Source of the DNA: Zygnema circumcarinatum SAG 698-1b
Taxonomy: Eukaryota > Plantae > Zygnematophyceae
Assembly: GCA_037447605.1 (NCBI GenBank)
Contig: CM074808.1
Coordinates: 2,480,001-2,544,000 of the forward strand
Reading direction: 5' to 3'
DNA: 64,000 nt
The notes under the pieces are model-generated. The model was given only the letters and a program-made list of their open reading frames with translations, did not search any database and was not told the origin of the DNA. The position numbers and the translations under genes were made by a program. Position 1 is the first letter of the stretch, and every line of letters starts with the position of its first letter. Positions 1 to 64,000 of this stretch are shown here, one piece after another.

Positions 1-102
1 ATTTTTGTTTTTTTTCTGGAGCTTTTATGGGAGATCGTCTCTGCATGAATAAATCCACTGATGGATGGATCCACTGATCTACGCAACTGAGGGCTGATGC
101 AG

Positions 103-3100
103 CTGACTCTGGCGAAGATGCTTCACGAGCAAGAGCAGGATCACCTTGTCAAAGACTGGCCACCTGCGGGAGAGGACAACGCTGAGAAGCACCGCTTTTT
201 TGAGCAGGTTTTGCTTTTTGTTTTCCCTCAAGCAAGCGCAGATTGATGGTTTTGATGTCAAGATTGGAAGTTTGTGCCTCAGAGTGTTGACGTGTCTGCT
301 TGAAGATTTTTTCTTTATGGGCATGGGAGCCAAATGTAGGTTGGTGGTGGCATTGAGCAGCTTGCAGTCTTCCTACATACACTTCCATGTGCATTTATTT
401 ATATCTGGCTTATTGTCTGACGTCCTTCGATTGTTATTAATGCTCGTGTTGACAGGTATCGAAGCTTGACGTCAGCTATCCTGGTGGTTTGAAAGCCTAC
501 ATTGCAAATGCGCGGCAGCTCCTCGCAGACTCCAGGGATGGCAAAAACCCGTTCGAGGGCTGGACTCCTTCGGTACTTCTGCACACATTTGAACTGCCCG
601 ACTTATGTTTCTTGAGTCAAGCGAGATGCATTAACCAAGGCAGGGACGACAGCAGCTTTAAGTTGGTTATGATGAGGCGTTTATGTATGAAGTTTTTGAT
701 TTTTTGTTGTCATTGGGCTCATTTGTAGCGGCTCCATCGAATCATAAGAACGAGCTAGCTTTTGATTATCAATAGAATCAACATGGTTTGTATTTTGCTT
801 TTTTAATAGTTATTGATTTCTCTATCCACTTTTAATAGTTCATGGTTTTTTTATACGATTTAATATTAGTTGTCCGTTTACCTGATTTTTTTATCTCCAA
901 CCACGACACTGCATAAACACCTGCAGACATTTCCTGATCGAAAATGTGTGCTATAGCTGTTTCAGCGGGTGTCAAGTCTCCATTTAGTAGTTGCATTTGC
1001 GTTTGCAAGTGCGCTGAGAGGGCGAAGTTGACGGAGGAAAAGTTCGATTCGGGTATTGTTGCTGTGCAGGTGCCGACGGGCGAGAAGCTCGTGTTCGGCG
1101 ATGAGGCTTTCATGAGCTTCGAGGCACGCGGCGTGCAGGAGGCGGGCAGCTCCGCCTTTGTGCTCGTGGCGGGGGGGCTGGGAGAGCGTTTGGGTTACAG
1201 CGGTATTAAGGTGAGAAGGGGGCTTTGCCGTTTGTTTGCATTTTAAGTCGCCTCACTATTGAACGACAACGTTGTGCTTGTTTTCTCGGTCCTATTGAAC
1301 CTAGCTAATGGTAACGGAGTTTGTAGCTTCTGCATATGCGTCAGACTGTTTTTTTTTTTTTCGCAAGCACTTCGGAGAGTTCGCGAGTTTTTTTTGGGTG
1401 GTCATTCTGTCCGTATGTCTGTTGCCGTGCAGCGCTATGAGGTGCATAGCTTGTAAGAGGCATGGCTTGGTGGCTTTTTACAATGAGCATAAACCTTAAG
1501 ATTAAAATGTTTTTCAAGTTTAATTACTTTTATAGTCTAATATAGTTTAAGTTACCAACTCTCACTTTTTTCCCTTGGCCTACCTTGTAATTTATCCATC
1601 CAATCGTTCCAAGGGTGTTGGAGCTCTACTGCCTGCTCGCCCATCTACTGTGGAAAGTGTAGAGCGAGTGACTCTCAATGTCGATTCCGCTATCGAGTTG
1701 GCCTGACTTGTGCTACTTTGTTTTCCCACGCCAGGTTGCCCTGCCTTCCGAGACAACCACTGGAAAGTGCTTTCTGCAGCTTTACATTGAGAGCATTCTC
1801 GCACTGCAAGAAGCGAGCTATAAGGTCAACCCTGGTGAGTGAACCGCCATCATTTGGCGGCTTGAATCAGAGCTACACCCTTTCCTGCAGTTTAGCAGTG
1901 CGGGGCTCTTGCATATGTATACAGTTTGATCTACAATTTACTTGTAACGTTTCCGACATTCGCTTCAAGACTAGTGAATGAAAATCCTAGCTGCATTGCC
2001 TTCGAATTTTTGACTATTGATTCAGTTGATGCCAACCGGGGACAGTCCCATTGGCTGTTCTTTCTACAGACCCGTTAGTATGGGCCGTCTGGCATGAGCC
2101 ATCGTTCTCCCCATTGTCCCCGCAGTGCAGATTAGTTGTTGGCCAAGTATTCTAAGTTTAAAATGAACTTGCCTCAATCTGGTCAAGAAAAGACTTTTTT
2201 ACTTGTTGTACTACTCTAAAAATGAAGCATAACCAAGTCAATCTGCCACAAATATTAGTTACCTGTGGATATGGCACTTCCTGTTAGAACTATACTGTGA
2301 TTACACGAATTTAGATAAAATGGTAGTAAACAGATCACCAAAGTGGAACTCAATAAGCATCCTCCTATCTGAAACATAGTTGTGGGATACAAGAAGGGTG
2401 GTATAGAGGTAGATCAAGTCATGGGACAAGCTACCCTTTCTAGCAATTATCTTTTTGCGACTTCTTGCGAGGCGATGGGCTCCTCGTGGACTCTGCGCCG
2501 TAGACTTTGGGACCTAATGAAGGATGATCTGATTTTGGAGAGTGCAGACGGTGAGAAGAAGAAGATTCCTCTCGCCATAATGACCTCCGATGACACGCAC
2601 GCGCGCACTCTGACCCTTCTCGAGTCGAACAGCTATTTCGGGATGGAGACGAGTCAAGTTACCCTCATGAAACAGGTGTGCAATGGGCTTGTAACTCCCA
2701 CTTCTCTGGGAGTTTGTTGTTGGCCCTTTGTCTTGTTAAAGAATTTAATGCATGTTGGAATCGCTGCCCATGTTTTTATTGAAGTGGACTTGTTTTTGTC
2801 AGTAACATGTTGTGGGGAAGACAATTTTGTTTTGAAGCTTGTTGTTCGGAAGATTATCCGTATGCGCAAAGTTGTTTGTCCGCATTTATTAAAAAGAAAA
2901 AGAATTCCCATGAAATAAGTAAATCGTTGCGTCTTATTGGAAGTCAGACCATCGTCATTGGACTACGTGATTGCGACAATGGGCAGCAGGAGTGATGCCT
3001 CTCCTCTCAGCTGTCTATGTATTGATCTCATTCTTTCTGTTAGGCTTATGGTTATAGCGTATTTGGTGCTCGCAAGCATGAGTGGCTGCAGGTTTGAACT

Positions 3101-6100
3101 GTGCTTCATTTAGAATACACTGAGAATGAAATTGTGGGATTTGGAGAGGATGGCTCGCTTTGCCATTATTTCCCTCTCTGAACTGTCTGTCATGTTCGGG
3201 TTTCCTTTTGGAACGCCCTGGCGCTGCCAAAGTGAAGAAAAAATTGACGTTGTTTCTTGCACCCTTCCATGAATGTTGTATGGTGCATGTTTGAAACAGA
3301 CGTGGAACTTGCAAGCAGGCACTTACATACGTGGCTGAGGTCTGTTTCCTGCAGGAGAAGGTGGCATGTCTCGCAGACAACAATGCTACTTTGGCAATAG
3401 ATCCGAAGGACAAGTACGCTGTTCAGGTATATATACTACTCAATAGTATGGTGGTGTATTCCAGCTCTCAGCAGTCGAGACCTCAACTGGGTCTCTCTGC
3501 ATTGTTTGAGTATGGGAGAGGCAGGAAAAAGGGGGGGGTCAAAGTAGGCACCTTACACATTGACCGATGATGGAGCTAGGGCTGCCACCACTTGGCTAGC
3601 AACTTACCGTAGATAGACATACTTTGCTTTGTTTGCAGACCAAGCCTCATGGGCATGGAGACGTCCATGTCCTGCTTCACCAGAGTGGTCTCCTGCCCAA
3701 GTGGTATGCGGCTGTTGACCTGCTCCTATTGTATGGCTTGCTTACGTTGTATTCAACACCACTTGGCCAGCATTAGTGCCACTGCTTATATCATAAGGAT
3801 CTATCCTTGAGAGATCAAGCTGAAACGGCTTAGTTGTAGCAAATCTTTCTGTGCATGCTGTGATGGCAAGTTGACTTCGTTTTTAATCGGCATTGTGTTT
3901 GGCTCTTTTTGACATGGCAGGGAGAGTGCTGGGATCAAGTGGGTCCTTTTCTTCCAAGACACCAATGGTCTGCTCTTTAAGGTGAGTCCTTTCACTCTCG
4001 AGCGTTCAAGAAGCTGAGGGTTGTACATATTGAGGGAGGTTTGCACGACTGGTCTTTTTACAATTGTTTGAAATCGTCGGAACGTTAACTTTTGAAGGGT
4101 GGTCCAGGCCATTCCCTCATCCCTCGGAGTGAGCGCTGTGCGGGACTTCGATGTGAACTCGCTCACCGTTCCAAGGAAGGCGAAGGAGTCGATCGGAGCC
4201 ATTTCCCGCCTCACGCACTCTGACGGTATGGCCTGCACTTGCCCTTGTTGCACACTTCAATTTTTTTTTTTTTTTTTAACTTAAGAATGCACGGTTGGAT
4301 CTGCAGCTTGTCAGGAAAATGAAACAAATACAGAAACTGTGGAAGGAAGGGGCCCTTTTCATAGATAGGAGTATCGCTCTGGTTTTGAAATTGCAGGCAG
4401 AGCAATGGTGATCAATGTTGAGTACAATCAGCTTGACCCGTTACTGCGGGCAACCACCTTTCCTGAAGGAGATGTGAATGACGAAACCGGCTTCTCTCCG
4501 TTCCCTGGCAATCTAAATCAGGTACATTTCAGCTACTCGTCTTATCTGGATAGAAGTGAAAGCCTTGCACTCGTTGCAATGCTACTTCATCAAACATGAT
4601 TCCCGCTTGAATTCTGTAGAGCTGCTTGAACTCCTTTCGTCTCACAGCCTAAGTCCTCCGTTTAGCGCCGTGAGTCATCTCCTCATTTCAATATTCCGTG
4701 TCTTAACCCCTCTTCATCAAGGTGGTTTCATTTCAAGCAAGCTTCACAGAAGATATTTACAGTGAATGTCATAGTCCATGCCCTTCATAAGGTTCAGGTG
4801 CCCTTAACCCAACGTGAGTCTAGTGGAGGGAGGGGATGTTTTAGTCTTTCCACAATTAGGCGGGTCATAAGCTCACATATCCTATCGCCGTGCAATAGCG
4901 CAGGACTAGTTGTGTTTGACGTTGTTCATCCAATCACTTAGCGTCTGCTATAACGAGAAAGCCCTGATCGTTCATGTTCACAGACCGCCGGAATGGACTC
5001 TCTTCCTTTCTGCGCATACTATAGCACACATGCTGTGACTGTCATCTCGTTGTTAGAACTTGGATCAAAGAATTTTTTCTTTCCGTTTGTCTGGAATAGT
5101 GGGAGAGGGAGACAGTTGAAAGATGTTCATTGTACTGCTAAAATTGGCTGTCCGGCAATACTGTGTGCATGCCCATGACGGGAAGTTGTGTGAACTTTGA
5201 TTGCAGATAGTTTGTCAAGCATTTAGCAAGCCAGAATGATTGCAACTCTGTGGACTCTTTCTTTAGCACTGGGCTCTGTGATCTGTAGTCACATTCCCAC
5301 CATCAGGATCATCATCAACGAGTGCAATTTAGCTGACAGAGTTCCATCTTTCTGTTACTGATTTTTTGCAGCTTGTACTCAAGCTCAAACCCTACTTGGA
5401 AGAGCTCAATCGCACTGGCGGACTCATCACTGAGTTTGTGAACCCCAAGTGGGTGCTCCTCATCCCTTGCTGGATTTTTTTTTTCTGAGACGGTTGTATT
5501 GATATGGCACGTTTGTAATCAATAAGATGTTGAGTGCTGCTGGTGTGCAGTTTGTTCGTAGAATGAACTTGAGAAATGTGAGACAATGTTGGTTTCCCAA
5601 CAGCACGGATTCGGGTTCAGAGCGTCCTTGAATTCCATGTCGTTATTAAGATTTGAAGAATGTTCGACCTATTTTTAGCTTGCGACGTTTCTGATACTGC
5701 ATGGCTTTGGAGGGTGCAGGTATAAGGATTCGACGAAGACTGTCTTTAAGTCATCCACCCGCCTTGAGTGCATGATGCAGGACTACCCCAAGTCCCTTGC
5801 GGCATCAGCGAAAGTTGGCTTCACTGTTTGTGATGTCTGGCTAGGCTATTCGCCAGTCAAGAATAACGCTGCTGATGCAGCTGCAAAGGTGTTGCTTGTT
5901 TTCCTCACCATGCCTACACTTTGTCTAGACTTTTTGAGCTCAAGTGTGCTACCATTTCCATGCATGGAACATAGGTTTTGACGGAACGGATCTATCTGGA
6001 TTCAAACCACATGAGGAACTGGTTGTTCTCCTCTCCTCAGATGTGGCAAGCACAAGAACTTGAATGATGCTATTTTGTGTGTTACACTCTAGCCTCCATT

Positions 6101-6911
6101 GTTCCTGTTCTGAGATAAGTTGTGCGTGAGATGCGCAGCTGGCAAGCGGTACTCCTCCGCATAGCGGCACATCTGGAGAAATGGACATCTATAAGGCCAA
6201 CTCCCTCATCTTTCGCCAGGTATTTCTTTGTCCTTCATCTGCATAAATTCTCTGCCCTCGAGCTAAACTCAGTGATGGTTTGGTGATCGAACACGTCTTC
6301 TGTCTAGAATGTCAATTGCTAAGCACTATTGTGCAAGTGGTTAAACCCGTAAAACAATGTGAGAGCTGTCCCGTGTGGTTGCCACAGGCGGGTGCGGATA
6401 TTGCGGGCCCAGCGATGGTGGAGTTCAACAAGCAGCTCGTTGAGGTCTGGCCGCGGATCGTGTGGTCACCCACCTGGGCGCTCACCTACTCTGATGTCAA
6501 GGCCAAGGTGCAGAAACTGGCAGTGAGCCAGAAGTCAACGCTTGTCTTGGATGGGGCCAACATCCTCCTCCAAGATGCTGAAGTGGATGGTGCTCTCGTT
6601 GTCAAGGCAGCGCCGGAGGCCAAGGTGCGTTCTGCATTGCCGATGTGCTGTGGGCCGCAGCAATTGAGATGGAGCTCTATATCAATTTGCATTGTAGTTT
6701 GCTGCGTTTTGATGGATTTGGGGGGCGGTGGCCGAGGCTATAGGTTATTTTGGCCGGCCTGAAAGTCGCCAACAAAGGATGGCTGCTGGAACCCGTCGAC
6801 AGCGAGGACACAAGCATTCCTGAAGAGATTCGTGTGCGCGGGTTCAAAATCGTGAAGGAGGAGACGAAGGAAGTTTCCGAGACGTCTGCCGGTGAATATG
6901 TCATATCGTGA
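103..6911 (+). CDS. USP: UDP-sugar pyrophosphorylase, multi-exon, 5' end lies before the window
   Basis: GT-AG exons 103-207, 456-572, 1070-1210, 1735-1834, 2548-2675, 3355-3426, 3639-3703, 3921-3981, 4108-4225, 4397-4521, 5372-5448, 5720-5888, 6139-6219, 6388-6624, 6744-6911 join in frame. Family motifs [69 protein letters not shown]. Confidence 0.95.
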
Positions 6912-7674
6912 ATCATGTAACCTCGTCAGTTGGTTAACCTGTTGCCTTCCAGTTTTGAACACCGTTGCGAGGCGTAGTCAGTGATTCAAAGCCGGGCTCG
7001 ATGCACTTGTGCTGTGATTGACCAATCGATGTCTTAGAAGCAGAGTTTCACCTGTTTGTGTGTATATGAAGCCTACAGAGGATCCAGCAGCAGCGTTCTG
7101 AAAATTTGTAGCTGAAGACGCGGATTCGGGCCACAGTAGGAGCAAAAATTCAGGATTTTACAAACGGCTCATTTGCTATTTGTTTTTGTTTAGACTTAGC
7201 GATGTAATCTAAATGAGCCACGAGCCACAGAATTTGGCGGAGTTCATTGTATGCACGGGTGGGCTTACATGTTTGCTCTCTCTGAATGAAATGCTTCTTG
7301 AATTGGCAGGTTGCGCTGTGCTAACAAACAGCGCTAACATATTATTTGTTATTATTTGTACTAACAAATAAGCTCGTGTACACATCAGTGAAACACGTTG
7401 CATATGGGCGGAAATACCAGTAACATGCTCATTATTGCCTTATTCATGTGTAGAGCCGTAACAAAAGGTCCACACCTTTTGAAGACCATACAGATAGCTA
7501 ACATGAACAATCCGTAAGAAGCAAATGAATCTTACAATCGAACAGTGGACTAAAACTTCAAGCTCCACGACGGTATGGTTACAAGAGCCTTTGTTCCAGA
7601 AACTACCTCTGAATGCTAGGCACAAGCTTATGAGTTGAAGAGGATGAAAGGAGCTGCACATGCGCATAGAGCCT

Positions 7675-10600
7675 TCAGAGAACCTGGCGCTTGCGTGCAG
7701 AGTTCATGTATGGCCGAATCACCCACTCGTTCTCCGCTTCTGCTTGCTCCATTGTTCCGAGCTTTATCTGGATGTTGGAAAGAGAGCAGATCATCACTTC
7801 GTGCTCTGGACTGCCAGATTGCTTCCTGCTTCTTACAGCACACAGCTGGACCGCAAACAGGAATACCCGCCGACTCCCTGGCCAGACAGAGAAAGGAACC
7901 ATTACCTGGTACAGTCTAAGCTCGAATCTGGGTCCAACCTCTTTCAATTCTAGTGACGCCGCTCCCTTGGGCTTGTCATAAACATGGTGCCTGCGTGCAT
8001 TTCACATAGAAAAACAGGCACATCTCTCATTTGACTCCCACATTTCCATGCTCACCAAGTCTTTCTATGATGATTCCAGTACAATTCTGACACCTTAGCG
8101 TTAAGGGAAGGTTTGCAGGAGACTGGCAAAAACCTACGAGTTTTCTATGTCAAAGACTAAGAGCCTTGCAGAGATCGACGCACCGGAAGGAGACGTAATC
8201 CGACTGATTGGCAAAAGTGATGATCCGCTTGCTTTCGTCCTTTGGAACGGGAAAAAGGCTTTTCAAGATAGTGGCGGTGCGCTGCCCCAACTGCCGTGCA
8301 TGTCCTTGTGTCAGTCGCTGCATGGCCTTCTACTTCAGAACAACCGTGACAGCACCTCCGCAGAACAGACTCAACACCTTGAACCGACCCCTCTTGATGA
8401 AGCACAACGAGTGTGTACATTCATCTACACACCTAACTCCCTGGTCATAAAGTCCCATTCAATTTGGAAATGTTGTTCTAACCAAAGCAGTACCTTGGTG
8501 TTGAAGTTGTTAAGAATCAGGTGCGGATACACCTCCGACATTGTTCCCAAAGTTGCCTTGTCTTTGATGTCATGACGCGTCACCTGTATCTCCACCACCA
8601 TGGCTTCTTTTTAGTTTGCACTGCCTTCAATGTGAATGCGAAAAATGTTCACCCAGCAATTCGTGCCACCTGCAACCAGTTAAGAAGAAAGGGGAGAGGG
8701 ACGGGGGGAGCCTGGCTTCCTCTATTTTGTCTTTGGATGTTCTTCCTCATTTCAAACTGAAAATAAAAAGGTTCTGCCTTCTAAAGAAGTAAGTAAAAGC
8801 ATCTATAATGCACGACAGACATACCACATTGAGTAGGCCAAAATAGGCCGTTGGACCGTATGGCAGGTGGCACACAACAAGACCATCAGGTTCGCCACGA
8901 TGCTCGTGCACCATCACAATGTCCGTGAACTCATTGGCCCTGCAGGCCTCCACTATCTCCCGCACCACCTGCACATGGCGACACTTTCACTGCTTATCAG
9001 CTGCAGAAACTGCTGGTTACGGGAAGATGCCTCGTAGGGCGAATACTCCCCAGAACAGTTGTGGCAAAAATGAAAAGAAAGAATTCCAAAATCCACTTCT
9101 CATCCTTACGTAGGAAATAAACTTGTAATCACAGTGGAGTTGAACTGACAGGACCACAATGATTGTTGTCAAGAGGATGGAGCAGCGAGGCAACAGCGTA
9201 GCCAATCTCCAGGTGATACTCGCACACATAATCAGGCCTTACTTAGTCATGGCGAGTAAAAGGTCATTCTGCTAAAAACTAGATATCCTCACGAGCAAAA
9301 GTAAGCTGCACCTGACCTCCACGATTGATCCTTTGGGCGTTCGGGAAAACAATCTTCAATTCCTGTACAAACACGGTATAAGAATGCAGTTCCTTGTGAG
9401 CTGCAGCATTCTAAAACCTGTTCCCTGGACCATGGAGAAGCCAAGGCGAGCTAAATGACCACAGACTCGCTGTCAAGTAATACGCGATGCTAGCTTCCGA
9501 CAAATGAACCTTCTCCGCATTGATGAACCTAGCTATAGCTTTTTTAGAAATGATAGTCCCTTGTAGGCTTAAAACCTACCTAGTCTAGAAACAGGAACAA
9601 ACGAAACAACTTGTGGCTTCTTACTGCGTCCGCACTGTGTCACTATCATTGCTCATCGAATATGAGAGAGGGGAGAGGGGAGACTTTCACTCCAAGCTGA
9701 AAGTGGCAAGTTAATGCATCACTGCATGTGCATGAAACTGCAGAATGGCTTCAGGAAGAATAGGTTGAGTGATTTTGAGGCTTTAAAGCAAAAAGCTTAT
9801 CTGTTTATCCCTATCATCCAACATGTAGAGCACAAACTGTTGACCTCTGTAATCAAATTTCCACAAGGTCTGCGGAAAACCTAGCATCACTAATGAAAAG
9901 GTCACGCACCTTCACAAATTGTATAAGGCGACTGCTAGGGTCTCTTGACGTAGTAAGCAAGATCTTGGGATCCACCTCCCCAACACGTGCATACTCATCG
10001 TCTATGTGCGTCTTAGGGTCTGTACCAAACGAAAGAGGAAAATTAAGAAAAAGGCATCACTCGTGTCACTCAACCGACAACCAGTCGCTAAGTTCTTGAA
10101 GCTCTTCCTATCAGGCTTCAACGAGAAAAAATCTGAATTGCACTCTTGGAAGTTTCTATGGTTCACTTGTAGAGCAGGTCTATCTACCAACTACCATCTT
10201 CAACGTTCCAGATTGGTTGAGGCGAATAAAGTGGATTTGATTGAAGAAGGAAAAATAAGTGTAGTCGTGTTCTAAAAAGTTATGAGCTAAAGCTGCTCAT
10301 TCTATTATTATTAACAGACTCCTGAACGACACACTTGCCTTGCCCTGCTTAAGCTTTCTTACTTCTCGACAACCGAACATGTAGAAAATTATGCTTTTCA
10401 AGCGGCACGACATTAGGGCAGTGTATGAGGACACAGACGAAGGTTACGAAAAAAGTGCGATAGTTTATCCAAACAGACTACCTAAACCGTCATGCAGAAT
10501 AAGGAATGCATGGTATTATGCCCCGACAAGAATATGTACATATGGTAAACCTGGCAGCCTTCTAATTTTGCCGTTCTACAGCTTTTCACAGACAAATTCG

Positions 10601-11356
10601 TTCATTAATACAACACAGCTAGGCCAAAGCTACAAGGAAGCCGTGAAGTACGATGTCGGCAACCTACCAGCCGTGTTCTCATCCTCAAGTCGTATCTCCT
10701 CTCGCAGCGCTACTGCTTCATTTCTCAACTCAGTAGGAATAGGCTTGCCCTCTGAGCAATACAACAATCGCCACTTCGCCTTGCAGTCAGTGGTGAAGAA
10801 AAACAGCCGGGTGAACGTTGTCGCGGTCAACGTATAACATTAACGGGGGAGAACATTTCAATGTTAAGCAGAGATGTGTGCGAACTCCTTTAAAACCTCA
10901 TTTTTTTTTGTCTTGAATGCTTTTCAGCATAGATGCAACCCATAGACATTTTTTATAGTTGCACACACTGGTGGTGGCATCAGAAACATGCACTTCCGGA
11001 AGTCATATTACTTCTTAGTGTGAGCCATAACACCTGAATTTGAAGCAAGACCGTGACGCGTAGCAGCACAGCTGCGAGAAGAATGAGAATGACCAGCAAA
11101 ATCGAGTTTGAAGAATCTCTTTAAACTGGTCCATTACTAGCAATTCAGACACATTTCGCCTCCCTGACCCCGTCGGACCTACGAGGAGTGTCCCAACATA
11201 AACAGCTTTGCAAGCGACAGCAGGAGATGAAAGCAGTCACCGGCCTTGTAGAGCCTGGCGAATTTTGCGTTTTTTCTCGTAGATCAGGCGTTCCTTGCCC
11301 TCCAGGCTCTTTCTGAAGAGGTATTCACGCCGCAGCCGAGCGTTGCGCCGCAGCAT
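7675..11356 (-). CDS. IMP4: U3 snoRNP protein IMP4 (Brix domain)
   Basis: 9 exons: 11356-11245, 10751-10668, 10019-9910, 9362-9312, 8968-8825, 8583-8494, 8290-8184, 7990-7906, 7767-7675. Motifs [72 protein letters not shown]. Confidence 0.95.
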
Positions 11357-12563
11357 CTTGAGCTCTGCGAGGCAGCGTGGCGGGTACAGCGCAGGGCTGC
11401 GCAGGGCAGAGCAGTGCAGGAGGAGAGGGGAGGGGAGGGCGGCTGCGAGAGGACAGAGGGTGCGGCGGTGTGACCTCCGCCTCCCTACCGGACCGTACCC
11501 TAAAATTGAAGCCCTCCCTCTCGCCCGCCTGCCTTTGCGCCTCCGCCCATGGCCCTTAGCCCTAACTAGAGTCGTACATTTTTCCGTACATGTGACTTTT
11601 AGTGTTTTATATTTCAGATTTAGAACGTTCGAATGTCTAAAAGTTTCAGAGTTTTATAACACTTTTAGAATGTGTGTACAACCATTAAATTTGAACACCA
11701 CCAGCTTTAACTACGCTCGCGCTGACCGTACAGTTTGGCCGTACGCGGTGCAGCCGTTCTACTGGCCGGCCATTCTAAAAGTGTTTTGTAAAACGGCCTG
11801 ACTTTTAGAATTTTTGATTGGAATGTCAGTTGTTGTTGTCAATTGGTTTTTGTCTTCTTCCCTTTTCTTCTGCTTCTTCTTTGAGCCCTAACGGCGCCCA
11901 ACGGTACGGAACTTGGGGACGCGGTGCTCTCCTTGCCTGACTGCTGATTAGAGCGAAAAATGGACTGGGCGCGGGCCTCACGCATGCACGCACACGGGGG
12001 CGAAGATAGGGGAGGAGACAGAATGAAAGTACTGCTCGCGAGGGAAAGGGAGCGGAAGCGGAAGGGAGGAAAGCTTCGAGAGGACCTGTTCTATGACAGC
12101 AACGTTTCATGGGCTGCTACATTCCTTGCTTCCTTCCTTCCTTCCTTTCTCTCCCTTCAGACATTCTGACGCTCTTGGGTGTTCTGCAAGTGCAAGGTGG
12201 TGCTTGTATTTCGTATCAGGCGAGAAGCCGCACACAATCAAATGCCTCTGCTGGATACAGCCAGTGCCATCAAGCGGCTCGAGTGCACACATGCAAAGCC
12301 ATGTTGAGTCAAAGACTTTTGCCAACGGAAGGTGGCCATGGCGGTCTTGTGCTTAGGCCTGGCATAGCAAAGAGATTGAGCTTTTTTTTTGAGACATGTA
12401 CATCTTCAAAATCTCTGGAAGACAACCCTCCATCTGCTTCGCATGTGTATTGCAGCTATATGCGCCACTAAAGACCAGTGATTCAATACAACGGCATCCA
12501 GAAAGTTCTAAACCATTTTGCAACTCAGCTGCAACCACAATTGGTTCGTTCTGGCATTTGACT

Positions 12564-15416
12564 TTACATGAAACCAGCCTCAGCATCACCTCGTTCATAT
12601 GGTTCCGCCTGCATGACCAGGGGACTCACTCTGGCTCGTTGTTCATGTGCAAGATTGTAATCCACCGGCTCAGCGGCAATGGCAGTCTCCACACCATTGT
12701 CGTTTGTCTTTCCGCGGAAAACCCCATCGTCCCTTGCCTGAATTGCTGTAACAACCAGTGGGATTCTGGGCAAGCCTACTTTCAAATGTGGAAGCTCTTC
12801 TCCTTGAAAGGATAACCTGTTCAGGCGTAGAGGCACCAGGTCGACCGTCTCCATGCTGGCGAATTGAACCACTGCATGACTGAGCATAGAAGCGACATAG
12901 GGCACTCAACAAACGTCAGACGGCTGTGCACAAAACTAAGAAAGTGTGTGCGCGTAATCGTGCTTCCACCCAGATTTGCAACCCACAATTTCGGACGAAA
13001 GTCAGCCCAAATAGATTTTCCAGAAAAGACAAGCGTTTTGCAGAATTTTTGCAGACATTGCTCATTGTTGCCAACTGAGTTCATGGACTGTAGAATTAAA
13101 ATGTGAAGTCAAGTTTGCCATTGTCTCACCCTTTCCGATATAGGATCTGCTCCACCGGCCCGAAAGCTTCCTCGAGTACAGGCTTCAGCTTCGACATCAG
13201 TTCCTGAGACCCCACCTGTGAAACCATCGACTGGAAGTACGGCGGTTATGATCATCCATGGGAACAATCCTCTCTAACTCAAAACCTAATGAAAAGCATT
13301 GGCTCAGCCTTGGCCATACAATCTCGACCAGGTAGACTCTGCGATAACCCACAAACACTAAAGAGAACTTTCCACAAGCTATCCCCCCCTCCCTCCACCC
13401 TTCCCAAAGACCATCCCCCCACTCCAGACCACCTTTTTCCAACTATTGCATCTTCAACCACCAAGCATTGAGTCCAAGTGCTTCAAGCTCAGCCCTTCGT
13501 CTCTCCCTAGGAAGACCCAACATCTGCGAAGCTCTTTGCTCTCTCAGGCTGACATCAGAGTACCTCATCAGCAGAATCTCACCTGCAGGGTGCTGGGCAT
13601 AGGGCCGTCAAAAAAGCAACTATGCAGGCGAACCACCTGCGGTGATACGGCAAACTGCAGCGCCTCTGCAGAAACGTCCAGCTTGCCTGCCTCCACCAGC
13701 CTGCAACATGAATTGCCCCCTCATGCATAAACATTTAATATTGCTTTGCCTCCCGAATTCGGAAGTCTGCCACAACAGCAAACTCAGTGGGGGCGTGCAG
13801 TGCGCATATTGACGTGATCACGTCAACCATCAAAGTCACAATCACCGTTACCCACCTTTTTGCAGACTCAGCGCTTTCCATCCTCAGAACTATTCGGCCC
13901 ATTCTTAGCTCTCCGCGGATATCTTCAACTGGGCCAAAATCTGCTGCTGCCGCAGCTATGAATGGTTTGATAGTCTCCACATTCATATTCACAACCACCT
14001 CACGCGTTTCACGTTCTCTACACGCCAATTGAGCATTTTTCTGCTCATTCCTTGCAGTCGCCTTTCCTGCAGCTTTAGCCTCTTCTGCCGCTTTCTGCAG
14101 TGCCAACTCGAAACACAAGGCTCAAATAGCTGTTAGGGCTAAGCCAGATTGTCGTAAAAAGGCAGATCTGCATAACACTTGAAACACCTGCCACCTGACG
14201 CTTCACAAAGTCCATCCGTGGATGCAGGGTCTGCACCAAACCACGGACAATGACATATGTGTAAACAAAAGTGACTATTCTTTCTTTGTTTCATGCTCGA
14301 CTACATCTGACTGAGCTCTGGTGAATACTTCCTGACAGCAATTATAAACCTGGTCCAAAGTAATACAGAGCCACCTGAACACCAGCTTACTTGTTTTGGT
14401 TGTGAGAGTTTTTGTGTTCAAGTCACTTCACGCGGCACATGCTTAACAAAGGCGCATCCACAAAACCCAGAAGGACAAAATGGCAGGAGCTTTGTCCAAG
14501 GTTTTTCCACAGACAGAAAAGACGGCATAGAGAGAAAAAAACAGGGTCCGCAACCTGGAGAAAGCAGGAGAAGATGCTTTTGGAGACGTCCTATACAGAA
14601 CTTCAAACATCCGACATAAACCACAATAGTTGAACATACATCAATTTTCACTGAAAACATCAAGGTGCGCTTTAAAAAAAACTTAAGGGATTTTCAGAAC
14701 GTATTTGCAGGAGCAGCTGCTATACAACAAGGCCTTCAACCATGACAGAACAAAGCCACATTTCAAAACGCTTCACCAGCATCCATTGAGTGGATCACAA
14801 GCACGCTCAGCATTAAGTGGATCCACACGCAGTCCCCTCTTCAAAGGTTCATAGGCTGACCAATTCTGCACCTAAAATTACGGAAGTTTCTGTTCGGATT
14901 CACAATACCCTTATTTTATATAGCTGTCACCGATGCTATTTTCCATCTGCTCAATAGCAAAGAATGCATAATGCACGAGCACGCCTTGATGCATTCATAT
15001 CGACCTGGAGTTTGGCCTACCTGCAGTGCCTCAATTTCCGCGTATTTTTCCGACATTGCCTTCGTTAGCCCTCTCTGAATCTCCTCCTTCAGCCGTGCTG
15101 TTGCCAGTCGTTCACGTTTCAGAGACCTTTTCTGCGCTTCAATGGCGGCTCTCTTCGCCTGATCCTCCTCCTTCTTCAAGCGCTTCCGCTCTTGGGCTTC
15201 TTTCACGCGCGCTTCGTGCTCAAGCTGCCTCCTCCGCTTCTTCGCGAGCAGCATGTGCTCTGCCGTTGAGGGACCGCCATCGACACATTCTGTCGCCGCC
15301 TCTGCAGGCGTAAGAATCTCTCCAAGCGGTCTGCCAGGAGCTGCATCTCCCTCACTTCGATGAGATGCATGGCCGGCATCAGCATGTGCAGGGGCCGGCT
15401 GGCTCGCGTCCATCAT
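12564..15416 (-). CDS. Hypothetical multi-exon protein: charged coiled-coil N-terminus and two FGPVE-containing RRM-like segments
   Basis: Long ORF pieces at 14916-15416 (K/E/R-rich helix, donor after ALQ), 13735-14118 (ADFGPVEDI), ~13130-13200 (EAFGPVEQI) and 12564-12905. Exon structure only partly resolved. Confidence 0.55.
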
Positions 15417-15909
15417 CGCTACTACCGAAAAAACAGAGCAGGTTGAGGTAAAAAGAAATTAAAGATTTTGGCTTCTCAAAGAAAACAAAAACTTTCAAAA
15501 GCAGTTTCTCTTAAAAAAAGACCTTGTATTTGTGAACACGATTCATTTTGAGAAACGAGAGATGAATTCCTAGTGTTTTTTTTCTCAATACAGTTTTTAT
15601 GAAGAACCAGTTGAAAGTTGAACGTGTTCAGTTCGCGTTTTCCTTGGGTCCACTGTTCAACAATGAGATTTTAGCGGATCGCAAGCGCGTGGACCCGGAG
15701 GTCCGTACACAAAATGTGGATCGATTCGCGTGGAGAGTCATACTGTACGGAACACGGATCCTCGAATCGCACGGAACCAACGTGGCAAAAACTGGAATCC
15801 ACAAAAAATGAAAAAAAAAAAATCGACCTTGAGTGTTCAAAGTTCAACCCTACTCAATAAGATTGAGAATTGAGAAATTAAGTAAACTGCTAGGGTAAAT
15901 TTCATTGGA

Positions 15910-15993
15910 CTCACGATGGCGAGGCCATCAAATGTACATGGACAAAAGCATGATGTAGAACCACGAGGGACTGGTCGCAAAGGACCTAAGCAC
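15910..15993 (+). repeat. Dispersed ~85-bp repeat, copy 1
   Basis: ctcacgatggcgaggccatcaaatgtacatggacaaaa...ggaccta; related copies at 27375, 47222 and 49225. Confidence 0.8.
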
Positions 15994-17356
15994 AATAGAA
16001 AGAAGCTAAGGGCGGAAAACCACGGAGCGGAAAATTAAGTAAACTCGTTTCTTAATTTCTCAACGTGCTCGGTTTTGCGGTAGTGGGGCGCCGTCAAATC
16101 AAAGCACTGCCCTTTCTTGCAGTGGCATTGGGCCTTCAGCTGCAGCCCCCCAGCCTTCCTCAACTCGGCAACTTGGACCCATGCATGCATGCATGCTTGG
16201 GCTGGGGGAGCTTTGGACTCGCCTACGCCTCAACATTGATGTGCAGTGTGCGCCTTGGATTGACATCAACGATTTTTTATAGAATCAAAATTTTTTGATT
16301 CTGAGTCCGATATCAGGTTTGCCATCCGCTCGAAAGTGGCTCCCACTACCCCTTTTCCAAGGCAGCCTCAAAATCTGATTCTTCAGACTGGATTCTAACT
16401 AGAATCTCGAAGGACATTTCCAAGGATCCGCAGGAATCCTACTCACGATCTCTACCGAATCTGGACACTTCTGCCCGGACCCTGCGGTCGTATCTGATAC
16501 CACCAAATCGTATCCCATTGATCACAAAAGATTGTGTCGTACGGTCGCCACAAGCGACCAGACTCTGGTCGCTTAATTACGACTATATAATCTATATTAT
16601 ATTATATAACTGTGACGACTAAATAACGGCTGTTATATAATAATTTACAACGCCTTTACAACATGTACGGTCGTACGGTCGTACGACTGTACGGTATTAT
16701 GCGGTGAAGACAGAGTGAACCAGACGGACGCATTTCGCAACGCCAACGCCAAAACGACCTAATGTTGGTATGGTACGACCGTACGAGTACGGTCGTACGG
16801 TCGTTAATTGTTCAAAACGAGTGGGTATAATATATGTAATAAAGTGTTTTACTTTGTACTATATTACTACTTTTAAATCCCGTTGTAAAGTATATAATAT
16901 AGTCGGACTTTATAACGCGGGCCATCCCTAGACCAGAGAGAGCCGCAAATCCGTTGCACGCCGCTCCATGCACATACACAAGCCGTCGGAGGACACGGAA
17001 CGGTCGCACGGAGGCGCGACGTGGCCGCGGCGGGCGGGCGGGTGCCTGGCCCGGGGCCCCGGCCAGGTGCGGCCGTGGTTGCGCGCGGCCCACGCCGCCC
17101 GCCCGCCGAGGGCCACGTCGCCCTCGCAGCCCGCTCCCCCCCCCCGCCCTCATAGAGCCTCCCGCCCCTCCGCCGCCACGCTCGGCCAACTCTGCTTGCG
17201 ACGCGCACTGCATCCCCCGCCCTCCTCTACAGCCTGCTCTACCCCCCCGCCTCCATACCTCCCTACCTCCCTACCTCCTTACCTCCCCCCCTCCCTCCCT
17301 CCCTCCCCTAAGGCCTCGTCCTGCGTTTGTTGCTCGTTAGGCGGAGGAAGGGCGCT

Positions 17357-20300
17357 ATGGCGGAGGCCAACGGGAACGGGCACATCCACGCGAACGGGGA
17401 TGCCAAGCGGTCGACCTTCGCAGTGAAGGCCGGGCTGGCGCAGATGCTGAAGGGCGGCGTGATTATGGACGTGGTGGATGTTGAGCAGGCGCGCATCGCG
17501 GAGGAGGCGGGCGCTGTCGCCGGTAAGCTTGTTGCTGCTGTTGGAGGAGTTCGAACCCTTGGGAATGGCTTTTGTCGGGTTGGGCGTGTCTTAGTGGTGA
17601 AGCCTGCAAAAAGTTGCTGCAGTTGAGAGTGAACTTGGGGTTTCATGTCGGAGCTCTTAGCAATTGCGGTTCTGTTTGTTGTAGCCGGGTTTATTTTGCA
17701 TTATAGAAGGCAAAAAAATGTTGTCCTTCTTATTGTGAGGGGTCTGTGGATGCAGTTATGGCTCTCGAGAGGGTTCCAGCTGACATCAGAAAGGAAGGAG
17801 GTGTGGCACGCATGAGCGACCCGACTATGATTAAGGAAATCAAAGCAGCCGTGACTATTCCTGTAATGGCCAAGGTATGCACTATTAGTCTCATTTGGAC
17901 TCACTCTTACTTGCACCTTGAAGTGTCTTTCTGCTTTGGAATTAGAGTTCTGCAAGTGTGAACCGTCTGTCTGTCGTCTGTCTCTCTGCTCGCCTTTGTA
18001 GAGCGAGTTATTCGGCCTGTTGATGTTCTAATCGTTCGGGGCTTAGAACTTGACAAACAAACACTCATTATAGAAATCTTCTGCAGTGAATGGATTGGTT
18101 TTTCAATTTAAAATACTCGATGTTATTAAAAATTGGCTTTCCGGTTTTCAACTGACTCATTCGTCGCGGGTGGATAATGGCCTTCGGGGTACAGGCACGA
18201 ATAGGTCATTTTGTGGAAGCACAAATATTGGAGGCAATTGGCGTTGATTACATTGATGAAAGTGAAGTTCTTACTCCAGCTGATGATGTCCATCACATCA
18301 ACAAGCACAATTTCTCTGTGCCCTATGTTTGTGGGTGCCGTGACTTGGGAGAGGCTTTACGTCGTATAGCTGAAGGAGCTGCAATGATTCGCACAAAGGG
18401 TGAGGCTGGAACTGGAGACATTGTGGAGGCAGTCAGGCACGTGCGAGCAGTGCAAGGCGAGATTCGCCGCCTAGTGGGCATGGATGAGGACGAGCTCTAT
18501 GTGTATGCCAAGGAGGTGAGGATGAGTTCAAGTTGCGGCTTCTGACTGCTGGATTAGCGCTTGGGAAAGGGACTTGTGGACTCGGGCCTACCTATCCTCG
18601 TAAACGTTCGACTTGCCCGTTGTTGCGTTTCATTGGCCTAGTTTGGTTCGGGGTCTTTTTTTTAATTTTTTGGAGATTCTCAATAAGTAATGGCTGGAGA
18701 CTGTGGGAAAGGTAGCAACCGTTCTTCGTGTGGTTTTGGATGGGTATAGGGACACTTCAAATAAAATACAAAGGAGATGTTGGTATCCTTGCTCTATTTA
18801 ATGATTATGGCCCTCTGTGGCAGTATAGTCAGCTCGGAGAACAAAATTGAGATGTCTTAACGCCTGTACATTTTCTGTTGTGTCAGATTCGAGCGCCATT
18901 TGACCTGGTGAAGCAGTGCAAGCAGTTAGGTCGCCTCCCAGTCGTCAACTTCGCCGCCGGTGGAGGTGTGCTTGACTTGCCTAGCGTCCATACCACTTTT
19001 GTTGTCGCCCTCTGGTCAGTCAAAGTCATTTAGGTAGAGGGAGCAGTAAGTCTACCGAGTCTCCTTAAAACTTAGCTTGGTGCCGGCTATGGGGACTTCA
19101 CTTAGTCATGATTTGAAATTGATATACGTTCAAAACACAGGTTGTATGGAGGTTAGTTTTTAAGTATTGTGAAGTCTAGACAGTGTATTCAATCAGTTTC
19201 CTACTGGTGTAATTTCAGAACACTAATGTATCTGATTTAGTGCAGAGAAATGGGAGTTGTAAATTTGGTTTGCATTTGAGCTTCCAAAACTTGTGTACCC
19301 ATATCTTTTCCTTTTCATTCCAGTCCAAAGACTAGGCTGTTTTCTCGTTGGTTTTAGCTTGATAGCGTCTGTCAATTGTTTAGCAATAGTTTGTATGGGT
19401 ATCGTGTTAACTGGTCGATTTCCTTTGTGTCTGCAGTGGCAACGCCAGCAGATGCGGCCCTCATGATGCAGATGGGCTGTGATGGTGTGTTCGTTGGCTC
19501 GGTGAGCTCCTACACTTTTGTGTTTTGGTTGTAAGGATATCTGTTCTTGGGCATTTGTATTGCACCTGTGGAGCTGCTGCAAAGTCTTTGAGCAGAGGCT
19601 AACAGTGGTCGTGTCAAGCTTGCAGGGCATATTCAAGAGTGGAAACCCTGCGAAGAGAGCACGGGCGATTGTGGAAGCTGTTACTCATTTCAACGGTGAG
19701 TTCATGAAAGCAATCCTCAGCCAGGGGTAAGACAGTGTATCGGCGGTTTATGAGCATTGAAATACATGGTGGGCTAGGATGTTGCTAGAGACCGCATTGG
19801 CATGGTGAGAGTTAATAGTAGACTTTGAAATTGGTTAAAATGAAATCACTCTAGCTTCCGGCTTAATGAGCTGCACAAATGAATATACTCATCTACACCT
19901 TCGGCATGAGCTGTGTTGAGATAGCCCGACAGGGATTGACAGGGGCAGTTATGGGATTCATTGCTCTCGTATTTATGCGGCAACGGGCCCATCATTAGAC
20001 AGGAATAGGCTCTACAGAGTCCGCTTGTCAGAGTTGCATTAGACTGCACACAATGGAGGCCACACAACGGCTTGATCCTTTGCTTTGTGGGGTTGATTTA
20101 CACCTTGCTTCTGCTCAGTAGGCAAAAATAAGGCCCAGTTTACTAGTGGGTTCTTGTGGAGGATCATTCTGGCTTGTATTCTGGGATGCTTTTTCGGGTT
20201 TCTGATAGCCGCTTAGAAAAAGCTTTCCTTTTCGGAAGTCAATCAACGCTGCTTCAAAACTGTTGGCTTATGAGGAACTATATTCTGCATTGCTTTGCTA

Positions 20301-20401
20301 CAGACCCGAAAGTGCTCGCTGAAGTCAGCTGCGGCCTCGGTGAAGCGATGGTGGGCATCAACTGCAAGTTTGGCGAGAAGTACTCGTTGAGATCGGAGTA
20401 A
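17357..20401 (+). CDS. PDX1: Pyridoxal 5'-phosphate synthase subunit PDX1
   Basis: Exons 17357-17522, 17756-17874, 18195-18515, 18887-18965, 19437-19501, 19626-19695, 20304-20401. Motifs [86 protein letters not shown]. Confidence 0.97.
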
Positions 20402-22590
20402 CCGCGAGCCAAACCGAGTACTTGCGGCTAGTTTTTGTGTTTAGAATCGAGTTTACTTTACTATTGGGCAGCAAATGTAGCTTTATGGAAGTCAGGTGAA
20501 TGGAGTATATTGGAGTACAGTGATCGAGCTTTCCTGTGGCTCCAAAACGGTACATGGGGAGTACACATTGGCTTTCGCGAGGTTCTCGCATCAGCTGTGA
20601 AAGGAAAGATGGAGTTAGAGTTATGGTGGTGTAAAGGCGTGGAGGAGACATTGCTATTTGAAATCGTATTGTATTGGAAGTGCTACTATGGTGCGTGTGA
20701 ATGTCTGATGCTTTGCGTGCAATTTTTGGCTGGCTATGGAGTAGCAGCCGTGTGTCGGCTGTCGTGCCTCTTGGTGCTGTGGTTGGGGGAGCTCGCCCAC
20801 ACAACGTCTCGCTGTAAGGCGTGAACTTCCATTATGGTGGGGCTAAGGGCGTGTTAACGATGACGATAACTGGAAATTATTCCTGTCAGTTAACTAGTCG
20901 TACGTGCGGAGATCTAAACAGATAAGGTTCATTTTTATAGACAGATACAAAGTTGTAGATTTCACACTGAAGAGAAGGGCATGTGCGGATCTAAAACTGT
21001 ATATCAGACTACTTATAGAAAGTGGGCAGAAAGCCTTCCTCGTTCAATTCATCCACTTAACAGGCATGCCTCTCTGGACCACTCTGCCAAAAGAGGGACG
21101 GAAAGTGACGGTTTATTATCCGACAGATCTGACAATTTTCACATCACCACTGTGATTTTAGAATACGAACAGCATATGGAGATTGATTTGTATGCCTAAC
21201 ATCTGTAGACACATATCAGGACGGAGGCAGAAAAACTCCGCTCATTATGCAATAGCATCCTTCCCTTTCTATGTAGCAACAACTAGCGAGTAGCTTCAAG
21301 TCAACCACCGAGGTCAACAAAAAGAAATAAAGGTACGGAAGAGACTTTTGAACGTTAAAATCTTCAAATCCGTACAAGAAAATTTTGAAATTTGAAATTC
21401 ATTTCAAATGATAAAATTTCAAACTGATTTTAGCTGTCGTAAAACATGTAGATGGAGAAATGAAAGACTCGTACCAACACTGAAGAAAGCACCAAAACCC
21501 TCATAGACAACTTTAAATACATGACAGGACAGTGACAAGAGATCAGAGCCGCAATAAACCTCACCAAACATCAAATTTCCATTTTAATCAAAGTTTAGTC
21601 CGGATAAGAACACTTCACTCACCCAAACATCATATCAGCGCAAAGAAAACCTTTATTTCTTGCAAATACTATGATTTTTTTAACTTCACAAAGTCAATTC
21701 TGTCCACAAGCATGACAATTACAAAAAGCAGGCTGCCCTAGCCCTAGCGCCTCAGCGCACCGTTTGCATAGCTAACGAGCCGCATTCCTAAACTAGGTGA
21801 AAAAGACGTTGTGCTTTAAGCCATTCTGGAGGCGAGCGCTTGCCTGGCTATCTGCTTCTGTGCACTACCCACAAATCCTCTACGCCGTCCATAATTGTGC
21901 CAAATTCGACAACCACCGTACTAATTGCACATTGGAATGAATACCTGTCACTGAACGCCCTTTCCAGCATTGACCTTTTCAAACAATAAGATTGCGAGTC
22001 CTGCTCAAGGACTCAAAGAAGAGAAGTAAAAAATTTAAGAAATTACTTCCAGCAAATAGCTTTTGCATAGACTGAGCATGTGATGTACCTACACCCCTTC
22101 TTTTGTCCAAAAGAGATAACAAATCACACCCCAAAAATGAGCCTCGCCACCAAAACCTGCATGTGCTGCTTGGGAGTTGGCGGCTGAAGGCAACCTCCAC
22201 CCTTCCTCACCCTCAGCCGCCCGCCTGCTGCTTGCGGCGGTAACATTCCGGACATCCGTGCGACGAGTGATCCTTCCCAAAGTCTGCGCACTTGGGTGCC
22301 AGGGGACCATCCGGGGTGAAAACTTTCACTGTGGTGGGAGGATAATTCTTTGGCCTGGAATACAGATTTAGCAAGCAAGAAAGGGGTCAGATGCAAGTGG
22401 CTCTTTAAAAGGAGTAGAAAGCATATTTGCATCTGCATCAACATGTGATATGGATGCAGCCACACAACGATTCCCTCTAACAAGCTTATGTTTGGGGAGA
22501 CAGAAGAAGAGCATGGAAGGGAAGATGACGGACCAAGTAGCTCCACAGGACCTAAAGCAACAACCAATACCACCCGAAATAAACGATCCT

Positions 22591-23502
22591 CTATATCGCC
22601 TTACTGAAAATAGTTTTCCCATGGAAATTACCCTCGTGCGACTCCGCAATCCAGCCCTTGAACAGAACTTGCCTGTCAGGTCGAATGAACTGTATTGTCG
22701 GTGGAAGACGTTTTCTGCTGCTAGGTACAAAATAGTATTTAAGCATTCCTGAATGGAACTCCTGACTTGGATGCCTGGCATACTCCCCGTTCACCTCCCC
22801 AAATTGCTGCAATGCCTGTATAAATTCAATGATAATAATTCCGGCAATCAGCTTTAAACATAATCTGCCTCTGGGGAACAGGCTAAATTCAGCAATAATC
22901 CTGAAGTGTGTCTGGCCGTCAAACAAAAACTAGAAGCAGAGGTAAAGCAGGACATGCAGATTCACAATCTACTCGAAACATCGGTGAGCAAAGAACCAGG
23001 GGCACTGAGCAAGCAGACAATATTGTAAATATGCAGAAAATCAAGGTACAACTAGGACCCTGTGTGTATTAAGTCTCACAAATAGTCTCAGCTTCTCCAT
23101 GTAAAGCTTCCTGGAAGGCAGCCCAAAAGGATGTATGCCTCTTACCTGCTTGACAAATGGATACAGCTCCAAAGGTGTTCCACTAACGCCAACCCAATAC
23201 AAACCCCTAACATCTTCCTCCAGACAAGGCCTTGTTGACACCTCCTGATTCTCCCACTTAAAGGGGGCCCTAGCTAAAGATTTCTTCATGGATGCCTCTG
23301 ATACAAATTGTACAACTGCAAAGCCCCCCAGCAGAAGGAAGAGATTTAATTCGCAGCGGCAAACCCTCACTACAACTCGAACTCGCCCGTAAAAACGATT
23401 CTTCACTGACTGCTTAGCTGCCCCGTGGTAAGAACTGTCTTCACCGTCTACACTCGTGCCATCCCCCTTCATAGACTTGACAGGATCGGACCAAAAGCTC
23501 AT
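22591..23502 (-). CDS. Spliced DUF4283 / LINE ORF1p-like RRM protein; 5' end uncertain
   Basis: An intron at 23145-22816 (GTAAGA...TACAG) joins ...AVVQFVSEASMKKSLARAPFKWENQEVSTRP...LYWVGVSGTPLELYPFVKQ to ALQQFGEV..., which matches the DUF4283 pattern by eye. Confidence 0.5.
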
Positions 23503-24777
23503 GAATCCAATTTTTCATGGAAAGAGGGTTTAGATAAGCAGTGAACGCAGGTTAAACTAAAGAGGCTATCAATTGGACTGGACCTGAGGTTTCAGCAACC
23601 ACCTCCTGGCATGGCAAAGATGAAGCAATGGAATGATTTCTCTAAACCCATGATCTCTCGAATTACAGGGTGCTCTGGAGAAGGAGCTGAATATGATGCG
23701 CATAACGAATCAGCAAATTACAGCCAGAGTCACTACCTGCGTCTCCTGCATAGGTAAATTCGATATGCTGCAGTGGATATGGGCACTGCATGTGCGATAA
23801 CTGCAGGTCCAGCCATCGCACTTTCTCCTGTGAAGTTGGATTACCCTGTGAGTGCAAAGAGGCAAAACACAAAAATCCTCAGAAGCATAAAAACTAAACA
23901 CAAAGAAAAGCGCAGATAACATCTGGCGTGATACGCTCTGCAGGCGGAAACCCAGTGCATGATCACGCGATAAAGAGAGCAAAATTCTGAAAATCGCTGA
24001 AAGAGAACCCAAGCAGGCACACCCCCTAACAAGGCTCTGTCTCCATGGAACTGATTGCAGTGAATTGCAGAAAAATCTTTACTCTGACAGCAAGATTTGC
24101 GAGGATCTTCAGCCTACCGATATTCTCGATAGCAGAACAACGCACTGTCTACTGGGCAGATACGAAACGGTCATATAATACGTCGGGTCTTCAAAATCTG
24201 TCAATTCTGGACTGCCTTCGAAGTGGTAGCCAGCCGTGGCCAGTCTACTGGTCACGGCTGACCCCACTAGCTCCCTAAGCTGCGCCAGCTTCGATGCCTG
24301 TACAACCCTCCCCGCCTATCCTGCTCCCGCCGCCGAGCCCACGGGCTCGATCCAGACCGCCCCTGCCCTATCTCGTCCTTCCGCCACTCCTCTTCCAGCC
24401 GCTGTACCCGCTTCCGAGATGCCACAGCCGCGTGACACAGAGAAGTCGCTGAGGGCGCGAGAGCGAGAGCGAGAGCGAAAAAAAGAGAGAGAGAAGAGAG
24501 AGAGATAGGCCGCTCGGCCGCGAGAGAGCCACAGAGCGAGTGAGTGAGAGCGCGAAACGGAGACGACGCACTGAGGCGATAAGGCGGCGCACTTCCTCTC
24601 CCTCTCTCCGCCGCCGCCGCGCCCCCAAGCCCGCCCGCCGCCGCATACGGCCCCGCCCGTACGGACCGCTGCCACGGGCGGACCGCGTCACGCGGCCACG
24701 TGGCGCTCTCCCGTTGGTGCGGCCACGCCGGCCCTGGCCCTCGCCCTTGCCCCCGCGCGCACGGCACGGCCCCTCGC

Positions 24778-25123
24778 GGGGAGGGGATGGGATGGGAGGG
24801 GAGGGTATGGGAGGGGATGGGATGGGAGGGGAGGGAGGGGATGGGAGGGGAGGGTGGGAGGGGAGGGTATGGGAGGGGATGGGAGGGGATGGGAGGGGAG
24901 GGGATGGGAGGGGATGGGAGGGGATGGGAGGGGAGGGGATGGGAGGGGATGGGAGGGGAGGGGAGGGGAGGGGATGGGAGATGGGAGGGGATGGGAGGGG
25001 AGGGTATGGGAGGGTATGGGAGGGGATGGGAGGGGATGGGAGGGGAGGGTATGGGAGGGGATGGGAGGGGATGGGATGGGAGGGTATGGGAGGGTATGGG
25101 AGGGGATGGGAGGGGAGGGGATG
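24778..25123. repeat. G-rich minisatellite, units GGGAGGGGAT / GGGAGGGGAG / GGGAGGGTAT
   Basis: Tandem ~5/10-bp units visible over ~345 bp. Confidence 0.95.
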
Positions 25124-26562
25124 CATGGCGGGTGGCCATGCTAGAGGCCATGCATGGCAAGGAAAGGAAAGGAAGGCTTGGCCAGCACTCCGGGCCGCCA
25201 GCCTCTAGTTGCTGAATGCCAGTGTAAGGAGACAATGCGCTTTATACGACTTCAGGTGTTGTTTGTGGCCTTGATGGTAGTTTAAAGAAATGGTGTTTGT
25301 CATTGTTTATGAAACCACATTACCACAACCTGTAGATCCAAGGCCATTAAAAGGTCAAGCTTTTGAGAAACTGCCGAAGAAAGAGAAACGATCTTTACTG
25401 TTCCCTCCATAGCACCCTGTGCTCGTATCATGTACAATGGCAAGAAGACAGCCTTAAGTCTAAGAACACAAAGGGATCAGTTACAAACCAGCTATTTACA
25501 GTAGCCCAGTTACTGGTTCTGCTACAATGCAGTACTCATTCGATGAAAGACACGCCGTAACCCTCTCATTGATTCTACTCACTAAAATATACAAACTCAT
25601 CAATATGTACTATGCAAGCCAGTCTGAAACTCAGTATTCGCTGGTCTCACAACCTGCCGATATGTTTCTAATGAGTACGAGCTCATCAAAAAAACCCGAG
25701 AACGAAAAGCACCCGACGTCATATCCAAGCTTTACTTAAGAAGTTTCTCAAACTAAACATGCTTCTTCCCTCCGGCGACATGAGGGCTGAGCATCTTGCT
25801 CTCAGGATTGTATGTGAACGACTGTCCGGCCAGCATAGGCCTCCCATCTCTGCGAATCCGAGGCACCCAGTTTTTAAGCACGTTAAGGCAGGACGGGAGA
25901 AAACCAAGACCTGTAGAAGAAACTTATACCCTTCCCCTGAGCATCGTGTACAAACACTGATTTGATTGTGCTACAAACGACTGTTAGGCCAGTCAGCGAC
26001 GCTCGCTACATTGCTGAGTCATAGCCAACAGATGCATCCATAGATGTTGCGGCGCTACGTAACCCAGAGATCTGGAAATAATGCAATGGGCTTTTAGACG
26101 CCACTCTTCATCTTGCAGATTAGAGTGTGCATTGCACATAGAGAGAGTGCAATGCCCTTACAGCCTGCAACTTTTAACGAAGATTCATTCCTAAACAATT
26201 TGGTTCATGCAGCTACTCCAGTCCACACTTTCAACGACTCCGCAATCGCATAGACATTATGAATCTGCTTAACTAGCTAGGAGACCATTGTTTTGGAATA
26301 ACCGAGAAGACCCTCAGACACTGCGGTATTGTTCAGGATAAGAAGCAACAACATTCTTTTGGACATGACAAAATCAGAATGACTGAGGCTAACGACCATA
26401 AATCAGTCTGGACGTCAGGACGTTCTACAGCCCAACTGAGCCTAACCAATCCAATCCCCCGATGAGGAGTCGAAAAATTTGACTTTCTAATGAAATAAGG
26501 CAAAGTAAATCTTCATCGCAAATGACTTAAGCTCAACCACTGGGTGTGGGCAATAAGCGGGC

Positions 26563-28604
26563 TTACTTTTCGCTAGAAGGACAGCCTCCACCCTCCAATT
26601 TCCTCTTGCCATCTCTACGACGTTGATTCCTGTTCCTTGTTCGCGTGCCTGAGAATGACGGGAAACCGCTGAGAACATTCCCTTTCTGAAGCAGAACCGG
26701 AATGCCACCCATTGTTTGTTCATCTTGAAATTGATCATCCCCAATCTTTGCAGGCCCGCGCATGCCAGATTCATAGGCCACTTCAAGAGACGTGTAATGT
26801 GAACCTTTTCCTCCTTTCTGTGCACTGGGAAACAAGCCCAAGGACGCTGCCTCTTCAAAAGTAGGAAATGTTGCTCCATGCACAGCCTTCAAATTCCCAG
26901 CTACCGTATGGCTGACATTTGTGAAACTGGGTCCAAAAGCGCTGATTGAACAATCAGGCTTCGCAACCGTATGCCCTGTTTGCCCAGATTGACGTATTAC
27001 AGGTTGTTTGCCTGCAGTATGCTCATCAACAAGAAAGGTTCCGATGGCTGCTGCAGGGAAAGGGGTCTTCTGGCTGAGCAATTGATCGTTCTCTAGTCCA
27101 TCTATCTTGCTGACGTCTAAGACTTCACACTCAGCATTATATTGCCTGCGAGGAGAACTGTCTCCTTCTTGGCCAAAAAGCGTAGATCCTGATGCTCGTT
27201 GTAAGAGAGCGTAAACTGTTTGTTTGAGTTTTTTCCTCTTCAGGTGTTTCCGCTGAGCCCGACTCAGGCCCGACTCCGGATTCTTTGGTTCTTCAGAGAG
27301 ATCTTCATCTGTTAGCTCCTTGGCTGAGCTACCTGGCCAAATGACAAAATAAGAAAGAAGCGAATGGAATAATTTGGCACTGATCTCACGATGGCGAGGC
27401 CATCAAATATACCTGGACAAAGGCAAGATGTACAGCCAAGGTGAACCGACGACCTAAGGAAACATTTATCAAGACACGTACCAAGAACCATCACTAAACT
27501 ACAAGATCGCCGTTCCACTCCAAGGAATTTGCATAAAGAGATGGGCAGAACAGTAAATAGTCTGACATGCAAATACACTGCCACCAGCTAATGTGCCAAA
27601 CACGTCGGGACATGCCAAAGAGCGTACAGCCCAGGCAATGCTTCAAGACAAGATGTGAAAGTGGCTCACGCTATACAGAACTGCAAAAAGAATGTGCATT
27701 AGGCACAGGAAGTGCTCACAAGGAAAAGCTTTAACCCATGCATCCATGGAGTGACACACAAAAGTAAGGCACAAACAATCATGAGGTGAACATTGCTGAA
27801 TCTCCAGAAAACTCTCGAGACGCAAAAGTTATCAAGTTTAGAGGCAGTAGCGTGATGGAGAAAGACGTACCTTCACTGTCATCAGTGCCAGTTGTCAAGT
27901 CTTCGCCTAGCAACTCCTGCCTCTGTTGAGTACGCATCTGTCGTCAGCTCTGACAGCAACGCAAGCAACAGAAAGATATGATGAGATCCTCTGAAACAGT
28001 CAGAGTCAGTATCTTCATACACAAACAGTGAATGGTCTTTAACTGCTCCATCGATCCATGTCAAATGCACAGTCCTAGAACATCGAAACTAACAAAAAAA
28101 AAGCGGAATCGTGTAAATCATATGATCGTGACTAAGAATGCGAACATGTTCCATTTCGCCATCAACAATACACACAACGTGCAGTAAGCGACTTGAACCA
28201 TCGAACTGTAAGCGTAAGCCAGAATAAAAAGAAACATCCGGAAAAAAACAGCGAGGATTCAGCGGAAGTCTGCGAGATTCCTGTCCAAAAACACCTCCTG
28301 ATCCACTGTTTCACTTTTCCAAGGCAAGCACAGGTACTACCAATCTCACCAGCTCTTCCTTTTCCTCAACCTCACTTCCCTCCTTCCCTCCCTGATCCTC
28401 CTCCCCCGCCGCTGCACTGCTCTGCGGCGGACCATACAGGTGCCCGCTCTCCACCAACTTCCCCACCACCGCGTCTCTAAACCTTCGCCTGCTCTGTTCC
28501 GCAAATCCCTCTGAAGCTGCGCGACGCGGCCACTCAACGCCTTCAGAGGAGCCATCGCTACACTCACTGCCACCGCCCAGACCACCACCGCTCTCGCCCG
28601 CCAT
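26563..28604 (-). CDS. Hypothetical protein with acidic N-terminus and basic SRAQRKHLKRKKLK motif (NLS-like)
   Basis: ATG at 28604 (MAGESGGG...EEKEEL, then donor gtgag), a short middle exon near 27870-27930 (ELLGEDLTTGTDDSE), and a final exon from ~27308 open through ORF 26563-27081 to TAA. Confidence 0.6.
27375..27458 (+). repeat. Dispersed ~85-bp repeat, copy 2
   Basis: tggcactgatctcacgatggcgaggccatcaaat...gacctaag. Confidence 0.8.
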
Positions 28605-28701
28605 CGCGGCAGGCCGTCCCTCACCCTCCGGCCTCCGCGCTCCGCCCTGCGCCCTCTGCCCTCGCTGCATAATTCCTGCATCCTTCCAAACAATTGATAT
28701 C

Positions 28702-28762
28702 CGTATAAACCGTACATAGCCGTACGATAACGTACGAAGTCGTACACTCTGTTCTACTGTAC
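28702..28762. promoter_or_regulatory. Bidirectional promoter array of CGTAC motifs
   Basis: CGTAT at 28702, then CGTAC at 28711, 28721, 28731 and 28741, within the 209-bp gap between divergent ATGs at 28604 and 28814. Confidence 0.6.
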
Positions 28763-28813
28763 AGTGAACGAGAGTGAAAGGCCCGGGAGGGGCTCCCGGC
28801 GGAGGAGGCAGCC

Positions 28814-31800
28814 ATGGCGTCCGAAGGCTCTACTCCTCCAGGCGGGGAGGCGGAAAAGGGAGGAAGCGCGGCGGCTATGGAGGAGCTGGCAGGCTCCTTT
28901 GGCGGGTGAGTGCGCGGGGCCTCGCCAGCCGAGACCGTCGCCCTCGCCCTCGCCCTCGCCCTTTTTTAATTGGAGGCTCACGGTGGTGGTGCTTCGCCGC
29001 GTGCTGTGGCAGGCTCACATTGGACGAACGGTTTGCTCTTGTGCGGAGTGTTGGAGAAGAATGTATCCAGGATGATGAGCTGCGCAATCTTCTACTGAAG
29101 AAGAAGGACCCAGTTTGCTACGACGGCTTTGAGCCGTCAGGGAGGATGCACATTGCTCAGGTTCGTTATGGCTGTGCTTTAGAAAGTGATTGGGGCCATT
29201 TCTTAGGACGAATGAGCTCGTTTTGTCTTCCCGGTTTGTGTATAGGGACGCGCTAGTCCTTTGGATACTTCCCCTTACTTCCCCTTCCCCTTACGAATAC
29301 TGAGTTTAATGAAGTGCTACGATCCCTGTCGTACTTCGCGTTTAGTAAGGAAAGCCGCTAGGAATGAAATGCAATAATGATCGCAGAGAACGTGGATTAA
29401 GTCGATTTTTTAACTGGCCGTTGTTTACAAAGGTAGAAGATGGCAAAGTTTTAAGTAGGACATATGGTTGGTTTGCACATGCAAATCAGCTTTCAGACTC
29501 TAGCGCCATCCACCTGCTGTGTGCGAAGTACGAGGATTGCTGTTCTGCTGTAAAGGCCACCTCGTCATGCTCATGGGACACTTAGGGTGCGGCGCTCACA
29601 CTGCCATTCAACAGGGAGTGATGAAGGCGCTGAACGTGAACAAGCTCACCAAGGCCGGCTGCATCTTCAAATTCTGGGTAGCAGACTGGTTTGCGCAATT
29701 GAACAACAAAATGGGAGGTGACTTAAAGAAAATTCAAACGGTGGGACGCTACATGATCGAGGTCTGGAAGGCAGTGGGAATGGACTTGGAACGAGTGCAA
29801 TTTCTGTGGTCTTCTGAGGAGATTACAGGCAAAGCCGGGGAGTACTGGCCTCTTGTCATGGATGTGGCTCGCAAAAACAAGCTGCCTCGTATCATTAGGT
29901 ACAGTACAATCATCAGCTGGTTCATGAAGGAGCTTCAAGAGGACTCGCCTCCTTCTCGTGCGCGGAGTGGCTCGGTCTGCCTGGAGATGCCTAACTTATG
30001 TGTTTTTGTTCTGACATTGACAGTTGCATTTGGTAGGTGCTCTCAAATCATGGGACGTAATGAAACGGATGATCTCTCTGCTGCACAAATCTTCTATCCT
30101 TGCATGCAATGTGCTGATATATTCTTCCTTAAGGTGAGATAAACGACCTTGCAAAGGGCTACTTTTTACCATCCTTTTGAAATGAGAGTTGTACCTTGAT
30201 ACTTCGAGAGCTTTTGAGCCGTCCGTGTACCTCTGCCTTCGGCTAATATTCTGTAGGTAGGACGATATCGTCATCCAAACTGTTTCTTATATACTGTAGA
30301 GTTTTGGTTCCTAAGTCTGCTGTACTATGTAAGTCTTAGGCCTTGCACTTGTGATTTGGTTCGGCGCATGCAGGCAGACATTTGCCAGCTTGGCATGGAT
30401 CAACGCAAGGTAAATGTATTGGCCCGAGAGTACTGTGATGATATCAAGCGCAAGAACAAACCCATCATCCTTAGTCACCGTATCCTGTTTTGTCATTGGA
30501 AGCAAGTCATCCCTTCCCTTTTCCTCGAGGGTTTATGGGTCATAAGTGGGTGTGTATGCTAACGAAAGAGATGTATGTAGATCCTTAGCGGCCAGCAGAT
30601 ATGCTCCCTGGCCTCCTACAAGGTCAGGAAAAAATGTCAAAATCAGATCCAAACTCGGCAATTTTCATGGAAGACGAGCCTGTGAGTGAATATACCTTCC
30701 CTCTCATAATCACCGAATATTTCAGTAGAATTGTCTGAAATCTGACAAGTGTCCGGTTTAACAGTTTTGTCAAAGAGGTAGTAAGTATGCGCAGATGTTG
30801 GAAGATCAATCCGCCGATCAATTTCAACGTTTTGGGCGAGGTCGTCCTTGACATGTACCGGGTGGAGGAGCTCTCACACGTGGCAGATGGTGTTGCGGTT
30901 TTGGATGGAGCAGGATGAAGTGAATGTGAAGATAAAGAAGTCGTACTGTCCTCCCAATGAGGTGGTAGGCAATCCTTGCGTAGCATACGTAGAGTACATT
31001 ATACTGCCCTTTTTTGGAAGCTTTGAAGTTGCGAGAAAAGAAGAAAATGGAGGAACAAGGTGAGATTGAAATTGACACGAGTAGACTGACTTCGTGAAAT
31101 GTATTTCTTTCCGCCTTATATGATTCAGTAGCAAAGTGTGTGTAGGAAGTTCTTGAAGTTGTAGGATGTGAGATGGAATTGCGGTGTTGATCAAGCATTT
31201 CTGTTTGCACGGTCGTTCCGGTTAAACCATTGTCTATTTGTGTGAACCCAATATTCACTGAGGCTATCAAGATTGAATACTTGTAAATGAAGTGCAGCAA
31301 ATCACCATATGGATGATTAGCCGGGCAATAGTTTCTAGTGCGTATATCGTAGGGCTGTCAATCTTTGCAGCTGGTAGTGAGTGATAGGTGGAGTAACGGG
31401 AGAGAGGCGATAATTACGTCTTGTTCAGGGTATATACGCAAATCGAGGAGCTTAAGGAGGACTACATTTCTGGAGTTCTACACCCTGGGGACTTAAAACC
31501 TGCACTGGCACGGGCATTGAACTTCATATTGCAGGTGAGAGGCCGAATAACAGTGGAGATATTCCAAACAACTCGTTTGGAGAAAAAAAAAAAATGTGTG
31601 TCGCATATACTGCTCATTGACCCTTCTCAAATTCACTTGTCGCTGGAAGACGATGCTCATGGGTTGGAGGTATGTTCGATATTTGTGAGCTCGCGAAGGA
31701 ACTTCCAAGGTTGCAGTTGAGAAACTGCATCCACATTTTAGGGTGACATGCGACTATGGTTGTGCTGATTTCCTTTGTTTTTGTCCACAAAGGTTCCCCC

Positions 31801-32601
31801 CTGATCAGTTGGTGAAAAACTGCATAGACCAATCGTGTTGTCGTTTCAATGATGAGTCATGAAAAGTGGCTAGGAGGTTGTTCCATTTGTAAGCAGAGAG
31901 GTAGTTCGAACATCTTGAAGTGCAGCCGAGAGCTCGCCGATTGCAGTAACTAAATTTCTGGAAGGGGGTGACGAGATAAGGCATTGGCCGTTACAAAGTC
32001 ATTTATTGGCTCTTGATGGTCATTTTGTTGTTGGCTGGAACATCTTTTGCTGCGTCACAAAGATCTGATTAGCTCTCCTCATAATGTGATCCGGAATCAT
32101 CAGCTTTTGTCGTGCGTGGGCTATTGTGATTGCTTGAGGAGTCATGTGTGCAGCAGATGAATGCAACATTTATCATTGTTCGCCAGTAATTCAATTTAGA
32201 GTTGCAACCCGGCTCAGCTGTTTGGCTGCTCTCAGGGCATGTCTACTGGAGTGGAAATCCATAAGACTGATTGGAGGAACTTGCCATCGTCTTGTTTCGT
32301 TGTGGCATGCAGCCTGTTCGAGATCACTTTAAGAATAATGCAGAAGCCAAGAAGCTGCTTGCTCAGGTTAAGGTGAGAGGCATTTTTAAATCCTGGTTGG
32401 GCATGTATTGCTGCATAAGTCAGCAATTGAAGTTTTTTTTGTTCTGGCAACAATTTGCCGACTTCTCAGTCACAATGGTTGTTGCCCATTTGAATAAAAT
32501 ATAGGAAGGACCTGTAGGTAGGTTGTTCTACATGAGTGGACTGCTGACTCTTGTTGAATCGACTTGTGGTCCTTTCACAGAGCTACAAGACAACCAGGTG
32601 A
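28814..32601 (+). CDS. TYRS: Tyrosyl-tRNA synthetase, cytosolic (eukaryotic/archaeal type)
   Basis: Exons 28814-28905, 29013-29160, 29615-29898, 30037-30133, 30374-30479, 30599-30681, 30914-31059, 31429-31534, 32313-32372, 32581-32601. Motifs YDGFEPSGRMHIAQ, YPCMQCADI, QLGMDQRK, KMSKS, LHPGDLK. Confidence 0.96.
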
Positions 32602-34721
32602 TTTGTCATATTCCTGTGACCACTGCGATTGGGCGAGGCTTTGCCTTCCTGAGAATGCATTCGAGTTTGCGGAGGGAGCGGGAGGAGATGGACGGACGTG
32701 ACAACCAAGTGAGGGGAAACCAGAAACTCGTTTGCTCTGTTTGTGTTTGTGAGCGAGAGAAGTTGCAGCTTGCACGTATTCATTGGACAGGTATCGCATT
32801 TAGTCCACTCATGTGCAGTGTTTATGAGAGAGGAGGTTGAATTAGCTAATACGAAACTTTTGGAAAAAGTGCTTTTGAGTGCTGTAATGCGAGAGTTTTC
32901 GTCCTTGAATGCAGTCCTGCGATATTTCTGCAGTCAGTGCGATGAGATTTTCTTGCTGGTCTGCTGAAAAGTGGGCCACAGTTATCCCTTGCAAAAAATG
33001 AGATTAAGGGAAATCGCGTGTGGAGTGACCTCGTTATCGTGGTAGCCATGTTGGAAGAAATGTTGCCCGGGAGCTATCTAATTGCGTGAGCTCTGTGAGG
33101 GACCGGCCATATCGACAAAAGAGAAGTCTTTTGTGCATTGGTGGGACGTGTTGCTTTACGGAGCTTGAAGTGTGGGGGAAGCCTGAGGCTCCTTGTGGGA
33201 CTTCTCCCTGCTTCTACCGTTTCTGGTAGAGCTGGTATCCACCGCCAACATATGTCCCATAGTAACGTCCAAGGTAGAGAACAGCACTTCTATGCTTGAA
33301 AATGTGTGCTATATATACTAGGGCCAATAATAATATTCTCCGGACGATAACTTCCTAGAGGACGCTTTACTGTGTTGGTTCTTGGACAGCTCGTTTCAAG
33401 ACCTTCCTAACGAGCTAAAAGTACGATACAAAACAGTTCTTTGCACGGGTGTTTGAGCGAATGGCGCAAATCAAATTCCTCGCGCGCTGTGTGATGTAAA
33501 GCGGGCGTGATCGAAGGCCTCGGACCGTCTACACCCGATGGGATAGAGACTAAGCCACAGAGACAGGACGATCTGCATACATACAAGTAGTGTATATTGT
33601 GTGACTGTAAATTCAGCTGTACAGTAATCCAACGGTCAAAGAGGGAATCTAGGTAATCACGCTTGCGAAAGTGTTGCTCAAGAGCAATGCACTGTGAGAG
33701 CTCTGTGAGGGAATTGCGATGGAGAAAAAAGAATAATATTTTGTGCAGGTGAGTAAACGAGAGACTGGACTGGCAGAAGTTTCTTGGTTAATTCACTGCT
33801 CTTACTTTCTCGTCCTGCATTCCATAACCGGTCTTTCAAAAACGAAAATGAGCTAAAGCGACGCTTGCTCAATCAGAGAAGACCTTGACAATAATTTGGG
33901 TCTCTCTAACGGCCACTCGAATACATCACAGCCTTGTACCTTTTTCTCAGCATTTTACTATTGAAAGTCGCAGCTGTTGTGAGGCGTCATGCTTCTGTGG
34001 GGAGCGTCTTGTTAGTTTCTACTTTTTCGGTTCGTCATGCACGTTTGGAAATGACAGATGTATGCAGCCTCAAAAACGGAGAACGGAGCTACTTCCACCT
34101 TCCACGGCTCAATGTCCACACTCCAACGTCCAAACTGCGTTGGTTCCTTCACCGAGAGCGGACCTTTACAAGGTCCCTGCCCCCTATGGCAAGTGAAGGA
34201 AAAGAATTAAGCTCTGAAATGTCCTTAAGATAGCTACGGGAGCAGCGCCTTCATGACAATTTACAGTGTTCACATTCGTTTGCACCATCACACCTCCAAG
34301 AGGCATGAGACACTGCCAGCTGATATACCTGTTGGTTAAATAATCTGGACGCGAAGGGTCCTTAAGTGAAATGGGAGCTCCTCACATCGACACAGCCGCA
34401 CTCTATAACCTGCCCTACTTGAAATAAATGGGGACTGATCTGCTGGGTATCTCCTCCGTCCTTGAGCCATCTTGTCACGGCCTGCCTTGGAAGGGAAAAA
34501 AGGACGAGATAATTTATACAAAACTACTGTGGTATTGGAAATCTCGGCAAATAGACGGCTTACAGCTATGAAGAATGCCGACTTCTGCAACCGAGCAGTA
34601 GACAGTGTTGCGTGCCTAGGAAGACGTATATGTTACAAATCGCTCTGTTGCCTTCCTAAGCCTGTCAAGGTACAAGGAAACTCTCCTAAGAGAAAGCTTC
34701 GGCCTCGATGGCACAAGGAGC

Positions 34722-37700
34722 TCAAAAAAACAAGATAATGTCTTCCACTTTTTTTACTTTCACTGGATCGCCTCTCTTCAGCTCCGCCCTCCGGACTGGC
34801 GGCAACTGCTTGTAAGATGCGAGAAACGCTTTCAATCGTTGACCCACAGTGCGCACATTGATCGGTTTTCCCATTACCGCTGAATAGCCCACAGTAGCGT
34901 ACCTTCTCTGTAGCACATGGGCGCAATTTTTCCATAGAAACTGTAAGTACATGGACGGACATCACAAGCAGCTGCTGAATGAGTAAAAAGACAAAAGATG
35001 AGTACCCAAGTTGACCAGAAAAGCAAACGGCTAAGTATCTCTGACACAGCTTCTCAGGCCAGTTGCCGGTGTAAGGCTTTGGATGATAGAGTATGGCGAC
35101 TTTATTTATAAGATTCATAGATAGCTTACCACGTCGTCAGGCTCAACATTAGCTGAAATGGCGATGATAGGCATTTCCGGTAATCCATTGGCAATCTCAA
35201 AATCTCGGACATGCATGCACGCCTCAGAGCCGTTCATCACCTTCAACCTGCCGCCAGCCGGCTCTGACCAAGTGTTAGCAACTCCGCCAAACCATTCTTT
35301 CTGTGTAGACCTCACATAGTATGCGAACAGAGCACCGCAAGGTCCGTTAGTTGTTTGTCAAGTAAAGTGTTAACAGAGATAAAGAGCTAAAGAGCTAACT
35401 GAGGGTTCACACAAGTAAGTTCCATCTCCCGTACGCAAAACGACCTGCTATTCGTCAACAAGCAGTACAACAGCACCGTCCAATTTGATTAAGACTCACT
35501 GAAACATTCTAACTTAGACTGAAAAGACAGGAGGGTTGATTGCCCGTTATTGCAGAGGGAAAAGACACTCACCGTTCATCAAGCAAGAGAGCATCGAATT
35601 GCTGTCGCTGATTCACCACCAACTCCACTACGTCGGTTCCATCTGAGCCGATTACTACATTGAAGCTCGCTCTGCGTACATTACAAGAAACCTATCAGTG
35701 TTGGCTCGAAATTAGATCCTTCAAGGCATTGACTGCCTATCCGTCAAACAGCTCCCAAGATCGCAAAGGTGGTCCTGTACTAAGGGTCATTCTCGCCTGT
35801 GTAAAACCTCCTTGAAATGCCTACTTCTACCCTCCTTTCCCTTCTGCAACACCGCAAAACACGCAGACTACTAACCCAACAAATGACGCGAAGGAGGTTA
35901 TTTTTTTTTTTTTTAAATGAAACACAAATGTAGCCAAACCTACCTACGGGCAAACGTCAAAAAAAAAAAACGCAAAAGACGACGTTGCCCTTATTCAAAC
36001 TCCTCTGACAACAAGGAAGAGGAAAAGCTCATTCATACCGGTCCAGTGCTCGCTTCACGACCCTTACGTTCACCGGCTCATCATCAATGATAAGTACCTG
36101 CAATAAAAATTGAGCTCCGAAGGCATTGGACATGGCGGTACGACCTGATTGACACTTGTAGACCCTCGATGAATTTAACATCAGAAAACACATGGGATTT
36201 CTGAACTTTTGACTCAATTGGATTGTAAACTTTGTCATTGGGTTTCAACTCAGAAAAGAGACGTACCTTAGGGGTGACCCACTCATCCGGCTGTGGCGTA
36301 GAAGTTTCTTGACCAGGCAAATGGGGTTGTACAGGTTGTGCTTCTACGACTGTTAGATGCAGCTCCTCCGGCTGAAGTGGACTTCCCATGCCTAGTCCAA
36401 GAACTTTTGCCGATGGTTGTACTTCTCTAGTTTCAAGTACATATTTTGTATCTTGGCGTGACGGTATTATCGTCGACTGAGGGGGGAAGGGGTGGGTCAC
36501 TGGAAGAGACTTGGTAGAAATGAGCCGTGTACCTGACGACGAAGTTGTACCTGACGACGAAGTAGCGGAACTACTAAAGGAAGCTCCCAATCGGCCTAGT
36601 GCCACAGTAGGCGCAGCAGCAGTGTTAAACACGGGCTGCAACTCTGAAGATTGGCAAGCGTAAGAATAGGCATCTGTGTTGCCAGGTTGACATGGTGGGG
36701 ACAGGTTTGGAGGCATGGGCGGGCTGGGACTGTTAAGAGTTTGAATGGCCTTCTTAGTATGTGAACGAAGTGCTCCAACCAGCTTTGTGGCTGCTTCTGA
36801 TGCTTGGTTGTCCCTGACATTTCTAGTCATTCTCGGAGAACCAAACATACTACTACATGTTGATGAAGTTGTGCTGAACGCGCCCGCCAACCCTGCAATG
36901 GAATTCGCTCTAGACAAAGGTACAGATGCATCTGCTGCCACGGTTAGAGCAGTGGGCGTTGCCACTCCTGACTCCCTGGGAACTCCTCCTGGTCGTAGGT
37001 CTCCAGAGCAGGCCACCTTAACGTTCAAACTGTTCTTCTGCTTGAACATAGCTGCCACCTCCTGCAAAGCCTTTGCCGTTGCAGCCGCAAGAAGCAGCAC
37101 TGGGGGTCGACCGTCACAGGGAACAGCCCCCCATTGCTGTCTCACAGTGCCTCTGGTAATAACCTCTGCAAGAACGGCAACTGCATCTGAGGCTACATGT
37201 TCCCGTACAACTTTGAAACTCCATTCGTCCCCATAGATACTATTCAAATTAGCAGTAGCTGCTGCCTGGTCTTCCACTGGGTCTCTATGTTGGTCAGCAC
37301 TTGTCTTGTACATCAAAGGCTGAGATTCTGAACCTGTTGTTTGAATCTCAGCATTCCCACCTCCCGAACATAAAGTCACTTCGGGTCCGCCAGTTGCACA
37401 GGTTGCAGTCAAACTCGGCAAAGCTCCTCTCTGCCCCCAAGATGGATGAGACGCACCATTGAGTTGACCTTGAGGAAATGCTTTTGGAAAATGGACAGGC
37501 GCAATCCTGCTGGCAAATGCCGGAAAATTTTCTTTTCCGTTACCCTTCGGAAATGATGTGGGTGGCATAGAGGGAGAGGGCTTCTGTGCCAACCGAGAAT
37601 CCATTTGGCTTGAAGAACGGAATGTCGTCGCCGAGATACTCGTTTGGTGTGCTTCGCCTGTATCTGAGCTCTGCCCATTGCGACCACCAGAATCTATGAC

Positions 37701-40700
37701 GATTCTCTTCACTGGCAACCGTGCCTCAGTTGGCCCAGACTGCTCCTTCACTGACGTACGAGGAGCTGCATCCTGCGAATGGACACCTGACCCCTTCAAT
37801 GGCTGCCTACCTGCACTAAGATTTATCTTCAGTGGAGGGTAAGCTAGGTTCTGTGTGGGGCGTAGAGAAGGAAGTGAGTCTCCGGTCACCAAGGACACTT
37901 CATTGGCTGCTTTGAGGGTTGATGCCTTTCCGGCTGTAGTGTCTGCTTGCTCTCCGGCAGAAGCAGACGAGCCCGCCCTTGCTCCTCGACTAACGGTTTG
38001 TATATCCTTAACGTCAACACTGTTTGCAGCAACAGGGGGAGCCTTCAGTCCACTGCTGCCTTGGGCTTTTGCTTCCGTCCGCGTATCTGCTGAAGAGAAA
38101 TTGCTATACCCAAGTGGTCCCTCCTTTCGAGTACCCTGTCTCAAGCTTGAAGGGTCCTGGACATCGTTGACCATTCCTTGCTCTCTGTCTACCTCTCCAT
38201 TTGCCAGATGGAGCTTCCTCACACCAGGAAAATCAAAGCCATCGCTTGAATCATATGAATCGGAATCAGAGCATGATCCGTCTCCATTACTAAGGCGAGA
38301 AGACTGCTTCCCTTCAGCAAAACTCGCGTCTTTGGTACCATGTGACACAATTTGAAGATCGACGTCTAGTGAAAAAGTGGAGCCCTTTCCCACTTCTGAC
38401 TGGCAACGGATGTCTCCTCCCATAAGGGAAGCGAGCTGTTGGCAGATCGACAGGCCTGCATACATAGAATTTATGTTAGTTAAGATATATGTTAATGGAC
38501 AGGACATGCAACTGGCAAGACTGAAGTACCGAAAAAAACGATACTGGCAGTCTAACCAACTTTCACGCATGTCATCGGCTCCCGCAGGAGTACAGGCATG
38601 AGGGTGGCCCACGCAAATAACAACAGATAAGGCGAAGCAAGCGGCCATAAAATGGGCGATTTGGGGTTTACCGTAGGGTTTCAACGGCTCACTCACCCAA
38701 ACCAGTCCCGCCATATTGGCTCGAGGAAGCCTTTTTGCCGGTCGAATATTGTTCAAACAAACGCACACGCAGGCTCTCAGGTATTCCTTCCCCAGAATCA
38801 GCCACCCGAAAATGAAAGCGTGCGAACTGTTTCCCATCCGGCAGAACTGGTTGTGGTTCTTCCATCCCAATGCTAATCTCCACCCAACCTTTCTGCGTGA
38901 ATTTCACTGCATTCCAAGCGAAGTTGGAGAGCACCTGTTGGAGTCGTGGAGCATCTCCCAAGGGCCTATAAGTCCGGCATCGTGCCTCCACAGTGCTATA
39001 GAGTTGCAAGCCTTTCTTTGACGCTGCAATGCCCACTTGGCTGATAACTGCATTCACAATTCTTTGCAGGTGCAGTTCAGCACATTCGAGAACTACCTTC
39101 CCTTCCTCTATGGAATTAATGTCCAGAACGTCTTCCACGATCTTGCGCAGCTGATGCCCACAGGTGGCAGTCGTCTCAACAAGCTCCTTCTGCTCATCTG
39201 ACAGAGTGGTGTCCTCCATGAAAGAGATATTACCCAAAATACCGTTAAGGGGGTTGCGAATCTCATGACAGAGGAAGGCCAAATGGCGCGTTTTAGCATC
39301 AGCAGCAGCTTCAGCCGCCAATCGAACCGCCATCGCCTTCTCCATGGCGCGATGCATCGTCACATCCTCCATAAAGCACATCACCTGCAAGGGATCAAGA
39401 CTCCCCATGGATGCTGCCTGTCAAGATTCATAACGAAGAGACAAGACTTCTGCAGGACAACACCATGAATCTAGCTCCTAGATATTTCAAGCTGGATGAG
39501 ATAAATCTGAACTTTCTTGAAGACTTCACCTGATCCGATTCTAATTATCGTGAGTAACTAAAACTTTGCTGCGTTGAGGTCAAGCTCGCCACACAGGTTC
39601 AATAACGGCGTTGAGAAAATCCTTACGAAGTACGGCCGAAGGATACGATTCAAGATGAATTATTAAAGTAAACCCACATGTTTTTTGGTGCCCAGTGGAA
39701 GCACAACAAGGCCATCATCACTTTGGGAAAAGCTTTCAAAGGAAGAGTGAGTAGGCAGTGAAGTATGCGTCACATATGCATCAGCAACTACAGAAGGTGA
39801 TGGGTATAGCCAGTAGTTAGTTCATGATATCTCGTGTCGAGTATAGTGGGAGGAATCAACCATCAGCTTACCTGGGATGTGCTTGAGAAATCGTCCTTAC
39901 GAAGCTGAATGTTCAGAACCGAATCGACACTTCTGCCTTCATCATTCACAAACTTGAACTGTATAAGCGGAGTCTCGTGGCCTGCGAGAGCTCGCTGGAT
40001 AGCAAACTCCAAAGAGAGGAGTGTATCTCTCTCGGGCACCATAAGCCTTTTTTCCAAACCCACTAGCTCTCCCACCAGGTTCTTTCCAATGGCCTGCTCT
40101 TTCGCAATACCGCTGGTCTGCAGCAACACAATAATAAGCAAGCCATGTCATGCCTTCCATATCCTCCGCAATATAAGGTCAAAATGTGGCAGGAATAACG
40201 TATAGCAAGCAGTCAACAGCATCATTTTTTCAAAGTCCTGCTGCACATCACTGGAAGGTCATGACAGCCTCTACACATTCGCATTTCAGTGGCGTAAAAA
40301 AGGTGACGAGTCTTTAAATTTGGACACATAGTGAGGCTAACATGCTACTCACCTTAGCCATGGCATTGTTCCATTCGACAATCTTCCCCTCCTTGTCCAC
40401 TCCCCAAATGGGCATGGTGGCCTGTCCAGACAAAAAGAAGAGACTTGACAGTCAGCAGCAAAGTTCACAAACGGATTTCAAAAACTTCCCGCAATTACCC
40501 ATTTAGCACAAGCAACGCGGCATCCTTGAACACTGTAGAATCGCATATAAAAACCTTGACACCAAAACATAGCAATGAGCTGCTCATCATCCAAACGGCG
40601 ATTAACATAACATCAAGACAAACAGTTTTAGAAAGTGTTTCAATTATGGATCTGAGGGTGGCATGGAAAGGCGCCATAATTTTCACCTTATCAAGCATCT

Positions 40701-43700
40701 GTTTGTAATCTCCGGCACTCTCCTCAAATCGCTTCATCATCCGCTTCTGCTCTGTAATATCTTGCCCAATGATGCTCACGCCAATAACTTCATTCGTTGA
40801 ATCCCATTGAGGAGTCATAGTGGCCATCAAAACCATGGTGCCCACATCGCCTTCCTCACCTTCAGATGCGCATTTTCCTGTCAATGCCACTTTCTCCTGA
40901 TTGGCTGCCATTTTGCTTGTGCACTTCAGCATAAGCTCCACATGGTCCTGGGCTTTGCCTTCCATAGTTTGTTCCAATTTGAGACGTGCAATTTCAAGGC
41001 TTTGCGGAACGAGTACCTCTCCCAAGCCTTTGCCAATAACAGATGCCTGCAAAGCAAATTGAATCCCTTAAAGGCTGCAATTTTGACATTAAGCGGATCT
41101 GCCTCGAGAAGCAATTACCTCAGGAACTTAGGGAAATAACATGTCGACATAAGGAGATTATGCCTGCTATAAATATCAAAAGCTCGCTAAATCCCAAGCA
41201 AAAAGCTTACTCTTCAATTATTGTACCATCAACTTTTACTCGTGGGCCAGATATGAAGTATTCAGACGTAACAAATAATAGAGTGCATAAAGGCCGACCT
41301 AGCCGACTGATTCCTAACAAAACTTTGCTTACCTTTGGCCTCCCTGTTAGCTCTGCGATGCGATTATTCCATTCGGTAATTAGCATGTCCTTGCTAATGC
41401 CCATAATTGGAGTCTTTGAAATCTCCATCATCCGTCCAAGATCACGAGCTACCATAGCCAGATCCTGCATGGCCCTTAGTCTCTCCTCATTGAGCCGAAC
41501 CTGAAGAAATGCAACATTGCAAACCCGCGATCAGGAGTGAAAACAAGTGGAGCCAAACAAAGGGTCTACACTCAGACCCGATCTCTGCCCAAAAGTGCCC
41601 AAAACAAGAAATCCGTCAGTGCAAGCTCCATTGACAACATGCACAGAGCTCACTGCATTGCATTCCTGTTTCATATCTCCTTTGGTCATTGACTCAAACG
41701 TATGAATTCGTTGTGCAACTTCCCCGCCCCCATGATATCATCAACCATCTGGGCATAGCTTCTTGCAGGTCTTGGGGTTTGAGTAACAATTCAAGACACG
41801 GTCTGAAATAGTACCAGCATCATTGTCTTCATCGGCTCACTGTTCCCATTAAGAGTCTCTTGGGCCAACCGTTGAAGGCCCTTCACTCCTGCCAACTGAA
41901 AACATCCGAGAGCGAGCATCGATTAGACAGCTTGGCAAACTCGTAGAAAGGTTTGTCGATTCACCTCGTTCTCCCTTTTGACATGTAGCAATAGGGCTGG
42001 TCTGGTATAGCTGTAGATTTTGCATTTGCTTGACGAACTGAAGTATGTTGGCCAAGTTAGATAATGCCAAATTTGATAGAGTGAGGATGCAATGTACCTC
42101 TCCCGGAGTCCAGGATACAGATCTGGCCACATGGATCAGCCGTTTCGGGTCATCCACTACAGAACTACCTCCCGCCGCAGCATCTATCCAGGCCCACTCG
42201 ACAGCAGCTTGAATGCCTGCAACAAGTACACCGTTAAAATCAGGCCCTGAAACCTTTTCGTCAAGAACATCAAAACACACAGTAGAGCTTCAGACAGTTG
42301 CAAGTGACCATGTAAATGCATTCCATAAAAATTGTCCATTGTAAACAGAATGATGTGCTGTGTTCCGGGCATACGTTTGCGGAACCAAAGGAGGACATCG
42401 GTCTGAGAGATGGAAGCCATCAGAACTCCGCAGATGCCGTCCGGCATATTATCAGCTCTGGGAAAGCCCTCCTCCGCCAAGCTCGCGGTGTGAAACACAT
42501 CTTCTGCCCACGCTTTCTCTCTCGCCCAGCTCACAAGCTCTTGTATCTGTACGGCCAATCCACACCTAATCAGGACATTAGGCAGGACTGTCCGTCCAAA
42601 AGAGAATTGGAGCTCAAGTGAAAGGAGTGTGTGCACCAACGTTGTGCAAATGTAGACATTAGCCACCCAGATCCAAGGAGCCATTATGAGGCTCAGGATT
42701 TTTTTGTATCCAGCAGATTTTGGCACTGTCCCTTCGCTGAACAACAAGAGCTGTCAAATCTGAACTCCAATCTGTCTGTTGTAAAAAGCTACTCAGCGTT
42801 CAGCCCTCTAAAGCTCATCAAAGGGTGATATGACAAATTTCTGCAAAAAATTACCTGTTTGTCAGAAAGGGAGACACCATCTCTCACAACATGGCCACCT
42901 CGGAGATGTGCCACACCATCGCAGGGAACCTGCAGACGTCAGATAAGGAATGTAAACCATGGTGTGATGCAAACCACTACTGTTAATCTAATTAAGTTCA
43001 CCCGCATTGTAAGCCTAGACCTGCCACGTGCACATATCCCTTCCAGAAGTCACAACACTTTAAGAGGATAATCTGTCATATGAACGAGTGCATGCGATTC
43101 ATCCACCAAGGACATGGAGGTGCTTCCTCTTTTTCCGGATAAAAAGACATATTCTGAGGTCTTGCACTGCACTTACGAGCTGTCGTATGGAAGGTTTCTC
43201 GCATACTAAAGAGGAAGGCACTTGATATGTGAGCCGGTCGCAGATCGCCGCCTGCAGACTTGAGATGCGACGGTTCTCTATTCTCTCCGCACCTTTCACT
43301 GATGTCATAAGGTGGGCTCTGAGGGCCTGGGAACCACAAGTACTATCATCAGTCAATAGCTGCCAAAATTGTACTTGCGGAAAAAGACGATAGACATCAA
43401 CAACATGGGAGTGGTGTATTCAACCTCCACCAAGTTTGAGTGAGACAGAGGCAGTGTATCAAAAACACAGATAAGGAACACCTCAGCTTCTCGAGCCCTT
43501 AGCTGTTTCCCAGCGCAACAAGTAGGTAGCATACATTCACTCCTATACAATGACATTCAGCCATGTAATTGCCTTGGCTTGGTCAATTCCTGAACAGAGA
43601 AGCAGGCCACATCAGCAGGTAAATGTGGTAAGACTCAACTCACCTGAACAGTGAACGTGCATGCAGCCCGTTGTGAGGATGGAATAGTCTTCGCCTCGTT

Positions 43701-46500
43701 GTAATTGTGCATGATTATTAAGCCCCAAACTTTCCGCTGTGCTCTACTCACTAAAGTTAATGGCATCAGTAGCAGAGAACGGACCCCAATGGCCAAAAGA
43801 GCTTCACGCTGCTTCGCATCAACACCTGCAAGGATCCAAGTTTACTAAACTTAGCCACCAAGTCAAAGATACCGGAGGCACACTCGCAAAGGCGAGAAAC
43901 ATTAAGATTCCCAGGCAATTTTACTTGAGGTGCTTGATAGACGGGAAAAGGGAGGACTAAGGAGGGATGTACGTTCGTGCCTTGAGATTGCCCAACAATG
44001 CCAAAAATTTGCACTTCCACAGAAAGTGTGAAGTGCTCTTAAAGAAACTTCTACACAGTAAGAAGTGAAATGGATTGAACTAAGTACTACGTCCCAGGAA
44101 AAAAAGCTGGAGACAGACCTGCTAAAGGTGAAGCTGTGAGAGCGATAGGCTGCACGACAGAAGCATCTTGAAGCAGGTCCGACTGTCCGGAGGAAGCATC
44201 GTAAATAAAGCGCATGGGAATCTGCTCTTTGCTGCCATCGTCGAGCCATTCCTGAAAGATAGCAATAACCACAATGAGCTCAACTAGGAACTAACCGTTT
44301 CTAATTCTTACAAAACTGAAGGAAATGAAGTCCTTTCACAATGCTGGAGCCCCAGACACAACAGATGTTTCGACCCATTATTTCATCCGTTTCAGGTGAT
44401 AGCTGCTTTTGGGTCAGAACATTAGCATGGTTAGCAAATGCCATGTAAACACCAAACACATCAAAGCACATCCACAAGCCAAATGAGACCTCACATTTCG
44501 CATGTGCTAGAAAGAAAGCTTGACATGGGTCTAGTAAAAACTCCAAAAAATAAATGAATGGGGTTACCTGCGGGATGTGCGGTTGGGGAAAAAATTTGCC
44601 AAATAGAGGTTCCAAATCATCGTCGACCGCTTCGGCAATAATCTGCAGAGCTCACTCAATCGGATTCAAATTTGGTCTGCGTTCCTGCGTCTATTCCTAC
44701 ATGAATTACGTCATAAATGCATAAATTGCAACTAAATGCTGGCTCTGAATTATAAAGAGACTAAGCCAGACACTACTAGCAGAAATTGGGATCACAGCAC
44801 GTAGCAAAATGTTTACTTTAGGGTTTGTGATAATCCATAAGCCCCACAATGGACGACTCACAATATTTGAATTGTAACTTGACGGCTTACCTGGGCATGG
44901 CTTTCATATGAGAGTTGGCCAATAATCACTCTATTATAACCTGTCAAGTTTCTCAGTTCCTGCGCCGGTTCCACATCCTCAAAGTTAAAGTGGAGCACTA
45001 TAACAGTGCAGAAGCTACAAATAGCCGCCTCCCAAAACAGTCCATATTATTGCCATACAGCGGCGTCTGTACCGTAAGCTCCATCTGCTACCTCAGACTC
45101 CTTAATGCATAATGATCGCAGACTCACGCACTGCTGAGCATAGAGAGAAAATTGTTCAACTGGAGCACCTGCACAGCAGCGTTGCATAGCCATGCAATGT
45201 CCCTGTTGGGTGCAGCTTGAAGTCGATCAATTGCCCTTCGAGCTAGCTGGTGAAAGTGTAGGCGAGTGACTGCCATGAAAATTGCAGCACCTCGTTTGTC
45301 AGTCTGTCACGTCCCTATTCAAACCCAGCTATCCGTCCACCTTTCGTCTCTATTCAAGCAAAGCAGACAATTGTGGAATGCTTATCCCGGTTTAAAAATC
45401 TTTCGCAATTAGTGAAAATCAGGAGAGAAACAAATGAGACAGCTTGGCGTAAGGGTCACAAAAATCCTTAAGCACCTTGCTCTAAATCGCGCTCCAAACT
45501 CACGATAATCCCAGGGCCGGTTTTACAGCCTGTCAAGCAAAGGTAGTGGCCTGCAATTGGAATTGATAGGTCCAACGTCAGAGTAGACGTAACAACGGCC
45601 ATAATAGTGCACAAACGGTCGGACATGCTGCAGCAAACCTTGCAGGCATCCAATTGTTGATCAGGCCAACAGGAACACTTCGCTAACAAGCTGCTTTCAA
45701 CTTACCCGTTTCCCTAAGTAATACACGGCAAGTGCTTGTCCCATGCTCAGATGCCCGTTGAAGTAGAGATACTATGACAGAAAACACCTGCCAAGAGCTT
45801 CAAATAACGTTCAGAGTGCTGATCAAACCATCGAATCCACTCCGCGAGAGCTTTAAGTACAACCATATATGGCAGGGTAAAGGTAAACCTTCACAGCGGC
45901 CAGGATAAGAAATTCTCAGGTGCTACATAGCGTGCAGCAAATAGTGCTAGCTGCTATTAGGAAGTACACAAGAGGCTCTCAGGTCAGCCGGTTTGACATG
46001 CTAGCATGGTTCTATCTTTGGTGGATTCCAATAAACCAGAAGAGAGCAATAAAACTTACTTCTTCAGTGAGCAGCTCCTGAAGCTTCAAGCCCAATGTCG
46101 CCCTCGGTCCTAAAGAAATTACGTGATCTTGGACCTCAATAAACTGCAAGAGATTTTCACTAATGGCCAGAACCTGCAGAACCATGCTCCTCCATTAGTC
46201 CAATGAAGCATTCATCTGAAGCCTATCCATATGAATTGATTCTACTCCAATTCAGTGAATACGTTCATTTCTTCAATTCATTTTCACCAAAGCTCCGCTG
46301 GCCAACCATTGCCAGCACCCGAATTGCAACGTGCCCAAAACAGCAACGCAGCCATAAAAATCACCAGCTCGGGCTCACCCTGGGCGAGCTCTCACCTCGT
46401 GCGTCTTCTCGTCCACTACCAGCACGGCCCCGTGGCTTTGGCACAACACACCCGGCCGAAACGCAGTAACGGAGCGCATGTCTGCCCCGCTGGCAACCAT
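34722..46500 (-). CDS. Phytochrome-like hybrid histidine kinase (PAS-GAF-PHY-PAS-PAS-HisKA-HATPase-long linker-REC) lacking bilin-binding residues
   Basis: More than 20 in-frame exons, e.g. 46500-46396, 46173-46060, 45787-45706, 45550-45476, 44959-44891, 44642-44568, 44251-44119, 43825-43644, 39384-38697, 38455-36267, 36097-36039, 35671-35573, 35247-35130, 34907-34722. Kinase motifs [32 protein letters not shown] motifs IIDDE, LLLDE, ISA, GKP. Confidence 0.92.
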
Positions 46501-46536
46501 CCTTCTGCCGTCAGCGCTCCTCCCTCCGGCCGCGCG

Positions 46537-46599
46537 TCAAGCTCCGCCCGCCTCCCCGCGCGCGCAAGGAGGGCGGGAAGAAGTGGAGGAAGGTGCCAT
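46537..46599 (-). other. 20-codon upstream ORF (MAPSSTSSRPPCARGEAGGA*) in frame with the phytochrome-like ATG
   Basis: ATG at 46599 and TGA at 46539-46537; 99 nt upstream of, and in frame with, the ATG at 46500. Confidence 0.6.
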
Positions 46600-47221
46600 G
46601 GCCTGCCAAGAGAAAGCACGTCCGCAGGGGGCAGCCGTATCTGTGTCCCGCGTTCGTACATATTCGTACACTCCTCCGGGGAGGCACAAACAAACTTGAT
46701 CGAGCGGCCCGGCCATTGAATCCCTCTGTACGGTCCGTATGGTGGCGTACTTTTCTCGTTTCTTTTTGGCGCGGCGACACGTGTCGCGCGGACGATCACA
46801 ATCCAGACTCGTTGGCGCCGTACGGCGCAGTAGAGGACGGATCGGTCAAGTAAAATCTTGGTCCTGCGACTAGATGGACTAGTCATGACTAGTCCGGCGC
46901 ATGACCATTGGCTAGTCGGACCACCATCGCAAGAGGCATGTGTGCATAGGCTCGTGTTGAACACGAGATGGCTGTTGGGTTTGAGAGAGGCGAGGATTGC
47001 ATGTAAGTCGTCGAGCCGATTTGAAACGTTTCTGCAAGCCCTGGATCTTGTCGTAGTGGACTGACTGGAAAGCGCGGCGAATCCATGGATATCCATTTGC
47101 ACGATTGTAGTTTGCAGTTTGCGCCTACAGTACTGGTTTGGGAGTGGAGGTTGCTGTTGGTCTCCTATTGCGAAATCGAGGGCAATCATCACGTGAAGCA
47201 CTCGTGAAGATGATGACGATG

Positions 47222-47316
47222 TGGCATTGATCTCACGATGGCGAGGCCGTCAAATGTACATGCACAAAAACAGCATGTGGAACCACGAGGGACTGGTCGC
47301 CATAGGACCTAGGCAC
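47222..47316 (+). repeat. Dispersed ~85-bp repeat, copy 3
   Basis: tggcattgatctcacgatggcgaggccgtcaaatgtaca...accacgagggactggtcgc...ggacctag. Confidence 0.8.
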
Positions 47317-47339
47317 AAATGAAAAAGGGTAGTGCTAAA

Positions 47340-48242
47340 TTCACACATTTTTTGTCTAGACAGAGACCTTTTTTCGCCGGGCAGATTTAAAAATAGACAA
47401 TAAAGGATTAAAAACGGAAAATGTTTTTTTCACACCCTTTTTGGAATCGATACACACCTTTTTCCTTCAGGTAGATTTTACCCCTGATTTTTTTTGACAG
47501 AAAGAATTATGTGCGGTCCTGCCCGAATCCGATCGGAGCGGAAGATCCGAGCGGATTCTCCACGAGATTGTTCGCGGGTTGGTGCCCTTCACACTTGTGG
47601 TAAATACTAGCCGTCGATTCCCTCGAAGATCACCGTTCGCTCTGCAGCCGGGCTCGGTCCCACCGAATGGCTCGTGCCACGTGTCCAACCAAAGCCGGAC
47701 GCTCGTGCGAGTGCTTGCGTCCCTCGGCCCGAGATTCTCCGCAAAATTATGAGTTGGACCGGCCAGCCAGCGGCGGCTAACCATTGTCAGATGGCAGCCA
47801 ATCACCATCTGCCACGTGGTACCTTGTACGACGTGGTAGATTTTGATTGGTTTAAGCTCTAAATACGGACCCACTTTGAGCCGGCTTTGGCGGGACACAC
47901 GTGGGCAAGTACCATTCGCTGAGACCGATCCCGGCTGCACATCGAACGGTGATTTGCGAAAAAATTGACGGCTGCGGGTCACCGCGCGTGTGAAGGACGC
48001 ACACCCGCGAACGATCTCGTGTCGAATCCACTCGGATCTTTGGCTCCTAGCGGATTCGGGCAGGCCCTAGCATATTTTTTTTTCTCAAAAAAAAAATCAG
48101 GGTAAAAATCTCCCGACGGAAAAAGGTGTGTATCGATTCCAAAAAGCTGTGAAAAAAGCATTTTCCGTTTTTTATCCTTTGTTGTCTAATTTAAAATCTG
48201 CCCGGCGAAAAAAGGTCTGTGTCTAGACAAAAAAGGTGTGAA
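47340..48242. mobile_element. Foldback / long-TIR non-autonomous element (~360-bp diverged inverted arms, ~180-bp spacer)
   Basis: 47340-~47700 is the reverse complement of ~47880-48242; e.g. ttttttgtctagaca, ttggaatcgatacacacctttttcc and gcccgaatcc are mirrored. No coding capacity and no clear TSD. Confidence 0.8.
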
Positions 48243-49224
48243 GACCTATGAAAAAAGGATTCGGTATACGGATTCCCTTAAATGTAGAAGCCTGCCGTTG
48301 CGCCGCCCGACGCGGCCGCAACCGTTTCTGGCACAGTATGGTGGTACATCACGGTGCGTAATGGCGGGCTGGCGGCCGAGGGAGGGATCGCAGGCAGGCA
48401 GGCAGTCCCGTTGCGTTCAGTTGCACACGGCAGCGGCCCAAGGGGTTATTTACGGCACGGCACCGCTCCTCGCTCCCGCCGCTGCTTGGAAGGGAGGGAG
48501 GGAGGGAGGGAGGGAGGGTCCCGACGGCCGCACGGATGAAAGCTGGGCCTTTACTGACCAGAAGCAGTCGGAGATCGGGGGATTGCACTGTGACGCGGCC
48601 TCTTTGCGAAGTAGCGGCAAACAAACTCCGCACCCAGGCATTAGGCACCAGCTCTATTCTGGAAACTTTAACGAATCGAGAGGCGAAATATCGAAGTTCA
48701 TGAAGCTGTTCCGAAGATACTATTACTCGTCCGAAAAATCGTTTGTACGTGTACCTTGAGAAAACTGAAACAACACAAGTGACTCTATTCTCTGCACACT
48801 GCCGTATCTCGGTATCTGGTATCCTGTAAATATGTAGAGCAGAAATGTATTTACGGTGTGGTCACAATGAAGCGGATGAAGCGATGAATAGATTTTCGGA
48901 AGGTTATCGGGTTTGGAAAGGGACTCTCCAGTCTTCACCGAACATACGGTATTGCTCTCCATTGAAGATTTCTGAACTTCCTTTTGGTACATGGAGAACC
49001 ACGAGGAACCAGTCATGAAGGACCCAAGTACAAACGAAAGAAGCAATGAGCTTAACTCTGCTTGGTGGTATGGAGGCACTGTCGCATGTCGCATGCTCCA
49101 CAAGTTCGCCTTGTGAGTTCTGCATTGGTGCAGTACCAGTGTTGCACTTCTTCATAGCCGCCGCTCATGCACGCCGTGCATTCAATCATACATACATTCA
49201 TTTCAAAAAGCAAAAAAAAAAGAT

Positions 49225-49286
49225 GCCGTCAAATGTATACGGACAAAAGCAACATGTGGAGCAACCGGTCAAGGCGATCTAGGAAC
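49225..49286 (+). repeat. Dispersed repeat, partial and diverged copy 4
   Basis: gccgtcaaatgtatacggacaaaagcaacatgtgga...gatctagg. Confidence 0.55.
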
Positions 49287-49914
49287 TGAAAGGAAAGCTA
49301 CGTGCCCAGGAACGCAGCAGGCAGCTGCCGCGAAGGTCGCCCATGTCATCCGGGGGGGCACGTGACGCCGCGCGGCGGGAGGGAGGGAGGGAGGGAGGGA
49401 GGGAGGGCGAGGCCGCGCGTGCATCGATCGCCAAGGGCGGCGGCCACGGCGCGCTCGCGGACGGACGGACGGACGGCAAGCGCGCGCGCTTGTTCGCATG
49501 CAGACGGGCGGCGGCTCGGCTCGGCTCGACTCGCGGCCCGCAGCCGCAACATGGGGCCGCGCGCGGGAGCCGACAGACTCGGCGGCCGAGCGGCAAAAGC
49601 ACAGAACCGTACCGTCGTGGGCGCAGAAATCACGCACAAAAGTAGTTGCTCCCCCCCATCTACCGCGGCGCTGGGTCTGGCTGGCATTACGGGAGGCCGT
49701 CTCTCAGACTTTTAAAAAAAAATCGGCAGTTGTACTGAAGAAAATTGTTGATCAACTGTGGTACTATATGAGTACTTTGCAAATATATTGGTTCAGCTTC
49801 AGAAGAGTACTCGTTTCAAAAAAACTTTACTTCTACTGAAGAAAATGAGTCCGTTCGGTTTTTGCGAGTGCCGCCATAAGAGCCACGCCCGCCCGTCGCG
49901 GAGCTGTCGTCATC

Positions 49915-50040
49915 CACCAGACGTGGCGCCATATAAACTAGCCACGTGCCTGGTCTCGGCATGTGGATGACGTCACTATGGCGCCGACAAGACCGTCGCG
50001 ACACTCATTGATGAAGCCCTCCACCAGCGCGCCACGTGTC
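49915..50040 (+). promoter_or_regulatory. Proximal phytochrome promoter with G-boxes, ABRE-like and TGACGTCA motifs
   Basis: ACGTGGC at 49921, TATAAA at 49932, CACGTG at 49943 and 50033, TGACGTCA at 49968. Confidence 0.45.
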
Positions 50041-50275
50041 CGTTGGATGTCCGCAATTCTGTCGGTGCGTCCGCGTAGTGCCTCCGTACGGACGGGCGTA
50101 CGGGATCGTTTTCAGCTCGGTCACTTGGTACGGAATGGTACCAAACCGTACGGCACGTCGCGATGGTTAGCAAGCGCGGATGTACGGACAGCACGCGGCG
50201 GCGAGCGACCAAGGGTGGAGGGGGGGAGTGGGGAAGGGGAAAGAGGCCTGGCTGGAACAGCTGAGCGGGGCAGCC

Positions 50276-53200
50276 ATGGCCGTGCGCCTCTCCAAGGCCA
50301 AGAAGAACTTCCGCGTCGTGCAGGCGGCGGCGGATGCGCACCTCGAGTTCAACTTCGAGCAGCGCGCCAGAGAGGGCGCCCCCGGGAAATGGGATTATTT
50401 GAACTCTGTGGTGGAGCAGACGCGCCTGGCACACAAGGGGGTGGGTCGTTTCGCCTTGCTCTGTGCTCTGCCTCTGAAAGGAAGAGGGTGACTGCTGCCT
50501 ATCTCCTGCATGATCAGCGTGACAATTTTCAGTCCTCTCAAGATCGCAAGCAGAGGTTCCAAGACTTAGGTTCGGACGTGGATGAGCGCACGGCTGATTG
50601 AGGATATTGGTCGGGAACCTTTCAAAACGTAGAGGCTGCACAGCTTGCAAGGCGATGTTTTTCCATGTCCTTCAGGTCAACGTAGCGCAAGCAAGCAATT
50701 CTTGCATTGGTGTGCGTTTTTGCAGGACCTGGCTGCTGGGAAAGGAACAGGGCAGGATGAGAATGGTGTGGACGTCCACGCGTATCTGCACCATGTGCAG
50801 CGGCCTGGATTCATCCAACCCTTTGGGACTTTAGTCCTTGTGAACGAGAAGACATTGCAGGCAAGCGCTGCCCTGTGTTTTCCAAATTTAAACAAGATAG
50901 GCTGCATTCCTTACAGAGGCTTCAGATAACGCAAACATTCCTTTTAGGGCCTCGGTTTTGGAAGACCTACTGCGAGATAACTTTCTCAAGTAGCACACTA
51001 TACCTGTTGAAAAAGGGGACGAGCAACTTTAAAACTGCTCATGCGATAGTTCTGAACAGTTTCTTGCAGCTTCATTTCATTAAGAAACTAGGATTAGCGC
51101 CTCTAAAGGCCTCATGGAAGGGCTCGGCTGTGTTTACAGGTGCGGGCAGTTGCTGAGAATGCCTGGGACTACTTGGATAAGGAGGCTGATGAAGAGACAG
51201 CACATGAAATTTTAGGCAGAGATATCCGTCAAATGTTTACTCCGGAGGTAACATCACTTCCGAACCTCCTACTTTCGGCGGTCTTTTCGTGTGAATCCGT
51301 GAAGTAGAAGCTTCAAACGAAGTCCAGATTGCACTGAAGTTCACTTGCTGACACGTTTCTCCCTCGGCGAGACAGAGCATGGAGGACATGGAACAGAGTC
51401 TACAATGCTCAGATTTGAGTCTTGCGAACCCAGTAGCTGTTTATACCGCAAAAACAGGTAAGTGCGGGCGCAACTGAGCGCAAACTACGTCATTCAGCCT
51501 TTTGAAACTGTTTCCGAATGTTCAGTCGGTCAATTGTTGCGGACAAAGTGCAGTGTCTCAGTTAAATACTTCTGGCAATCTGTGTTGTCATACAGGGCGA
51601 GCTTTGTATGCAATCCTCCATAGAATTGACGAAGGAATAGTAATCGACTTGGAACCTCAGTGGGATGACGGTGAGTGATTTGTCCACACCAACAACCCTG
51701 TTAAAACATTTATTGGCTTGTTCCGACGCATCCGCAACTTCTCATTTGTTACTTTATGGGTCTTTTATTTCAAGAGTAATCTTGACAGCGTTGTTCGGCT
51801 GCAGAGGCTCGAGGAGCTGAAACGAAAGTCTTGGATAAGCACGATCGAGCATCGGCAAGCATTGCAAAGCTGCAGGGCTGCAATGACATGACTGACCTCT
51901 GCGATACTCTCGTGCAAGTGCGCATATTCGTCATGCCCTTGCCTAGATAGTTCAGATGTTTCGGTTCTTTTGCGGACGTCAGAGAGTGCTGCCTTACAGA
52001 AGGCTCATTCCGATGGCATAGTTCGGTGAAAGTTGTATCACTACAATTGCTTCTGTACGGAGGCAAAGTAGATGATGTTAAACAGGTTGAAGTCAGCATT
52101 GGACTTACCTTGTCTTGGAGTTATTTGGGATATGTTGTTGTTTCCAGGAAGTGAAGGCATTGACTGGCTATGATCGCATTATGCTCTACAGGTTCCATGA
52201 GGATCAACATGGAGAGGTCAGTTGGCCTTCAATCGCTAAATATTCGCGATGTGGGCTTGGGTGCGCTAAAACCCAATCATCCGCATTTTTCGTCCCGTAG
52301 CTGCCTACTCCAGACCTATTTTGCGAACTCGTTGGGATGGAGCCAGTTACAGATAGAATGCTCCATCGCCTTCCGGGTGCAAGCCTCTGGAATGGAGCTA
52401 TGGCAGACTGCATTGAAGCTGTTGGGATCGCGTCTTCCGCGGAGTCTAGAGTAGTGGAATCTTAGACGGAGATGAAGCTCAAGATGCATATGTTTGGTGA
52501 AGTCGAGATTCAAACGTATTTGCAGCATCATCCGTGAATTGCACTTGGATCTCAGACTGCTAATTGAGAGGAATGATTCGGAGAGGCTGCAGCTAATCGA
52601 CTTACTAAAGCATGCTGCAGAAGCTTGATTGGTTCAATCAGTTGGTGATTGTCATATACTGCAAGAAACTGCGAACCACTTCGCTTCCTTAGGTGTTTTC
52701 GCTGTCGTTTGTCGTCCTCGTTCAGGTTATTGCAGAAGCAAAAGAAGACTCTTTAGCTCCTCTTCTCGGTCTTCACTTTCCAGCAAACGATGTCCCTCAG
52801 GTACGTTCTTCCTGTATGCAGCTTGTGAGCTATAAGTCCTGGCTGGTGGGGCAGCCGTAGAGAAGGGCTTGATCATGGCATGACTAACTGTCCAATCTCC
52901 ATATGGAATGGTGCCGCAGGCAAACAGACAGTTGTTTGTGGATGTGCGGCTGAGGATGATTGCCGACACCCACGCTGGCAATGTTAACATCATCCAGGAT
53001 CCCCTTCTTGAGAATCCTATTCCTCTTTCAAAATCGACATTGCGAGGTCAGTCTTCACTTGTGCTGGTTTCAAGTCTGCTTGTGGATGATCCTCCCTCCC
53101 TCCCTCTTTCCCTCCCTCTTTCCCTCCCTCCCTCCACCCTCCCTCCCTCCCCTCCCTCCCTCCCTCCTCCCTCCCTCCCTCCTCCCTCCCTCCCTCCCTC

Positions 53201-56200
53201 CCTCCTCCCTCCTCCCTCCCTCCTCCACCCTCCTCCCTCCCTCCCTCCCTCCCTCCTCCCTCCCTCCCTCCCTCCTCCCTCCCTCCCTCCTCCCTCCCTC
53301 CCTCCCTCCCTCCTCCCTCCCTCCCTCCCTCCCTCCCTCCCTCCCTCCCTCCTCCCTCCCTCCCACCCTCCCTCCCTCCCTCCCTCCCTCCCTCCCTCCT
53401 CCTCCCTCCTCCTCCTCCCTCCCTCCTCCCTCCCAACCTCCCTCCCTCCCTCCCTCCCTCCCTCCCTCCCTCCCTCCCTCCCTCCCTCCCTCCCTCCCTC
53501 CTTCCCTCCCTCCCCTCCCTCCCTCCCTCCCTCCCTCCTCCCTCCCTCCTCCCTCCCTCCCTCCCTCCTCCCTCCCTCCCTCCCTCCCTCCCTCCCTCCC
53601 TCCCTCCCTCCTCCTCCCTCCTCCCTCCCTCCCTCCCTCCCTCCCTCCCTCCCTCCCTCCCTCCCTCCCTCCCTCCCTCCCTCCCTCCCTCCCTCCCTCC
53701 CTCTCCCTCCCTCCCTCCCTCCCTCCCTCCCTCCCTCCTCCCTCCCTCCCTCCCTCTCCTCCCTCCTCCCTCCCTCCCTCCCTCCCTCCCTCCCTCCCTC
53801 CCTCCCTCCCTCCCTCCCTCCCTCCTTCCCTCCCTCCCTCCTCCCTCCCTCCCTCCCTCCCTCCCTCCCTCCCTCCCTCCCTCCCTCCCTCCCTCCCTCC
53901 CTCTCCCTCCCTCCCCTCCCTTCCCTCCCTCCCTCCCTCCCTCCCTCCCTCCCTCCCCTCCCTCCCTCCCTCCCTCCCTCCCTCCCTCCCCTCCCTCCCT
54001 CCCTCCCCTCCCTCCCTCCCTCCCTCCCTCCCTCCCTCCCTCCCTCCCTCCTTCCCTCCCTCCCCTCCCTCCCTCCCTCCCTCCCTCCCTCCCCTCCCTC
54101 CCCTCCCTCCCCTCCCTCCCCTCCCTCCCCTCCCTCCCTCCCTCCCTCCCTCCCCTCCCTCCCCTCCCTCCCTCCCTCCCTCCCTCCCTCCCTCCCTCCC
54201 TCCCCTCCCTCCCCTCCCTCCCCTCCCTCCCTCCCTCCCTCCCTCCCTCCCTCCCCTCCCTCCCTCCCTCCCTCCCTCCCTTTCAAAGATTTTGAGTCGC
54301 CCAAATGAGTTGCCGCGTACAGGCGTGGCGGGTTGCCACAAGGAGTACAGTAAGAACCTTGGTTGCCAGGGCACCCTGGTTATGGCCGTCGTGGTGACGG
54401 TGGACCCCCAGCGCGCCCGCCATCTGTGGGGGCTCGTGTGCTGCCACCACCACTCCGGCCCGCGGGTCATCTCCTACCCGCAGCGCTGCGCCTGCGACTT
54501 CCTCATCCAAGCCTTCGCCCTGCAGCTGGCCATGGAGATGGAGGCAGCAGAGGAGGCTCGGGAGAAGCGGGTGCTGCACATGCAAGCGGTGCTCTGCGGG
54601 ATGCTGACCCGCGATGCTCCTCTTGGGCTGATCCGCCAGAGCCCAAACATACAGGACCTGGTAGCTGCCTCGCTTCCGCCTGCTTTCTTATCGTCCCATT
54701 TCCTGCAGGTGCAGGCTGTTGAACGAAGACTTTCTGGCAAAATTAACGAAAACCGGGTGTTGTGATGCGGTAATCGCAGGTTCCCGCTGACGGGGCCGTT
54801 CTGCTGCATGCTGGAAGAGCTTGGACTTTGGGATGTGCACCGTCTGAGGAGCAGGTTAGCCGACTCCCCCCTATCTGTTGACTTTTGGCTAGCTGCCATG
54901 GAAGAGGCGGACTGTGGGGAGGTTCAGTTTGGACTGAGTGGGAGGAGATGGGCTGTGGGCCGTGGGGCTCAGATTCCTGCCTTGGCTCAATGGCTGGTGG
55001 AGACGGAAGGGGAGCTTCTTTCTCAAGGCGTGTTTGTCGTGAATAGTTTGGAAGCGGCAGGCTATCCCGGGGCCGCTGCGCTTGCTCCGGGAGTGTGCGG
55101 GCTGGCGGCAGCCATGGTTTCGAATGGCGGTGATTTGCTCATGTGGTTTCGTTCGGGTAGGTTTCGATCATTCTCGAGGGACAAATTGGGGTCCTAGTTT
55201 TGTTTGTTTTAAGGTCTTTTCATTGTGACCGTACCATTTCTCAATCTTGGGGATGGACTCGTGTGTGCAGGAATGTCCAAAATGATCAAGTGGGCTGGGC
55301 ATAGGGCCACACACACAGTGAAAGAGGGGGCCAACATGCATCCTCGCATGTCGTTTGATGCATATTTGGAGGTGGCGAAGCTGCAGAGCCTCCCTTGGGA
55401 GGATGCTGAAGTGAGAACTGTTTGCACGCGTCAAACACCCACTTCCTTTCCTGCCTTTTGACGCTCTTTTGCATGGAACTCTCGCCCCTTTCTAGTGTGT
55501 TTTGCAGAATTTTCACCACAGGAAGTGGACTTATCAGAGCTCGGTGTGGCCGGGCTTGCAGGTGGATGCCATGCAGGGCTTGAAACTCATAGTTCGCGAT
55601 TCTCTCCCGGAGAAGGGTCCGCAAGAACTTCGGCTTAAAATTCAGGTTCAAAACTGCTTCCTCCTTAATCTATGAACTATTCGGATTTTTACTGTTGCTG
55701 CACAGTCTGTCTGCCTTCTTGCTTATCCAACATTGTTGCGTCGTTGGGACAGACGCGGCTGAATGCGGAACGTCTCCGCATTCAGAATCAGGTGACGCAA
55801 GTTGCCCGCAGCCTCCAAGTAGAGCTTGAGTCTGCCCGTGTACCCATCATCGGCCTTTGGGGCTCTGGAGTGGTGTCGGAATGGAATGGAAAAGTGGCAG
55901 AGCTCACCAAGCGGTCCAAGGTATGCCATGTCCAACTTGTCAACTTGAAGCTCTCTCATTCAACCTTCAACAAATAGGCAGTCGGTCAAACTTGAAATCA
56001 TGTCCATCCCAATGTTCTACACGCTTTGACTCAGTCTGCACCATACTTGTGTCAGAACGAAGTGATGGGGCTGAGCTTCCCTATGGACCTGCTAGTAGAC
56101 GAGTCGAGAGCGGCGTTTGCGAAAGCCATGGAGGTGGTGGCGGGGGGAGAGGAGGTAGAGCCCATAGAGCTCTGCCTTAGCGCTCGGCACCGCCCAGACG

Positions 56201-59200
56201 GGCCTCTAGACAGGCGGGTGCATGTAGTGGCCAGCCTCTACGGGCACCACGATACGCACGGAAACCTCATTGGGGTCCGCATGGTCGGTCAGGACATCAC
56301 CGCTCTCAAGGTCCTCAGTGGAGAGGTGCGCTGCCTGCCTGCCCGTATGGGGGACATCTCCTTTCTTTTGCAGCTTGAGCTCGTTTGGGAAGGGAATTGC
56401 TGCAGAGACTATGTAGGAGCAGGGGGGCGGGGAAATTGACTGCAGGGGTTTTGGGATAAGCAGTACATTGTTGCCCCGGAGGAGGCACGCGCTACACTGG
56501 ACAGGTCAGACATGCTCGTCTTTGCGGTGGATGAGGGAGGCCGTGTGACAGAGTGGAATGCAGCAATGGAACTACTAAGTGGACTCCCACGCGAGCGTGT
56601 GCTCAGCAGAAGACTGTTGGGTGATATCCTCAGCAGCTCGCCCGTGCTGGTCGTGCCAGACCCGGTACTGCCCTGCTTTTCTCCTCTCCGCCTGCCTCTC
56701 TAAGAGATTGGCAGAACTTTTCTCGATGTTTGAATCAGTAGGCTTCCCTTTGATTTGTGCGAGGAATCGGTGGGAGAGCTGACAACTGCATTGCGTATAT
56801 GCCCTAGTGTGGGGAGAATGCGGGATGGAGACTGGCAACGAGAATAAGCGGAGATGGCAGAGAGTGAAAGTGTCTCTGACGGGGGGGCGGGGCTGATTGC
56901 CGGGCGGCCCGGGGGGCCCAGCAGGACTCACTGGTGCTTTTTGAGATCGCCCTCTGCCAGGCCCTTAATGGTCAGGACACGCGAAACCACGAGTTCCACT
57001 TTCACACGTGGGATGGCAAGCAGATGGACACACTCATGCATATTATGACAAGGTCTTTCCCTCGTCCTTTCTTTCTGCATCTGCCTCTCGCTTCCCCTAT
57101 GCTTGTGCGGAGTACGAGAAGGAGTTGGGAATCATAAGTACCTTGGTCTCTAAAGCAAATGGCCATGATTAGAGTTTTTCAGTTTATTAGAACCAGTCAA
57201 GTTGAAGACCCCAGTATTTTTATTGTAAGCGAGATCCTTGCGGCTTGAGTGAGATTTCGGAAACCGGTGACTCAATTCCATTAAACTGATAGGAAAAGGA
57301 GGAAGGGAAGTAAGGGTAAGAAGTTGAACGTTTGATCCATGAATAGCATTGAAGACAATGTCAACCACCTAAACTCTCCTCCCCCTCCCCCCGCCCCCTT
57401 TCCCCAAAGTTGGACACTTCACCGTTTGGTACACGCACTGGCTGATGGGCTTGCTGAACTGCTTCTTGAAACTATCTAATATCCCAATGCCTCTTCAAAC
57501 GCTCCCTTTCGCATGCAGCACCCAGTTTCTCTTCTGCAGTCAGTCTGCAGTGTTTCACACGTGTATGGCCTTACACGGACTCTATGCCAATCTCTGTCAC
57601 TTACGGGACACACCTCCCCCATCAGACCGGATCAAACAATCTGTGCAGAAACTGAAAAGTTCTTGTACGAAGTGCAGCGCTGCCATTGACTATGTTACCG
57701 GCTTGCTGCCTTGCAGAAAGGGTCCCGATGGCGAGCCCATCGGTGCCACCTGCTTCATGCAGGACATGATGGAGCGGCGAGCAGCGGAGAATGCATCGGC
57801 GGTACGGATGGTAGCGGAGGCTGCCTCACAGGCCAAGACCATGCAGCTCGCCTGCCTCTGCCATGAGGTCAGCTCTCCCTCTCCCGTACCGGCATGCTCG
57901 CAATGATGAAACGGGTTACATTGTTGCTTCGTAGTGCTGAGTGGTCTTATATGTTGGTGAATAGATGTTGGAGTCTCGGTGGGCTTCAAGTGCTGGGCTG
58001 ATTTCAGGGAAGGAAATGGTGAATCTTTGCAGATTCGGAATCCGCTGAATGGCATCTTGAGCAGCATTAGCTTCATGCAAGATACCGATATGACTCCAGA
58101 ACAGCGAGACCTTGTGGTGACAACTGCTTCGTGTGGGTACGTGCGAAGATAAGGCTAATCCCTCCAGGGTAGAAGAAACTGTAACAGGTTTACATGTTCA
58201 CATGTTCAGGCCACACATTTAAGTATGGAGGTATTGTTGAGGTGAAGAATGCATAAATCCTTGTGTTGCAGTCAGTGAGTATGTCGTGCGAGTTTTCAGC
58301 ATTATGACAGAGGCAGTGGATGATGGGAGACCTGATAAAGGGTGTGATATGCGGTGCAGGAATTATTTACGGCGAGTTGTAGATGATGTTCTGGACCTGA
58401 GCAAAATCGAAGAAGGCAAGCTGGAGATTGAGAACGAGTCATTTTCGTTAATGCAAGTCATGGATGCGGTGGTCTCGCAGGTGAGCAGCGGACCAATTTT
58501 TTGGTCTTTTTGCAGGTCTTTAAACTCATTACGGAGCCGAACATGAGCAAAACTCATAATACTATCGGTATCCAAGATGTACTTCAAACCCCATTCCCGT
58601 TGATTCTCTGACACATAGCGGATATGCAACTTAATCCAAGGCATGTTGCACTTTGTATGTTGCTAGTTGAGAACGGCTTCTTTAGCTATCGAACGAAACT
58701 GAACATTGAACAACGTGCCTTTTCGAATCTGCAGGAGGCCCCCAACGCATTTGAGAAGGGTTTGCGGCTGTACTGCACCATAGACCCTGCTTGTCTCGGT
58801 GTGGGAGTGAAGGGTGACAGACTCCGTGTTCAGCAGATTGTGGCCAATTTTGCAAGAAACGCAGTGGAGTACACCTCCTCGGGATGGGTGGAGGTCAAGC
58901 TCAAAGCTGAACCCTCCTCCCTTTTGCAGAACTTCCGCTTTGTTTTCAAAGTCTCCGACACAGGAAAGGGCATTTCGCCCTCCCAATTGGGAGCCGTGTT
59001 CTCTGTGCCAGAAAGCCCGGAGACACCACCCGAGGCGCAAACTTCAAGGTGAGCTCCTCTTGCTCTGCCCACCATGAGTGTTTCCCTATGACAACCCATG
59101 TTTTGTTTCTTCCTCAACTTCACCGTTGCCAGATTAAAAATATCTGGGAGCTGGGAAAATCAAGGCAAATTTGGTGATACACACAGCATGTCCGTACTGT

Positions 59201-60051
59201 TCCAATACATTCTTATTGAATAAGGATGTAGTTCTATCTTACATAACGATCACAACTCAGCTAACGGTAATTCCTGGGCGAGCCCCCTTTACAAGAACTG
59301 TGGTCTTCTTGTAAATTCCACATCTGACAACGGGCTGTTTTGATCTCCCTCCTGCAGAGATGCCCTTGGAGGTGCAGGACTCGGATTAGTGGTGTGCCGG
59401 AAGCTGGCCTCCCTCATGGGGGGCACCGTCCATTGCACAACCCATGAAGGCAGCGGCTCCTCCTTCTTCCTCGATCTCGAACTGCTGCGAGTGGCTGAAC
59501 CCGAGGATGTGGACGAAGACTTCGAGCACGGGCAGCAGTGGAACAACAGACTGAGAGGGGTTATCTACACCACTGTGGGAGAGTGGAGCAGCGCTGAGGA
59601 GGTAGCTTCTGCAGAGCACGTGAGCCCCACAATGTCGCCCGTTGACGTGCAGGGGGGGGCGAGGACGGAGCAGCCGCCCACTCCCTCTGGAGAGGCAGCC
59701 GCTGAGAGTGCATCAGATGGGATGTGGTTTCCCGCGAGCGGTCTCATGTCAAGTGAGGGCTACGCAGCGGGGGGGCACTTGGAGCAGGCCTTTGGAGGGA
59801 AGTTCTCAGTGCAGGTGCTGAGAGAGATTATCGACTGGCAAGAGGTCGCAGTTCTTGTAGAGGTGGAGGTGATGGACGCTCAGACTGGTGAGAGGAGTAT
59901 GTCAATACAGGAGTGGGGATCGGCGCATCGCGTGGGGTCATTAGGGGAGGAGCTCCGAGCAGCCACTCGAAATGCTGTCATCACCGCAGCAAATTCATTA
60001 TCGGCTATTGAACGTGAAGTTCTGTCGTCTACTTTTCGTTCAACGGGATGA
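50276..60051 (+). CDS. PHY: Phytochrome with intact photosensory core and His-retaining kinase (NTE-PAS-GAF-PHY-PAS-PAS-HisKA-HATPase-novel C-terminus, no REC); PHYX-like by inference
   Basis: Exons 50276-50440, 50726-50860, 51140-51247, 51376-51457, 51596-51670, 51805-51917, 52148-52216, 52726-52800, 52920-53046, 54323-54660, 54780-54854, 54973-55156, 55271-55410, 55562-55645, 55753-55920, 56056-56310, 56446-56664, ~56922-57052, 57717-57867, 58033-58136, 58360-58480, 58735-59048, 59358-60051. Motifs [60 protein letters not shown]. Confidence 0.96.
53091..54281. repeat. ~1.2 kb imperfect (CCCT)n polypyrimidine array inside PHY intron 53047-54322
   Basis: Directly visible; almost exclusively C and T. 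Confidence 0.98.
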
Positions 60052-61895
60052 CTGCAAGTCTTTTTGTGTACAAACTGCCAGAAACCCCTCAAGGATAACT
60101 TATCTACTTGAACCTGCCGCCAATGCAATTGTATTATACGAGAAGGAGAAGTGGCATTCAGTAGTGATAGAGCAGACGTCTGACCCTAATGTCATTTGTA
60201 GCTAGCACGGGCTTGCCTGCCAGTGCAGGCGGAGCAGAGGTCATGTGCACCTCTGTTCACCTGCCTTCTGTAACTGGCGGTTATTTTTGGGATCAGCAAG
60301 CGCGAGCGGCTAGAGACCCCAGACAACGAAGGAGCAAAGTGTAAGCCAGCCCGCAGCATGCTTTTTTATGGCCCCTGCAACCGTGCTGCTTCCTGACTGT
60401 CTGCACACGTCTCAAGCAGTGAGAGGAGGTTAAACGGTTCGCTCTGCACAAATTGCTGGTCAATGCGGCCGCCTGCTGTGGCCAAGACTCCAGCCAGATG
60501 CTCTCATCTCCCTGTGGCTGCCGCTGCCTGAAGTACCCTCTGCACTCTCGCTCCGTGAACTGCCAATAAGGAATCGACAGAGATGACCCTCGGTGAACTG
60601 CAGGTTGTCTCCCTGTCTATTTAGATGCAGGGCATTAATAGAGGGACTGAGACGTCGAAGGTGCGTATGTGAACGTGTTTGCATACAGTGTAGAGCTTGA
60701 GGTAGAAAGCTGGATTCACTTGGATAAGGTGCGTCAAATGTAGAAGTGGTTATTGTCGCTGAAGCCAGTTGGAGCAGCAACGGTAGGAGCTGCATACTTG
60801 CCAAGCTTATATCGTCTCCCTCTCGTTGGAATAAATTGGCAAGTTGCGGTTTTGGAATTGTGAAATTCTGTGTCAGTTTGCAAAGTGGCAAAGTCATGGG
60901 CTTGTTTACGAAAAGTGTAAGGGCCCGTTATAGGTCGTTGGTCTTGGAGCAGGATTTGCCGCTCTGTAGGACTTCAGATTATTTACGCTCGCTTTGCTTC
61001 AAAGTGACTACTTGATCGATGGAGATCACAGAAACGAAAGCAATCCGCCCCATGCTTGCATACGATGTCTGGGTAGAGTAGAGCCACCAGCTTTGTGTCT
61101 GGAATGTGTCGTCTTTATGTTCTCGCACGAGTAAGGAGGGATGTGTTGTGTAACTTGTGTTGCATACAGCAGACTGCTGTCCATGTTGACATAGTGCCCA
61201 TGTAGGAGCATGATGAGTAATTCAATAACAGACATAAATCCAGAGAGTTAGCCACAACTTGACGACAAAATTCGGCTCATCAAGTGAGTTGACGTATGAA
61301 AGTGGTTTAGAGGAATGCGAGAGACAAGACCTGTCAAGCTGGAACTTTTGAAGCACGTGGATTGCCCAATTGAAAGTAGTTCACAACCTTCCGGCTTATC
61401 CCCATGTTAGCGCTATTGACACTCACCAGTAAGGCAATGGCAACCGACCTTGAGTGTAAGCCAGCCATGGCCTCGCTCTCCTTCTAGCCAAGTACCCGAT
61501 GACCCTTTAAACCGAGCACCACCTTCTCTCTTGTAGTCACCCCAACCTTGCCAACTCCCTTGTCCCCTCACCTTTCACGATCCCCCTCCCCTGGGCTACC
61601 ACACGAAGCCCCACGAGCCCCCCCCTCCCCAAAGTATGGAGCATGCGCCCATGCGCCCCAACACCCGTCCTCCGCCCCCTAGCGCCCCCCCCCCCGCCCG
61701 GCGGGGCGGCGCCCCAAAATATCAGCGCCCCCTCCAAGAGCCAATGGTCGCCTCCCCCGTTCCGGACGCGCCGCGTGCGCCACGTGGACTCTCGCACGTG
61801 TTACGGCATCCTCCCATTGGGCAGCGCGGGCTGCGCGTGACATAAATCGACATCAGCTGGATGGGCGGGCGCTTCCCTCTTTCGCCCTCACTTTC

Positions 61896-64000
61896 ATGGC
61901 GGCTCTCGCGCCCGCGCTTGCCCTCTCCCGCTCCGCCCTCGCCCCCGGCCCCGCCCGCTGCGCGCCGCCTCCTGCCGCAGAGCTCGCCTCGCGCCCCGCG
62001 CTCGTGCCAGCTGTGCTTGGAGTCTCCGGCAGAGAGCGCGACTGCTGCTTCTTTGGTAAGGATAGGGAGCTGCGGCAGGCAAGGCTGTTGAAGGGTGGGG
62101 TATGGTGGCTGGGAGGTTTTGACTCGGGGGTGTTCGGTCGTTTGCAGGGGAGTCGGTGCAGACGCGGGACTTGCCGTGCAGGAGAAAGCGCCAGCAGCAG
62201 CCGACGCTCGTCCGGGCAGCAGTTGCAAGTGATCAGTTCACTTCAACGTAAGGGATATGACTAGCCTAGCGACAGTTGTTCGAGATAATGAGAAAAAAAT
62301 CTGGCTTCTTTTGCAAGGATTATTTCAGCTTTTGAGTGTCTAATAGTAACGTCACTTGCTTTTCACTCGAGAGGACTCTTGAGTTGTACTTCGTTCTCAG
62401 TTACAGCTGCTTTTGGATCGTTGCGCAGAATGGCGGAGAAAGCACAAGAGCTCTCAAGGATTGGCCTTGTAGGCCTTGCTGTGATGGGACAGGTAAGCCG
62501 CTGAGAGATTGTGAAGCAGCTGGATGCCCACTTTTGCTTTCTGAACGTTTTCTGGCTAGTTTACCCGTTATCGAGCAGAATGTGCTGAGCTCTGCTGTAC
62601 TTTATGACAGAATCTCGCTCTCAACATTGCGGAAAAAGGGTTTCCGATTTCAGTATACAATCGATCTTCAAACAAAGTGGATGAGACTGTCGCTAGGGCG
62701 AAAGTGGAGGGCGACTTACCTCTGAAGGGGTTTTATAGTCCGAAAGAATTTGTGGAGTCGATTCAAAAGCCACGGTGAGGGTAGCTTCAAGTTTTGACGC
62801 CAAGAGCTGTGCAGTACTCATCTGGCAATCGCATGTGCCATTGCGTTTGGATGGCATTCCCAAATTTAATCGTCTATTGACTGTATTCTAATATGGCTGA
62901 ATCTTTCTTTATTTCACAGGTCCATCATTATATTGGTGAAGGCCGGATCTCCTGTTGATCAGACTATTGAGACCCTTTCTCAATTTTTGGAGCCCGGTGA
63001 TTGCATTATCGACGGTGGAAATGAATGGTAAATCACATTTCTTCAACGCCTAGAACTTGAACAGGAAGAAACAACAGGCAATTGTCTATCTTGAAAAATG
63101 ACCCATACGGTGTTTATTTTTTAGGTGGAAATAGGTATTTAGGGAAAGCGCGTGCATTGTCTTTAACTTGTAATATTCGTGTGGCAGGTATGAGAACACG
63201 GAAAGGCGTGCGAAGGCAGTTGCAGAGAAGGGTCTTCAATATCTGGGGATGGGAGTTTCTGGAGGCGAGGAAGGTGCTCGTAATGGACCGTCTTTGATGC
63301 CTGGCGGGACACTTGAAGCCTACAAATACATTGAGGATGTTGTACAGAAGGTGGCAGCTCAGGTTAATGATGGACCCTGCGTTACATATGTTGGCAAGGG
63401 CGGGGCGGGAAACTTCGTGAAGATGGTACACAATGGTATAGAGTACGGCGACATGCAGCTTATTGCCGAATCGTAAGTCTTTATCTTTCCGACAAAGGTT
63501 GTATCACGTATCAGGGATGGCTTCCTTTTGGCAGTAGATGTTTTATGCACAGTTTTTTCCATAAGGCAGTGGTCTTAAAAATGTGATTATACAGACTCTA
63601 GCCCGGAAGAATCGTTGTTGCTTGTGTCCGTAAAATGAGAATCTTGTTATTGCCGTATCACTTAAGTGCATTTGCTGACAATCTGTACAAGTTCTTTTGT
63701 GCATTTCATGATCCAGTTACGACGTCTTGAAAAGTGTTGGCGGGTTAACAAACCAGGAATTAGCTGCAGCTTTCAATGAATGGAACCATGGGGAACTTGA
63801 GAGCTTCTTGGTAGAAATTACCGCCGACATTTTCAGTGTCAAGGATGATCTTGCTGAGGGAGAACTGGTGGACAAGATTTTGGACAAGACGGGCATGAAA
63901 GGAACCGGAAAGTGGACAGTGCAACAAGCTGCGGAGCTCTCCATCGCTGCCCCTACCATTGCAGCTTCATTAGACTCGCGGTTTCTCAGCGGACTGAAAG
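61896..64000 (+). CDS. PGD: 6-phosphogluconate dehydrogenase (decarboxylating), probable plastid transit peptide; 3' end beyond the window
   Basis: Exons 61896-62055 (Ala/Pro/Ser/Arg-rich), 62407-62492, 62611-62774, 62920-63027, 63188-63472, 63717->64000. Motifs [56 protein letters not shown]. Confidence 0.95.

What the first reader, a model, noticed from the sequence alone, without database searches (positions are those of the whole stretch)
42090..44959. A 'blind' phytochrome: systematic loss of bilin-pocket residues in an otherwise intact gene
Seen: the exons of the - copy align position-for-position with those of the + copy. In Cph1 numbering (established phytochrome biochemistry), Tyr176 becomes Gly (MLYRF vs IIGQL) and the DIP Asp207 becomes His (PANDVP vs PQPHIP). 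Arg254 becomes Ala (TLRG vs PLAG), Cys259-His260 becomes Lys-Gln (GVAGCHKEY vs GVDAKQREA; codons 43814-43809), and Tyr263 becomes Ala. WAG becomes WAW and the PRxSF tongue motif is absent. Only the His290 equivalent survives. The reading frame, splice sites, kinase and REC are all intact. Inference: a maintained chromophore-less phytochrome that senses another ligand or acts as a signalling partner. I am not aware of a characterised streptophyte protein of this kind.
Basis: partly seen in the sequence, partly recalled or inferred. Interest (0 to 1): 0.93.

Follow-up and report, generated by a model that had tools for sequence, protein, structure and literature searches.

The report
Cysteine-less PHYX1 phytochrome of a streptophyte alga
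The minus-strand gene is an expressed, conserved phytochrome relative that has lost the residues needed to hold its light-absorbing pigment, but it belongs to the PHYX1 family, which was already reported in 2015 as lacking the pigment-binding cysteines.

Summary
The minus-strand gene (window 46617-34722, 24 exons, 1904 aa) has the order PAS-GAF-PHY, PAS-PAS, histidine kinase, long linker, REC. Spliced contigs from four public runs confirm 15 GT..AG introns across the sensory part. At pocket positions that are near-invariant in 18 chromophore-type phytochromes it has other residues: Y176G, D207H, R254A, C259K, H260Q, Y263A, S272L, T274L, WAG to WAW, and no PRxSF. The plus-strand neighbour keeps them all.

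It is neither a one-off nor a pseudogene. Eight other proteins share the losses (Mesotaenium, Spirogloea, Closterium and three unnamed database entries). They form a 100/100 clade with the window's protein. The GAF domain is 43-64% identical among them, against 17-30% in the linker. Non-synonymous change (pN 0.34) is far below saturated synonymous change (pS 0.90).

Li et al. 2015 (PMC4525182) named this clade charophyte PHYX1. They noted the conserved kinase histidine, the occasional REC, the absence of all known bilin-binding cysteines, and that it "may not bind a bilin".

What this work adds is the pocket-wide and tongue-wide loss, the family-specific conserved replacements, and proof of spliced expression. 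The function is untested. The earlier notes of this scan are on this same window, not on other DNA.

The parts
34722..46617 (-). Whole PHYX1-type gene: 24 exons, ATG at 46500, stop at 34724-34722, 1904 aa. Domain order: PAS-GAF-PHY, PAS-PAS, HisKA-HATPase, roughly 700-aa linker, REC.
   Evidence: Spliced contigs; assembly and translation; homology-guided 3' junctions.
46396..46617 (-). Exon 1: 5' UTR of at least 117 nt plus aa 1-35. An in-frame stop lies upstream of the ATG. CQSHG stands in place of IQPFG.
46060..46173 (-). Exon 2, aa 36-73 (PAS).
45706..45787 (-). Exon 3, aa 74-100 (PAS). It contains Cys93 (45730-45728), which is conserved in the eight family members aligned at this column and is not a Cys in the chromophore-type sequences shown.
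45476..45550 (-). Exon 4, aa 101-126 (end of PAS).
45169..45269 (-). Exon 5, aa 126-159 (start of GAF, HQLARRAIDRLQ).
44891..44959 (-). Exon 6, aa 160-182. Gly173 (44920-44918) stands at the Tyr176 position.
44568..44642 (-). Exon 7, aa 183-207. His204 (44579-44577) stands at the Asp207 position; F200, I205 and P206 are kept.
44119..44251 (-). Exon 8, aa 208-252. Arg221 (the R222 equivalent) is kept. Ala251 (44122-44120) stands at the Arg254 position.
43644..43825 (-). Exon 9, aa 252-312. Lys256-Gln257 (43814-43809) stand at Cys259-His260, Ala260 at Tyr263, Leu269 and Leu271 at S272 and T274. His291 (the H290 equivalent) is kept.
   Evidence: Pfam GAF E 0.001, below the curated cut-off
43177..43326 (-). 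Exon 10, aa 313-362 (GAF-PHY connecting helix).
42855..42929 (-). Exon 11, aa 363-387 (start of PHY, PCDGVAH).
42375..42546 (-). Exon 12, aa 388-445 (PHY core, ends LLWFRK).
   Evidence: Pfam PHY E 2.2e-10
42098..42216 (-). Exon 13, aa 445-484 (tongue). EWAW has Trp454 (42190-42188) at the Gly of W(G/A)G. There is no PRxSF. The SWTPGE Trp is kept.
41815..41895 (-). Exon 14, aa 485-511 (end of PHY).
41333..41500 (-). Exon 15, aa 512-567 (linker helix and start of PAS).
40687..41046 (-). Exon 16, aa 568-687 (PAS). The 5' junction is seen in reads; the 3' junction is homology-guided.
40353..40421 (-). Exon 17, aa 688-710 (PAS).
39872..40117 (-). Exon 18, aa 711-792 (PAS).
   Evidence: The part of run X1's contig beyond 41332 (676 nt) nearly equals exons 16-18 (675 nt).
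38697..39384 (-). Exon 19, aa 793-1022: HisKA with H-box His832 (39267-39265), and HATPase N, G1 and F boxes.
   Evidence: Pfam HisKA 3.9e-18, HATPase_c 1.3e-12
36267..38455 (-). Exon 20, aa 1022-1751: G2 box and end of HATPase, then a low-complexity linker in a single 2.2-kb open exon. A conserved module of about 80 aa lies at aa 1421-1500 (about 37283-37038).
36039..36097 (-). Exon 21, aa 1752-1771 (start of REC, acidic pair in LIIDDEP).
35573..35671 (-). Exon 22, aa 1771-1804 (REC; phospho-acceptor Asp1802, 35580-35578).
35130..35247 (-). Exon 23, aa 1804-1843 (REC).
34722..34907 (-). Exon 24, aa 1844-1904 plus the stop (REC Lys1857 and a conserved C-terminal tail).
50294..60048 (+). Comparator: the head-to-head chromophore-type paralogue (PHYX2-like). 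It keeps Y176, D207, R254, C259-H260, Y263, WAG and PRxSF, and has the H-box His. No REC was found in the window. Its exon model was not completed.

Best explanation
The gene is this alga's orthologue of charophyte PHYX1. PHYX1 is a phytochrome-derived hybrid histidine kinase whose PAS-GAF-PHY module no longer has what a phytochrome needs to attach and photoconvert a bilin.

Shown: it is transcribed and correctly spliced, and it encodes an uninterrupted 1904-aa protein. Its fold family is that of a phytochrome photosensory module. The attachment Cys and a set of otherwise near-invariant pocket and tongue residues are replaced. The same replacements are shared by a well-supported clade from several zygnematophyte lineages. 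The module evolves under purifying selection. The kinase (H-box His832; N, G1, F and G2 boxes) and the REC (DD pair, Asp1802, Ser, Lys1857) keep their catalytic signatures.

Inferred: the protein binds no bilin in the canonical way and is not itself a red/far-red switch. The old pocket has been repacked (small residues at 176 and 254, Gln at 260, Leu at 272 and 274). The tongue has been rebuilt around a conserved W-A-W motif. The sensory module therefore acts as a fixed or differently regulated dimeric input to a normal His-to-Asp phosphorelay.

My odds within that picture: it receives its cue from a partner, most plausibly the chromophore-bearing, REC-less PHYX2 paralogue next door, about 35%. 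It senses a non-bilin ligand or redox state, about 35%. It is a constitutive scaffold or kinase, about 10%.
For: Spliced contigs in 4 runs from 3 studies show 15 GT..AG junctions and give an open frame. The full model has 1904 aa and no internal stop. Pfam on exons gives HisKA, HATPase_c and PHY above cut-off and GAF just below it. Orthologue P0151 has PAS_2, GAF, PHY, PAS, HisKA, HATPase_c and Response_reg, all above cut-off. The family profile hits phyB and phyA at E about 1e-70 over the whole module. The AF2 model of the nearest orthologue has pLDDT 80.5, and its best structural matches are phyB modules (TM 0.72-0.85). Site table: Y176, D207, R254, H260, Y263, the tongue Gly and P-R-S-F are invariant in the comparators and are replaced across the clade. 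D207 survives in one of the nine members, P0002, whose gene model looks faulty in this region. The new residues are conserved: G/A, A/S, Q (8 of 9), L, L, W (9 of 9). The clade has 100/100 support and the nearest member is 58% identical. GAF identity is 43-64% against 17-30% in the linker. Against Logan contig L001 the sensory module has pN 0.34 and pS 0.90. Li et al. 2015 describe PHYX1 with the same architecture and the same lack of cysteines.
Against: No biochemistry exists, so non-covalent bilin binding or attachment at an unconventional Cys cannot be excluded from sequence. Cys93 in the PAS domain is conserved across the family and is one such candidate. R222, F203, I208-P209 and the H290 equivalent are retained, so part of the pocket frame persists. 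The names of Li et al.'s sequences are not visible in the tools. The identification of P0151, P0001 and P0004 as their PHYX1 entries therefore rests on shared features and a common UniParc accession batch. The eight 3' junctions rest on homology and contig lengths, not on laid reads. The codon test used a distant relative with saturated synonymous sites and pre-filtered columns, so it gives only an upper bound on dN/dS. The partner idea has weak support: the PHYX1-PHYX2 adjacency seen here is absent in Spirogloea and in Closterium NIES-53.
Confidence: 0.78

Rival explanations
1. It is still a photoreceptor. It would bind a bilin or another chromophore non-covalently or through a non-canonical cysteine (for example the family-conserved PAS Cys93) in a remodelled pocket, with unusual spectral properties.
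For: [quoted passage not shown] R222, F203, I208-P209 and the H290 equivalent are kept. Several replacement residues in the pocket are themselves conserved, as expected if the cavity still matters. A clade-specific conserved Cys exists in the PAS domain.
Against: Bacterial phytochromes that attach the bilin at a different Cys still keep Y176, D207, R254, H260, Y263 and PRxSF (bacterial rows). Here all of these are replaced together, along with the propionate-binding S272 and T274 positions and the tongue Gly. The tongue is predicted with low confidence and without a hairpin. By established phytochrome structures, the PAS Cys sits in a strand that is not adjacent to the bilin; this point rests on my knowledge and was not measured here.
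Confidence: 0.14
2. It is a decaying duplicate (pseudogene, or a relaxed and functionless sensory domain) of the neighbouring phytochrome.
For: It lies next to a canonical paralogue. Many catalytic-type residues are lost. The branch leading to the clade is long (1.02 changes per site). Its sensory module evolves about 1.7-2.4 times faster than that of the PHYX2-like clade over comparable species pairs.
Against: It has 24 exons with intact GT..AG sites, 1904 codons without a stop, and spliced transcripts in 4 runs. The losses are shared by orthologues in Mesotaenium, Spirogloea and Closterium, so they are ancient rather than recent decay. The GAF domain is far more conserved than the linker. 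pN/pS is at most 0.38. The paralogues are not recent copies; each groups with its own clade.
Confidence: 0.03
3. The apparent losses are an alignment or gene-model artefact.
For: The exons are short (23-60 aa), and single-exon searches are weak (E about 0.1 for the GAF exon alone).
Against: The junctions are seen directly in spliced contigs. The flanking motifs (LTGY-RV, FP..IPQ, S-L-G, WGL, WFR, W-TxxE) anchor every lost position. MAFFT and HMMER give the same columns.
Confidence: 0.01

Closest known systems
Charophyte PHYX1 (Li et al. 2015, Nat Commun 6:7852, PMC4525182)
   Same: Non-canonical streptophyte-algal phytochrome with PAS-GAF-PHY, PAS-PAS and a histidine kinase that keeps the phospho-acceptor His, with a C-terminal REC in some members. 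It lacks all known bilin-binding cysteines and was reported from Zygnematales and Coleochaetales. The window's protein has all of these features and groups 100/100 with the Cys-less proteins.
   Different: Nothing separates it from the family, so it is a member. What is added here goes beyond the published remark about cysteines. Most of the 14 otherwise near-invariant columns that are lost are pocket or tongue positions. Family-specific replacements are conserved (G/A176, A/S254, Q260, L272, L274, W-A-W). Spliced expression is confirmed. A member exists in Closterium (Desmidiales).
Charophyte PHYX2 and prasinophyte phytochromes (the plus-strand neighbour; Tetraselmis and Nephroselmis phytochromes AIS82727.1 and AIS82726.1)
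   Same: Same overall architecture up to the histidine kinase with a conserved His. Prasinophyte members also carry a REC. A weakly similar module follows the HATPase in both window genes.
   Different: These keep Cys259-His260 and every pocket and tongue residue, and the prasinophyte proteins are bilin photoreceptors. The PHYX2-like neighbour has no REC in the window.
Chromophore-less ('achromo') bacteriophytochrome RpBphP4 of some Rhodopseudomonas palustris strains (Vuillet et al. [quoted passage not shown]
   Same: A phytochrome histidine kinase that lost bilin binding yet stayed functional, responding to another cue (redox, through cysteines). This is the best precedent for a blind phytochrome kept by selection.
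   Different: It is bacterial, arose independently, varies at strain level, and has a different domain set (no PAS-PAS, no fused REC). No redox sensitivity has been shown for PHYX1.
Apo-bacteriophytochromes RpBphP2 and RpBphP3 acting without light sensing (Fixen et al. 2014 PNAS, as summarised in PMC6879726)
   Same: They show that phytochrome proteins can signal in a pathway where their light-sensing ability is dispensable but the protein is required.
   Different: Those proteins can still bind biliverdin. PHYX1 lacks the residues to do so.
phyB Y276H (YHB), the light-insensitive, constitutively active plant phytochrome
   Same: A change at the Tyr176/Tyr276 position uncouples signalling from light. 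PHYX1 has Gly or Ala there. The best structural matches of the PHYX1 model were Pfr and YHB phyB chains, which is only a weak hint.
   Different: YHB still carries its bilin and is a laboratory allele. PHYX1 has lost many more residues.

Membership tests
Phytochrome superfamily (photosensory PAS-GAF-PHY module) | PAS_2, GAF and PHY domains in that order, with the phytochrome fold | tested here: met
   The PHY exon scores 2.2e-10 and the GAF exon 0.001 (below cut-off). Orthologue P0151 has PAS_2, GAF and PHY all above cut-off. The family profile hits phyB, phyA and Cph1 at E 1e-73 to 1e-35. The AF2 model matches phyB at TM 0.72-0.85.
Phytochrome superfamily (bilin photoreceptor in the functional sense) | A bilin-ligating cysteine (the GAF Cys259 type, or the N-terminal type of bacteriophytochromes) | tested here: not met
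   Lys256 stands at the Cys259 position, and the clade has K/R/Q/L/Y/A there. The only N-terminal Cys (Cys20) replaces the Ile of IQPFG and is not conserved in the clade.
Phytochrome superfamily (bilin photoreceptor in the functional sense) | Conserved pocket residues Y176, D207 (DIP), R254, H260 and Y263 | tested here: not met
   The window's protein has G, H, A, Q and A at these positions. All are invariant in 18 comparators, and R254, H260 and Y263 are replaced in all 9 clade members, Y176 likewise, D207 in 8 of 9.
Phytochrome superfamily (bilin photoreceptor in the functional sense) | Tongue motifs W(G/A)G and PRxSF | tested here: not met
   W-A-W replaces W-A-G in 8 of 9 members (W-I-W in the ninth), and no PRxSF is present. 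The tongue has pLDDT below 50 in the model.
Charophyte PHYX1 (Li et al. 2015) | Lacks the known conserved bilin-binding cysteines (CysA-D) | tested here: met
   The canonical GAF Cys is absent, there is no Cys next to the D207 position (HIPQ), and there is no conserved N-terminal Cys. The exact CysB position of Rockwell et al. was not looked up.
Charophyte PHYX1 (Li et al. 2015) | Histidine kinase with the conserved phospho-acceptor His; REC present in some members | tested here: met
   H-box FLCHEIRNPLNG has His832. HisKA and HATPase_c are found by Pfam. The REC has a DD pair, Asp1802 and Lys1857.
Charophyte PHYX1 (Li et al. 2015) | Falls in the PHYX1 clade, separate from PHYX2, prasinophyte and canonical phytochromes | tested here: inconclusive
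   It sits in a 100/100 clade with eight Cys-less proteins from Mesotaenium, Spirogloea, Closterium and three UniParc entries of one accession batch. The tools show no source names that tie those entries to Li et al.'s KT072038-44. No canonical land-plant phytochrome was in the tree.
Charophyte PHYX1 (Li et al. 2015) | Occurs in Zygnematales or Coleochaetales | not testable with these tools
   The window's organism is not disclosed. All named nearest relatives are Zygnematophyceae.
Hybrid two-component histidine kinase | H, N, G1, F and G2 boxes plus a receiver domain with the acidic pocket, phospho-Asp, Ser/Thr and Lys | tested here: met
   The sequence motifs are present in the translated model. 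The kinase domain is 72-87% identical to its orthologues and the REC 60-76% identical in the five orthologues that cover it. Activity was not tested.

The most novel reading that the evidence does not exclude
PHYX1 may be a repurposed phytochrome. Its repacked GAF pocket and rebuilt W-A-W tongue would either bind a non-bilin signal (a small ligand, or redox through the family-conserved PAS cysteine). Or they would lock the module so that PHYX1 works as the REC-bearing, light-blind partner of the REC-less, bilin-binding PHYX2. That would be a two-protein photoreceptor and relay unit peculiar to the algae closest to land plants. No such role has been demonstrated for a eukaryotic phytochrome homologue in the papers I could search.
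Probability: 0.3. Interest if true: 0.7.

Novelty: new member of a known kind. Interest (0 to 1): 0.36.

Why it matters
PHYX1 was named in 2015 and, as far as the searchable literature shows, has not been studied since. It is one of the few eukaryotic cases where a photoreceptor scaffold has apparently been kept for hundreds of millions of years after losing its chromophore site. This report gives a transcript-supported gene model and a residue-level map of what was lost. It also maps what was newly fixed: G/A176, A/S254, Q260, L272, L274 and the W-A-W tongue. It shows that the module is under selection. Together these make the open question, what a blind phytochrome senses, directly testable by expression, spectroscopy, phosphotransfer and partner assays. 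The gene is not a new kind of protein, and a specialist who knows Li et al. 2015 would not be surprised that it exists.

Tried and rejected
- A single-exon search of the GAF exon against solved structures gave only weak hits (E about 0.1). I replaced it with a family profile.
- Two word-based homologue searches returned only 6 and 10 significant proteins, and a third with a domain fragment returned none. So no close-species coding sequence could be obtained for a proper dN/dS.
- Nei-Gojobori dS against the only available nucleotide relative (L001) was saturated (dS undefined). I report raw pN and pS instead.
- I tested whether the head-to-head PHYX1-PHYX2 arrangement is conserved. It is not in Spirogloea (different scaffolds). 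In Closterium NIES-53 no phytochrome lies within 10 kb upstream.
- The Vuillet 2007 paper is not held, so that precedent is cited from a reference list and from memory.
- I did not complete the plus-copy exon model. For the tree I used 12 clean exon fragments.
- The AF2 model returns no coordinates, so pocket volume and the position of Cys93 or Trp454 could not be measured.
- Pseudogene and alignment-artefact readings were rejected, as set out under the rival explanations.

Full report
**What is at the locus.** Two phytochrome-like genes lie head to head. A six-frame self-comparison showed that the minus-strand pieces between about 36 and 45 kb match plus-strand pieces between about 52 and 59.5 kb at 30-45% identity. 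The minus gene is the subject of the finding.

**Transcript and gene model.** Seven public runs hold 30-42% of the sampled words of 41800-45100, as expected if they hold exons only. I laid the contigs of four runs (three studies) on 41000-46900. This gave 15 joints, each skipping 155-317 bases, each CT..AC on the plus strand, that is GT..AG on the minus strand, and each seen in all four runs. Weak contigs inside introns are consistent with some unspliced RNA. Joining the exons gives one open frame that starts at an ATG at 46500, preceded by an in-frame stop.

The rest of the gene was modelled from orthologues by choosing GT..AG pairs that maximise similarity. The full model has 24 exons (46617 to 34722) and 1904 codons with no internal stop. 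As weak support for the 3' exons, the parts of two contigs that run beyond the laid stretch have lengths that match the summed model exons. For X1 this is 676 nt against 675 for exons 16-18. For X2 it is 3961 nt against 3959 for exons 14-22.

**Domains.** Pfam on single exons finds HisKA (3.9e-18), HATPase_c (1.3e-12), PHY (2.2e-10) and GAF (0.001, just below the curated cut-off). The nearest full-length orthologue, P0151, has PAS_2, GAF, PHY, PAS, HisKA, HATPase_c and Response_reg, all above cut-off.

The translated model keeps:
- the H-box histidine (His832);
- the N, G1, F and G2 boxes;
- the receiver's acidic pair, Asp1802, and Lys1857.

**The observation.** A profile of six family members aligns over the whole sensory module to plant phyB and phyA at E about 1e-70 and to Cph1 (2VEA) at 3.6e-35. 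That alignment puts the family's Gly under phyB Tyr276 (seen as His in the YHB entry 9irk), Ala under Arg352, Lys-Gln under Cys357-His358, and a hydrophobic residue under Tyr361. The Cph1/phyB equivalences (Y176/Y276, D207/D307, R222/R322, R254/R352, C259/C357, H260/H358, Y263/Y361, H290/H403) are established knowledge, not computed here.

In a 27-sequence alignment the window's protein reads as follows:

| Cph1 position | Residue in the window's protein |
|---|---|
| Y176 | G |
| D207 | H |
| R254 | A |
| C259 | K |
| H260 | Q |
| Y263 | A |
| S272 | L |
| T274 | L |
| tongue Gly of W(G/A)G | W |
| PRxSF | absent |

It keeps F203, I208, P209, R222, the H290 equivalent and both tongue tryptophans. 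So 'only His290 survives' is overstated.

A census makes the pattern quantitative. Thirty-four columns are near-invariant in 18 chromophore-type phytochromes: the plus copy, the PHYX2-like proteins, the prasinophyte proteins, other eukaryotic proteins and bacterial proteins. The Cys-less clade keeps 16 of these, is mixed at 4 and has lost 14. The 14 are M174, Y176, the Gly of HGEV, D207, the Arg after DIPQ, R254, H260, Y263, N266, the tongue Gly and P-R-S-F. Most of them are recognised chromophore or tongue positions.

**It is a family trait.** A full HMMER scan with the kinase exon returned five long proteins at 73-81% identity. Their kinase domains lie at about residue 800-1070, which is phytochrome-like. 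Further searches added three more.

Named sources are Mesotaenium endlicherianum (ME000212S03050), Spirogloea muscicola (three copies) and Closterium sp. NIES-53 (CAI7753963.1). Three others are UniParc entries of one accession batch. All share the losses. A Logan contig from another run carries a further member with the same changes.

In a maximum-likelihood tree the window's protein sits inside a 100/100 clade of these nine proteins, nearest to P0151 (58% identity). The plus-strand gene sits in a separate 100/99 clade with chromophore-type proteins.

Several replacements are themselves conserved across the clade:
- Gly or Ala at 176;
- Ala or Ser at 254;
- Gln at 260 (8 of 9);
- Leu at 272 and 274;
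- Trp at the tongue Gly (9 of 9).

D207, C259 and the PRxSF positions vary.

**Selection.** Identity of the window's protein to its orthologues, by region:

| Region | Identity |
|---|---|
| GAF | 43-64% |
| PHY | 33-56% |
| Kinase | 72-87% |
| REC (five orthologues that cover it) | 60-76% |
| Linker | 16-30% |

Codon comparison with the Logan contig gives pN 0.34 and pS 0.90 for 296 sensory-module codons. Synonymous sites are saturated, so the ratio of 0.38 is an upper bound. The columns were filtered for alignability, which favours conserved sites.

The clade's stem branch is long (1.02 changes per site). Its sensory module evolves roughly twice as fast as that of the PHYX2-like clade. This fits a burst of change followed by constraint.

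**Structure.** AlphaFold2 on the nearest orthologue's module (24-row alignment) gives pLDDT 80.5 and pTM 0.73. The tongue (475-490) is below 50 and has no hairpin or helix. Foldseek's best matches are Arabidopsis phyB modules at TM 0.72-0.85. The top ones are Pfr or Y276H chains, which I treat as a weak hint only.

**What is known.** Li et al. 2015 (PMC4525182) defined charophyte PHYX1 and PHYX2 in Zygnematales and Coleochaetales. They state that both keep the kinase histidine and that some PHYX1 have a REC. [quoted passage not shown] Their supplement lists PHYX1 from Zygnemopsis, Mesotaenium kramstae, three Cylindrocystis, Netrium and Coleochaete. Wang et al. 2019 only repeat that PHYX1 and PHYX2 were retained in some streptophyte algae. 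Searches for PHYX1, non-canonical phytochromes, chromophore-less phytochromes and Zygnema phytochromes found no functional study.

So the kind is known and this gene is a member. What the held literature does not state is the pocket-wide and tongue-wide loss with conserved replacements.

The closest functional precedent is bacterial. One case is the chromophore-less RpBphP4 of some Rhodopseudomonas palustris strains, which became a redox sensor (Vuillet et al. 2007; reference seen, paper not held). The other is the apo-bacteriophytochromes, whose light sensing is dispensable for low-light signalling.

**Mechanism.** Shown: an expressed, selected protein with a phytochrome-fold module that lacks the canonical bilin site, joined to an apparently competent kinase and receiver.

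Inferred: it binds no bilin in the canonical way and does not photoconvert. The pocket is repacked and the tongue rebuilt. The output is an ordinary His-to-Asp relay.

The input is unknown. A partnership with the REC-less, bilin-binding PHYX2 is attractive for four reasons. The parts are complementary. Li et al.'s species lists for the two clades largely coincide. The two genes are adjacent here. A weakly similar module follows the HATPase in both. However, the adjacency is absent in Spirogloea and Closterium. A non-bilin ligand or redox input is equally possible, given the conserved new pocket residues and a clade-conserved PAS cysteine.

**Verdict.** Interest is moderate.

Noticed in passing
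window 53091-54281 (+ strand gene, intron between the STLRG exon and the VAGCH exon): About 300 tandem copies of CCTC (90% matches) fill an intron of the plus-strand phytochrome. They create long spurious open frames (SLPP and GGRE repeats) on both strands. Similar GGREGGRE-type frames occur in the intergenic stretch at about 48.3-49.7 kb.
   Followed up: partly
window 37038-37283 (- gene, aa about 1421-1500) and 59755-60003 (+ gene): A conserved module of about 80 aa sits inside the otherwise unconserved linker. It is 44-59% identical among the PHYX1 orthologues that cover it. It is weakly similar to a module after the HATPase of the plus-strand gene and of PHYX2-like P0107 (blastp E 0.05; motifs FxVxVxRE, AVAVL, WG). 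It has no Pfam match.
   Followed up: partly
window 45728-45730 (Cys93 of the - gene): This PAS-domain cysteine is conserved in the eight family members aligned at this column. In the chromophore-type sequences shown the column is Pro, Leu or a gap. It is a candidate redox or attachment site and is untested.
   Followed up: no
window 46617-50294: The two phytochrome genes are divergently transcribed, with about 3.7 kb between the minus gene's 5' end and the first coding match of the plus gene. The arrangement is not seen in Spirogloea (different scaffolds) or in Closterium NIES-53 (no phytochrome within 10 kb upstream).
   Followed up: partly
window 62400-64000 (+ strand): Exons of a 6-phosphogluconate dehydrogenase-like gene (NAD-binding GxAxMGxN motif, then KGTGKWT) run off the right end of the window. 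This was recognised by eye only.
   Followed up: no
P0160 (Spirogloea muscicola SM000048S16582, 2466 aa): This gene model contains two complete PAS-GAF-PHY modules (residues 2-505 and 1169-1724), both PHYX2-like. It is probably two tandem genes fused by annotation. The second module is the nearest relative of the window's plus copy (64% identity).
   Followed up: partly
L001 (Logan contig SRR30199805_69225, 7173 nt), about 3150-6900: This is a further PHYX1 gene from another organism with the same changes (Ala at 176, Ser-Gln at 259-260, Val at 263). The contig appears unspliced or genomic, with short introns.
   Followed up: partly
window 42547-42854 and 44252-44567 (introns of the - gene): Low-depth contigs (depth 3-13, against 24-69 for the spliced contigs) lie inside introns in several runs. 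This suggests some unspliced pre-mRNA or intron retention.
   Followed up: no
model m146d17e45664 (P0151 residues 1-560): The best structural matches of the PHYX1 sensory-module model are Pfr-state and Y276H phyB chains rather than Pr-state chains. This may only reflect which parts are resolved in those entries.
   Followed up: no

Follow-up and report, generated by a model that had tools for sequence, protein, structure and literature searches.

Results

Gene models

The window, i.e. the whole analysed stretch of 64,000 nucleotides from Zygnema circumcarinatum SAG 698-1b, harbors two phytochrome-type genes in head-to-head orientation. Their start codons, ATG 46500 on the minus strand and ATG 50276 on the plus strand, point away from each other at a distance of 3,775 bp, and the preliminary description had placed both correctly to the single base. 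Because RNA contigs position the first splice donors at 46396 and 50440, the interval 46396-50440 is the donor-to-donor span of the two exons 1.

The plus-strand gene (50205..60051) was modelled under guidance of P0155, a transcript-derived relative about 84% identical to it, and comprises 23 exons that encode 1,307 amino acids without stops and with AG/GT borders. The order of its parts is PAS-GAF-PHY, PAS-PAS, HisKA, HATPase and a C-terminal module of about 75 residues. Exon 1 (50276..50440) starts with the ATG and ends at the donor after 50440. RNA contigs, which begin at 50205-50259, join 50440 to 50726 and confirm the first three introns. Pfam, alignment and codon mapping assign the bilin-binding pair Cys321-His322 (54334-54339) to the GAF exon at 54323..54660; the pocket also keeps Asp271 (in D-V-P), Tyr240 and Arg316, and the PRxSF tongue motif is present. 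The intron preceding the Cys exon holds a microsatellite of about 1.2 kb. The kinase exons (57717..59048), recognized by Pfam and motifs, contain HisKA with His896 (57862-57864) and the HATPase.

The preliminary description had credited this copy with a chromophore site and no receiver domain, and we agree on both points. Its only Pfam domains are PAS_2, GAF, PHY, PAS, HisKA and HATPase_c; tblastn found no REC-like sequence downstream at 59000-62500 (all matches E>1). The P0155 sequence stops where the plus gene does (60049-60051), and a 6PGDH gene comes next, from about 62440. The post-kinase module (59740..60048, plus strand), delimited by alignment with the minus gene, is modelled as an alpha-beta3-alpha fold (AF2 pLDDT 82). 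We considered it as a receiver and rejected it, as Foldseek matches were RAD52/dsRBD-like only and Pfam REC is absent. A homologous module aligns in the minus gene at 37020-37298.

The minus-strand gene (34722..46617) was modelled with its orthologues P0270, P0001, P0002 and P0003. It has about 24 exons and encodes about 1,808 amino acids, with splicing approximate inside the low-complexity linker (38455 to about 36100), which accounts for some 600 residues. A degenerate PAS-GAF-PHY region is followed by PAS-PAS, HisKA, HATPase, the long linker and REC. Exon 1 (46396..46500) is covered by an RNA contig and runs from the ATG, which is preceded by an in-frame stop, to the donor after 46396. Introns 1-3 are confirmed by RNA contigs, in which the exon 1-2 junction is 46396|46173 (joint 46171/46394, cut +2). 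A contig of 2,495 nt (X9) begins at 46617, so the 5´ UTR extends at least that far.

Alignment of the GAF exons (43644..44959, minus strand) with PHYX1, PHYX2, canonical and prasinophyte phytochromes reveals that the pocket residues are replaced: Tyr by G180 (44920-44918), the Asp of DIP by H211 (in "PHIPQ", 44579-44577), Arg by A258 (44122-44120), and the Cys-His pair by K263/Q264 (43814-43809). No conserved bilin Cys exists in PAS-GAF when canonical and N-terminal sites are examined individually; the N-terminal Cys20 is not conserved across the PHYX1 clade. The kinase part is intact. One exon (38697..39384, minus strand), assigned by Pfam and motifs, carries HisKA and most of HATPase_c (3.9e-18 and 1.7e-13), and the phospho-acceptor His839 (39267-39265) lies within FLCHEIRNPLNG. 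REC occupies four minus-strand exons (36154-36039, 35671-35573, 35247-35130 and 34907-34725), found by tblastn with orthologue REC domains as queries (E down to 6e-24); the orthologues contain PF00072. By alignment its residues are D1659/D1660, D1706 (in "LLLDE", 35580-35578), S1739 and K1761 followed by P, so the receiver reported in the preliminary description (DD, phospho-Asp in LLLDE, K-P), like the missing bilin site, is confirmed. HisKA, HATPase_c and REC thus stand in one polypeptide, together with the H, N, G1 and G2 boxes and the REC catalytic residues, as in a hybrid histidine kinase.

Family membership

In a maximum likelihood tree the minus gene belongs to a seven-member PHYX1 clade (SH-aLRT 100), labelled through its features and UniParc-era sequences and not through the named KT0720xx records. 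The plus gene belongs to an eight-member PHYX2 clade (SH-aLRT 100), which is adjoined by the canonical phytochromes (SH-aLRT 90). Features of the two genes agree with these positions: the minus gene lacks the bilin Cys and has the kinase His and a C-terminal REC, the plus gene has the GAF Cys and the kinase His and lacks PF00072/REC. Precomputed annotation places PF00072 in all PHYX1-type matches and in no PHYX2-type match.

Both clades were described from charophytes by Li et al. 2015 (Nat Commun 6:7852; PMC4525182), who found that PHYX1 lacks Cys A-D and sometimes carries REC, and that both types retain the kinase His. The preliminary description was therefore right about diverging paralogues with complementary parts, a bilin site without REC on one strand and REC without a bilin site on the other. 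Because the genes fall into PHYX1 and PHYX2 as published by Li et al. 2015, this complementarity is an old, family-wide and already known property, and it holds in all orthologues compared.

The same placement argues against a locally duplicated pair which divided its functions. We rejected recent local duplication since the genes fall in separate ancient clades; the PHYX1 and PHYX2 lineages split long before the zygnematophyte orders diverged. The two window genes are 34.8% identical and have 13 intron positions in common, in the same phase. The Spirogloea PHYX1 protein is 33.4% identical to the window PHYX2, a similar value, which indicates no gene conversion between the window genes.

Sequence constraint is distributed unequally. 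Across orthologues the sensor is 43-48% identical in PHYX1 versus 58-71% in PHYX2, while identity of the kinase across orders is 73-82% in PHYX1 versus 57-64% in PHYX2, several orthologues of which have a degenerate G2 box. Between the two window proteins the histidine kinase region is the most similar part (51% versus about 31% elsewhere).

Adjacency, spacer and transcription

Both types are present in Mesotaenium, in Spirogloea and, over two assemblies, in Closterium. A search for the divergent pair in other charophytes was proposed in the preliminary description, which counted its absence among results unfavorable to a light-signalling module. We found no conserved syntenic pair in these genera. 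Judged by gene and scaffold names in draft assemblies, the genes lie on different scaffolds in Mesotaenium (ME000212S03050 and ME000176S02010) and in Spirogloea (s123 as opposed to s146, s72 and s48). In Closterium NIES-53 and Naga37s-1 (L001, L003) no partner gene occurs within 10 kb upstream. Neither family depends on adjacency for its function, given that the two genes are unlinked in three other genera; obligatory coupling through it is improbable. No earlier report of PHYX1-PHYX2 adjacency turned up in the literature searched. Only the head-to-head placement thus appears to be new, and so far it has been seen solely in this genome. The arrangement either survives from an old inverted duplication or arose when the two genes were brought together secondarily.

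The spacer between the transcript 5´ ends (46618..50204, about 3.6 kb) contains no recognisable protein gene. Its CpG observed/expected ratio is 1.2. G-boxes (CACGTG) occur eight times versus 1.1 expected (P ~2e-5), with some no farther than about 300 bp from either 5´ end, an enrichment that would be compatible with common light-related regulation. Inverted repeats I1-I4 define a foldback or MITE-like element of 0.9 kb at 47340..48242; microsatellites and a dispersed repeat are present as well.

Co-regulation of the pair, another proposal of the preliminary description, fares differently in its two parts. Both mRNAs are present in all four RNA-like runs examined, and the rank order of their depths over these runs is identical, by unnormalised contig depths that measure expression poorly. 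The compact bidirectional promoter, on the other hand, does not hold: a shared promoter region would imply start sites closer to each other than about 1 kb, and here some 3.6 kb separate the 5´ ends, which lie at 46617 or beyond (minus) and about 50205 (plus) and, being contig ends, mark the true start sites approximately. With this distance and the foldback repeat in between, the spacer is no tight bidirectional promoter.

Discussion

Comparison with known systems

At the protein level, neither gene departs from its charophyte family in anything essential. The minus gene shares with PHYX1 the absent bilin Cys and pocket residues, the kinase His and the C-terminal REC; its nearest relatives are P0270 (68% over 1,023 columns), P0001, Mesotaenium ME000212S03050, Spirogloea SM000123S25834 and a Closterium NIES-53 protein. 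What it adds is a genomic copy with exon structure and a PHYX2 neighbour. The plus gene shares with PHYX2 the clade signature, the kinase His and the absence of REC, and is closest to P0155, the Spirogyra varians phytochrome A0A3G5EAS4 and Mesotaenium ME000176S02010.

The architecture of the minus gene, PAS-GAF-PHY-PAS-PAS-HK-REC with the kinase His, recurs in prasinophyte, glaucophyte and cryptophyte phytochromes (for example Tetraselmis astigmatica AIS82727, P0054) and in the Mesostigma phytochrome that carries REC (Wang et al. 2020, PMC7027972); the tail beyond REC aligns as well. All of these retain the bilin Cys and work as photoactive sensors, whereas neither the minus gene nor any PHYX1 protein has retained the pocket residues. 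Canonical plant phytochromes (PHY1/2, PHYA-E) have the PAS-GAF-PHY-PAS-PAS-kinase-like layout common to both window genes. They never carry REC, and Q/R replaces the lost kinase His (in "RQEI"/"CQEI"), while both window genes keep "CHEIRNPLNG".

In the bacterial operons Cph1-Rcp1 and BphP-RR, the gene of a REC-less phytochrome histidine kinase adjoins a receiver-domain gene. The likeness to our locus lies in a REC-less kinase gene (plus) beside a gene that supplies a receiver (minus). The bacterial regulator is a single-domain protein, whereas here the receiver is part of a second phytochrome-like hybrid kinase of full length. At our locus two eukaryotic transcription units diverge across about 3.6 kb. 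As they lie on opposite strands and yield separate spliced mRNAs, the analogy with a two-component operon drawn in the preliminary description breaks down at co-transcription.

Proposed model and alternatives

The locus holds one PHYX1 and one PHYX2 gene, members of ancient families, that stand head to head; we suggest that this arrangement is probably dispensable, with functional coupling of their products possible. Judging from its residues, PHYX2 is most likely a bilin-binding, light-regulated sensor histidine kinase. Lacking REC, it would have to rely on a different protein for the receiver of its phosphate. The PAS-GAF-PHY module of PHYX1 keeps its fold, but the residues that contact bilin are lost, as are the tongue motifs of PHY, so that PHYX1 most likely binds no bilin. 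Nothing is missing from its HisKA/HATPase and C-terminal REC, and both are strongly conserved, so PHYX1 qualifies as a hybrid histidine kinase, and it most likely would feed an HPt/response-regulator relay.

A two-gene light-signalling unit is a conceivable but rather unlikely alternative. Here PHYX2 would sense light and PHYX1 would be the kinase/receiver output, through a heterodimer (PAS-PAS/DHp) or phosphotransfer from His896 to Asp1706, and the divergent arrangement would aid co-regulation. Several points fit such a partnership, against the model we prefer. Firstly, chance adjacency of two particular family members is improbable, well under 1% according to a rough estimate based on about 20 possible pairs and >10^4 genes, not computed from this genome. 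Secondly, the spacer is enriched in G-boxes, and both mRNAs appear in each of the four runs with equal depth ranking, although contig depths reflect expression only poorly. Thirdly, the parts are complementary throughout both families, and so is the constraint on sensor and kinase, down to the weakened G2 box of some PHYX2. The two types also co-occur phyletically (among the eight 1KP transcriptomes in the list of Li et al., PMC4525182, five contain both), but co-occurrence is confounded by shared ancestry. Complementary constraint and co-occurrence are indirect hints of a possible division of labour. The high similarity of the kinase regions would also fit a partnership, yet retained catalytic function alone can explain it. 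Against the two-gene unit, linkage is unnecessary in three genera that have both genes, and at this locus a transposon-like insert lies between 5´ ends 3.6 kb apart.

It is very improbable that PHYX1 acts as a light-blind decoy or attenuator, titrating PHYX2 or downstream HPt/RR partners and damping the light signal instead of relaying it. Loss of the bilin pocket with retention of dimerisation and kinase modules would suit this role, as would expression of both genes in the same samples, but it is hard to reconcile with kinase and REC catalytic residues that are better conserved in PHYX1 than in PHYX2 (73-82% across orders). Least probable is an assembly artefact that joined two loci through the repeat-rich spacer with its foldback element, microsatellites and dispersed repeat: no contig among those compared crosses the whole spacer, but every repeat is flanked by unique sequence, and in each of six DNA-type runs (five samples, three studies) 91-93% of the words sampled from 45400-51400 occur, so the spacer sequence is reproducibly present.

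Our preferred model of two ancient genes in a dispensable arrangement leaves room for one far-reaching, if unlikely, possibility. The pair might work as a split photoreceptor, in which the PHYX2 sensor, with bilin bound, controls the much more strongly conserved kinase/receiver of PHYX1, which itself would carry no bilin, in a heterodimer or from His896 to Asp1706, and PHYX1 is the obligate output subunit. If this were true, the G-box-rich head-to-head locus would represent a co-regulated light-signalling cassette.

Structure of the two genes

When the two flanks of the spacer were compared by mutual tblastn, a pair of phytochrome paralogues emerged, one on each strand and 30-62% identical per exon. 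The window is eukaryotic DNA in which exons are many and short, and its best protein matches come from the zygnematophytes Mesotaenium, Spirogloea, Closterium and Spirogyra. Spliced models were guided by the nearest relatives, which are P0270, P0001, P0002 and P0003 (PHYX1-type proteins) for the minus gene and P0155 (a transcript-derived PHYX2 relative) for the plus gene. The 5' exons of both models were set with splice joints in contigs from four RNA-like public runs, and the exons of the PHY tongue were placed by targeted search. The minus gene has about 24 exons, extends from an ATG at 46500 to a stop at 34724-34722 (- strand) and encodes about 1,808 aa; the 23 exons of the plus gene extend from an ATG at 50276 to a stop at 60049-60051 (+ strand) and encode 1,307 aa. 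Introns in both models are GT-AG, except for three modelled GC-AG introns, two in the minus gene and one in the plus gene. Each of the four runs contains spliced RNA contigs that back the latter (50861-51139). Between 38455 and about 36100 the low-complexity linker of the minus gene is a single open frame, and its splice to the first receiver (REC) exon is tentative.

Several further features of the locus were recorded. In the minus gene, alternative joints of intron 2 (45788-46059), namely 45797/46060 (X10) and 45886/46058 (X7), suggest either minor splice forms or incompletely processed RNA. The plus-gene intron 53047-54322, just 5' of the exon with the bilin-binding Cys, contains a microsatellite of CCCTCC/GGGAGG type (about 1.2 kb) whose two strands both read as long spurious ORFs ('PPSL', 'GREG'); the type also occurs as shorter copies at 48477-48526, 49366-49415 and 17190-17307. 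A 6-phosphogluconate dehydrogenase gene, preceded by a GC-rich stretch (61500-62300), is located 3' of the plus gene within 62292-63476 (+), beginning at about 62440.

The two diverging ATGs, the domains and the residues listed in the preliminary description are all present where it had placed them. It had described the plus copy as a light sensor devoid of a receiver, and this proved correct. The plus protein has a canonical pigment pocket with Tyr240, Asp271 (in D-V-P), Arg316, Cys321-His322 (54334-54339) and a PRxSF tongue, and the acceptor His896 of its H-box is present. Its Pfam matches are limited to PAS_2, GAF, PHY, PAS, HisKA and HATPase_c, and neither the last exon nor the C-terminal module has a REC match. 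Six REC queries searched by tblastn against 59000-62500 gave no match with E<1, and both P0155 and the cDNA-derived Spirogyra protein stop at the same place as the plus gene. What follows the kinase is a module of about 75 aa that occurs in PHYX1 and PHYX2 alike (59740-60048 on the + strand, 37020-37298 on the - strand). Its AlphaFold2 model (pLDDT 82) is alpha-beta3-alpha, and Foldseek finds only weak RAD52, Mgm101 and dsRBD matches (E about 1e-3, TM 0.4-0.6), so it is no degenerate receiver; the predicted fold is not that of CheY. On these four grounds (Pfam, tblastn, shared stop of the orthologues, predicted fold) a hidden REC in the plus gene was rejected. In Closterium proteins the same module carries the precomputed Pfam label PSRP5_C. 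Between kinase and module, at about 59560-59600, PHYX2 orthologues keep the motif 'GVIYTxVGEWS'.

The minus copy, described as a kinase with a receiver and no chromophore site, likewise conforms to its description. At five pocket columns it has G180, H211, A258, K263 and Q264; a two-residue insertion follows the former DIP motif, and 'WAW' replaces the tongue motifs. All kinase boxes are intact, and the REC domain has D1659/D1660, the phospho-acceptor D1706 in 'LLLDE', S1739 and K1761-P. An alternative bilin-binding Cys in PHYX1 was considered and is not supported: Cys20 is not conserved, and those Cys residues that are conserved either are Cys in ordinary phytochromes too or lie outside the pocket. 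Downstream of REC, a tail 'RRAEL..G.P..VK.K....ILF' (34725-34907) is shared by PHYX1 proteins and can be aligned to the end of P0054, a Tetraselmis phytochrome; it represents an unannotated conserved C-terminal motif.

Family membership and ancestry

A clade with SH-aLRT 100 in a maximum likelihood tree (32-33 phytochromes) unites the minus gene with P0270, P0001, ME000212S03050 (Mesotaenium), SM000123S25834 (Spirogloea) and a protein of Closterium NIES-53. A second clade, likewise with SH-aLRT 100, unites the plus gene with P0155, a phytochrome of Spirogyra varians, ME000176S02010 (Mesotaenium) and proteins of Closterium and Spirogloea; in the best tree it adjoins canonical plant phytochromes (SH-aLRT 90). 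Pocket losses and the REC domain PF00072 are found in all members of the minus-gene clade; the motif 'TLRGVAGCH' is found in all members of the plus-gene clade and PF00072 in none. These features agree with charophyte PHYX1 and PHYX2 as described by Li et al. 2015 (PMC4525182), a framework taken up again by Wang et al. 2020 (PMC7027972). Because they are common to whole clades and match the published description, the complementary parts of the two genes are old, family-wide and already known. The finding is mainly a rediscovery of a published family-level feature, and both genes are new members of described families.

Within the sensor half, the two window genes have 13 intron positions and phases in common. 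They are 34.8% identical, and Spirogloea PHYX1 is 33.4% identical to the PHYX2 of the window; this identity comparison gave no sign of gene conversion between the neighbours. Subfunctionalisation after a recent local inverted duplication can be rejected, since the genes belong to different ancient clades and their identity of 35% shows no excess over that between PHYX1 and PHYX2 of different species.

Spacer and promoters

The borders of the originally delimited interval, 46396 and 50440, are the donor sites of the two first exons, and RNA joints confirm both. For the minus gene the RNA contigs start at about 46617, for the plus gene at 50205-50259, so that the transcript 5' ends lie about 3.6 kb apart (3,775 bp from ATG to ATG). 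With such a distance, a compact bidirectional promoter (start sites less than about 1 kb apart) is not the arrangement. Neither a third gene nor a known RNA was found in the spacer (46618-50204): its ten ORFs are without Pfam hits, and Rfam gave no credible match. RNA-contig signal within it coincides with repeats. These are a foldback or MITE-like element (47340-48242, about 0.9 kb; arms of about 340 nt, 74-91% complementary, enclosing about 225 nt), two GGGAGG microsatellites, and a short dispersed repeat at 47217-47300 with related copies at 49222-49265, 48990-49014 and 15952-15976. The last has RNA-contig depths of 2,300-7,400 in all four runs, many differing loose ends and no Rfam match, and probably forms part of many transcripts.

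The CpG observed/expected ratio is 1.2 in the spacer versus 0.71 in the window. The G-box (CACGTG) was picked before counting because in plants it is bound by light-signalling bZIP and bHLH factors. Eight of the 19 G-boxes of the window fall into the spacer, where the local dinucleotide composition predicts 1.1 (P about 2e-5). They lie at 46778, 47190, 47678, 47813, 47898, 49359, 49943 and 50033, three of them within the foldback element. Some are near the transcript 5' ends, at about 160-570 bp from that of the minus gene and about 170-260 bp from that of the plus gene. This excess is a lead toward co-regulation, not a proof of it. Each of the four runs contains both mRNAs, and the contig depths of the two, unnormalised and with n=4, order the runs alike.

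Conservation of the linkage

A divergent pair conserved in other charophyte genomes was not seen in Mesotaenium, Spirogloea or Closterium; these three genera keep both genes unlinked. Judged from draft-scaffold gene names, the Mesotaenium endlicherianum orthologues are on scaffolds 212 and 176, and Spirogloea muscicola has PHYX1 on s123 and PHYX2 on s146, s72 and s48, some PHYX2 copies being tandem and fused in the models. Neither the 10 kb upstream of PHYX1 in Closterium NIES-53 nor the 10 kb upstream of PHYX2 in Closterium Naga37s-1 contains phytochrome-like sequence. The missing pair in Closterium is to be seen against a background of generally eroded synteny, as no flanking-gene microsynteny was detected between the window and the Closterium loci. 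As to the fused models, P0152 and P0153 of Spirogloea (s48, s146) each consist of a partial or full PHYX2 copy followed by a full one, so PHYX2 has been tandemly duplicated there and the copies merged by annotation.

By parsimony, absence of linkage in three genera makes it more likely that the adjacency is derived in the Zygnema lineage. The AU test does not reject PHYX1 and PHYX2 as one clade (p 0.19), and hence a relic of an ancient inverted duplication, with linkage lost several times, is a possible alternative. The head-to-head arrangement, though not conserved, apparently has not been reported before.

Discussion

We consider it fairly probable that PHYX1 and PHYX2 adjoin here with no obligatory coupling, PHYX2 acting as a bilin-binding sensor kinase and PHYX1 as a bilin-less hybrid kinase. 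The co-regulated two-gene light-signalling module proposed in the preliminary description is supported in part, but seems to us rather unlikely. The parts are indeed complementary and both genes are expressed; however, they belong to ancient, described families, their linkage is not conserved and their promoters are separate. That PHYX1 serves as a pure decoy is improbable. A misassembly that brought the genes together is more improbable still.

Two lines of indirect evidence favour a division of labour between the families. Firstly, we measured constraint domain by domain in the same species pairs (the window organism against Mesotaenium, Spirogloea and Closterium). Identity of the PAS-GAF region is 43-48% in PHYX1 versus 58-71% in PHYX2, that of HisKA-HATPase 73-82% in PHYX1 versus 57-64% in PHYX2. 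Constraint is thus complementary: PHYX1 is conserved in its kinase, PHYX2 in its sensor. In PHYX2 the acceptor His is invariant, and several orthologues have a degenerate G2 box. Secondly, the families tend to co-occur. Both types are found in Mesotaenium, Spirogloea and, across two assemblies, Closterium; in the 1KP list of Li et al. 2015 (PMC4525182) both are present in Zygnemopsis, Cylindrocystis cushleckae, Mesotaenium kramstae, Netrium and Coleochaete irregularis, and just three transcriptomes have only one of them. Constraint and co-occurrence are as predicted by a model of sensor subunit and output subunit, and also compatible with two independent, co-inherited pathways. In the literature searched we found no functional studies of PHYX1 or PHYX2, and no data on their interaction, phosphotransfer or spectroscopy.

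Taken together, the locus provides complete exon structures for PHYX1 and PHYX2, and transcription of both is shown. Among the phytochromes found in algal relatives of land plants, these two are understood least. PHYX1 in particular poses a puzzle, being an apparently pigment-less phytochrome retained for hundreds of millions of years. Two testable leads to a partnership emerge, namely the physical linkage of the genes, in one lineage, on either side of a G-box-rich spacer and the complementary constraint on the sensor of PHYX2 versus the kinase and receiver of PHYX1. If such a partnership is true, it would explain both the persistence of a blind phytochrome and the signalling by an algal phytochrome kinase that has no REC domain.

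Follow-up and report, generated by a model that had tools for sequence, protein, structure and literature searches.

The stretch of DNA analysed here, a window of 64 kb from Zygnema circumcarinatum, is eukaryotic and holds two intron-rich phytochrome genes, head to head, each of which encodes a segment that fits none of the domains expected of a phytochrome. The locus therefore raises the question of what this segment is and what it could do at the output end of a photoreceptor kinase. The original prediction held that it was an unrecognised conserved domain of the Rad52/Rad22 type, fused to the kinase, and that it might link light signalling to DNA binding or repair, or else drive multimerisation. 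The host genes and the parts of the minus-strand gene that bear on the question are as follows.

50297..60051, + strand: phytochrome gene (PHYX2-like), from colinear tblastn with the full-length protein P0009; stop codon at 60049-60051
34728..45252, - strand: phytochrome gene (PHYX1-like), from colinear tblastn with P0004 and the Pfam architecture of P0004
39387-38349, - strand: HisKA-HATPase_c of the - gene
36100-36038, 35673-35572, 35249-35130 and 34865-34728, - strand: receiver exons of the - gene

The + gene is laid out as PAS-GAF-PHY-PAS-PAS-HisKA-HATPase_c-module, with the His of HisKA kept and no receiver domain; P0009, the protein used to trace it, is a full-length phytochrome of 1429 aa with the Pfam architecture PAS_2-GAF-PHY-PAS-PAS-HisKA-HATPase_c. 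The - gene consists of a photosensory part, a PAS domain, HisKA-HATPase_c, a long linker with the module, and receiver exons, the last being found in this gene only. P0004, a 1930-aa protein of Mesotaenium endlicherianum, is 79% identical to the - gene in the kinase and 68-95% identical in the receiver exons (tblastn). Both genes encode the kinase motif H-E-I-R-N-P-L-N-G, with its phospho-acceptor His, and the closest homologues of both come from Mesotaenium, Closterium, and Spirogloea. In layout, kept His and closest homologues, the two genes fit the description of the charophyte phytochromes PHYX1 and PHYX2 (Li et al., 2015; PMC4525182), which they match in the order PAS-GAF-PHY-PAS-PAS-kinase, the retained His, and the occurrence in Zygnematophyceae. 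The - gene matches PHYX1, some of which carry a receiver, by its receiver domain, and the two forms of module described below correspond approximately to PHYX1 (type B) and PHYX2 (type A). Charophyte PHYX1 lacks all conserved chromophore-binding cysteines (Li et al., 2015). The first exons detected by tblastn in the + and - genes are ~5 kb apart (45252-50297), and the head-to-head genes may have a common bidirectional promoter region.

The two copies of the segment and the features of the surrounding + exon are located as follows.

59755..60018, + strand: Rad52-core-like module, type A, at the C-terminal end of the + phytochrome (HMM E 1.6e-30); stop at 60049-60051
37035..37271, - strand: Rad52-core-like module, type B, between kinase and receiver of the - phytochrome (HMM E 3.7e-28)
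59356..60051, + strand: coding part of the + gene's last exon (end of HATPase_c, linker, module, stop), from RNA contigs
59554..59631, + strand: another short conserved motif, lying between HATPase_c and module in the linker of type A (R-G-V-I/V-Y..V-G-E-W-S..E-E-[IVL]..A)

Both peptide strings quoted in the original prediction are present in the DNA, at the coordinates given there. The + copy comprises residues 123-205 of the last-exon ORF (59389-60051) and the - copy approximately residues 537-612 of the ORF 38870-36084; a six-frame HMM scan of the 64-kb window found exactly these two copies, the next best score being E 0.21. When the two exon ORFs were compared by BLASTP, only the HATPase_c tails (E 2e-9) and the module (E 4e-4, 34% identity) aligned, and the low-complexity linkers between them gave no alignment between the + and - ORFs. 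The short linker motif at 59554-59631 is common to the + copy, P0001, P0002, P0003, and P0005.

RNA contigs from four public runs, all of this organism, were aligned to positions 55000-60600. They show 12 exons of the + gene from 55000 onward, separated by GT..AG introns, with a splice from 59046 to 59356 (GT..AG) after which they continue unspliced to at least 60600, so that the last exon runs on as 3' UTR past 60600. The joined exons form one open frame of 844 codons that encodes the end of PHY, two PAS domains, HisKA (its phospho-acceptor His present), HATPase_c, and the module. The + module belongs to the same spliced mRNA as the kinase and is followed by the stop codon, which bears out the predicted fusion to a phytochrome kinase. 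For the - gene, the order kinase-module-receiver recurs in transcript-derived proteins of other algae, in P0006 (a Trinity transcript) and in P0013, the published phytochrome of Tetraselmis astigmatica (AIS82727.1). Two minor observations were made on the transcripts of the + gene. The intron starting at 56664 has alternative splice acceptors 3 bases apart, 56921 (runs X1 and X2) and 56924 (runs X6 and X3), so that the second PAS region varies by one codon. A low-depth contig of 581 bases (57052-57632, run X1) lies wholly within the 664-base intron 57051-57714 and could be a retained intron, unspliced precursor, or DNA carry-over.

To examine the segment beyond the window, we searched a profile of its two copies against 1.84 billion representative proteins (HMMER). 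The 20 matches at E<=1e-3 were of only two kinds: 11 algal proteins of phytochrome or kinase type and nine non-algal proteins of stand-alone type. The algal matches are phytochromes, kinase fragments or gene-model fragments in which the module follows HATPase_c, and they come from Spirogloea muscicola (two proteins), Mesotaenium, Closterium NIES-68, Closterium NIES-53, and Tetraselmis, with two UniParc entries (one of them also a Trinity transcript) and three ENA contigs as further sources. Aligned with generous flanks, these 11 modules and the two window copies (13 in all) share a block of ~75 residues with invariant V, A-V-L, W, L, and A-T, and the flanks on either side cannot be aligned. 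Two types are distinguished. In type A (+ gene, P0001, P0002, P0003, P0005, and P0009) strands 2 and 3 are separated by a small insertion, and the protein ends with the module. In type B (- gene, P0004, P0006, P0007, P0011, P0013, and P0018, from Mesotaenium, Closterium, Spirogloea, and Tetraselmis besides the window) the module is flanked by long disordered linkers, and a receiver comes next wherever the protein is complete. Judged from these alignments, the module is a conserved domain, due neither to chance nor to low complexity, and the earlier claim of a conserved domain in otherwise unalignable sequence, made from two copies, now extends to 11 more proteins. Since it has been kept in two paralogues, and in a chlorophyte (Tetraselmis) as well as in streptophytes, amid linkers that have decayed, the module appears to be under selection. 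Word-indexed homologue searches with the module region of the - ORF, P0013, and P0009 returned nothing new, which is a weak blank since such searches need shared 5-mers and length.

The nine non-algal matches place the module by sequence. They are short, stand-alone metagenomic proteins with library-wide E-values of 2e-6 to 9e-4, and seven of them reach the gathering score of the Pfam family Rad52_Rad22 (PF04098); one falls just short (19.5 vs 20.3 bits) and in the last a core of evident similarity is joined to an NTF2-like domain. When the 13 modules were compared with the nine stand-alone proteins by hhalign, the probability was 99.5% (E 3e-23, 79 columns), and a profile of the nine proteins, searched against the PDB, found the N-terminal domain of human RAD52 (E 2e-6) and yeast Rad52 (1.5e-3). 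The motifs L-N..F-G..W-S-F, V-A-V-L, Q-Q-W-G-S, and L-K-A-A-T are common to the modules and their Rad52-like relatives. Neighbours in the ESM Atlas lean toward the Rad52_Rad22 and Sak clusters, a lead with a score of only 0.74. Neither the two exon ORFs, the two segments nor any of the 13 modules has a Rad52 match in Pfam, where only noise was returned (e.g., bDLD3, E 0.07), and the module gave nothing relevant against PDB sequences by phmmer or profile. The profile comparison suggested with the original prediction thus succeeded through the stand-alone Rad52 relatives and failed as a direct match to Pfam or to a PDB sequence. Indeed, the domain has gone unannotated because the modules, taken alone, fall short of both the Pfam model and every PDB sequence, and the description of it as unrecognised holds in the literature as well: published phytochrome domain schemes include only PAS, GAF, PHY, H/KD, REC, RING, and PKC, and no Rad52-like module (Li et al., 2015; PMC4525182).

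The closest sequence relatives, at 26-35% core identity, are the stand-alone prokaryotic or phage Rad52-like proteins P0008, P0010, P0015, P0016, P0019, and P0020. P0017 has ordinary bacterial genes as neighbours, and P0015 belongs to a compact, phage-like row of genes. Unlike the modules, the stand-alone relatives keep the N-terminal hairpin region, a K-K pair and F-G-V-G-L, and by these features they look like working annealing proteins. As a separate observation, P0014 and a cluster of similar proteins (P0021-P0026) are metagenomic proteins of ~287 aa whose N-terminus is hydrophobic and whose Rad52-like core is combined with an NTF2-like domain (Cds6_C) at the C-terminus; their core has I-K instead of the K-K pair and represents another non-canonical Rad52-core fusion.

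Structures predicted by AlphaFold2 had a pLDDT of 90.8 and pTM of 0.80 for the + copy and a pLDDT of 95.6 and pTM of 0.84 for the - copy; the input was a 22-row alignment that included stand-alone Rad52-like rows, which could bias the models toward the Rad52 fold. Both models begin with a helix, continue with three long antiparallel strands and close with a long helix (H-E-E-E-H). When Foldseek's top 1000 PDB matches to the + model were re-aligned with VIA-align, human RAD52 ranked first (Z 10.2, rmsd 2.2 Å, 78 of 88 residues, chain residues 68-161), followed by Mgm101 (Z 9.7) and yeast Rad52 (Z 9.2). A Foldseek-independent search with the - model gave the same order, with RAD52 at Z 10.3 over all 79 residues, Mgm101 at 9.4 and yeast Rad52 at 9.0, and then dsRNA-binding domains at Z <=8.3 over 64-68 residues. 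The two models superpose on RAD52 with an rmsd of 1.9-2.2 Å over 78-79 residues. Against Swiss-Prot models, all 30 among the matches listed for the - model belong to the Rad52 superfamily (RAD52, Arabidopsis RAD52-like 1 and 2, MGM101, RAD59, DdrA, and RDM1), as do 24 of the 30 listed for the + model, among them the 16 best; lipoproteins and uncharacterised proteins make up the other six, with a TM below 0.45 in five and of 0.47 in one. A dsRBD identity was considered and rejected, its topology being alike (Z 7-8.9, 62-68 residues) but ranking below RAD52, and Pfam gave no dsrm match at E<=10. The modelled modules have the beta-beta-beta-alpha core fold of the Rad52 superfamily, and the Rad52/Rad22-type fold that had been proposed from sequence patterns is upheld by the library search, by hhalign, and by RAD52 as top structural match for both models, with unrelated folds such as the dsRBD ranking lower. 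Taken with the sequence matches, the module is very probably homologous to the central helix, three-strand, and long-helix core of the superfamily (approximately residues 67-161 of human RAD52).

Set beside the RAD52 family itself (PF04098; human RAD52, PDB 1kn0, 5xrz, and 8ril), the module has the same helix, three bent antiparallel strands and long helix, and resembles it in motifs around the W-S strand, V-A-V-L, the W-G turn, and the A-A-T helix. However, it lacks the beta1-beta2 hairpin, the basic track K152/R153/R156, the conserved F-G-x-G-L, and the cap helices; it sits in a photoreceptor kinase and is not stand-alone; and no individual module reaches the Pfam model. Arabidopsis RAD52-like 1 and 2 (ODB1 family), Mgm101, RAD59, DdrA, and RDM1 have the same fold, with a TM of 0.71-0.79, normalised to the module, for the two Arabidopsis proteins. 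All six are only 12-26% identical to the module, were absent from the sequence search, and are not fused to a sensor kinase. In RDM1 (RAD52 motif-containing protein 1) a short Rad52 motif is combined with an unrelated domain, which makes it a precedent.

The elements that are missing bear directly on function. In human RAD52, K152, R153, and R156 on the long helix contact the ssDNA backbone, and the ssDNA bases stack against the beta-hairpin of residues 52-66, which includes R55 and V63 (Saotome et al., 2018; PMC6137706). We mapped these columns by HMM alignment to RAD52 together with the 22-row alignment. At the positions equivalent to K152/R153/R156 the + copy has I/T/N and the - copy Q/E/A. 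Across the 13 phytochrome modules the K152/R153 site is basic only singly (R-E or R-N) and in no case dibasic, vs two basic residues (K-K or R-K) in seven of the nine stand-alone relatives and one in the other two. There is no counterpart of the beta1-beta2 hairpin, the stand-alone profile aligning to the window only from its own position 41 or 49, to 117, and in the 13 proteins the sequence upstream of the module is unconserved and of low complexity. The Gly of the F-G motif (F-G-x-G-L), just after the long helix, is replaced in 12 of 13 modules, with the Phe kept in some type B copies. The C-terminal cap is also absent, since type A proteins end 5-40 residues past the helix and type B proteins enter an unconserved linker. 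By these comparisons the module is the Rad52 core only and covers roughly half the annealing domain. With both DNA-contact elements missing, it is unlikely to anneal ssDNA in the canonical way, and the canonical ssDNA groove has probably been lost. The part of the original prediction that suggested a role for the module in ssDNA binding or repair is therefore not supported, the hairpin and the K152/R153 equivalents being missing.

What is left of Rad52 is the portion that makes up the ring body. The residues that determine the fold are kept, and the module most likely lacks DNA annealing activity. It might instead serve as a folded protein-protein module, either in self-association of a kinase that is already dimeric or as a docking platform in the output region between kinase and receiver. 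We tentatively favour such a self-association or docking role, with a little under even confidence, and give roughly even credence to the overall reading, a Rad52-core module without its DNA-contact parts that acts as a protein-protein module. Multimerisation, which the original prediction offered as an alternative, is a candidate role here. A complete Rad52 ring may, however, depend on the N- and C-terminal parts that are missing, so that self-association may be beyond the core alone.

Among other explanations, the module could be a working nucleic-acid-binding output domain that engages ssDNA, RNA or DNA ends through a surface other than the inner groove of RAD52. The known members of the superfamily all bind nucleic acids, the helix-3-strand-helix topology is common to dsRNA-binding domains (Z 7-8.9), and phytochromes of Micromonas and plants are reported to enter the nucleus in light, according to work cited in a passage of PMC8209157. 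Type A modules have an Arg at the position equivalent to RAD52 K144, and with the scattered basic residues that remain in several copies this makes some nucleic-acid affinity possible. However, besides the absence of the hairpin and of the K152/R153 pair, the only conserved basic position in the 13 modules is Arg23, which lies in a strand beside an invariant acidic residue, and the net core charge is negative (mean -2, and -5 in the + copy, vs +0.3 in the stand-alone relatives), a difference that is slight and not decisive. We therefore consider this explanation rather unlikely, and equally so its corollary that a light-activated, possibly nuclear, phytochrome would touch DNA or RNA directly; if it were true, nucleic-acid transactions would be tied to red/far-red light with no need for a transcription factor as a separate partner.

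Alternatively, the module could be an evolutionary relic, a captured Rad52 fragment that serves as a mere folded spacer without specific interaction. It is truncated, has lost its functional residues, and is set in long low-complexity linkers, all of which a relic would explain. However, a neutral relic would have decayed as the linkers did, and this block, with its invariant V, A-V-L, W, L, and A-T, persists in chlorophytes as well as streptophytes and in two paralogous lineages, which makes a relic quite improbable. Finally, that the segment is unrelated to Rad52, a dsRBD-like or other small alpha/beta domain of convergent resemblance, is very improbable: dsRBDs and some lipoproteins do occur among the structural matches (Z 7-8.9) and a direct PF04098 match is lacking, but the library-wide matches are specifically Rad52_Rad22 proteins, hhalign agrees, and RAD52 came first in every search and aligned over 78-79 residues vs 62-68 for dsRBDs.

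The fusion places a known fold in an architecture that is new, and the functional surface of that fold is degenerate. Catalogued phytochrome output modules are kinase, receiver, RING, Ser/Thr kinase, phototropin, and cryptochrome, and a Rad52-derived folded domain at the output end would be a new entry among them. The full texts searched, a scope outside which many subscription papers fall, describe no fusion of a phytochrome with Rad52 or of Rad52 with a histidine kinase. A Rad52 core that has lost its DNA-contact elements and been put to use outside DNA metabolism would also be rare, and the module gives a concrete, easily testable handle on non-canonical algal phytochrome signalling. Since standard Pfam annotation misses it, similar modules may hide in other long algal sensor kinases.

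With regard to origin, the nearest sequence relatives of the module are prokaryotic or phage proteins of Rad52 type, the plant RAD52-like/ODB1 proteins appearing only in structural searches. A tree of 22 cores (~75 residues) recovered a type A clade (99/96), a moderately supported group of streptophyte type B (88/97), and a pairing of Tetraselmis and P0011 (97/99); a single origin of the module, or a particular donor, is neither demonstrated nor refuted by it. Because the module is common to zygnematophycean PHYX-type genes and a chlorophyte phytochrome, it may predate the split of the two green lineages. A bolder extension, which we regard as unlikely and which would give these photoreceptors a property not known from any phytochrome, is that the module assembles kinase dimers into Rad52-style rings or higher-order bodies, or binds ssDNA or RNA via a re-invented surface, and is an ancestral green-lineage feature that was lost before the canonical plant phytochromes arose.

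Apart from the phytochrome genes, an exon-like ORF was observed at the end of the window (63249-63476, + strand), and it contains a string that we take to resemble 6-phosphogluconate dehydrogenase.
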